From Bacteroidales bacterium (lineage in GTDB: Bacteria; Bacteroidota; Bacteroidia; Bacteroidales; B18-G4), in contig JAIOSQ010000092.1 of NCBI GenBank assembly GCA_021107535.1, forward strand, positions 1-37,472: DNA of 37,472 nucleotides, in the 5' to 3' direction. Each line of letters begins with the position of its first letter. Position 1 is the first letter of the stretch. The notes below the pieces were generated by a model. The model searched no databases, was not told the DNA's origin, and worked only from the letters and a program-made list of their open reading frames with translations. Below, piece by piece: positions 1 to 37,472 of the stretch. A program made the translations under genes and the position numbers.

Positions 1-42
1 CAATATACAAAATAAAACAGACATAATCAAGTTGACATGACA

Positions 43-105
43 CTAGTGCCTATTTAGAGTGAAGATTTTAGAGTAAAGAAGTTGGCAATCTGCAGGCCTT
101 ATGCC
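43..105. repeat. Partial copy of the 177-bp composite direct repeat
   Basis: Ungapped match to 1863-1925 with 3 mismatches in 63 nt (manual alignment). Confidence 0.9.
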
Positions 106-132
106 TTATACCATTTGCCATAGCCATACTGC

Positions 133-202
133 TGTTCGTTGCTCGTTGCTCGTTGCTCGTTGTTCGTTGTTCGTTGTTCGTTGCTCGTTGTTCGGTGTTC
201 AT
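133..202. repeat. 7-bp tandem array (TGYTCGT)n
   Basis: About 10 consecutive units TGTTCGT/TGCTCGT read directly. Confidence 0.95.
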
Positions 203-212
203 TCGCTATTTT

Positions 213-270
213 CTGCAAACATGTCGCATCTACGAAGCTGAAGATTTTAGCACCGGAGGTGCGATATGCT
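213..270. repeat. Degenerate REP-like palindrome pair
   Basis: CATGTCGCATCT (220-231) pairs with AGGTGCGATATG (257-268) with two G-T wobbles. Confidence 0.55.
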
Positions 271-291
271 AAGATACTGCATTTCGCCAAC

Positions 292-336
292 GGGTCCTTC
301 GTCGTTCACTACGTTCTCTCCTCAGGATGACAATTT
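292..336 (-). repeat. GTCATCCTGA...GAAGGACC-type repeat arm, inverted relative to the copies at 1754 and 3011
   Basis: TCAGGATGACAATTT (322-336) is the exact reverse complement of AAATTGTCATCCTGA (1754-1768); GGTCCTTC (293-300) mirrors GAAGGACC (1785-1792). Confidence 0.8.
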
Positions 337-411
337 TTACTTGCTGGCCTTTATGGTAAACACCAAAAACCAATTATAACTTAGTTTGCAGAGAAAAATA
401 ATGATTACAGC

Positions 412-1518
412 TTAAAGAGTAGGAAGGTTTAGAATGTAATTTGTGCTTCTTCCACCTTCACCGGAATCCGATAAGACTCCTTTTTCGATCAAATCTTGAA
501 TATCTCTTCGGGCAGTATCTCTATGCACTTTTGTCATCTTCGCCCATTTGGATGAATGCAACTTGCCAACGAAGTCACCTTGAAGTTTATTTATCATTTC
601 GACTTGTCTCTCATTGAACTGGGTGGTTTTATGCAACTCCCAGAACTTTGCCTTTACCAATATCTTCGATAATGTTTCATCGGTTGCCTCAAGTGCCTCA
701 GTTAAGCGTTCAAAGTACCACACGAGCCATTGACTTACGTCCATACTTCCCTTTTGAGTGGATTCTAATACATCATAATACCCCTTTTTGGATTTCATGA
801 GCTGAGCCGACATACTATAGAACCTTTGCGTGGTTCTGTCTGCTCTGGCTAATTGAGTATCTGCAATGGCTCTGGCAATTCTTCCATTCCCATCATCGAA
901 CGGGTGGATACTCACGAACCATAAATGGGCTATAGCTGATTTAACTACAGGCTCCATGCTTTCATCTGTATTGAACCATTCTATAAACCCTTTCATTTCC
1001 TCTTCCAGACGTGGAGTTTCAGGAGCGGTGTAATGTACCTTTTCTCTCCCCATTGCACCTGATACAACTTGCATTGGATCGTTTTCATCACCTCTCCATT
1101 CACCCACAGTGATCTTATACATCCCACTTCTTCCTGTTGGAAATAGGGCAGCATGCCATCCACACATTCGATCTTTAGTTATGGGATCTTTATAATTCTG
1201 AGTTGCATCCAAGATCATTTCTACAACTCCCTCTACATCACGACTTGCATTAGGTAATCCTGATATTTCCATTCCTAAGCTTCGAGCCACTGACGACCTT
1301 ACTTCTTCCGGGTTTAATAGCTCGCCTTCAATTTCACTTGACTTAACAATGTCTTCAGTTAATGTCTCAAGTACGGCTTCTTCTTTTAATTCGAACCCCA
1401 TGCCTTCCATTCTACCTATTAACCTGCCTTGCAGATCACGTACTTTGCTCACGTATGGGAGTAGTGTGTCGTTGTCCCATTTAAATTTTGGCCAGTCTTT
1501 GCTATGGTGTAAATACAT
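412..1518 (-). CDS. Fic family protein (DUF4172-Fic-wHTH architecture; probable class II autoinhibited AMPylase)
   Basis: Fic motif HPFDDGNGRIAR; N-terminal inhibitory motif SSEIEG; N-terminal WPKFKWD typical of DUF4172; C-terminal HTH-like TARRDIQDLIEKG. Confidence 0.93.
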   Translation of the reverse strand: MYLHHSKDWPKFKWDNDTLLPYVSKVRDLQGRLIGRMEGMGFELKEEAVLETLTEDIVKSSEIEGELLNPEEVRSSVARSLGMEISGLPNASRDVEGVVEMILDATQNYKDPITKDRMCGWHAALFPTGRSGMYKITVGEWRGDENDPMQVVSGAMGREKVHYTAPETPRLEEEMKGFIEWFNTDESMEPVVKSAIAHLWFVSIHPFDDGNGRIARAIADTQLARADRTTQRFYSMSAQLMKSKKGYYDVLESTQKGSMDVSQWLVWYFERLTEALEATDETLSKILVKAKFWELHKTTQFNERQVEMINKLQGDFVGKLHSSKWAKMTKVHRDTARRDIQDLIEKGVLSDSGEGGRSTNYILNLPTL

Positions 1519-1534
1519 TGTTATTACTTTTAAA

Positions 1535-1630
1535 TGCCGTATTATGTGCTGCGAATATAGGGTGTATTTGCCGTATTACAAAATAAATGCCGTATTATTT
1601 ACGTCAAATAAAGCACTTAATTGCCGTATT
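1535..1630 (-). promoter_or_regulatory. Four TGCCGTATT direct repeats around the putative Fic promoter
   Basis: Exact 9-mer at 1535, 1569, 1588 and 1622; TATATTCG (-7-like box, minus strand) at 1552-1559. Confidence 0.6.
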
Positions 1631-1741
1631 GACCTGAAAAGAATCCTTTTTAATATTTTGATTAAGATCTCTTTCCAATGTAAATTAATCGTATTGTTTC
1701 ACAGAATTACCTTGTTTATACCTTAAGCCTTTGTTATCAAG

Positions 1742-1918
1742 GCCCGTAAACAGAAATTGTCATCCTGATCCCGAGTTCTCGGGAGAAGGACCTCTGTCAG
1801 GTTGCTGTGCATTGGTAGAATTATGCTGCTGGAGGAAGTGCCTAATGCCTAGTGCCGAGTGGCTAGTGCCTATTTAGAGTGAAGATTTTAGAGTGAAGAA
1901 GTTGGCAATTCGCAGGCC
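1742..1918. repeat. 177-bp composite direct repeat, copy A
   Basis: Ungapped match to 2999-3175 with 16 mismatches counted by hand (~91%); contains the palindrome TCCCGAGTTCTCGGGA and a (GTGCCKA)n heptamer block. Confidence 0.95.
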
Positions 1919-1960
1919 TTATGCCGTTTGCCTTATGCCATTTGCCTTTTGCCTTTTGCC
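1917..1960. repeat. 7-bp tandem array (CCTTWTG-like)
   Basis: CCTTATG CCGTTTG CCTTATG CCATTTG CCTTTTG CCTTTTG. Confidence 0.9.
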
Positions 1961-2009
1961 CTGACTTAAACCGGGTATTTATTGTTTCAATATATTGTTG
2001 GGTGGACAT
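1959..2009 (-). pseudogene. Possible 5' remnant of a type ISP restriction-modification/methyltransferase gene
   Basis: Minus strand reads MSTQQYIETINTRFKSG and then runs into a heptamer array; resemblance to Bacteroidota type ISP N-termini is from memory only. Confidence 0.3.
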
Positions 2010-2081
2010 TTTGAACAGACTATACTTATGGTTAAAGCGATAATTATTAATAAAAATAAATTCTCATCTCTTTTTTATAAT

Positions 2082-2149
2082 GCTACATAACGGATAGCGG
2101 TAGATTACGTGCCTATGGCATGGAATCTGACCGCATGTTATTAGCTTCC
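2082..2149 (-). mobile_element. attC-like recombination hairpin downstream of the SMI1/KNR4 gene
   Basis: TAAC(2088-2091)...GTTA(2137-2140) ends; stems GCGGT/ACCGC, AGATT/AATCT, GTGCC/GGCAT; single unpaired G at 2129. Confidence 0.65.
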
Positions 2150-2201
2150 GTTTCTATTTTTTCATTATTTTATTAATTACATTATTAAAGATTCCAATAT
2201 T

Positions 2202-2798
2202 TTATTCTTCATTTATCTTTATAAAAGCCTTTTCTATCCATGCTTCATACCAACTAATAAAATCGTATTCTTTCGTAACTCCTGATGGCATGGTATCAAG
2301 TTCATTCAAATCAATTCTCCAAATTTTTCCTCTTTGTTCACCAGTTAAGACAATATATGCAAAATAAGTACATCCTTCTGTCATGATTGGTAAGATTCCA
2401 TTTGCAGTTTGTAACCGTTTATAATAGAACCCTTTCATGTTTGCTTTCTTCTTATTTATTAATTCAATTGCATCTTCGTTAGATAGATCAAACTCTTTCG
2501 AAAATTCACCCTGCTCATCAAGGCAATATTTCCATTCTTCAAATTCGCTTAACATTTTCTCTAAACCAAAAATTCCATAATCTGGTCCAGCCCCATATCC
2601 GATTTTAAGAATGAATTCTCTGAAATCATTGGGAAGATTTACACCTATTTTATTCTCAAAATTTGATAAATCTCTGTCGCTAACTTTTGCTGAGTGGTAT
2701 TTATGACTTCTTGCACCGAAAACTTCATACTTCTTATCACTTTTTTTTAATTTTTCAAGCTTAGACTGAATCTGTTCTATTTTCCTATCAGTATTCAT
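2202..2798 (-). CDS. SMI1/KNR4 (SUKH) family protein, putative toxin immunity protein
   Basis: FENKIGVNLPNDFREFI motif, GAGPDYG, EGCTY...GEQRGKIW; AT-rich relative to the core genes. Confidence 0.88.
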   Translation of the reverse strand: MNTDRKIEQIQSKLEKLKKSDKKYEVFGARSHKYHSAKVSDRDLSNFENKIGVNLPNDFREFILKIGYGAGPDYGIFGLEKMLSEFEEWKYCLDEQGEFSKEFDLSNEDAIELINKKKANMKGFYYKRLQTANGILPIMTEGCTYFAYIVLTGEQRGKIWRIDLNELDTMPSGVTKEYDFISWYEAWIEKAFIKINEE

Positions 2799-2825
2799 TT
2801 GATATCGTTTCTTGTTTTTTCTAAT

Positions 2826-2960
2826 GGAAGCTAACGGATTGGCGGCATGAGCTTTGCCGACAATCCTGTTTCTTATTGGGTTAAAGATACGGAAATCTCA
2901 GATATGAGCGCTTAAGGTTTTTAAAATCACGCGGCATTGCTTATGCTGGCTGTTATAAAT
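2826..2960 (-). mobile_element. attC-like recombination hairpin upstream of the SMI1/KNR4 gene
   Basis: TAAC(2832-2835)...GTTA(2952-2955) ends; arms GGCATGAGC/GCTTATGCT and TGCCG/CGGCA; starts with TAACGGAT, as does the 2088 site. Confidence 0.65.
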
Positions 2961-2998
2961 ACGTAGGCCAAGCTTGTTTATATCTAATTTTCACCAAC

Positions 2999-3175
2999 GC
3001 CCGTTAACAGAAATTGTCATCCTGATCCCGAGTTCTCGGGAGAAGGACCCCTGTCAGGTTGCTGTGCATTGGTAGAATCATGCTGCTGGAGGGAGTGCCG
3101 AGTGCCGAGTGCCTAGTGCCGAGTGCCTATCTGGAGTGAAGAGTTTATAGTGAAGAAGTTGGCAATTCACAAGCC
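2999..3175. repeat. 177-bp composite direct repeat, copy B
   Basis: Matches 1742-1918 at a constant offset of 1257 bp. Confidence 0.95.
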
Positions 3176-3206
3176 CATCGCCCACTGCCCACCGCCCACT
3201 GCCCAA
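3173..3206. repeat. 7-bp tandem array (GCCCAYY)n abutting the aconitase stop codon
   Basis: GCCCATC GCCCACT GCCCACC GCCCACT GCCCAA, then the stop codon at 3207-3209. Confidence 0.9.
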
Positions 3207-5465
3207 CTACGCGCCCTTAATCAAATTCAACGCACTACCAACCCTAAACCATTCGATCTGGTTTTTATTATAGCTGTGGTTTACCGGGAAAGAATCGCTT
3301 GTTCCATCGGCATGGTGTAAGGAGATGCTTAGGGCTTTTCCAGGCTGGAAATCGTCCAGTCCGTTGATATCTATCCTGTCGCCTTCAAGAACCTTGTTAT
3401 AATCGGCCTTGTCGGCAAAGATCAGGCCAAGCATTCCCTGCTTTTTCAGGTTGGTTTCATGTATCCTTGCAAAAGATTTTACGAGGACAGCCTTTACACC
3501 AAGATTTCTTGGTTCCATTGCGGCATGTTCCCTTGAGGATCCTTCACCATAGTTTTCATCCCCGATCACGATGCTTCCGTTCCCATTGGCTTTGTAATAA
3601 CGTGCGGCAGCGGGCACCGTTTCGTACTCAGCTGTTTCCTGATTTCTCACCTCATTGGTGGCATCATTAAAGGCATTCACTGCACCGATAAGCATATTGT
3701 TGGAGATATTATCCAGGTGTCCCCGAAAACGAAGCCAGGGGCCTGCCATGGAAATATGGTCGGTAGTGCATTTCCCTTTTGCTTTTATGAGCAGGTTGAG
3801 GCCTGTGATATCGTTTCCATCCCAGGCAGGGAAAGGTGTTAGTATCTGCAGGCGCTCGGATGAAGGGTCGACAATAACCTCCACGGCACTTCCATCCTCT
3901 GCCGGAGCAACATATCCGCTGTCTTCAACCGCAAAGCCCTTCAGCGGGAATTCTATGCCCTGTGGCTCATCCAGCTTCACCTTTTCACCGTCTTCATTCA
4001 CCAGGTAATCCGTTATGGGATTAAAGGTGAGATCGCCGGCGATAGCGAAAGCAGTTACTATCTCCGGTGAGGCCACGAAGCCGTACGTGTTGGGGTTGCC
4101 ATCATTTCTTTTTGCAAAATTCCTGTTGAAGGAGGTCATGATCGCATTTTTCTCCTGCTTGTCAGCTCCATGCCTTGCCCATTGGCCAATACAAGGCCCG
4201 CAGGCATTGGCCAGCACAACACCGCCAATCTTCCTGAATACGTCCAGGTATCCGTCCCGGTCAACAGTATAACGTACCAGTTCGGAACCAGGTGTAACCG
4301 TAAACTCTGATTTCACTTTCAGCTTTTTATCAATGGCCTGCCGGGCCACCGAAGCTGACCTGGTGATATCCTCATAAGAAGAGTTGGTACAGCTTCCTAT
4401 CAGCCCAACCTCCATTTTTACAGGCCAGTCATTTTCTTTCACGGCTGCAGCAAAGCCGGATAGTGGTGTGGCCAGGTCAGGGGTAAACGGACCGTTGATA
4501 TAGGGTTCCAGTTCCGAGAGATTGATCTCTATGAGCTGGTCAAAATATTTTTCCGAATTTGCATATACTTCGGGATCTCCTGTCAGCTGGGCCATCATCC
4601 TGTCTGCTTCGGCAGCCACTTCTTTCCTGTCGGTTCCCTCGAGGTATTCACGCATTTTGGCATCATATCCAAAGATGGAGGTTGTAGCCCCGATCTCAGC
4701 GCCCATATTACAAATGGTTCCTTTGCCGGTACAGGAAATGCTTTCAGCTCCGTCGCCGAAATATTCCACAATGGCACCGGTGCCGCCTTTCACGGTGAGA
4801 ATACCGGCCACCTTGAGAATCACATCTTTGGCAGATACCCATCCACTTAATCTTCCTGTAAGCTTCACCCCAATTAATTTTGGAAACTTCAATTCCCAGG
4901 GCATTCCGGCCATCACGTCCACTGCATCGGCCCCGCCGACACCAATGGCCACCATACCAAGTCCGCCTGCATTCACGGTATGAGAATCGGTCCCTATCAT
5001 CATCCCTCCGGGGAAAGCATAGTTTTCAAGCACCACCTGGTGGATGATGCCTGCACCGGGTTTCCAGAAGCCTATCCCATATTTGTCGGAAACCGAGGCA
5101 AGAAAACCATAGACTTCCTTATTGGTATCATTGGCTGTTTTCAGATCAGCGAGTGCGCCCACTTTCGCCCGGATCAGGTGATCGCAGTGTACTGTAGAAG
5201 GCACAGCAACCTTATTTCTTCCAGCCTGCATGAACTGAAGAAGGGCCATCTGTGCAGTGGCATCCTGCATGGCCACCCTGTCGGGCCTGAAATCAACATA
5301 TGAATCACCCCTGGCGTATGCGTGAGTTGCTTCTCCTTCATCCAGATGCGAATACAGTATTTTTTCAGTCAAGGTCAATGGTTTCCCAAGCACTCTTCTT
5401 GCTGCATCAATGCGTGATGCCATACGGGTATAAACACCCTTTATCATATCAATATCAAATGCCAT
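3207..5465 (-). CDS. acnA: Aconitate hydratase (mitochondrial-type)
   Basis: 752 aa; [49 protein letters not shown] motifs. Confidence 0.97.
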
Positions 5466-5567
5466 GCTATAATATTTATGTTTTTTCGTTCTTGCTGTTT
5501 ATGGTACTTACTCAAGATACAATTTACAAAGCCTTTTGTTTAACAAGGAAACACAATTTTCGTCCTC

Positions 5568-7196
5568 CTATTTCAATGGTTTCCAATCTGCAAAATGATC
5601 CGATACTACAAATGTCTTCGGCTCGGTGGTATAAAAGTCATTTGAATTGTAGGTCCAGCCCATGGTAGCGGAACCGCCTGCACTTTCTGTGGTGATGAGA
5701 AAGCGGTTGGAAAGGTGTCCGAAATAGTTGGCCTGGTTGCGTGGCAGTTTCTGGTCACCCCCGCTTGGGTCTACAGGGATCCATCCATAGTTCGGCAAAT
5801 ATACTTCCACCCAGCGGTGAAATACATCATCCATGCAATCATCATCTCCCCTCACAACTACTGCCCCGACATACCTGGCAGGTAATCCTGCTGCCCTGCA
5901 CATTGAAATGAAGACAAATGTGTATTCGGAGCAGGATCCGTTCCCACGTTCCAAAACTGTGGGGGCAGTGTTCCATCCGCCCACCATTTCATAATACATT
6001 TCACCCATAAGGAAATTGTATATTTTCCGTGCCATCCAGTACGGATTCTTTTCATCTCCAATCGCTCGCTCAACTGCTCCCTGAATGATAGGATGGTTAA
6101 GTTGATATTTCTCATTATCCTGAAAATAAACATCCTGGATATCCTCAGGTATCTCATCCAATCCACCTACTTTGTCGGGATAAATGAAATACCTGATCTC
6201 ATAGATCCGGGCTGTAGTAACCAGCTCTGCTTCCACCTTATCTCCTGCTTTCACATTTATAAATGAATAGTGTGCTGTTTGCTGCCCGCTTTTATCAGTT
6301 ACTATGGAGTAGCCCGGCTGGTACTGTATATGTTCAATGACCTGGTTATCCCTGTTACGGGGGACAGCCACATGGATATCGGCTGTAAGCATTTTTCCCG
6401 GGCCGAAATTTGTCAGCATATGGGTATAGCTTATCCTTGCATTCCTTTCATTTTTAAGCACAAAAAGGTCCTCATCTTTTGCTGTGAGGCAATAAAACTC
6501 ATCCTCCTGCGAATCGACAGCCCATATATATTTTCCATCCCATGCCAAACCACGGGTAAATGCGCCCGGGGCATCGGCAATGATCAGCACCTGTCCGTTA
6601 TCCGGGTCCACCATATAGATCTCGTCCAGTATACGGTCAGACACCCAGAGGTATCTCCCGTCAAATGCAAGTCCTCTCGGATCATTGGCGGGTGAACGCA
6701 GGGTTTTGATGGTGGTGCCGTCATCAGGGCTGAACTGTATGATCTCATCAGCCTTTTCATCTACACACCAGAGGTAGGTTCCATCCCACGCGAGGTCGCG
6801 GGGCCTGTCTGTGGGAGCAGGAATGACTTTTAAGACCCTACCGTCGACAGGAGACAGTTTGTAGATCATCCCCTGGTAGTTTTCCGACAGAGGTAAGCCA
6901 CCTTTCACATCCGCAGCCCAGAGCGCTTCACCATCCCAGGCAAGCCCCGTAGGCCAGTAGCCGGGAGAGGGAATACTTCTGATCATCATTCCAGTTGCGG
7001 GGTCCATGCAATAAATTTTCTGGTCTTTTCTGTCAGCAAGCCAGATATGCTTGCCATCAAATGTCATTCCTGTCGGGAAATTCCCCGGAGTATTGAATTT
7101 TTTGATAATCTGTCCGGGATAAGCGGATGATACCAGCGGCATCAGCATTCCTGCAATCAGCCCAATTGCAAAAAGTCGTTTGTAAGTGTTCATCAT
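5568..7196 (-). CDS. Secreted beta-propeller + transglutaminase-like domain protein
   Basis: Signal peptide; five P-x-G/D-L-A-W/F-D-G-type blades; transglutaminase core GSCSEY...HRWVEVY...WIPVDP. Confidence 0.88.
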   Translation of the reverse strand: MMNTYKRLFAIGLIAGMLMPLVSSAYPGQIIKKFNTPGNFPTGMTFDGKHIWLADRKDQKIYCMDPATGMMIRSIPSPGYWPTGLAWDGEALWAADVKGGLPLSENYQGMIYKLSPVDGRVLKVIPAPTDRPRDLAWDGTYLWCVDEKADEIIQFSPDDGTTIKTLRSPANDPRGLAFDGRYLWVSDRILDEIYMVDPDNGQVLIIADAPGAFTRGLAWDGKYIWAVDSQEDEFYCLTAKDEDLFVLKNERNARISYTHMLTNFGPGKMLTADIHVAVPRNRDNQVIEHIQYQPGYSIVTDKSGQQTAHYSFINVKAGDKVEAELVTTARIYEIRYFIYPDKVGGLDEIPEDIQDVYFQDNEKYQLNHPIIQGAVERAIGDEKNPYWMARKIYNFLMGEMYYEMVGGWNTAPTVLERGNGSCSEYTFVFISMCRAAGLPARYVGAVVVRGDDDCMDDVFHRWVEVYLPNYGWIPVDPSGGDQKLPRNQANYFGHLSNRFLITTESAGGSATMGWTYNSNDFYTTEPKTFVVSDHFADWKPLK

Positions 7197-7203
7197 ATTA
7201 GTT

Positions 7204-8166
7204 TTAAAATTCCAGGAGTCCCCTGCCGGTTTTCTTAATCAGTTCCTTTTCCTTCAGATCTGCAATAAGCTTATCCAGGATACCATTAATAAAAACCTTG
7301 CTTTTAGAGGAACTATAATATTTTGAGATCTCTATATATTCATTCAATGTCACCTTGACAGGGATGGAGGGGAAGGCCAGGATTTCAGCCAGAGCCATTT
7401 TAATCAATATCCTATCCATCATGGCGATCCGGTCGAGTTCCCAGTTTTTAGCCTTTTCATCAATCAGCTCTTCATACTTCTCGCTGTTCAGGATGGTTTT
7501 ACGAAATAAGTTGATCACAAACACTTTATCTTCCTCCTCGTCCTCGTTACTTTTAAGAAGTTCGGGCAATGCGGTGTATTCATCATCTGCTTCTTTCATC
7601 GACTTCAGCAGTTTCATGAGGAGGAGGTTTGCTATATGATACGCATCAAATGCCCAGTAAATAGATTTGTCTTCGTAGTAAGTTTCAAGCAATTCATAGC
7701 CTGAAAAGTTTTTCTTCACGATCTTCACAAGCATATCCTGATCCAGAACATAAGAAGATCCCTCATGTTCCATGTACTTCTTATAAAATTCACTTTCTTT
7801 CAATGTGAGATATGCCTTGCGGACCATTTCCGGTTCATTGCTCCAGTTTACTTTTAATTTATCATGAAATTTTCTGAATTCCCTGTTGTCCTCGAGCTGG
7901 GTAAGCGCTTTGTTTTCAACAAAACGCATATTCGGGTTCAGGTCTTCATCCGTAGGAAAAAACTTCTTTTTATTTTCTTCGCTGCGCTTAAGCGCAAAAT
8001 CCCTGATCTCAATCAGAAATGATAGTTGGTGGATATATAGTTCCCTGATTTTTTCAATACTGACCAGCAGCTGTTTCTCACCTTTGGCAAGGTCGCCGTT
8101 GTCGGATTGGAAGAAGGCATATACTGCCTGCAATACTTTGATCCTTAAGTGCCTTCTACTCAGCAT
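7204..8166 (-). CDS. nusB: Transcription antitermination factor NusB (long Bacteroidota form)
   Basis: MLSRRHLRIKVLQ start; NWELDRIA, VTLNEYIEISK, FINGILD. Confidence 0.95.
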   Translation of the reverse strand: MLSRRHLRIKVLQAVYAFFQSDNGDLAKGEKQLLVSIEKIRELYIHQLSFLIEIRDFALKRSEENKKKFFPTDEDLNPNMRFVENKALTQLEDNREFRKFHDKLKVNWSNEPEMVRKAYLTLKESEFYKKYMEHEGSSYVLDQDMLVKIVKKNFSGYELLETYYEDKSIYWAFDAYHIANLLLMKLLKSMKEADDEYTALPELLKSNEDEEEDKVFVINLFRKTILNSEKYEELIDEKAKNWELDRIAMMDRILIKMALAEILAFPSIPVKVTLNEYIEISKYYSSSKSKVFINGILDKLIADLKEKELIKKTGRGLLEF

Positions 8167-8204
8167 ATGGGTATGAACGAAATGGTTTACAAATCCTGAA
8201 GCTG

Positions 8205-8212
8205 CAAATGTA
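8205..8212 (-). promoter_or_regulatory. Bacteroidota -7 promoter box for nusB
   Basis: TACATTTG (TAnnTTTG) about 40 nt upstream of the start. Confidence 0.65.
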
Positions 8213-8229
8213 GAGATTTATCTAAAGAG

Positions 8230-8313
8230 TTCCAATGAAATTCCATCCCGATAGCTATCCAAAATACAAAATACAAAATACAAAGTCCAATGAAATTTCA
8301 AAGTCCAAATTCC
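8230..8313. repeat. Heptamer-based array (CAAAATA)n with TCCAATGAAATT motifs
   Basis: CAAAATA x3 plus CAAAGTC; TCCAATGAAATT at 8231 and 8286; partial palindrome CCCGATAGCTATC. Confidence 0.8.
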
Positions 8314-8326
8314 ATACATACCTCCG

Positions 8327-8440
8327 GTCCTGTGAGGAGCAGACGTTGGTAGCACGATCGGATCAACAACCAATCGCACCCCTACAGGGTGCTGTATTAT
8401 TTTTTCCATTATTTCTACCAACGTCTGGCCCCTATGGGGC
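8327..8440. repeat. REPIN-like element (inverted pair of GTAG-ended REP-like arms)
   Basis: Perfect 13-bp inverted repeat CAGACGTTGGTAG (8340-8352)/CTACCAACGTCTG (8415-8427); hairpins GCCCCTATGGGGC and GCACCCCTACAGGGTGC. Confidence 0.75.
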
Positions 8441-8460
8441 CTCTTAAAGGCCCAATGCAT

Positions 8461-8552
8461 TAAATCCCAAGCTCCAGGTTCCAAATTCCAATGAAATTTC
8501 AAAATCCATAATTCATAATTAACTCAACATCCAACACCCAACACCCAACACC
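8461..8552. repeat. Stacked heptamer arrays (AAATTCC-, ATAATTC-, CAACACC-type)
   Basis: Direct reading of 7-bp periodic blocks upstream of recQ. Confidence 0.85.
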
Positions 8553-8598
8553 TTTTTAAAATTTCATTAACTTCGTATCAGAAAACTGCCATGTAATT

Positions 8599-10520
8599 AT
8601 GGAGATCAGGAACATACTGGTAAAATACTGGGGCTATTCTTCTTTCCGCCCGATGCAGGAGGATATCATCCGCTCGGTGATGGGAGGAAAAGATACGCTT
8701 GCTTTGTTGCCGACAGGCGGAGGGAAATCTATCTGTTACCAGGTTCCCGGCCTGGCCATGGAAGGATTGTGCCTGGTTGTAACGCCACTGATCGCCCTGA
8801 TGAAAGACCAGGTTGAAAACCTTAAAAACAGGGGAATAAAGGCGGCTGCCATTCATTCCGGCATGCATAAGCGTGAAATTGAAACTGCCATTAGCAACAG
8901 CATTTTCGGCAATCTGAAGTTCCTGTATGTATCTCCTGAGCGACTTCAATCTTCATCTTTCAGGGAGAACCTGCAAAGGATGAACATCAACATTCTGGCT
9001 GTAGATGAAGCGCATTGCATCTCACAGTGGGGTTATGATTTCCGTCCTTCTTACCTGAATATCGCTGATATCAGGAAGATAGTCATGAATGCTCCGATAC
9101 TGCCCTCACAGCCACTGCTACTCCTGCAGTGATCGATGATATTCAGGAAAAACTCAGATTTGCTGAAAAGAATGTGATCAGGGATAGTTTTGAAAGGAAA
9201 AATCTATCCTATTCTGTTTTCCGTGAAGAGGACAAAGGCGGGAGATTGCTGAAGATCGTAAACAATGTGAAGGATTCAGGAATTGTATATGTACGAAACC
9301 GCAGAAAATGCCGGGAAGTTTCTGAATTTCTGAGCAAGAACAACATAAAGTCCACATATTATCATGCCGGACTGGAGCAGCGCATCAGGGAGCGACGGCA
9401 GGAAGAATGGATGAAGGATAAAAAGCAGGTCATCGTTGCCACCAATGCGTTCGGGATGGGCATAGATAAACCCGGGGTGCGCTTTGTGGTACACTATGAT
9501 CTGCCGGACAGCCTCGAAGCCTACTTCCAGGAAGCCGGAAGGGCCGGAAGGGATGGAAAGCGTGCTTATGCGGTATTGTTATACGAGGAGGCAGATATCC
9601 GTAATTCCAAGCAAAACCTATCCATTGCATATCCGGACCCCGAAGTGGTCAGGTCTGTGTACACTGCCCTGGGAAATTATTTTCAGATCCCTGTGGGCAG
9701 CGGCAAGGATCAGCAATTTGATTTTGATTTGCAGGACTTCTCAACCAGGTACAGGATGAATTCAGCAAGCGCATACAGTGCCTTGAAATTACTTGAAAAA
9801 GAGGGTCATATTATCCTCGGCAGCGATCTGGAAAGCCCATCGAAGATCATGTTCGAGATTGATCACAATGAGCTGTATACATTCCAGGTTGAAAATCCCG
9901 GCTATGACACCTTTATCAAATTGATTCTTCGTTCCTATGGCGGAATCTTTTCCGATTTTGTCAAGATCAATGAAAAAGAGCTGGCAAAACGTGCAAATAC
10001 AACGGAAGATAAAATTATCAAGGCACTTTGGAAACTGGATAAGCTCAGACTGCTTACCTATATCCCAATGACCACATCACCACAACTTGTCCTGACACAG
10101 GGGCGGATTGACAGTAAATCGATGAGGCTGTCAAAAGAAAACTATAGTGACAGAAAGAAAGCAGCCATGAAACGAATGCAGGCTGTCCTTGACTATATTC
10201 AGTCTGCAAACCATTGCCGGAGCCAGATCCTCCTGAAGTATTTCGGAGAAAAAGATGCCGGCAGGTGCGGCAGGTGTGATGTATGCCTTGACAGGAATAA
10301 GATCAATGTCAGCGAATTGGAATTCAGCAAGGTACTGGAAAAGATTAAGCCGGCTTTGAAAGAAAGGCCACAGGCACTGAACGAACTGCTCTTCATTGCA
10401 AAAGAATTCCCGGAAGACAAAGTCATCAACGTGATTATGTGGCTGGTGGATAATGAAAAAGTTGATGTAAACGAAGACCAGTTATATTCCTGGAGAAAAC
10501 AATTCAAATTGATGTTGTAA
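8599..10520 (+). pseudogene. recQ: ATP-dependent DNA helicase RecQ, split by a 1-bp frameshift near 9102 (real lesion or sequencing error)
   Basis: ORF 8599-9132 has LPTGGGKS and DEAHCISQWG; ORF 9129-10520 has ATNAFGMGIDK, QEAGRAGRDG and the Zn-binding CR...CGRCDVC; adding one G at 9102 restores LALTATATP. Confidence 0.9.
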
Positions 10521-10566
10521 AACGAATATAAAAACAATAATTTTACATAAATAAACAAACCAAATA

Positions 10567-11307
10567 ATGATGAAAAAACAGCTCGCGCTTGTATCAAGCA
10601 TTACCCTGATTATTAGTCTGTTCTTTACAACTGCCATGTCACAGGAAGGTGACGTATATGTAAGCATCGGGGCAGGTGTCTGCATTCCGTTGGCAGAGTA
10701 CAGCAATACGGATTTCGATGATGAGGGTTCCGGTTTTGCCAGAACCGGAGGTGCCTTTAATATCAATTTCGGATACCGCTTTAATGAGTATATCAGTTTG
10801 TCGGGATTACTGAGCGGGGGTGTTAACCGCTATGATTATATCAAGTTACAGGAATGGCTGGCGAATGAAAACGCTGAAACCCTGCCGGAAACCAGCTGGG
10901 TGGTTGAAAGTAAAAACTGGGGGCTTGGCGGTTTTATGGCCGGTGTAACCGGATCCCTGCCCCTCGTCACCAACACCTTTTATATCGAAGCAAGGGCGCT
11001 TGCGGGATTTATGTATACTTATTCCCCGACCATTGATGTTACAGGAAAAGAAACAGGTGTTGAGGACAAGAAGATCAACATTGAGCAATCCTCTGCTATT
11101 TCCTGGTCGCTCGATGCCGGAATTGGCCTGCGCTATAACAGATCAAGAAAGCATTACTTCATCCTCAATGCTGATTATCTGATGACAGAGCCCTATTTCA
11201 CTGATGTGCGCACCAATACCAATTTCGGAGTCGAGAGAGATGAAGCATACACACAGAAAATAAGTACTGTTAACATTACCATTGGGATTGGGTATATTGT
11301 TAATTAG
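10567..11307 (+). CDS. Outer-membrane beta-barrel domain protein
   Basis: Signal peptide, alternating beta-strands (FNINFGYRF, LDAGIGLRY), C-terminal ITIGIGY. Confidence 0.78.
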   Translation: MMKKQLALVSSITLIISLFFTTAMSQEGDVYVSIGAGVCIPLAEYSNTDFDDEGSGFARTGGAFNINFGYRFNEYISLSGLLSGGVNRYDYIKLQEWLANENAETLPETSWVVESKNWGLGGFMAGVTGSLPLVTNTFYIEARALAGFMYTYSPTIDVTGKETGVEDKKINIEQSSAISWSLDAGIGLRYNRSRKHYFILNADYLMTEPYFTDVRTNTNFGVERDEAYTQKISTVNITIGIGYIVN

Positions 11308-11314
11308 CCCTGGG

Positions 11315-11338
11315 CCCTTCGACAAGCTCAGGACAGGC
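11315..11338. repeat. Single REP-like arm CCCTTCGACAAGCTCAGGACAGGC
   Basis: Shares the CCTTCG...CTCAGGA skeleton with the arm at 292-336; lies just after a stop codon. Confidence 0.5.
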
Positions 11339-11379
11339 TGGTGGGCATGGATACTAAGTTATAAACCACAAATAGTTTC

Positions 11380-11979
11380 ATGAAAATTAAGAAGTCATTC
11401 TATTTAAATGACGATGTGGTGTTCATGGCCAGGGCTTTTCTTGGAAAGATCCTAATAACAAATATTGACGGACTTTATACTTCCGGGATCATCACCGAAA
11501 CGGAAGCCTATGCCGGCATTGTTGATAAGGCCTCCCATGCATTCGGAAACCGCCAAACCCAAAGGACTGCACCTATGTACTTGGATGGTGGAGTTGGCTA
11601 TGTATATCTGTGTTACGGCATTCACTCTTTGTTTAATATAGTCAGTGCGCCTTCAGGTGTTCCGCATGCCATCCTTATTCGCAGCATTCACCCGCTTGAC
11701 GGGCTCGCGATCATGCAGAAAAGGAGGAAGTTAGTTCGCAATAAAGGGCTCTGCGATGGCCCCGGAAAAGTGTCGCAGGCACTGGGCATACATTATACGG
11801 ATTCGGGAACGGATCTCTGCGGTAGCCGCATATGGATCGAAGACAGGGGAATTATTGTCGATCCTGAAAGGATAACAGCAGCACCGAGGGTTGGCGTGGA
11901 TTATGCGCAGGAGGATGCTTTACGGCCTTATAGGTTTTTATTTGATTATGGGGTTGGGCAATGGGCGGTGGGCGGTTAA
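11380..11979 (+). CDS. mpg: DNA-3-methyladenine glycosylase (AAG/MPG family)
   Basis: ITETEAY...DKASHA, YVYLCYGIH, AILIRS, GPGKVSQALGI, PRVGVDYA. Confidence 0.93.
   Translation: MKIKKSFYLNDDVVFMARAFLGKILITNIDGLYTSGIITETEAYAGIVDKASHAFGNRQTQRTAPMYLDGGVGYVYLCYGIHSLFNIVSAPSGVPHAILIRSIHPLDGLAIMQKRRKLVRNKGLCDGPGKVSQALGIHYTDSGTDLCGSRIWIEDRGIIVDPERITAAPRVGVDYAQEDALRPYRFLFDYGVGQWAVGG
11950..11977. repeat. 7-bp array (GGGCRRT)n forming the last codons of mpg
   Basis: GGGCAAT GGGCGGT GGGCGGT; reverse complement of the unit at 3173 and 36824. Confidence 0.7.
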
Positions 11980-12016
11980 AAAAGGGCCATTCGCCTTTGG
12001 CGAACAGCCCTTTAAA
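11978..12016. terminator. Intrinsic terminator between convergent mpg and HU
   Basis: AAAGGGC-CA-TTCGCC-TTT-GGCGAA-CA-GCCCTTT with an A-run on the left (U-tract for HU). Confidence 0.8.
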
Positions 12017-12032
12017 AATACTTTTCAGGTAA

Positions 12033-12305
12033 TTATTTTACTGTATTTGAAAGTTCGCTACCTGGTTTGAACTTAACTACTTTTTTAGCAGCAATGTTAA
12101 TTTCTTTCCCTGTTTGAGGGTTTCTGCCTTTTCTGGCAGCACGTTTTGTAACACCAAAGGTGCCGAAGCCAACGAGGGCAACGCGATCACCTTTTTTCAG
12201 GGCACCGGAAGTAGCATCAATAAATGCTTCGAGAGCTCTTTTGGCATCAGCTTTGGTTAAACCAGCATCTGCAGCCATTGCGTCAATTAATTCAGCTTTA
12301 TTCAT
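12033..12305 (-). CDS. hup: HU family DNA-binding protein
   Basis: MNKAELID...VALVGFGTF...RKGRNPQTG...VVKFKPG. Confidence 0.97.
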
Positions 12306-12345
12306 TTTACATTGATTTTAATTAATAAATAGTTTAAAAACCTTG

Positions 12346-12353
12346 CAAATATA
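12346..12353 (-). promoter_or_regulatory. Bacteroidota -7 promoter box for HU
   Basis: TATATTTG on the minus strand. Confidence 0.7.
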
Positions 12354-12473
12354 AGGGTTTTAGAAGAAATGTCAAGCATTTGCATCTAAAACATGCAAAA
12401 ATGTTAATAAATGTGAGGTTTTGTTAATAGCTCTGCTTCAAAAAGCCTATTTCCGTAGTGTTTTAACGAACTT

Positions 12474-13454
12474 TCAAGCGTTTCGGGAGGTTTTAAATAA
12501 AACACTGGGACTCAGGCCAATCAGGAAATCACCAATGGCCATACGTCTCTTCCCTGCCTGCTGCAATTCCAGAACCGAAATACATCCATCCCTACAACAA
12601 ATATTAAAATAAGATTTACCGTCTGTCATCACCGTTCCGGGAATATCCGTACAGGGGCAGGGTTTTATTTCTGCGCGGAAGATCTTTATATACATCTTTT
12701 CTCCACCGGCTACGGGGATTTCTGTAAAAGCACCAGGGGTAGGGCTCAGTCCGCGTATAAGGTTATATACCACTTCGCAATCCTCAGACCAGTCAATTCG
12801 GCAATCTTCCTTGAAAATCTTCGGAGCTGTTCTCAGCACCACTCCCTCATCAATCAATTCGTCCTGCTTTTGTGTAAGGACATGTCCGCCTTTTATGGCT
12901 TCCACTGTTTTTACCAATAAGGAAGCACCCATGAGCTTGAGCCGGTCATGATATTCACCTGCAGTCTCAGAAGAACTGATCTTTGTCTCTTCCCTGAATA
13001 TAATGTTACCGGTATCCATCCGCTCTTGAAGGAAAAAGGTAGTCAATCCGCCGGTTTTCTCCCCGTTCATGATGGTCCTGTTTATCGGAGCGGCCCCGCG
13101 ATACTGAGGTAAGAGGGAAGCATGCAGGTTAAAAGTTCCCAGAAGTGGGATGGACCAGATAACTTCAGGCAGCATTCTGAAAGCAACCACAATATATAAT
13201 GTAGCGTTTAATTGTTTCAATTGCCCGATAAAGGAAGGATCTTTCAGGTTTTCCGGCTGAAGGACAGTCAGCTTATGTTCCAGGGCAAATGTTTTTACCG
13301 GTGACATGCCAAGCTTCCTGCCCCGGCCGGATGGCCTGTCAGGAGTTGTAACGACAGCACAAACATCATAGTTTGCTGAAAGCAGGGCATTCAGTGAGGC
13401 TACAGCAAAATCGGGAGTCCCCAAAAAGATGATGCGGATGTTTTTATCAGCCAT
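12474..13454 (-). CDS. fmt: Methionyl-tRNA formyltransferase
   Basis: IIFLGTPDFA, PDRPSGRG, NLHASLLPQYRGAAPI. Confidence 0.97.
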   Translation of the reverse strand: MADKNIRIIFLGTPDFAVASLNALLSANYDVCAVVTTPDRPSGRGRKLGMSPVKTFALEHKLTVLQPENLKDPSFIGQLKQLNATLYIVVAFRMLPEVIWSIPLLGTFNLHASLLPQYRGAAPINRTIMNGEKTGGLTTFFLQERMDTGNIIFREETKISSSETAGEYHDRLKLMGASLLVKTVEAIKGGHVLTQKQDELIDEGVVLRTAPKIFKEDCRIDWSEDCEVVYNLIRGLSPTPGAFTEIPVAGGEKMYIKIFRAEIKPCPCTDIPGTVMTDGKSYFNICCRDGCISVLELQQAGKRRMAIGDFLIGLSPSVLFKTSRNA

Positions 13455-13478
13455 GGCATGAAAATAAAGTCTAAAAGT

Positions 13479-13510
13479 AAAAAAAATACCCGCTCATCAT
13501 GAACGGGTAT
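13479..13510 (-). terminator. Intrinsic terminator after the TPR gene
   Basis: ATACCCG...CGGGTAT stem with an adjacent A-run (U-tract on the minus strand). Confidence 0.7.
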
Positions 13511-13537
13511 CCTATATTATTTCAGAAATATTATTCT

Positions 13538-14230
13538 TTATTCATTTTCCATAATTCGCTTGATCCTGGCCATATTCCTTTCAATGTTGCGGGCCTCCGG
13601 AGCACGATAATACTCCCTGTAGATCCTGTCATACACATCATAAGCATCCTGATATTCCTTCTGCATTTCATAAGTCATTCCGGCTTTATAAAGGAATAAA
13701 GGAGTTGTAAAATCATTTACATTCTCATCGGCGGCTTCCAAATAATAGCGGACAGCCTGTTTCGGGTCATTGAGCTCAAGGTACGCATCTCCCAGGGCAC
13801 CCAGTGCCATTGGCCCGATGATCTGATCTGAGGGATCATGCTGCTCCAGGTATTCGATAGCCTCCTCAAAATTACCCATCCTCAGGTAGCAGATACCTGC
13901 ATAATATGTTGCCAGGTTTCCTGTGTTTGTGCGGCCATAATCATCAATGATATCGAGAAATCCAAGTGCATTTCCATCACCATAAAGGGCACGGCTTAAT
14001 GAGTCCATTTCAAAGTATTTCTGTGCCATGAAGATCTGTTCCTGGGCACTTTCTTCCATCGGACTGATATAAAACTTTTTGTATCCGAAATATCCAAGAA
14101 CTATAATGAGAATACCCAGAACGATATAGATCAGGATGTTCTGATTTTTCTCAATAAACTGTTCTGTTTTTCCCAGTGCCTCCTCAACAGCAACCATTCT
14201 GTCATCGCCTGCGGTAGTCTTTTTAGCCAT
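13538..14230 (-). CDS. Membrane-anchored tetratricopeptide repeat protein (YfgM-like)
   Basis: Single TM helix followed by TPR motifs (YYAGICYLRMG, ALGDAYLEL, LYKAGMTYE). Confidence 0.88.
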   Translation of the reverse strand: MAKKTTAGDDRMVAVEEALGKTEQFIEKNQNILIYIVLGILIIVLGYFGYKKFYISPMEESAQEQIFMAQKYFEMDSLSRALYGDGNALGFLDIIDDYGRTNTGNLATYYAGICYLRMGNFEEAIEYLEQHDPSDQIIGPMALGALGDAYLELNDPKQAVRYYLEAADENVNDFTTPLFLYKAGMTYEMQKEYQDAYDVYDRIYREYYRAPEARNIERNMARIKRIMENE

Positions 14231-14253
14231 AAGTATTTAATTTTTTGGTGGTG

Positions 14254-14261
14254 CAAAAGTA
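14254..14261 (-). promoter_or_regulatory. Bacteroidota -7 promoter box for the TPR gene
   Basis: TACTTTTG on the minus strand. Confidence 0.65.
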
Positions 14262-14345
14262 AAGGTTTTCTTTATATCATATATAATAAGAGGGTGATTT
14301 TTTTACTTGGGGGTGAAAAAAGACCGAATCCTATATGCATGATGT

Positions 14346-14404
14346 TACTGGATACTGGATACTGGATACCGGGAATTATTAGTTATTAGTGATTAATTAT
14401 TAGT
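14346..14404. repeat. Stacked heptamer arrays (TACTGGA)n then (AGTTATT-like)n
   Basis: TACTGGA x3, TACCGGG, then AATTATT AGTTATT AGTGATT AATTATT. Confidence 0.85.
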
Positions 14405-14572
14405 GGAGATTGGGATTTTAGAATTTTAAGGGTTGAATGATTCGAATTTCATCACAAGCAGATACCGAATACTGGATTTTACTTTATGAAATCCTTCGGT
14501 CCTTTGTGTTTCCACAAAATCCCGAACTCCTCAATCAAAATTCTACATTCCCAATCCTTACCAATAATTAAT
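14392..14572. repeat. 38-bp imperfect inverted repeat with 105-bp spacer (MITE-like)
   Basis: 14392-14429 vs reverse complement of 14535-14572: 31/38 identical by hand. Confidence 0.7.
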
Positions 14573-15133
14573 TGTAATATAGCATAACACAGTTAAAATT
14601 TTTACGGAGTTGTTAAGAATATAGCTAATCTATTGAAAATCAATCCTTATACAGAGGTTGCTTAACAGTCCTGTTTATAGCACAACATGTTTGACATTTT
14701 TTGTATGAGGATTAGCAATCTACAGGTGTTTTATATGGAAACAACTGGATAATATTGTTGTCCTGTCTAACGATCAAACATTGATTGTCTATGTTTACTT
14801 CTGCTACTACATAAGAGTATTTTAGTGTTTCTTTCACTTTAATTTAAACGATTCCGTTGGTAGTTATAATCGAAGGTCACTTCAAATAAACCTGATAAAA
14901 TAGATGCTCTCCGTTTCTAAGGGGATCTTTTTTAGAGTATGTATCGATCCTTGATAAAGATCTGATATCTGCATTTGTTTTGCTACCTCATTAGGAGTCC
15001 TATGATTCTGAATACTATACCTATGATTTTCATTATGGAAGATGAAAAAATCTTTTGAAGCCCGGCTATGATGATTATTGATTAGCAATGATTAGTAGTT
15101 TAGAATGTTAATTTCTGAATGACTCGAATTTCT

Positions 15134-17479
15134 TCATTTCAATTCTTTTTTTGTTTTTTGAAGCAAAGGGGCAAAAGATTGACTTGCAATAAAAGGAAAA
15201 CGGCAATAGAAAACTGCATTCCAGTGGTTGGCATCTGTAGCAGTTACATCTGCACCCTCCTTCATTAAAGCCTTAACCAAATTAACATCATCAATAATGG
15301 CCGCATACATCAGAGCAGTGAGGCCAAACTCATCAGTTGCATTAACATTTGCTCCTTCTTTCAGCATCCTTTTATATTTCTTTTTATCCTTTGACTTTAT
15401 TGCATCTAAAAACAACCTATCTGATTCATTGATTGTCAAATAAGGGTTATTTCCGGTTTCCGCATCTTCTATATCTATGAATGTTAGATTATTAAGATCG
15501 ATTGCCAGTATACCCGGACAGGGGAATTCTTTTTTATCTCGCAATGTCAGTGCATCATATACTTTGTATTCATATGTTTCAGGTTGAGGATTGCTCATAT
15601 TAATGCCTTTTGTAATAAGAATATCATTAACAATATCATAATAGATCAGGTTGGGCAGGGTAATAAGATTACCTGTATTTTCAGGGGCTAATAATACATT
15701 TGCCCGTTTTGCCATTTCAAGGTTAGTAATTGATAAATACCAACCCTTATCGTAAAATGGCCTGACATAATAAGTGTTTCCTAATGATTTATTGTGAAGA
15801 TATGACGGTAATATATTTCTCATTGTATATAAATTGTAAAAATTAATCACCTGTGTTTGCTTAACTGCTATCATCGTGGCCCCCACAGCTTGTGAAACCG
15901 CATTTCCAACAGCCGTAACCATCTGTTCCATGGCTTGCGTCTGACCAGCGATAATTACTGCTTCATGGGCATTTATTTCTTGTTCTAATGCAAACATTTT
16001 TTCAGAGGAGGTGCTCGTCTTGTTATTCATTACTTTTTCTGTATAATCATGACTCTTAGCTGCCCATGCCTGGGCTCTTTCAAGTCCATTTGATGAATAA
16101 TAAAGACTCGCCTGTTTTGCGTTATGATTTACTTTATTCGGATCACTTCCACGCAGGGAAAAGGCATTCATTTTATGGATGTTGTATCCTGAAGTATACA
16201 ACATTGAATTAGCAACATAATCAGATAATATCAACTTCCCCGTTTCTTTATTAAAAACCGCTACTCCCGTTTCGCGGCCAATCAATATTTTGTTTTCCCT
16301 GATTTCAATATTATCAACCAATTGCTTATCAAAACATAGTGCATCTGGAATTTTTCTTGTATATATAAGCTGTCCGGTTTTATTGTCGATAGAAAGAAGC
16401 TGGGTAATGGTAGTAAAATATATGAAGGACTCTTCAATTATTATCGGACTAAACAGACTCCCGTTAAATTCAGTTGCCCAGATCTTCTGGTAGTTTTCAG
16501 AATTGTAACATTCTAATAGGGTCGGCCCCTTATTTAAAGTACTGTCTTCTGTAACTAAATACAAGTGATCATAATAAATAGCGACATTTCGGATAATTCT
16601 GTCAGAATTCAGGCTCCATAATACATTCCCGGTATTAATGTGTACGTATTCAAGCCATTCATATGAGTATATCACCAGCTTGCCTTTTTTATAGAAAAAA
16701 CTAAGTATTGTCTCTTCTTCATTGGAATAAGTCTTCTCCCATAATAAGGAGTTATCATTGAGGCTAACGCAAAATACCTTGTTATTTATAATTATCACCA
16801 GGTATTCATCAAATAATTGCAAGCGGATCTCATGTTTTTTAAGTTTCATGTCAGTATCGATCAGCAAGGAACCGGTAATATTTCCACGAATAATATCAAT
16901 AAATGATATATCAAGCTCATCCTTATCCTTTTCAATGATGATCAATTCATTATCGACATGATTAAAGGTGTACGAAGCAGTTTTTGATTTAAGTTCTTTT
17001 TCCCAGAGGATTTCTCCGGTTCTATTGTCAATTGCATGATATGTCATTTTTGCATTTTCATCCTTCATGCTATGAAGCAATATCACGGGTTCTGCACACA
17101 AAATATTTTGCTTGTGCATGTAAAATTCTTCCCGGTCAATTTCCCATTTAACCTTCGCGCTTTTAATGTCCATCAGAAATAATTTCCCTGATTTTTTAGT
17201 CCACATTCCTGTATTAATATCCAATGTCCCCACCAAAACATATTGTTGGTCAATTACCTTGATATAATCGACTTCATTTTCCATGATGGTCTTTGACCAG
17301 ACAATGCCTTCCTGATACTTGTCTTCACTGCCATCTGTGACGGGGATATATGCAAAGGATGGTTTGATGCTGCAACATATTAATAGTGCAAAAACATATA
17401 ATATCAGAAAGGGTTTGTAAGCGTGAAAGCTTAAGATATTCAAAGCACTGAATTCAATAATAGTCTTTAAAAGTTTCAT
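15134..17479 (-). CDS. Exported PQQ/BamB-like beta-propeller protein with C-terminal ankyrin repeats
   Basis: Hydrophobic N-terminus; TGEILWE, TGNVLWS, NSLLWE blades; GANVNATDEFGLTALMYAA...GADVTATD ankyrin motifs; AT-rich. Confidence 0.8.
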   Translation of the reverse strand: MKLLKTIIEFSALNILSFHAYKPFLILYVFALLICCSIKPSFAYIPVTDGSEDKYQEGIVWSKTIMENEVDYIKVIDQQYVLVGTLDINTGMWTKKSGKLFLMDIKSAKVKWEIDREEFYMHKQNILCAEPVILLHSMKDENAKMTYHAIDNRTGEILWEKELKSKTASYTFNHVDNELIIIEKDKDELDISFIDIIRGNITGSLLIDTDMKLKKHEIRLQLFDEYLVIIINNKVFCVSLNDNSLLWEKTYSNEEETILSFFYKKGKLVIYSYEWLEYVHINTGNVLWSLNSDRIIRNVAIYYDHLYLVTEDSTLNKGPTLLECYNSENYQKIWATEFNGSLFSPIIIEESFIYFTTITQLLSIDNKTGQLIYTRKIPDALCFDKQLVDNIEIRENKILIGRETGVAVFNKETGKLILSDYVANSMLYTSGYNIHKMNAFSLRGSDPNKVNHNAKQASLYYSSNGLERAQAWAAKSHDYTEKVMNNKTSTSSEKMFALEQEINAHEAVIIAGQTQAMEQMVTAVGNAVSQAVGATMIAVKQTQVINFYNLYTMRNILPSYLHNKSLGNTYYVRPFYDKGWYLSITNLEMAKRANVLLAPENTGNLITLPNLIYYDIVNDILITKGINMSNPQPETYEYKVYDALTLRDKKEFPCPGILAIDLNNLTFIDIEDAETGNNPYLTINESDRLFLDAIKSKDKKKYKRMLKEGANVNATDEFGLTALMYAAIIDDVNLVKALMKEGADVTATDANHWNAVFYCRFPFIASQSFAPLLQKTKKELK

Positions 17480-17530
17480 TGCAAGTTAGTTATAGTTCAA
17501 CTTAGTAAAATACAATACAATTCTCTTTTT

Positions 17531-17538
17531 CAAATATA
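17531..17538 (-). promoter_or_regulatory. Bacteroidota -7 promoter box
   Basis: TATATTTG about 50 nt upstream of the 781-aa gene. Confidence 0.55.
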
Positions 17539-17606
17539 ATAAAATGAATTGATTGGATTAAAACCCGGCGAAAAAATAAGGGATTCTGGTACAAGGATGA
17601 CTTTGG

Positions 17607-17627
17607 GTGATAGGTGTTAGGTGATAA
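17607..17627. repeat. Short 7-bp array (GGTGWTA)3
   Basis: GGTGATA GGTGTTA GGTGATA. Confidence 0.65.
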
Positions 17628-17668
17628 ATAGCACTACATTGGTGCCTGCGTAAAAACATATTGTCATT

Positions 17669-18007
17669 TCAACTGAATATAATAATCTCTACGATTAAAT
17701 AAACCAGCCAGACTACACTTATTATTGAAGTGATTTTAAATCCTTTCATTAATTCATTTTTATTTTGTTTGCGATATTTTGAGTAGAAAAAAAGTGAAAG
17801 TCCGGCAATAATTATTGCAAAACCAAAAACAATATAGGGGATATAGCCGATTTGTGCCAATGGGTAGTAAAACAATGGAAATAAGGGTTCGGAATCACCA
17901 TATTGGATTTTTGCAATGAGATTTGATATTGGAATGATCGCAAAGTAAAAAAGCAAAACGATTCCTAAATATCCGAAAACAACCCAAAATCTTTTTTTTA
18001 TTTTCAT
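17669..18007 (-). CDS. Hypothetical membrane protein (3 predicted TM helices)
   Basis: 112-aa ORF, three hydrophobic segments, ATG preceded by an A-rich leader. Confidence 0.7.
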   Translation of the reverse strand: MKIKKRFWVVFGYLGIVLLFYFAIIPISNLIAKIQYGDSEPLFPLFYYPLAQIGYIPYIVFGFAIIIAGLSLFFYSKYRKQNKNELMKGFKITSIISVVWLVYLIVEIIIFS

Positions 18008-18062
18008 CTTTTAATTTATTTAAAATGTTAATAAGGCCCGCTGGCGTTTAGTTTATCGTTGT

Positions 18063-18734
18063 TTATTTCAGTTGCTTATGACAAAGCCACCAGTCATAAC
18101 ATTCAAATTCTCCATCTTTTGCTTTTTGAAGTCTTTCCTTTGCAGTTTTAACATCAGTAGCAGGAGGGATTATTACCCGGTCTTTTAAGATTTCATTATT
18201 TGGCCAATTAGCTGGCATAGCAACTTTATTTTTGTCAGATATTTGCATTGCTTCTACTACTCGTAGTATTTCATCCATATTTCTGCCCAATTCTTGTGGA
18301 TAGTAAAGCATAATCCTAAGTTTTGCTTCAGTATCTACAATAAATACAGCTCTTACAGTATTTGTTCCTTTTCCAGGGTGAACTATTCCAAGAGTTTCTG
18401 CTACTTTTCCAGTATCTGCAATTATTGGAAATTCAATCTCTACATTCATATTCTCTTTTATCCACTCTTCCCACTTTATGTGAGCAAATACCTGGTCAAC
18501 ACTTAGTCCAATTAATTCACAATTTAATGCCTTAAATTTATCATACCGTTGTTGAAAGGCAATGAATTCAGTAGTGCATACGGGTGTAAAGTCTGCTGGA
18601 TGACTAAACAAAACAAACCATTTACCTTTATAATGCGAAGGCAAATTAAATACTCCACGAGTTGTTTGAACTGTCATTTCAGGAAAGCTGTCTCCTAACA
18701 AAGGCATTCCTTTTTTTTCATTTAAATTTTCCAT
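18063..18734 (-). CDS. Peroxiredoxin, Prx6 subfamily
   Basis: [15 protein letters not shown]; C-terminal CYDWWLC; start moved to ATG 18734 (MENLNEK) because AAGGAG lies just upstream. Confidence 0.93.
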
Positions 18735-18907
18735 TATTTCTCCTTTAAAATAGTTAATATTCAGTTTATTTTCAATGTAGCACAAATGTTTCAGATAAAA
18801 CTACAGTGCATTCACCTACCCCTATTAGCTACATATATGTGCATTCTGAGTTCTAACTCCATTCCAAATATACCAATTCTATTTGAGGTGGTTTTACAAA
18901 GAAAAAA

Positions 18908-19052
18908 GAAGACCGAAGACCCAAGGGTAAATTCCAAAGTCCAAATTCCAATGAAATTCCAAGTTCCAAAATTCAAATTTCAAAAAAACTTAAAACTTAA
19001 AACTCAAAATTTAAAACTTAATCCAACACTCAACACCCAACACCCAAAACCA
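18908..19052. repeat. Stacked heptamer arrays (GAAGACC, AAATTCC, TTAAAAC, CAACACC)
   Basis: Successive 7-bp periodic blocks including TCCAATGAAATTCC at ~18947. Confidence 0.88.
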
Positions 19053-19133
19053 AATCACACATGCCATTACAAAGAAATAAACGAATCAATCCGCAATACC
19101 GATTCAAGCAGTTCAACAGATTATCCATATTTG

Positions 19134-19141
19134 TATCTTTG
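19134..19141 (+). promoter_or_regulatory. Bacteroidota -7 promoter box for trmH
   Basis: TATCTTTG 10 nt before the ATG. Confidence 0.55.
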
Positions 19142-19151
19142 AGCGATAATT

Positions 19152-19838
19152 ATGGAACTAAAAACAAAACGTGCACTTCTCAGCTACCTGGAAGGTTTTA
19201 TCACTGGGCATAAGCGTTCACGCTTTGATCAGGTCATAAAAAACCGAACCAGGCATATTACGATCGTTCTGGAAGATATTTATCAGTCGCAGAATGCCAG
19301 TGCGGTGCTGCGCAGCTGTGATTGTTACGGCATCCAGGATGTGCATATTATTGAAAACAAGAATGTTTATTCTATCAACCCGGATGTTGCACTGGGCTCA
19401 AGCAAATGGCTGAACCTGATTAAATACAATAAGGATGAGAAGAATACGCCAGCATGCTTCAATTCGCTGCGGGAAGCCGGCTATCGCATAGTGGCAACCA
19501 CGCCCAACAAAGAAGATAAAATGCTTGATGAACTGGATCTGTCCACCAAAATAGCCCTTGTATTCGGAACTGAACTCGAAGGCCTGTCTGAAACTGCCAT
19601 TGAGCATGCAGATGAATTCGTAAAAATCCCGATGTATGGCTTCACGGAAAGTTTCAACATTTCGGTTTCAGCGGCCATTATCCTCCACCACCTGACAGAA
19701 AAGATGAGAAGATCAGGGCTTGGCAGCAAGCTGACAGAAGAAGAAATGCTCGACATTCGTCTGATGTGGGCCAGGAATGTGATCAGGCAACCCGAGCTAT
19801 ATGAAAAAAAATTCCTGAAGCAAAAAGGACTTATATGA
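19152..19838 (+). CDS. trmH: tRNA (guanosine-2'-O)-methyltransferase, SpoU/TrmH family
   Basis: VLEDIYQSQNASAVLRSCD, LVFGTELEGLS, IPMYGFTESFNISVS. Confidence 0.9.
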   Translation: MELKTKRALLSYLEGFITGHKRSRFDQVIKNRTRHITIVLEDIYQSQNASAVLRSCDCYGIQDVHIIENKNVYSINPDVALGSSKWLNLIKYNKDEKNTPACFNSLREAGYRIVATTPNKEDKMLDELDLSTKIALVFGTELEGLSETAIEHADEFVKIPMYGFTESFNISVSAAIILHHLTEKMRRSGLGSKLTEEEMLDIRLMWARNVIRQPELYEKKFLKQKGLI

Positions 19839-19906
19839 TTTTCAGGCGTTCTCAGTTTTTTTTATAATTTTACAAAAAAATACTTAAGAACCTAAAATAT
19901 TGACTT

Positions 19907-20329
19907 ATGGGAAAAGGTGACAAAAAGACGAAAAGAGGAAAGATCATTAAAGGAAGTTATGGTGTAAGAAGGCCCAGGAAGAAAAAAGATATAATCCCCA
20001 AAACCCCGGTAAAAAAGGCCAAGAAAAAAGCAGCACCCAAAGCAGCAGCAGAAAAGAAGGCCATCAAGCCGGCAAGCAAGCCAAAAAAAGTTGAAGAAAT
20101 AAAAGCTGAAGTTCCCGAAACCAAAGCAGTTGTTGCAAAAGTGAAGGAAGAACCAAAGAAAGTTGCTGCAAAGAAAGCTGTCGCAAAGAAAAAGGAGGTT
20201 GCGGCTGATACCGGCACCGAAATAAAAGCTGAAGCTAAAAGCACGAAAAAACCAAAAGCTGAAGAAAAGAAGGCAGAAGATAAAAAGGAAGATGCTCCAA
20301 CTGAAGAAACACCAAAACCTATAAAATAA
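19907..20329 (+). CDS. 30S ribosomal protein THX (bS31) with long Lys/Ala/Glu-rich C-terminal extension
   Basis: N-terminus MGKGDKKTKRGKIIKGSYGVRRPRKK matches the THX signature. Confidence 0.85.
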   Translation: MGKGDKKTKRGKIIKGSYGVRRPRKKKDIIPKTPVKKAKKKAAPKAAAEKKAIKPASKPKKVEEIKAEVPETKAVVAKVKEEPKKVAAKKAVAKKKEVAADTGTEIKAEAKSTKKPKAEEKKAEDKKEDAPTEETPKPIK

Positions 20330-20482
20330 ATTCTAAGCACGAAATCCTAAATCCTAAACAATATCAAATGATCAAAACACAAAATTCAAAACTGTTTTAG
20401 CAGATAATAAACCTTTGTCTTGAGCATTGCATCATTTGAGTTTTGAATTTGTTTAGGATTTAGAGTTTAGGAATTAGGATTT
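20328..20482. repeat. Inverted pair of heptamer arrays (AAATCCT)n ... (AGGATTT)n
   Basis: Perfect 15-bp inverted core CTAAATCCTAAACAA (20347-20361)/TTGTTTAGGATTTAG (20449-20463) inside ~65-bp imperfect arms. Confidence 0.88.
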
Positions 20483-20533
20483 GAATATCAGTGTGTCGCC
20501 GTAGCTTCTCACGGTGAAATAAAAGTAAATTAC

Positions 20534-21913
20534 TTATAAAGCGGCTGCCATTTTTTGGAACACCTCTCCCCGTTCTTCGAAGTTTTTAAACATTCCGTAG
20601 CTGGCTGCAGCCGGCGATAAAAGGCACACATCCCCTGGAAGGAGTTCTTTACGAATATATTGAAATGCTTCATCCATCCCTTCCACCAGCAAACAATTGC
20701 TTTTTCCTGCCAGCAAAGGCTCACACAAGGCATGAAGCCGGCGGCCGGCATCACCCATAAACAGGAGATGAGGAAGCGGGCTTTCAAGCAATTTCTCCAA
20801 TAAAACAGTGTAATCCAGTCCCCGCTCATAACCACCAAGGATCAGCAGATCAACTTTTTCGAGTGTATTCAGGGCCGCGATGCTTGCTTCAGGGATCGTA
20901 GCAATAGAATCGTCATAAAAGTCGATACCCTTATATGTCCCGGCAAATTCCAGACGGTGTGAAAGCCGCTTATACGAAGAAAGTCCCCCGATGATCTCAA
21001 TATCAGTCAGGCCTTTACCCATGCACACGAGTATTGCCGCCATCATATTCATTACATTGTGTTCGCCCGGCAGGTCGGGAGCAGAAGTAACAGGAAAATG
21101 ATGCGCCCTGCCATTTGCTTCCTTACAGATCATGTCTGTCCCGTCATAATATGCAGCCACATCCTTTTTACTGCCATTAGAAAATCCGAGGAAAGTCTTT
21201 TTCCCACCCTCCTGATCAAGTAGTTCACTGATGAACGGATCATCCGAATTATAAATGAGTTTCCCCTGTTCATGCTGCATATGGCTGATATTGAATTTTG
21301 CCATTTTATATGCAGTAAAGTCATTATAATGGTCAAGGTGTTCAGGAAATACATTCAGTAAGACGGCAGTTTGTGGCGCAATGCTGATGTGTTCCAGCTG
21401 ATGTGATGACATTTCAAAAATTACCTCTGTATCATCCTCGATACCATCAGCAAGATCAAGTGGTGGAATGCCGATATTACCTGCCAGCAATGTCTTTCGG
21501 CCAGCCTGTTGCAGGATATGATGTATTAAGCTCACTGTGGTGCTTTTCCCTTTTGTTCCCGTGACACCTGTTACCTTGTCAGAAAAGGCCCTTAAAAACA
21601 GATCTGTCTGCGATGTTATTTTTGAAGCATCACATTTAGCCACCACCAGATCATATGGAATACCCGGTGATTTAATGACCAGGTCAAAGTGCTCGAAAAA
21701 ATCCAGGTAGTTATCACCGGTCACCATTCCTACATTTCGGTAGAATGCCATATCGGGATATCTTTCAATGATCCCTTCATCCTGATCGGAAACAGTGATG
21801 AACATATCCGGAAACCATGACTTGATCAGCCTGAAAGTAGACTGACCTTCATATCCGTATCCCAGGATCATGATCTTTTTACCTTCAAGTATGGATTTGA
21901 TTTTATCAGTCAT
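20534..21913 (-). CDS. murD: UDP-MurNAc-L-Ala:glutamate ligase (MurD family, probably L-Glu-specific MurD2)
   Basis: VIKSPGIP, VTGTKGKSTT, EMSSHQL, HRLE, YDDSIAT, LLSPAAASY...FEERG; outside the dcw cluster; overlaps murL by 8 bp. Confidence 0.92.
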   Translation of the reverse strand: MTDKIKSILEGKKIMILGYGYEGQSTFRLIKSWFPDMFITVSDQDEGIIERYPDMAFYRNVGMVTGDNYLDFFEHFDLVIKSPGIPYDLVVAKCDASKITSQTDLFLRAFSDKVTGVTGTKGKSTTVSLIHHILQQAGRKTLLAGNIGIPPLDLADGIEDDTEVIFEMSSHQLEHISIAPQTAVLLNVFPEHLDHYNDFTAYKMAKFNISHMQHEQGKLIYNSDDPFISELLDQEGGKKTFLGFSNGSKKDVAAYYDGTDMICKEANGRAHHFPVTSAPDLPGEHNVMNMMAAILVCMGKGLTDIEIIGGLSSYKRLSHRLEFAGTYKGIDFYDDSIATIPEASIAALNTLEKVDLLILGGYERGLDYTVLLEKLLESPLPHLLFMGDAGRRLHALCEPLLAGKSNCLLVEGMDEAFQYIRKELLPGDVCLLSPAAASYGMFKNFEERGEVFQKMAAAL

Positions 21914-23279
21914 TCAGGGCATTTTTCAATAGTTGAACGTATGCTTCACCAGGAAGATAATGATCGCTGAATTCATGCAGCAGAGATTCGAAATTCCCTG
22001 ACAATCCCTTATCAGCCTCAGCATGATCACGATAATGCTGTAACAGAGGTGGGAGTTTATCAATGGGGAACTTCTCCAGAGAATGTTTCAGGGCAGCATT
22101 CACTTCATCAAGCGTACCGATACACTCAAAGGGTTTTTCTTCCGCAATGCCGGTCAGCTGGTCGAGAAGCGGGATTAAAGTTTCATCTTCAAAGAGATCC
22201 TTAGCAAAGATCCGGACAAGTTTTGCATGTTCGACAAAGGGTGATAAGATAATAAAAGTAAAAAGGCATTTCGGGCATTTGCCGCACCACGAATCGGTTT
22301 TGCTACCCACATTGCAACTTCGGAATGTATTAAAATGTTTATGGAATCCCGCAAATATCTTTGCGATCTGCAGTTCATTGAGCGGCCTCAGAAAACTAAA
22401 ATATCTTATATCATCCGTAATATATCTTTGTACGTATTCCCTGAAGTCAGTTTCAAATTCGATCGATTTGGAGTATTGGTGGTTGATAGCCGTACCGGGA
22501 ATGCTAGGTTCATTTGCACTGGATTCATTTGACAATGCAATCTCAGGTATGCCGTATATAAAGGCCACCAGCGTTGAAGCAAAGGCCAACATGGCTGAGA
22601 AGGGTGTATGCCCATTCAGAAAGCCCTTATCGTTAAGCTCCAGTAATATGGGGTCGATACTACGAAAAAGCCGAACTGAATCACCCTCACTAAAGCCTGC
22701 CTTATTCAATGTATGCATGCTTGCCGGCCTTGGATTGATAATAAAAGGTGTGCAATTTTTATACTGTGAGAGCAGTTCAAGGCTGACCACCGAATCTTTT
22801 CCACCGCCCACCGGCACAAGTAATCCGGCGGCTGTCTCACAATTGCTTTTCTCTAATTGTTTACCCTCCGTAGCCCTGATCGTCATGAAATCATTGCCAG
22901 GCTCAATACCGTTTGTATAGAAAAACTCACCAAGTCCATTAAGATACAGTTTCTTCCACCATTGGATCTGTGATGCACTCAGTGCCTGCGGCCTGACAAT
23001 AAGCTCTGGTGAGCAGGCTGCTTTCCAGTAACTTATCAGTTCGATCATTCCCAAATTGAAAATAATATTCCTAAAAAGGGAATCATTTAATTTGTTTTGA
23101 TCAAAACTTTCCGGCAAAGATAATTTCAAAGCCGGTTGAAAGGAATATTCTTCAGAAAGCCTGAATAAAAAATTAATTTGTAATTCATTGTTTTCGACGA
23201 TATAAGAATAAGCCTCATATATGAAATAAGGATATTCCTTTCTTAATTTATCATACAAATCAGATTGATCTGTTTTCAT
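21906..23279 (-). CDS. murL: UDP-MurNAc-L-Ala-L-Glu epimerase MurL-like protein
   Basis: PP-loop VGGGKDS, NGHTPFS, SNESSA, NHQYSKS, FRSCN, WCGKCPKC, KPFECIG; adjacent to murD. Confidence 0.8.
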   Translation of the reverse strand: MKTDQSDLYDKLRKEYPYFIYEAYSYIVENNELQINFLFRLSEEYSFQPALKLSLPESFDQNKLNDSLFRNIIFNLGMIELISYWKAACSPELIVRPQALSASQIQWWKKLYLNGLGEFFYTNGIEPGNDFMTIRATEGKQLEKSNCETAAGLLVPVGGGKDSVVSLELLSQYKNCTPFIINPRPASMHTLNKAGFSEGDSVRLFRSIDPILLELNDKGFLNGHTPFSAMLAFASTLVAFIYGIPEIALSNESSANEPSIPGTAINHQYSKSIEFETDFREYVQRYITDDIRYFSFLRPLNELQIAKIFAGFHKHFNTFRSCNVGSKTDSWCGKCPKCLFTFIILSPFVEHAKLVRIFAKDLFEDETLIPLLDQLTGIAEEKPFECIGTLDEVNAALKHSLEKFPIDKLPPLLQHYRDHAEADKGLSGNFESLLHEFSDHYLPGEAYVQLLKNALND

Positions 23280-23295
23280 CTTGACTTATTGGTAT

Positions 23296-23323
23296 TATTT
23301 TTGTAATTTAGTAATCAAAGGTA
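23296..23323. promoter_or_regulatory. Closely spaced -7 boxes for the divergent yqgE (+) and murL (-) genes
   Basis: TATTTTTG at 23296-23303 (+) and TACCTTTG at 23316-23323 (-). Confidence 0.55.
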
Positions 23324-23346
23324 AAACATTTGCATTTATTGTCTCC

Positions 23347-23937
23347 ATGACCGACTTCAATAAGATAATAAAGATTAAGACAAACAGTATGAAACCCACC
23401 AAGGGCACCATCCTGATATCAGAGCCCTTGCTGTCGGATAATTACTTTAAGCGTGCAGTGGTCCTTCTCGCCGAACATAATGAGGATGGTTCATTCGGGA
23501 TTATCATGAATAAGCCCATCGACAATAAATTTAATGAGATCGTATCCGATTTTCCCGATTTCAACGGACAATTATTCCTGGGTGGGCCGGTCAGTAATTC
23601 AAGCCTGTTCTTCATCCATACACTTGGCGAGCAGATCGAAAACAGCCTAAAGATCATGGATGGCCTGTATTGGGGCGGGGACATTGAATCTGTCAGGGAA
23701 CTGCTCCTCCTCAGACAAATAGACCCCAAGCAGATCCGCTTTTGCATTGGATACTCAGGATGGGGAAGCAAACAACTGGATGAGGAACTGAAGCGAAATT
23801 CATGGCTGGTAGCCAGGTTGACCAGTGATGTACTTATGAACACCGATCCGGATTTGTTATGGGAACATGCCCTCAAGAATCTGGGACAGGAATACGGTTA
23901 TTGGTCAAATTTCCCTATTGACCCGGGGCTTAACTAA
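23347..23937 (+). CDS. YqgE/AlgH (DUF179) family protein
   Basis: YFKRAVVLL, GIIMNKP, GGPV, GYSGWG..QL..EL...SW; start placed at ATG 23347 rather than TTG 23281. Confidence 0.9.
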   Translation: MTDFNKIIKIKTNSMKPTKGTILISEPLLSDNYFKRAVVLLAEHNEDGSFGIIMNKPIDNKFNEIVSDFPDFNGQLFLGGPVSNSSLFFIHTLGEQIENSLKIMDGLYWGGDIESVRELLLLRQIDPKQIRFCIGYSGWGSKQLDEELKRNSWLVARLTSDVLMNTDPDLLWEHALKNLGQEYGYWSNFPIDPGLN

Positions 23938-24147
23938 ATGAACATGGAATAATGAACATGGAATATGGAAGTGGAATAGAGAATAACGAACAAGGAATAA
24001 CGAACATGGAAGTAGATTATGAATTATGAATGTTGGATTAAATTTAACATTCTATACTCTAGTCACTCCAGATCGGCACTAGCCACTAGGCACTCGGAAC
24101 TCGGAACTTCATTCCAGCAACCAGTAACCAGCAACCAGCAACCAGCA
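23938..24147. repeat. Stacked heptamer arrays filling the yqgE/yciH convergent gap
   Basis: (GAACATG/GAATAAC)n, (ATTATGA)n, (CACTMGG/AACTCGG)n, (CCAGCAA)n. Confidence 0.9.
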
Positions 24148-24486
24148 TCAACCCCCTGCTTTTTTCACTTTATAACCTTCATTCAGCAGAATTCTCAACA
24201 CTTTCTCCCTTTGGTCACCCTGAATAAGAATTTCATCATCCTTGACACTACCACCAACCCCGCATGCAGATTTAAGTTTCTTCCCAAGGGTTTTTATATC
24301 CTCAACACTTCCGGCAAATCCCCGGATTATGGTTAGCTTTTTATTGCCCTTCAGGCTTTGCAGGTGAACCCGCAAATCTTGTTTCCCAGGTGACAGCGTT
24401 TCCTGTCCGGATGATCCATTATCGGAGTATTGAAAGTCAGGGTTGGTAGAGTATACAATTCCTCCTTGATGTTTTTTTGCTGACAT
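24148..24486 (-). CDS. yciH: Translation initiation factor SUI1/YciH family protein
   Basis: GIVYSTNPDF, LKSACGVGGSVKD, ILIQGDQR; alternative start at 24507. Confidence 0.9.
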   Translation of the reverse strand: MSAKKHQGGIVYSTNPDFQYSDNGSSGQETLSPGKQDLRVHLQSLKGNKKLTIIRGFAGSVEDIKTLGKKLKSACGVGGSVKDDEILIQGDQREKVLRILLNEGYKVKKAGG

Positions 24487-24496
24487 GGGCTGAATT

Positions 24497-25384
24497 TTAA
24501 GGGACAATTATGTTTAATGAAGCAGGCCTGACTCCAATCTTCAGCTCCTTTTTCATCTTTACAGGCTCCCCATCAATGTTCACTGTCTTTGCTTTCTTGC
24601 GCTTAACAATGATATCGGAAGCACGGTAAATGTCAATATATTTCGATTTATCAATTTTCCGGCTGTATAACAAGTGTGCTACCAATGGCAACTCAATAAC
24701 AGGAGGTTTCCTGACAATGCAAACATCGATCAGCCCATCGGTAAGAGATGCATTTGGTGCAATACGGGTATTGTATCCGAACTGGTTGGAATTGGCAAAG
24801 CTGATAAAGAAAGCACTCGTTTGTATTTTCTTCCCATCCAGGCTAAGCATATATTTCCTTTGCCTGTATGTAAAATATTCTCTGAATACGATCCTTCCGT
24901 ATGTCAGGAAACCCCGTTTTTTGCTTTTCGCAAACTGCCTTGCAACCCGGGCATCAAAACCGATCCCTGCAATACTTACGAAAAAAACATCATTTACCAG
25001 GCAGGTATCAATTTGAATCACATTCTGATGGTTCAGCAAAGCAATTGCATCCGCCTTTTTCACAGATATACCCAGGTGATGAGCAAGTCCGTTTCCGGAC
25101 CCTGAAGGGATGATCCCGAGAACGGTATCTGTACCGACCAGATTACCTGCCACTTCATTCACAGTTCCGTCACCACCGGCGACCGCAATGTACTTCACGC
25201 CCTCTTTAACAGCATCTTCGGCGATTTTTGCCGCATGTCCTGCGTATTGCGAAACCATGATCTCAGGAGAAAACAAAGCATGGTCAAGCGCATTTCCGAT
25301 AAGCTTTTTAAATTCATCCATGCCCCGTTGCCCTACACCTGATACAGGGTTGATGATGAATAGTATTTTTTGGGGCTCACTCAT
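24497..25384 (-). CDS. Diacylglycerol/lipid kinase family protein (YegS/Rv2252/BmrU)
   Basis: IINPVSG, GGDGTVNEV, IPSGSGNGLA, NIDGE. Confidence 0.92.
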   Translation of the reverse strand: MSEPQKILFIINPVSGVGQRGMDEFKKLIGNALDHALFSPEIMVSQYAGHAAKIAEDAVKEGVKYIAVAGGDGTVNEVAGNLVGTDTVLGIIPSGSGNGLAHHLGISVKKADAIALLNHQNVIQIDTCLVNDVFFVSIAGIGFDARVARQFAKSKKRGFLTYGRIVFREYFTYRQRKYMLSLDGKKIQTSAFFISFANSNQFGYNTRIAPNASLTDGLIDVCIVRKPPVIELPLVAHLLYSRKIDKSKYIDIYRASDIIVKRKKAKTVNIDGEPVKMKKELKIGVRPASLNIIVP

Positions 25385-27314
25385 TCGCAACACGAATTAT
25401 TAAATTATTACTGATGAGGCGATGATTATATTGTTGTATGATCGATTTCAGAAAGGTTTCGAGCTCCAGAGCCTTTAGCGGTTCATCCAGCAGGAGATTC
25501 ATGGCAGAAGGCCCATCTCCGCCAAGGAAAAACATTGTTGTTGCTTTGCGGCCATCGAATTGCAGGGAATATCCATCTTTGATCAATTGATAGGTTCCAT
25601 TCAGATAGCTGACAGAAAAGTGGCAGGATGTAGTATCGAAAAGGTTGTTCCCGAAAGCTACATAAGGTTTTTTGTAATTCAGATAACCCAATATGCTGGG
25701 CATGATATCAGATTGCTGGGCAATCTCCCGGCTGATCTCCGGCCTGATATTTCCGGGCATATAAAATACCAGCGGTATGGCATAGATCCCCGCACGGGTC
25801 TGATATTGTTTATTATAGGAAAGTGATGTATGGTCGGCAGTGATCACAAATAGTGTGTTATCAAACCAATCAGATGAAGATACTTTCTCAAAAAACTTCC
25901 CAAGGGCATAATCGGCATACATTATGCTTTCGTGAATATCCAGGGTTCCCTGACTGAATTTGCCGTGGTATTTATCCGGGACCATATAAGGGTGATGTGA
26001 GGAGAGCGAAAAGAAAGATGTAAGAAAAGGCTGTTGAGTATTGTCAAGCATACTGCTGAAAAACTCAAAAAAAGCTTCATCATAAATACCCCAGTACCCA
26101 TCGAATTCTTCCTCATTCCCATATTCATCTTTCCCAATATATTTATCGAAGCCTGCCATGCCAATAAATGACTCAAACCCCATAGTCCCGTTCCTGCCAC
26201 CATGGTAAAATGCAGTACTGTATCCCATTTCTCCGAGGAGGCTGGCAAGACTGTTGATCCGGTTCCCGCCATATGCCGAAGTAATGTATGGTTTCCTGAT
26301 CATGGAAGGCAAACCCGCAACGATGGCCGGCAAGGCTTCCATGGACTGTTTCCCGTTGGCATATGCACGAAAAGCAAGTCCTTGTTGTATGATTGAATCC
26401 AGGCATGGTGTATAGGAAATCCCGTCATCAATCCCATTGAGAGACCCAATATATTCCGTACTGAAACTTTCCATGATCAGTACTACCACATTCAAAGGCC
26501 TGAAGGCAGTGGAAGTGTCTCCTGTCGCAGGGTAATGCTCGGGATTGTAGATGGCAATCATACTTACCTCATCATCGAAATACCCGGTTTCCTGCAATCC
26601 GGTGTGGCCAAATGACTTTATGATGGAAAATGGGGTATTGAGTACCAGTGACACATTTTTCGCAGAGGCATATTTACCCGCATCAATGATCGTTATCGGC
26701 CGTAACTGAAATCCGCCACGAATACCTATAACGCCCAAAGCGCCTGTCAACAGGAAGAAAACGGTATTTACAAAGTAATATCTTAAGCCATGAACGGTTT
26801 TAGGATCCTTTAGCTTTATGCGTGATATAATCCATACAAACAATACAGACAAAACAATCCATGTGGTAAATTCCCAGGCAAAGTCTGTCAGAAAGCTCGG
26901 GGCAAGATGAATGAAATCCTCTTCCCCGGCACCGAGAAATGAAAAGATGTCAGCCGTCATCCTCTTCGAAGTAAAGCGGAAATAGACCGTATCAATGCTG
27001 TTCAGTGCAAAGCCAGTAATATTGGTAAGATAAAATACTATATTGGAGGGAATTTGCCAGAACTTTTTATACCTGAACGGCTGTGGGATTACATTCATAA
27101 GAATATAGAGGGAATTCAGCACGATCACTGCAGTAATGTCGAACCTGATCCCTCCCAGAAATGCCATCATAATGGCATCTCCGTCGAGGTCGTTGAAATA
27201 ATGTGTATTAAATAAAAAGAATTGCAATCGGGAAAGCGAAAAGAAGAGCAATACGATCAGCAGCCGTATGATCATATGCGGATATATTTTCCCCTTGTAA
27301 CACAATCTGCTCAT
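25377..27314 (-). CDS. LTA synthase family / sulfatase-like membrane phosphotransferase
   Basis: Five N-terminal TM segments; NVVVLIMESF, SSHHPY, ITADH, QSDIMPS; the true start may be 27275. Confidence 0.9.
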   Translation of the reverse strand: MSRLCYKGKIYPHMIIRLLIVLLFFSLSRLQFFLFNTHYFNDLDGDAIMMAFLGGIRFDITAVIVLNSLYILMNVIPQPFRYKKFWQIPSNIVFYLTNITGFALNSIDTVYFRFTSKRMTADIFSFLGAGEEDFIHLAPSFLTDFAWEFTTWIVLSVLFVWIISRIKLKDPKTVHGLRYYFVNTVFFLLTGALGVIGIRGGFQLRPITIIDAGKYASAKNVSLVLNTPFSIIKSFGHTGLQETGYFDDEVSMIAIYNPEHYPATGDTSTAFRPLNVVVLIMESFSTEYIGSLNGIDDGISYTPCLDSIIQQGLAFRAYANGKQSMEALPAIVAGLPSMIRKPYITSAYGGNRINSLASLLGEMGYSTAFYHGGRNGTMGFESFIGMAGFDKYIGKDEYGNEEEFDGYWGIYDEAFFEFFSSMLDNTQQPFLTSFFSLSSHHPYMVPDKYHGKFSQGTLDIHESIMYADYALGKFFEKVSSSDWFDNTLFVITADHTSLSYNKQYQTRAGIYAIPLVFYMPGNIRPEISREIAQQSDIMPSILGYLNYKKPYVAFGNNLFDTTSCHFSVSYLNGTYQLIKDGYSLQFDGRKATTMFFLGGDGPSAMNLLLDEPLKALELETFLKSIIQQYNHRLISNNLIIRVANE

Positions 27315-27469
27315 GAAGCAAAAATAAGCATTTCTGATTTTCCTACATCTCTAATGCAACCATTATATGTATTCACATGTCTTGTGACAAATAATCGTTC
27401 TTTATTCTTATTTATATTTTGAATTATCCAGAAAAGTGAAAATTTGAAGTATTGATAAATAAATATTTC

Positions 27470-27477
27470 TATTTTTG
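27470..27477 (+). promoter_or_regulatory. Bacteroidota -7 promoter box for the DUF3276 gene
   Basis: TATTTTTG. Confidence 0.6.
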
Positions 27478-27513
27478 CCATAGTTGAAGAAAACATAAAT
27501 CAAAAAATTAAAC

Positions 27514-27918
27514 ATGGAAGAGCAAGGAAACAAAGACATGAACAGGGAGGAAATCTATTCCAGGGTGATCAGGGCTGGCAAGAGGACCTACTTTTTTGAT
27601 GTGAAAGCGACAAGGGCAGGTGAGCAATATCTGACAATTACCGAAAGCAAAAGACGATTTAACAACGAGCAGGGCAAGTTCTATTACGAAAAGCACAAAC
27701 TTTTTCTGTACAAGGAAGATTTTGAAAAATACTCCAGAGGCCTGAGCGAAGTTATCGAATTTATCGAAACAGGGAAAAAGGCACCGGAACCTGAACCGGA
27801 AGTGGAAAAGGATAAGGAAAAGGATAAGGAAAAGGAAGTTACTAAAACTGAAAGTGTTACAAACATTGAGTTTGAAGACCTTGGCGATCCGGAAGAAAGC
27901 AAAGAAGAAAACATTTAA
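27514..27918 (+). CDS. DUF3276 / PUR-like DNA/RNA-binding protein
   Basis: IRAGKRTYFFDV, YLTITESK, KHKLFLYKEDF; acidic tail with IEFEDL. Confidence 0.9.
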   Translation: MEEQGNKDMNREEIYSRVIRAGKRTYFFDVKATRAGEQYLTITESKRRFNNEQGKFYYEKHKLFLYKEDFEKYSRGLSEVIEFIETGKKAPEPEPEVEKDKEKDKEKEVTKTESVTNIEFEDLGDPEESKEENI

Positions 27919-27935
27919 AATATATTATTTCTAAT

Positions 27936-27967
27936 AAAAAGCTGTCACAAAAGGCAGCTTTTTTTTT
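27936..27967 (+). terminator. Intrinsic terminator
   Basis: AAAAAGCTGTC-ACAAAA-GGCAGCTTTTTTTTT. Confidence 0.85.
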
Positions 27968-28033
27968 GTTGAAAAAGCTAACATGAGTTAATAACTAATT
28001 CTTTTCTGACAAAATAAAATGTCATTATCTTCG

Positions 28034-28041
28034 TACTTTTG
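28034..28041 (+). promoter_or_regulatory. Bacteroidota -7 promoter box for parAB
   Basis: TACTTTTG. Confidence 0.55.
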
Positions 28042-28076
28042 TTCATATAAAAAACTTAGCAGCATCTTAATCAAAT

Positions 28077-28892
28077 ATGGGACAAGTCATTGCAATAGCT
28101 AACCAGAAAGGTGGTGTCGGGAAAACCACCACTGCCATTAATCTCAGTGCCAGCCTTGCTGTCCTGGAGTACAGAACACTCCTTATTGATGCTGATCCAC
28201 AGGCAAATTCAACTTCCGGTCTTGGCTATGATCCAAAAATAATACAGGCAAGCATTTATGAGTGTATCATGGATGACCTGGAGCCGGGTAAGGTGATCAT
28301 GGAAACGGGAACACCGCATCTCTTTGTTCTCCCTGCCCACATCGACCTGGTTGGAGCTGAGATAGAAATGATTAATCTGCCCAACAGGGAAAAAATGATG
28401 CGGAAGGTCATCGATCAGGTGAAAGACAATTATGACTTCATCATCATTGACTGTTCTCCTTCACTGGGATTGATCACAGTAAATGCCCTCACGGCTGCTG
28501 ACTCGGTGATCATCCCTGTACAATGTGAATATTTTGCACTGGAAGGCCTTGGCAAATTATTAAATACCATTAAAATTGTTCAGACCAGACTTAATGCAGA
28601 CCTGGATATTGAAGGGATACTGCTAACCATGTTTGATTCACGCCTTCGCTTATCAAGACAGGTGGTGGAAGAAGTAAAAACCCACTTCCAACAAATGGTA
28701 TTCGAAACGATCATAAACCGCAATACCAAATTAGGCGAAGCCCCGAGTTTCGGGGAGACCATTATCATGCATGATGTCAACAGCACGGGAGCCATCAACT
28801 ACCTGAACCTGGCCAGGGAGCTCCTCCAGAAATATGATTTAACGAATATCAACGAAGCTGATAAATATATAGACATCGCTGATGAAAACTAA
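28077..28892 (+). CDS. parA: Chromosome partitioning ATPase ParA/Soj
   Basis: Deviant Walker A NQKGGVGKTTT, DADPQAN, IDCSPSLG, PVQCEYFALEG. Confidence 0.97.
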   Translation: MGQVIAIANQKGGVGKTTTAINLSASLAVLEYRTLLIDADPQANSTSGLGYDPKIIQASIYECIMDDLEPGKVIMETGTPHLFVLPAHIDLVGAEIEMINLPNREKMMRKVIDQVKDNYDFIIIDCSPSLGLITVNALTAADSVIIPVQCEYFALEGLGKLLNTIKIVQTRLNADLDIEGILLTMFDSRLRLSRQVVEEVKTHFQQMVFETIINRNTKLGEAPSFGETIIMHDVNSTGAINYLNLARELLQKYDLTNINEADKYIDIADEN

Positions 28893-29763
28893 AAAGAAAG
28901 CATTGGGACGGGGACTGGATGCCATTTTGCAAAGCCCGGAAACGGACATCACATCAAAGGATATTTCAGGAAATTATGTAGTTGGTGCAATTGCTAATAT
29001 TGAGATTATAAAGATAGAAGCCAATCCATTTCAACCCCGCGACAATTTTGATGACGAGCTTATTCTTGAACTGGCCGATTCGATCAAAAAGCAGGGAATC
29101 ATTCAGCCCATTACGGTCAGGAAACTTGGTTACGACAAATACCAGTTAATTTCCGGTGAACGGCGTCTTCGTGCCTCCAAAGTAGCCGGAATCAATGAAA
29201 TAGCATGTTATATCAGGGTAGCCAATGATGAACAAATGCTGGAGATGGCACTGATCGAGAATATCCACCGAAAGGATCTCAACGCCATTGAGATCGCAAT
29301 CAGTTACCAGCGGCTTATTGAAGAATGTGACCTTACTCATGAAAAACTCAGTGACAGGATCAGCAAAAATCGCTCAACCATTACTAATTATCTCAGATTA
29401 CTGAAGTTGCCTGCAGAAATACAGCTTGCGATGCGAAACGACAAGATCAGCATGGGCCACGCCCGGGCCATGATCAATATCATCGATCAGGATGTACAGC
29501 TCAGAATTCTCAAAAAGATCATCAGTAAAGACCTTTCAGTACGACAGGTAGAAGAGCTGGTCAGAAAATTCAATCAAGACGGAAAGGAAGAAACAGAGGA
29601 TAGATCACCACTACCGCAAACGTTTAAAATGTCCGCAGAAACCCTCAGGGAAAAGTTGGGTGCCGGCGTAATCATCCGCAGGAATAATATTGGAAAAGGG
29701 AATATCGTTATCTCTTTTGAATCAGACCAGGATTTCAACCGTATCATAGGATTGCTTGATTGA
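28882..29763 (+). CDS. parB: Chromosome partitioning protein ParB/Spo0J
   Basis: ALGRGLDA, NPFQPR, GERRLRA, ENIHRKDL, RSTITNYLRLL. Confidence 0.97.
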   Translation: MKTKKKALGRGLDAILQSPETDITSKDISGNYVVGAIANIEIIKIEANPFQPRDNFDDELILELADSIKKQGIIQPITVRKLGYDKYQLISGERRLRASKVAGINEIACYIRVANDEQMLEMALIENIHRKDLNAIEIAISYQRLIEECDLTHEKLSDRISKNRSTITNYLRLLKLPAEIQLAMRNDKISMGHARAMINIIDQDVQLRILKKIISKDLSVRQVEELVRKFNQDGKEETEDRSPLPQTFKMSAETLREKLGAGVIIRRNNIGKGNIVISFESDQDFNRIIGLLD

Positions 29764-30403
29764 TCGGTTCCATCTAACAAATATGCCTGTTATCAATACA
29801 TCATTTCATAAGAAAACCGGGACGGGAAGAAAAATTACCCGCTCAGGGCTGCTTCTTATCTTATTGGTATCTTTACTTGGCCCTGGCTGGCCCCGGTCAG
29901 TCTGTGCCCAGGAGAATAAGGCAGCAGATAGCACCACCCTGGCAAAACCTCATTCACCCACCAAAGCTTCAATATTTTCGGCAGTACTTCCGGGCCTCGG
30001 ACAGGCCTATAATAAGAAATACTGGAAGATCCCGATCGTTTATGCCGGATTCGGAGTGTTTGCTTATTTCGCGATCAGCAACAGAAGCGAATATAAAAAA
30101 TACAAAGAAGCATACACTTATGTTGCCTCAGGTGATTCGAGCCACATAGATAATGACTATGTATTGGAATATGATGAACAGCAACTACTCGACGGAAAAA
30201 ACTACCACAGAAGGAATATGGAACTCAGTTATATCCTCGGAGGCCTTTGGTATCTATTGAATATTGTAGATGCCAGCGTGGATGCACACTTTTTTGATTA
30301 TGACGTTAGCGATGACCTCACTATCAGGCTGGACCCTATTGTGAACTATCAATGGCGTGATCCCAGGCCTGTCTCAGGCCTGAAACTGACACTGAAATTT
30401 TAA
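29756..30403 (+). CDS. DUF5683 domain protein
   Basis: SAVLPGLGQAYNKKYWKIPIVY, NIVDASVDAHFFDYDVSDDL; the true start may be downstream. Confidence 0.82.
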   Translation: MIDRFHLTNMPVINTSFHKKTGTGRKITRSGLLLILLVSLLGPGWPRSVCAQENKAADSTTLAKPHSPTKASIFSAVLPGLGQAYNKKYWKIPIVYAGFGVFAYFAISNRSEYKKYKEAYTYVASGDSSHIDNDYVLEYDEQQLLDGKNYHRRNMELSYILGGLWYLLNIVDASVDAHFFDYDVSDDLTIRLDPIVNYQWRDPRPVSGLKLTLKF

Positions 30404-30413
30404 TTTACAGATT

Positions 30414-31136
30414 TTGAAAATAGCAATCATAGGACACGGACGCATGGGCTGCGAAATTGAAGAACTGGCCAGGGACCATGGGTATGAAGTGACAGTAGTT
30501 ATCGACAATGAAGATGACTGGAACAGCCAGTTTGAACAGCTCAGAAATGCTGATGTAGCAATGGAATTCAGTATGCCGGAAACTGCATTCCGGAATATTA
30601 CAAGATGCTTTGATGCCGGGATCGCTGTAGTTTCCGGTACTACAGGATGGTCTGATAAATTTGATGAAATCAAAGATAGCTGTATCAGGGGCGGGCATGC
30701 ATTGTTTTATGCAAGCAACTTCAGCCCGGGGATGAATATCATGTTTGAGCTGAATAAAAAGCTCGCAAAGCTATTGGGGCGATATCCCGGCTATAACATT
30801 TTAATTGAAGAGATCCATCATGCCGGCAAAATAGATGCACCAAGCGGCACTGCCATCACACTTGCCAAAGACATTATTCACTATCACCCCGTGAAGAAAA
30901 TATGGGTAAACAAGCCGGCAAAAAGCCCTGACCAGCTGGAGATCATCTCCCTCAGGCGGAACCAGGTTCCCGGTATGCATTTTGTAAAATATGATTCCCC
31001 GGCTGACAGCCTGGAGATCAGACATACCGCACACTCAAGGCAAGGCTTCGCTCTCGGAGCCCTGATGGCAGCTGAATGGTTGGCCGGAAAGAAGGGATTT
31101 TTCAGCATGTCCGATCTCTTGTATGACAATGAATAA
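30414..31136 (+). CDS. dapB: 4-hydroxy-tetrahydrodipicolinate reductase
   Basis: IIGHGRMG, VSGTTGW, EIHHAGKIDAPSGTA, FALGA; TTG start. Confidence 0.95.
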   Translation: MKIAIIGHGRMGCEIEELARDHGYEVTVVIDNEDDWNSQFEQLRNADVAMEFSMPETAFRNITRCFDAGIAVVSGTTGWSDKFDEIKDSCIRGGHALFYASNFSPGMNIMFELNKKLAKLLGRYPGYNILIEEIHHAGKIDAPSGTAITLAKDIIHYHPVKKIWVNKPAKSPDQLEIISLRRNQVPGMHFVKYDSPADSLEIRHTAHSRQGFALGALMAAEWLAGKKGFFSMSDLLYDNE

Positions 31137-31225
31137 TGCTATGATCCTGCTTTAACAATATTTAACAAGGATCAGATGTCGCATGTTAAAAATTACCGTT
31201 AATTTGCCAAAAAAATACTTTCGTT

Positions 31226-32746
31226 ATGAGTGGATATGTCCTTATTAGCTTAATATTCCTGATATTATCTGTTGCAGGTTTATGGAAAATCTTTGAAAAA
31301 GCCGGGGAACCCGGATGGAAAGCAATCATTCCTTTCCTGAATTTTTACATTTGGCTGAGGATCATAAAAAAGCCATTATGGTGGTTCATTTTTATCCTCG
31401 TCCCCTTTGTCAATGTCTTCGTCATTCTGCTGATGGTTGTGGAAGTATTGAAGTGTTTTGGAAAGGACGGCATTGGTGCACAGGCCCTGGGTGTTATTTT
31501 CCCCTTCTTCTACCTCCCCTACCTTGGTTTTGCAAAAAGCGAAACCTACCAAGATCCCGAAAAACGGGCTAAAGTAAAAAAAGGTGCCGCGCGTGAATGG
31601 GTCGATGCCATTATATTTGCCGTTGTTGCAGCAACAATCATCCGTACGTTTTTTATCGAAGCCTACACCATCCCCACCTCATCCATGGAGGGCTCATTAC
31701 TTCGGGGCGATTTCCTGTTTGTGAGTAAAGTCAGTTACGGGCCACGTGTTCCCATGACACCTCTGTCATTTCCCTTTGTACACCATACCCTGCCACTGAC
31801 CAAAACCACCAAATCCTACCTCGAATGGATCAGCCTGCCATTTTACCGGTATCCGGGATTATCCAACATTAAGCGATATGATGCTGTTGTCTTTAATTAT
31901 CCGGATGGTGATACACTTTCTACAGTATACCAGAGCAACGAAAGCTATTACAGCCTGGTACGGAATAACGGCAAGAGAGATGTATGGAATAATAAGAGAA
32001 AGTATGGAGATATCATTTCCCGGCCGGTGGACAAAAGAGAGAATTATATCAAGCGTTGCGTTGGCCTGCCCGGAGACACATTACGGGTCAAAAAGCAGGA
32101 AGTATTCATTAATGGAAGGGCATTGGCCAATCCCAAGAACGCCCAGTTCAGTTACCAGGTAATAACCGATGGATCAAGGCTCAGTGACAGGCTTATCGAT
32201 AAACTCGGCATCTATGAAGTGATCCAGACAGCAAACCCGGGTTTCTCATATGCTTACATGAATGATGAGTCAGCACGAAAACTTGAAGAAACCCCTATTG
32301 TTCGCTCTGTGGCCAGGCTTACACATGCTGCCAATAATCCCGATGATTTGAAAAGAATATATCCCTATAATGCCAGTTATGGCTGGAGTGTTGATAATTT
32401 CGGCCCCCTCTATATACCGGAAGCAGGAGCCACCATTCAACTCAGCACCGGCAACATTGACCTTTACCGCAGGGTCATTCATGCCTATGAGGGGCATGAA
32501 CTGGAAGTGAGAAACGGAAAGATCTTTATTGACGGGATTGAACGTGATTCCTATACCTTTGAGATGAACTACTATTTTATGATGGGGGATAACCGCCATA
32601 ATTCGGCCGACTCCCGCTTCTGGGGCTTTGTCCCGGAAGATCACATCGTGGGAAAAGCTGTTTTTGTATGGCTTTCCCTTGATCCGGATAAAACATGGTT
32701 TCAGGGAAAGATCAGGTGGGATAAACTCTTCCGCTTTGTGAATTAG
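31226..32746 (+). CDS. lepB: Signal peptidase I with N-terminal DUF5684-like membrane domain
   Basis: IPTSSMEGSL (catalytic Ser), YIKRCVGLPGD (Lys), MGDNRHNSADSRFWG; N-terminal WKIFEKAGEPGWKAIIP. Confidence 0.95.
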   Translation: MSGYVLISLIFLILSVAGLWKIFEKAGEPGWKAIIPFLNFYIWLRIIKKPLWWFIFILVPFVNVFVILLMVVEVLKCFGKDGIGAQALGVIFPFFYLPYLGFAKSETYQDPEKRAKVKKGAAREWVDAIIFAVVAATIIRTFFIEAYTIPTSSMEGSLLRGDFLFVSKVSYGPRVPMTPLSFPFVHHTLPLTKTTKSYLEWISLPFYRYPGLSNIKRYDAVVFNYPDGDTLSTVYQSNESYYSLVRNNGKRDVWNNKRKYGDIISRPVDKRENYIKRCVGLPGDTLRVKKQEVFINGRALANPKNAQFSYQVITDGSRLSDRLIDKLGIYEVIQTANPGFSYAYMNDESARKLEETPIVRSVARLTHAANNPDDLKRIYPYNASYGWSVDNFGPLYIPEAGATIQLSTGNIDLYRRVIHAYEGHELEVRNGKIFIDGIERDSYTFEMNYYFMMGDNRHNSADSRFWGFVPEDHIVGKAVFVWLSLDPDKTWFQGKIRWDKLFRFVN

Positions 32747-32914
32747 CATTTTTCCCTTTGAAGACAAAGCCACCAACAAAAAGTTTTCTGGCTGACAAGA
32801 GGGATTTCCTTACATTTTGTACACTGCAAACTGTAATCTGTATATTAATTATCAAAGGAATATTCACTATACAATTTACAGAATACAGTATTCATTTTTT
32901 TCATTGAGTTTGTG

Positions 32915-32922
32915 TATATTTG
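32915..32922 (+). promoter_or_regulatory. Bacteroidota -7 promoter box
   Basis: TATATTTG. Confidence 0.65.
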
Positions 32923-32979
32923 CATAAAATAATTATTCCGTATCATAAAACATTCAATACTTACTTAATTTAACCAATT

Positions 32980-33654
32980 ATGAAAAGATTTTTCAATTTC
33001 CTGATGGTCGCAGCGATCATTATAGGTATGTCCGGAGCCACTTTTGCAAAAGATTTCAAAGGTGTGATCAATTATAAGATTACTTATCCTGGTATGGATG
33101 TGGATGCATCCATGGCCGCCATGATGCCTAAAATGGCTATACTGACCATTCGGGGAGATATGTCGAAATTCGAAATAAGCATGGGACAGATGGGATCACA
33201 AGTAGTGATCATCGATGGAGTATCCAAAACAGTAACCACCTGCATGGATATGATGGGGCAAAAATACTATTATGTTGAAAGCCAGGAAGACATCACAAGT
33301 GAAATGGATGAAGATAAGGTTTCTATCGACATTAAAGATGAAACCAAAGAAATTGCAGGCTATGAATGTAAAAAAGCCGTGATCACTGTTAAGGAAGGTG
33401 GTGAAGATATGTTATTCACTATTTACTTCACAGAAGAGATTACCTCTTCCTCTCTGAATATGGACAATCCTTACTTTAAAGACATTCCCGGTGCCATGCT
33501 TGAGTTCGAAGTTAACACAGGGGGTGGAACGATGAAAATGTCGGCTACATCCGTTAATAAAAAGAATGTATCTGAATCAGAATTTGAAATTCCCGAAGGG
33601 TATGTTAAAAAGACCTCCGCCGAGGTCAGGCAAATGCAAGGCGGCGGAATGTAA
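32980..33654 (+). CDS. Exported DUF4412/GLPGLI-like protein
   Basis: Signal peptide; FKGVINY, ETKEIAGYECKKA, FEIPEGY. Confidence 0.75.
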   Translation: MKRFFNFLMVAAIIIGMSGATFAKDFKGVINYKITYPGMDVDASMAAMMPKMAILTIRGDMSKFEISMGQMGSQVVIIDGVSKTVTTCMDMMGQKYYYVESQEDITSEMDEDKVSIDIKDETKEIAGYECKKAVITVKEGGEDMLFTIYFTEEITSSSLNMDNPYFKDIPGAMLEFEVNTGGGTMKMSATSVNKKNVSESEFEIPEGYVKKTSAEVRQMQGGGM

Positions 33655-33666
33655 CATTATTCATAC

Positions 33667-36138
33667 ATGTCAATAAGAACAAACCAGTTGAAAAAAAAAG
33701 ATGTTGCTGAAAAAGCAACATCCGGAAAACTTGCAAAAAGTAAGAGTAGGAGAAAAAAAACCTCAGGTAAAAGAAGGCCCCTCTTCGGATTTCTCAGGAA
33801 TGAAAAATTCCAGCGGATAAGCGGATTTTTTCTCATACTGCTGGCCTTTTATATGCTGCTGGCATTCGTCTCATACCTCATCAACTGGTTCACAGCTGGA
33901 AGCGACGATTTGTTTACGGTAATCCCTTTCAGGGATGTGCTGTTTGATGACAGTCTCATAGCTCACAATTGGGGTGGCCGCATGGGAGCGGCCCTCGCCG
34001 GTGTTTTCATTAAAAAATGGTTTGGGGCATCCTCGGTACTATTTTGCCTGTTCTTTTTCGCATGGGGATTTAAGTTATTATTCAGGAGAGCTGCCCTCCC
34101 TGTCGGGACCACCTTCCGATGGTCGTTTGTGGCTATCCTCTGGATTTCCGTTGCATCTGCCCTGATCTTTAAAGATTCCGAACTGAACATCCTGGGCGGG
34201 ATATTCGGATATGAGATCAATAATTATCTCGATGGCTTCATCGGCCCGCCCGGCACCATATTCCTCCTGATATTCGTGCTTTTCGGATTCCTGGTCGTCA
34301 ACTTTAATTTTAATTTACGCAGAAAGAAAAAAGACTCCTCCCCTGATGATCCTGATCCTTCTGTCAAGCGTTCCAACAATCCAAAGGAAGATATTTACAA
34401 TACTGTTGAATTTTCTGTTACGGAAGACGAGAATATTGAAAAAACTGATGATCCGCCGGGTTTCACTGATGATGTGACTGATGAAACAAAAGCTGATCCT
34501 GAACCGGAAAAAGAAGCACCTTCGGATAACAATCCTGAAAGCAATATAGAACTTACCATTGAGGATACAAAACCTGAAAAAATTGCGGAAGAGGGAAGCA
34601 AGGAGCATTTTACGATAGACACGGAATATGATCCCAGGCTGGACCTGGGGCATTATCAATACCCGACCCTCGACCTGCTCGATGATTATGGTTCCAGTGG
34701 TGTCAGCGTTGAAAAAGAGGAACTGGAATCGAACAAAGACCGTATCGTCAAAACTTTATCGAATTACAACATCCAGATCGACAAGATCAAGGCTACCATC
34801 GGCCCTACAGTAACCCTGTATGAGATCATCCCGGCTCCCGGGGTCAGGATATCCAAAATAAAAAACCTCGAAGATGACATTGCCCTGAGTCTTTCGGCAA
34901 TGGGAATCAGGATCGTTGCCCCCATTCCCGGCAAGGGAACAATAGGGATAGAGGTTCCGAACCGGAAGAGCGATATTGTCTCCATGAAATCTATACTCTC
35001 CTCCGAGAAGTTCCAGAACTCAAAATTTGAACTTCCTTTTGGTATCGGGAAGACAATTTCCAATGAAAGTTATGTTGCCGACCTGACAAAGATCCCGCAC
35101 ATCCTGATGGCCGGTGCCACAGGACAGGGTAAATCGGTTGGGCTAAATGCCATTCTGGCTTCCCTTCTTTATAAAAAACATCCTGCTGAACTAAAGTTCA
35201 TCCTTGTGGACCCGAAGAAGGTTGAACTCACCCTCTTTTCGAAGATAGAGAGGCATTTCCTTGCTAAGTTGCCGGATTCTGAAGAGGCTATTATTACAGA
35301 TACACGCATGGTCGTACGTACGCTAAACTCCCTGGGTATTGAAATGGATCATCGCTATGAACTGCTGAAAGATGCCCAGGTGAGAAACATCAAAGAGTAC
35401 AATGAAAAATTCATTAAACGCAAGCTGAATCCCGAGCACGGACATCGCTATCTTCCTTACCTCGTACTCGTCGTGGATGAATTTGCCGACCTCATCATGA
35501 CGGCAGGAAAAGAGATAGAAACTCCACTCACACGCCTGGCACAATTGGCCAGGGCGGTTGGCATACACCTGATCATTGCCACCCAGCGCCCCTCAGTCAA
35601 TATCATTACAGGGACCATCAAAGCCAACTTCCCGGCACGCTTTGCATATCGTGTGATTTCAAAGATCGATTCCCGTACGATCCTGGATGCAGGAGGTGCA
35701 GACCAGCTGATCGGGCGCGGCGACATGCTTTTGTCAACAGGCAGCGAACTGGTCAGGCTGCAATGTGCATTTGTTGACACACACGAGATAGAAAGAGTAA
35801 CTGATTTTATCGGCTCACAACGAGCCTATCCGCATGCCATGCACCTGCCCGAATACTATGATGATGAAATTGACAGCACCGAAGATTTCGACCCTAACGA
35901 CCGGGATGAACTTTTTGAAGAGGCTGCCAGGATCATCGTACAAACACAGCAGGGATCCACTTCCCTTTTGCAGCGTAAACTAAAATTGGGGTATAACAGG
36001 GCCGGAAGGATCATCGATCAGCTTGAAGCCGCCGGCATTGTCGGACACTTTGAAGGCAGCAAGGCAAGAGAAGTTAAGATTAGCGATGAATTGACTTTGG
36101 ACCAGTTTTTGAAAGATTTGAATAGTAGCAATGAATAA
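33667..36138 (+). CDS. ftsK: DNA translocase FtsK
   Basis: N-terminal TM domain; MAGATGQGKS, VDEFADL, ATQRPS, gamma domain LQRKLKLGYNRAGR. Confidence 0.97.
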   Translation: MSIRTNQLKKKDVAEKATSGKLAKSKSRRKKTSGKRRPLFGFLRNEKFQRISGFFLILLAFYMLLAFVSYLINWFTAGSDDLFTVIPFRDVLFDDSLIAHNWGGRMGAALAGVFIKKWFGASSVLFCLFFFAWGFKLLFRRAALPVGTTFRWSFVAILWISVASALIFKDSELNILGGIFGYEINNYLDGFIGPPGTIFLLIFVLFGFLVVNFNFNLRRKKKDSSPDDPDPSVKRSNNPKEDIYNTVEFSVTEDENIEKTDDPPGFTDDVTDETKADPEPEKEAPSDNNPESNIELTIEDTKPEKIAEEGSKEHFTIDTEYDPRLDLGHYQYPTLDLLDDYGSSGVSVEKEELESNKDRIVKTLSNYNIQIDKIKATIGPTVTLYEIIPAPGVRISKIKNLEDDIALSLSAMGIRIVAPIPGKGTIGIEVPNRKSDIVSMKSILSSEKFQNSKFELPFGIGKTISNESYVADLTKIPHILMAGATGQGKSVGLNAILASLLYKKHPAELKFILVDPKKVELTLFSKIERHFLAKLPDSEEAIITDTRMVVRTLNSLGIEMDHRYELLKDAQVRNIKEYNEKFIKRKLNPEHGHRYLPYLVLVVDEFADLIMTAGKEIETPLTRLAQLARAVGIHLIIATQRPSVNIITGTIKANFPARFAYRVISKIDSRTILDAGGADQLIGRGDMLLSTGSELVRLQCAFVDTHEIERVTDFIGSQRAYPHAMHLPEYYDDEIDSTEDFDPNDRDELFEEAARIIVQTQQGSTSLLQRKLKLGYNRAGRIIDQLEAAGIVGHFEGSKAREVKISDELTLDQFLKDLNSSNE

Positions 36139-36778
36139 TATTATGAAGAAATCAATTATCGTATTTTTTAGCCTTTTAGTGAGCATTACCGCTTTTCCAC
36201 AAAGCAAGAAAGCAAAAGCCATCATTGAAGAAATCACCGAAAAGACACAGTCCTATAAATCGGTGGAGTTTGAATTTACTTTTACATATGAAGATCCATC
36301 CAATGGCGATGATGTGAGTGAGCAAGGAAAGCTGATCATAAGCGGCGATAAATATATTCTCGATATTGAAGGACAGAAAGTGATCTGTGATGGTAAAACT
36401 ATCTGGACGTACATTGAAGATGCTTGGGAAGTGCAGATCAACACCATTGAAGAAGATGATGGATCTATCACTCCGTCAAAACTACTTACCACATACAACG
36501 AAGAATACAAGGCCAGGCTTTTAAAAGAATTTAATAAAGATGGTGTCCAATACCAGAAAATCGAATTAAAGCCCGAAGAAGGGAAGAAGTGGGTTAAACT
36601 CGAAGTTATTATCGATGCAGATAAAAAGCAGTTCTCTGAAATCAGCATTTTCGACAAGAACGGAGGAAAGATACATTACAAGATCGATACCTGCACACCC
36701 AACATCAATATCACTGATGATGACTTTTTATTCAAGACTGAAGATTACCCTGATGTTGAGGTGGTAGACATGAGGTAG
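36131..36778 (+). CDS. lolA: Outer-membrane lipoprotein carrier LolA family protein
   Basis: Follows ftsK; signal peptide; ICDGKTIWTY, TPSKLL, VEVVDMR; start may be 36143. Confidence 0.85.
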   Translation: MNNIMKKSIIVFFSLLVSITAFPQSKKAKAIIEEITEKTQSYKSVEFEFTFTYEDPSNGDDVSEQGKLIISGDKYILDIEGQKVICDGKTIWTYIEDAWEVQINTIEEDDGSITPSKLLTTYNEEYKARLLKEFNKDGVQYQKIELKPEEGKKWVKLEVIIDADKKQFSEISIFDKNGGKIHYKIDTCTPNINITDDDFLFKTEDYPDVEVVDMR

Positions 36779-36856
36779 GAGTTCCTAGTGCCGAGTGCCA
36801 AGTTCCGAGTTCCGAGTGCTTGGTGCCCACCGCCCACCGCCTATAGCCCATCGCCC
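36779..36856. repeat. Stacked heptamer arrays (GAGTKCC)n then (GCCCAYC)n
   Basis: Begins immediately after the lolA stop codon; same unit types and order as at 3095-3206. Confidence 0.9.
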
Positions 36857-36910
36857 AAAATAAACCCTTTCCAGGATAAGGCGTCAAACATTAATTAATG
36901 TTCACTACCC

Positions 36911-37459
36911 TTGGCAAAGACAGATGACCGTGAAATATTACAATTGATCAGGGAAAAGGAATCCCTTGAGCAGGGTTTCAAGCTGCTTGTCAGGAAATAC
37001 CAGTCTCGTCTTTACTGGCACATCCGCCGTATGGTACTGAATCATAATGACAGCGACGATGTGTTGCAGAACACCTTTATCAAAGTATGGAAAGGCCTTC
37101 CGGCTTTCAGGGGTGAATCACAATTATTTACATGGCTGTATCGCATTGCCTCCAATGAAGCCCTCAGCTTTCTTAAAAAGAACAGGCCTTATCATTCCCT
37201 ATCCCTTAATGATGCAGAACAAGAACTTGCGGGATATATCGACGATGATCCATTATACACGGGTGACGAAATCAGCAAAAAACTCCATCAAGCCATATTG
37301 AGCCTTCCGCCAAAGCAGCGGCTCATTTTCAACATGAAATACTTTGAGGAAATGAAATATAAAGATATCTCTGCTGTACTGGGCACTTCCATCGGGGCAT
37401 TAAAGGCATCCTATCACCTGGCGGTGAAGAAAATAGAAAAGCAGCTTCTGCGGGATTAA
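36911..37459 (+). CDS. ECF-type RNA polymerase sigma-70 factor
   Basis: DDVLQNTFIKVW, FTWLYRIASN, LPPKQRLIF, GTSIGALKASYH; TTG start. Confidence 0.93.
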   Translation: MAKTDDREILQLIREKESLEQGFKLLVRKYQSRLYWHIRRMVLNHNDSDDVLQNTFIKVWKGLPAFRGESQLFTWLYRIASNEALSFLKKNRPYHSLSLNDAEQELAGYIDDDPLYTGDEISKKLHQAILSLPPKQRLIFNMKYFEEMKYKDISAVLGTSIGALKASYHLAVKKIEKQLLRD

Positions 37460-37472
37460 ACCTTCTCTATAA

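Follow-up and report, generated by a model that had tools for sequence, protein, structure and literature searches.

The stretch of DNA analyzed here (the window, 37,472 nucleotides) comes from a Bacteroidales bacterium (B18-G4; GCA_021107535.1), whose genome (G000) is a marine-sediment metagenome-assembled genome of 3.41 Mb in 341 contigs, 91% complete. On its minus strand, positions 2202 to 2798 carry an SMI1/KNR4 (SUKH-1) gene for a 198-amino-acid, predicted immunity-type protein that matches Pfam families PF09346 (E value, 9.8e-11), PF14568, and PF14567. The GC content of the gene is 31%, versus a median of 0.43 for the ORFs of the genome, 6.6% of which (n = 2641) have a GC content of 0.34 or less. 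Its neighbors in the window are housekeeping genes and a Fic gene (42% GC). The gene was not found in the 300 other genomes of the order that were searched, and a search of 5.8 billion proteins gave just 12 further relatives, the best with 66% identity. Between the aconitase gene and E135, the element described below that lies upstream of the SMI1/KNR4 gene, is a dispersed REP/MITE-like repeat, D1b (2988 to 3206; no strand assigned), composed of a GTCATCCTGA..GAAGGAC hairpin and heptamer repeats. It is 89% identical to positions 1731 to 1918, part of a second copy of the repeat (D1a, 1731 to 1960, likewise unstranded) that is found downstream of the hairpin described below, and it gives 94 blastn hit segments genome-wide, self hits included.

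The 3' side of the gene is occupied by an attC-like site (site 1, 2082 to 2149, minus strand), which forms a hairpin at 2088 to 2140 when the plus strand is read. Folded as single-stranded DNA, the plus strand (with respect to the gene, the bottom one) reaches -16.6 kcal/mol (z score of -4.83), and none of 200 shuffled sequences folds equally well; the minus strand reaches -13.4 kcal/mol (z score of -3.86). The stem is closed by TAAC/GTTA and leaves a single G unpaired at 2129, which agrees with the lone extrahelical G described in the first-pass annotation of this DNA. On the gene strand, the site consists of R'' (GGAAGCTAATAAC, 2149 to 2137), a spacer AT, L'' (GCGGT-C-AGATT, 2134 to 2124, where the extrahelical C corresponds to G2129 of the plus strand), a loop with a small stem (2123 to 2107), L' (AATCTACCGC, 2106 to 2097), a spacer TATCC, and R' (G|TTATGT, 2091 to 2085). 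Site 1 is unique in the genome, as searches for a second copy by blastn and nhmmer found none. Rfam gave no match in the window at gathering score, only unrelated families far below their gathering scores for positions 1500 to 3300 at an E value of 10 or less, and no match over five loci at an E value of 0.1 or less. A genome-wide scan for TAAC..GTTA hairpins returned two, not above control tetramers, with a filter that missed site 1 itself.

On the other side of the gene, a G|TTAGCTTCC boundary (2826 to 2835, minus strand) complements the R'' extension of site 1. The two segments, GGAAGCTAA (2826 to 2834) and TTAGCTTCC (2141 to 2149), form a perfect inverted repeat of 9 nucleotides; the complement is thus 9/9 but gapped, 2 to 3 nucleotides off AAC, and was found by the relaxed genome-wide scan described below. 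An inverted repeat of this length is equaled in 68 of 2000 shuffles when windows of 121 by 91 nucleotides are compared and in 85 of 500 for windows of 90 by 200 nucleotides. Because it is within chance in such broad windows, it counts solely through its location. It had been claimed that the complementarity of the unit's outer ends is to one another and not to the partners they now have; this goes too far, as site 1 in place already closes on its own flank over 9 bp (GCTA-C-ATAAC / GTTAT-TAGC).

Both sites begin with TAACGGAT, as had been observed at first pass, and the pattern TAACGGAT.{1,2}GCGG occurs at just these two places in the 3.41-Mb genome. A direct repeat of 20/25 positions is common to both sites (2071 to 2095 and 2815 to 2839) and is equaled in 6 of 2000 shuffles. 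The flank after site 1 resembles the leader of the putative cassette itself (20/25), which simple insertion does not predict. A second cassette beyond site 1 was also considered and rejected, since no complement of GTTATGTAGC was found.

The upstream partner of site 1 is a repeated element, here termed E135, an imperfect palindrome of about 135 nucleotides with attC layout (2832 to 2968, minus strand) that reads ..CATAAC-A-GCCAGCATAAGC....GCTCATGCCGCC-AATCC-G|TT on the gene strand. There are 15 copies in this genome, and E135 is present in 5 of the 23 genomes of the family, with about 10 copies in two of them. Its conservation stops at GTT, and an ORF start adjoins the GTT end in 14 of the 15 copies, the remaining copy lying at a contig edge. 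In the window, the G|TTAGCTTCC start directly follows the last conserved E135 base. We infer a cassette of 744 nucleotides (2091 to 2834, minus strand), which on the gene strand starts with the TT that follows G2835 and stops with G2091. The boundaries are based on the G|TT of each site, the point (GTT) where E135 ceases to be conserved, and the complement GTTAGCTTCC / GGAAGCTAA-TA-AC.

The proposal that the SMI1/KNR4 gene is a cassette between two attC-like hairpins, both bounded by TAAC...GTTA, therefore stands for site 1 and needs revision for the second site, which is not a simple private hairpin and is instead the end of a 15-copy repeat. In this copy the pairing of TAAC (2832) with GTTA (2955) is not the minimum free energy (MFE) fold; the stable structure is a local hairpin at 2833 to 2870. 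The long-range pairing is the MFE fold in 8 of the 23 family copies that were folded, and 17 of the 23 have a plus (bottom) strand that is more stable than the other. In an alignment of 22 copies, covariation did not exceed that of shuffled alignments for either the long-range or the local helices, and consensus folding gave no structure on the plus strand and six pairs on the other strand.

E135 shows ~26- to 30-nucleotide imperfect terminal inverted repeats, and this trait, together with its patchy multicopy distribution in the family, could mean that the gene was brought in by a small non-autonomous transposable element (MITE or IS200/IS605 derived) whose ends are E135 and site 1. We consider this explanation very improbable. 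No target site duplication and no linked transposase were found, E135 conservation runs about 15 nucleotides past one arm into other repeat modules, and site 1 does not belong to the E135 copies (no nhmmer match at an E value of 10 or less). The D1 module adjoins E135 at other E135 copies as well. A cassette composed of this module and E135, with a start complementing the conserved R'' extension of E135, was tried as a candidate and rejected, as a second copy is absent from the window and the genome.

Another explanation is that the SMI1/KNR4 gene is an ordinary horizontally acquired gene, with site 1 as its terminator, E135 as a repeated promoter/leader or a MITE, and the shared TAACGGAT..GCGG and the 9-nucleotide repeat as products of local duplication or chance. 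Several properties of E135 are consistent with this: it precedes genes of very different kinds, including some large ones, in their 5' intergenic regions, and one orthologous E135 locus is common to this genome and that of the sister species G011. In about 5 of 11 copies the upstream gene is divergent, so that E135 is placed like a promoter element. The statistics of the inverted repeat in broad windows and the lack of covariation point the same way. Against it, no T run follows site 1, and an ordinary gene does not explain why E135 conservation stops at GTT. It also leaves unexplained the observations on other genes of this genome and its relatives that are given in the following paragraphs, and we regard it as rather unlikely.

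For the rest of the genome, the signature was defined as a perfect 10-nucleotide GTT+N7 / N7'+AAC pair across a gene, with the 5' and 3' flanks of different genes paired as control. It is present at 14 of the 2641 ORFs, versus 3 in the control. With seven other anchor triplets, real counts were 1 to 16 and control counts 0 to 11, and GTA (7 versus 0) was the only other triplet well above its control. A relaxed signature was found at 17 ORFs, versus 2 to 6 across five controls. After seven matches of the perfect scan and ten of the relaxed scan were dropped as heptamer repeats or doubtful, the signature genes kept were one on C74, two on C78, one on C87, two on C340, and the window gene; all have a GC content of 0.34 or less, and two pairs are adjacent.

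Thus, six genes besides SMI1/KNR4 combine the perfect 10-nucleotide complement with attC-type 3' sites, and the excess of this GTT/AAC complement at low-GC genes (versus 3 in controls) is not accounted for by an ordinary gene with a terminator. The other cassettes have the related starts GTTAGCTGGC, GTTAGCCACA, and GTTAGCAAAC, and the cargo of the C74 cassette is ParDE. The layout of site 1, including the AAC/GTT boxes, matches that of the C78, C340, and G011:C135 sites. Across the family, the spacers of the 3' sites measure 1 to 2 nucleotides on the R''-L'' side and 4 to 5 nucleotides on the L'-R' side, so that the non-canonical box spacing noticed in the window is a family trait, and an extra C or CA is found at the L'' position equivalent to that of site 1 in C78-2, C340-1, and C340-2. 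This common spacing and extrahelical base are likewise unexplained if the gene is an ordinary one.

At least two co-oriented short genes, each below 41% in GC content, occur on contigs C78, C340, and C87, whereas in the window SMI1 (31%) stands alone, the Fic gene having 42% GC. Repeated intergenic sites in this group comprise E135, an element of ~250 nucleotides, and a site of ~135 nucleotides common to C340 and G011:C135. E135 lies upstream of three signature-bearing cassettes (window, C74, and G011:C135); the start/R'' signature is found downstream of 3 of the 25 E135 copies examined, and C74 was the sole positive in an ungapped 12-mer junction test of 12 copies.

The complement between the gene start and its own 3' site is also present in the sister species G011 and in two members of the order, G130 and G388. 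In G130 and G388, the cassettes begin directly after a gene for an Xer-like tyrosine recombinase and an attI-like sequence, and the recombinase gene is co-oriented with the cassettes. The order is recombinase and then G|TTGCCAGC...gene...GCTGGCAAC in G388 and recombinase followed by ..CGTTTAGCCATAC|GTTAGGC and a gene in G130, with GTTATATGGC...gene...GCCATATAAC further along. An ordinary acquired gene leaves this recurrence after a recombinase unexplained.

Outside the order, a homologue of the SMI1/KNR4 protein with 47% identity is encoded in Lishizhenia tianjinensis, in a co-oriented low-GC array of 17 ORFs in which the start/R'' complements are 9/9 to 10/10. The flanks of this homologue are G|TTAGCCAA... 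and ...TTGGCTAAC, and a 68-nucleotide GGCTAAC..GTTAGCC hairpin is present. The Flavobacterium homologues are flanked by plain terminator palindromes, which fits an ordinary gene. Taken together, similar sites do exist elsewhere in the genome (15 E135 copies and six further genes) and in relatives, a homologue of the gene has flanks of the same kind, and the suggestion of an attC-like cassette system in Bacteroidota gains support from the six genes and from G011, G130, and G388. Neither of the two outcomes that the first-pass annotation listed as contradicting a cassette was observed.

No recombinase gene was found in the window, in agreement with the first-pass annotation, and no recombinase-adjacent low-GC arrays were found in G000. 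A search of six genomes with the integron integrase profile TIGR02249 (cutoff, 265 bits) gave no match above the cutoff; the best scores were 95.1 bits in G000, 75 in G321, 107 in G322, 123 in G323, 136 in G388, and 127 in G130. The G130 and G388 recombinases match this profile in two pieces, skipping positions ~180 to 238, and the G130 protein scores 226.8 bits with NF040815 (cutoff, 220). The cassette-contiguous recombinases of G130 and G388 lack the IntI-specific insertion. The closest G000 homologue of the G130 recombinase, on C160 (43%), forms a pair with an IS91-type transposase; the recombinase candidates of this genome are partial or IS91 linked, and none is tied to its cassettes.

These data bear on a further explanation, namely, that the cassette is a classical integron remnant (CALIN) whose true IntI either was lost or is not contained in this assembly (91% complete, 341 contigs). 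In its favor, attC sites likewise have AAC/GTT boxes, an extrahelical base, a bottom strand of higher stability, and a start/R'' complement, the contigs C78 and C340 with their cassettes end inside a repeat, and integrons have been reported in Bacteroidota in the available text of PMC8618304 and PMC9024848. The absence of a TIGR02249 match at the cutoff in the six genomes and the G388 and G130 recombinases, without IntI insertion and co-oriented with the cassettes, argue against a remnant of this kind. So does the spacing of 1 to 2 and 4 to 5 nucleotides, which differs from the usual attC geometry. We therefore consider a CALIN quite improbable. Canonical attC sites have two or three extrahelical bases, versus one in site 1.

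We instead think it probable that a cassette of ~744 nucleotides carries the SMI1/KNR4 gene as cargo and belongs to an integron-like system of this Bacteroidota lineage. Folded single-stranded sites would be recombined at G|TT by an Xer-like recombinase that acts in trans, its gene lying at another place in the genome or on a mobile element. The circular cassette would have entered through site × site recombination, with the E135 copy that lies downstream of aconitase as the target. The predicted circle of ~744 nucleotides would have the joint ...TATCCG|TTAGCTTCC..., and the predicted empty site would lead from E135 ...AATCCG straight to TTATGTAGC. Expression may be supplied by E135 or by the A-rich leader, and, like SUKH proteins of rAID arrays, the SMI1/KNR4 product may neutralize a polymorphic toxin. 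Several observations count against this reading: the window has one cassette and not an array, the start/R'' complement is gapped and at chance level in broad windows, site 1 closes on the adjoining flank, the sequence beyond site 1 resembles the leader, few E135 copies are followed by the signature and others are placed like promoters, E135 helices lack covariation, TAAC..GTTA hairpins show no genome-wide enrichment, and G000 has no recombinase linked to its cassettes.

Public data were searched for such joints. Contigs of four public runs (X1, X3, X4, and X5) contain no joint skipping 2091 to 2835, as would be the case for an ordinary gene, with the limitation that contigs drop rare variants. 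Two runs from another study (X4 and X5) match the gene and its junction with E135 at about 98.5% identity, and positions 2005 to 2168 are uncovered there. Among relatives, no SMI1/KNR4 gene is found downstream of aconitase in any of the nine loci fetched. The region 3' of aconitase is different in all nine, so there is no clean empty site. Matches for empty sites via the C226 and C25 E135 loci were mostly heptamer repeats, and the search for orthologues of two E135-linked genes in five close relatives gave only matches with 34 to 42% identity.

The nearest published counterpart is rAID-1, a recombinase-associated acquired interbacterial defense cluster of Bacteroidales (Ross et al.), which the available text of 10.1101/471110 and PMC12247911 describes as an XerD-family recombinase with co-oriented immunity genes of low GC content, including many SUKH genes, and with intergenic repeats “reminiscent of integrons.” The two systems share low-GC short immunity-type genes (SUKH/SMI1-KNR4), horizontal acquisition, and co-oriented arrays headed by an Xer-family tyrosine recombinase (here in G130 and G388), a likeness at the level of the family. 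Both have repeated intergenic sequences, which are likened to integrons in rAID-1 and may differ in motif between the two. Unlike rAID-1, the window contains one cassette, apart from an array or a recombinase, among housekeeping genes of a marine-sediment genome; the group of co-oriented low-GC short genes by which rAID-1 is recognized is instead found on C78, C340, and C87. Hairpins, attC, and G|TT boundaries are not named in the available text of the rAID-1 papers (10.1101/471110; PMC12247911), nor are integron, attC, hairpin, or inverted repeat in that of the 2025 preprint. The SMI1/KNR4 cassette adds a member to the recombinase-associated cassette systems of which there have been earlier glimpses in Bacteroidota, rAID-1 being the one in print.

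Integron cassettes and CALIN (PMC9024848) likewise start after G|TT and have a folding 3' site whose R'' complements the first bases. Other shared traits are an extrahelical base in the L boxes, better folding of the bottom strand, long (~135 nucleotides) and short (~55 to 70 nucleotides) sites, and toxin-antitoxin genes and unknowns as cargo. The differences are that IntI is missing here, that the recombinases contiguous with cassettes have no IntI insertion and share the cassettes' orientation, that the spacers are 1 to 2 and 4 to 5 nucleotides long, and that E135 is dispersed before many genes. A lone chromosomal cassette away from an integron platform also recalls insertion at attG, a non-classical genomic site for integron cassettes (term as used in the available text of PMC12901181). 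However, in place of a simple genomic GTT, the partner of the present cassette is an attC-type element that is structured and repeated, and the class of recombinase differs.

It is tempting to speculate, and we do so tentatively, that these elements form a Bacteroidota analogue of integrons, in which an Xer-like recombinase without IntI insertion acts on folded sites of attC type, crossing over at G|TT, and long attC-type repeats such as E135 (15 copies here), dispersed in the chromosome, serve as landing pads in addition to the arrays. Cassettes would then be dropped, and perhaps expressed, near housekeeping genes far from the recombinase. Since the exact G|TT boundaries, the site architecture (spacers, extrahelical base, and favored strand), and candidate recombinases are at hand, the mechanism is directly testable. 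The cassette system extends beyond the gut to marine-sediment lineages and Flavobacteriales, and lone cassettes away from arrays have a bearing on the annotation of accessory genes and on the spread of defense and immunity genes. rAID arrays are abundant in Bacteroidales, and a landing-pad integron analogue, if true, would supply the still-missing mechanism of their growth.

The SMI1/KNR4 gene (2202 to 2798; PF09346, E 9.8e-11) is one of four genes at the left end of the window, all on the minus strand; the others are a transglutaminase-like gene, a Fic/DUF4172 gene (412 to 1518), and an aconitase gene (3207 to 5465). The window is one entire contig (C244; 37,472 nt) of a 3.41-Mb genome that comprises 341 contigs, is 91% complete, and has 41.8% GC. 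The SMI1 gene is unlike the remainder of this genome, with a GC content of 31% versus a median of 43% for ORFs; just 6.6% of 2,641 ORFs have 34% or less. A search of 300 other genomes of the order did not find it, and among 5.8 billion proteins only 12 are related to it (top identity, 66%). Like the Fic gene, it is missing downstream of aconitase in all nine loci fetched from relatives. The Fic gene has 42% GC, an AT-rich upstream region (1519 to 1730), and a 47-nt direct repeat upstream (1531 to 1577 and 1584 to 1630). Identity in the runs of another study is only about 89% for the Fic region and about 98.5% for the SMI1 gene; this difference suggests that the Fic/SMI1 locus is a mosaic. A dispersed composite repeat, found at 43 to 354, 1731 to 1960, and 2988 to 3206, combines a GTCATCCTGA..GAAGGAC hairpin module with heptamer runs after it (TGCCGAG, TGCCTTA, CCCACTG, and similar). 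By blastn, 75 segments matched 1725 to 2000 and 94 matched 2985 to 3206, self matches counted, and some copies carry inverted terminal modules, MITE- or REP-like.

The first-pass annotation had read the SMI1 gene as an integron-like cassette between two attC-like hairpins. Site 1 (2088 to 2140), at the 3' end of the gene, is indeed an imperfect hairpin: as single-stranded DNA, the plus strand folds at -16.6 kcal/mol (z, -4.83; none of 200 shuffles as good) and the minus strand at -13.4 kcal/mol (z, -3.86), and the lone extrahelical base is a single unpaired G at 2129. By blastn and an nhmmer profile, site 1 is a single copy in the genome. The upstream site 2 had been drawn as a hairpin from TAAC (2832) to GTTA (2955); the minimum-energy fold of this copy lacks that closure and retains only a local hairpin (2833 to 2870). 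The region 2832 to 2968 belongs to a repeat family, E135. The common start described for both sites is present, since TAACGGAT followed after one or two nucleotides by GCGG occurs at these two places only, genome-wide, and the two sites share a direct repeat of 20/25 positions (matched by 6 of 2,000 shuffles). The inverted repeat GGAAGCTAA/TTAGCTTCC is exact over 9 nt, but within chance in broad windows (68/2,000 and 85/500 shuffles). The claim that the outer ends of the unit are complementary to each other rather than to their current partners was too strong, because site 1 closes in place over 9 bp with its own flank.

A homologue of the SMI1 gene (47% identity) lies in Lishizhenia tianjinensis within a run of about 17 ORFs that share one orientation, are low in GC, and mostly belong to no family, and the cassette junctions of this array obey integron logic, in that the first bases of a cassette are complementary to the R'' box of its own 3' site. 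Three cassettes pair a start G|TTGTGGCTA with TAGCCACAAC (10/10), GTTAGGCAATAT with ACATTGCCTAAC (11/12), and GTTAGTGGC with GCCACTAAC (9/9); that of the SMI1 homologue, which is followed by a 68-nt GGCTAAC..GTTAGCC hairpin, pairs GTTAGCCAA with TTGGCTAAC (9/9). The array, with textbook cassette junctions, occupies about 5056 to 18600 of the stretch G321:C6:170000-189999 (L089). A noncoding unit of about 600 nt, ending ..CACTTG|TTAG just before genes, is repeated at least six times across the array and elsewhere in that genome. No integron integrase was found at cut-off in the Lishizhenia genome.

The 2,641 ORFs of the genome under study were scanned for this signature, defined as a perfect 10-nt match between GTT+N7 within 200 nt upstream and its complement N7'+AAC within 120 nt past the stop. 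The strict scan gave 14 genes, versus 3 in a control pairing the flanks of different genes. Among seven alternative anchor triplets (real, 1 to 16; control, 0 to 11), only GTA (7 versus 0) was also well above the control. A relaxed scan, allowing one to three extra bases before AC, gave 17 genes, including that of the window, versus 2 to 6 in five controls. Leaving out seven matches that fall in tandem heptamer repeats and another three that were doubtful (AT-rich or distant), we kept genes on contigs C74 (with E135 upstream), C78 (two adjacent), C87, and C340 (two adjacent), besides the window's gene. All have a GC content of 0.34 or less, and the cargo of other cassettes includes T9SS-tailed proteins, unknowns, and a histidine kinase. 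The cassette anatomy recurs at other genes. A ParD/ParE toxin-antitoxin pair (C74:2317-3060; L093) looks, from its sequence, like a further cassette beside the histidine kinase cassette; the site before it has the conserved 5' extension of E135 (CCTACGCATTTATAAC), a different interior, and the end ..CAAACC|GTTGTATG. Two more runs of four to five co-oriented short genes with 26 to 33% GC lie at C87:1747-5411 and C122:13657-17892, the former with a repeated intergenic unit of about 200 nt and two cassette-type junctions.

On the gene strand, the 3' sites read in the order R'', spacer, L''...L', spacer, R'. The second C78 cassette has ..GTATAAC / A / GCGGCT-C-ATAG ... CCATAGCCGC / AAACC / G|TTAGCTGGC; the first C340 cassette, ..GGCTAAC / A / CGCAAT-CA-TAGCC ... 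GGCCATATTGCG / GGAAC / G|TTAGCAAAC; the second C340 cassette and one on contig C135 of the sister species (G011), which have a common site of about 135 nt, ..AAC / A / GCAAAT..ATAGCC ... CATATTTGC / ..CAC / G|TTG; site 1, ..GCTAATAAC / AT / GCGGT-C-AGATT ... AATCTACCGC / TATCC / G|TTATGT; and E135, ..CATAAC / A / GCCAGCATAAGC ... GCTCATGCCGGCC / AAAC / G|TT. Because this layout recurs across cassette 3' sites, the box spacing of 1 to 2 and 4 to 5 nt, called noncanonical in the first-pass annotation, and the lone extrahelical G are family traits.

E135 has 15 copies in the genome (blastn and nhmmer profile), about 10 in the sister species, and one in each of three more, that is, in 5 of 23 genomes of the family. 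On the gene strand its conserved span runs from ..GCCTACGCATTCATAAC to ..CCGGCCAAAC|GTT, where similarity ends, and an ORF starts 15 to 100 nt past this GTT in 14 of 15 copies, the remaining one being at a contig edge. The genes that follow are diverse (PAS histidine kinases, sulfatase, nitroreductase-like, T9SS-tailed proteins, and a small RHH-like protein) and often GC-poor; for two that were checked, no orthologue was found in five close relatives. The repeat is an imperfect palindrome with ATAAC, a 4-nt bulge, a 12- to 13-nt arm (with G-T pairs on the plus strand), and a further 6-bp arm. The long fold is the minimum-energy one in 8 of 23 copies folded, and in 17 of 23 the plus strand, the bottom one with respect to the gene, has the greater stability. 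Neither consensus folding nor counts of pairs revealed covariation beyond shuffles. The gene upstream is divergent in about 5 of 11 copies, so they are dispersed, not arrayed. E135 lies upstream of three signature cassettes (window, C74, and G011:C135) among 25 copies examined, with loci from other genomes extending just about 1.4 kb downstream. On its plus strand (e.g., window 2820 to 2846), an ATG 9 to 10 nt before AAC opens an eight-codon mini-frame in 6 of 22 aligned copies (M-x-x-N-V/G-W/L-P/A-A-stop), which closes at a conserved TGA antisense to the downstream gene; in a seventh copy the ATG is present but the frame reads on. On the gene strand, these bases form the GTT-N6-CAT recurrent at cassette starts.

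No integron integrase was found in the genome at the family cut-off (best, 95 bits versus 265). The C78 and C340 arrays start at contig ends inside one common sequence of about 130 nt ending ..CGTTTAGCGCGGC|GTTA; among 400 other genomes of the order, two have relatives of this sequence. In one of them, the single-contig genome G388, a 301-amino-acid tyrosine recombinase lies within about 130 nt upstream of G|TTGCCAGC, a 283-amino-acid low-GC gene, and GCTGGCAAC; an element of about 250 nt and a second low-GC gene come after these. In the other, G130, ..CGTTTAGCCATAC|GTTAGGC and a gene come after a 280-amino-acid recombinase, and farther along are GTTATATGGC, a gene, and GCCATATAAC. Both recombinases match the integron integrase profile in two pieces, skipping positions 180 to 238 or so, where the insertion required for integron function is located according to the available text of PMC8138268. 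That of G130 scores 226.8 bits (cut-off, 220) against NF040815 (Xer-type, "tyrosine recombinase/integron integrase"). Their best homologue in the genome under study (43%) is on C160 beside an IS91-type transposase, and three further homologues are truncated at contig ends; no recombinase of this genome could be tied to its cassettes. The C160 pair (4145 to 5514; L011), an Xer-like tyrosine recombinase gene separated by 12 nt from an IS91-family (Zn_Tnp_IS91/Y2_Tnp) transposase gene that runs off the end of the contig, is unrelated to the cassettes. A structured element of about 215 to 250 nt between cassettes (L090 2779-2939 in C78, L091 1-124 in C340, L095/L098 in G130, and L096/L099 in G388), without a match in Rfam, is a candidate for either a long recombination site or an RNA; the 12-nt arms at its ends vary by genome, with complementarity kept (G130, GTAGCGCTAAAC/GTTTAGCGCTAC; G388, GAGGAGCTAAAC/GTTTAGCTCCTC).

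Among described systems, rAID-1 of Bacteroidales comes closest. According to the reports on it, an XerD-family recombinase accompanies arrays in which short orphan immunity genes of low GC, many of the SUKH type, lie in one orientation, with intergenic repeats "reminiscent of integrons"; how these arrays grow is still open (10.1101/471110, PMC12247911). The terms integron, attC, hairpin, and inverted repeat have no occurrences in the available 2025 text (PMC12247911), and our literature search found no paper on G|TT boundaries or attC-like folds in rAID arrays, figure S4 of the 2019 preprint, possibly relevant, aside. For rAID-1, two or more genes are called for and the window offers one; the lack of an integron integrase at the cut-off sets the system apart from classical integrons, of which IntegronFinder 2.0 lists a single complete one in Bacteroidetes, in Salinibacter, in the available part of that report (PMC9024848). 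The cassette is one more example of a type of system that is already known but little understood so far.

The observation made at the SMI1 gene is real, and its reading as an integron-like cassette (744 nt; 2091 to 2834) is supported. Counting against it, or not yet explained by it, there is only a single cassette, its start/R'' complement is gapped, the flank past site 1 resembles the cassette's own leader, and the signature is absent from most E135 copies. All cassette leaders seen take the form GTTA, about 6 nt, and an A-rich run, which may explain part of the flank/leader likeness. No joint across 2091-2835, as a sign of movement, was found in the contigs of four public marine sediment runs. 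In the mechanism that we propose, an Xer-like recombinase working in trans would recombine the sites, folded as single strands, at G|TT; a circular SMI1 cassette would have inserted at the E135 copy behind aconitase, and the protein that it encodes may confer immunity to a polymorphic toxin. The particular value of the finding lies in the base-level architecture of the sites and in the hint that E135, a dispersed attC-type repeat, is a partner for cassettes outside arrays.
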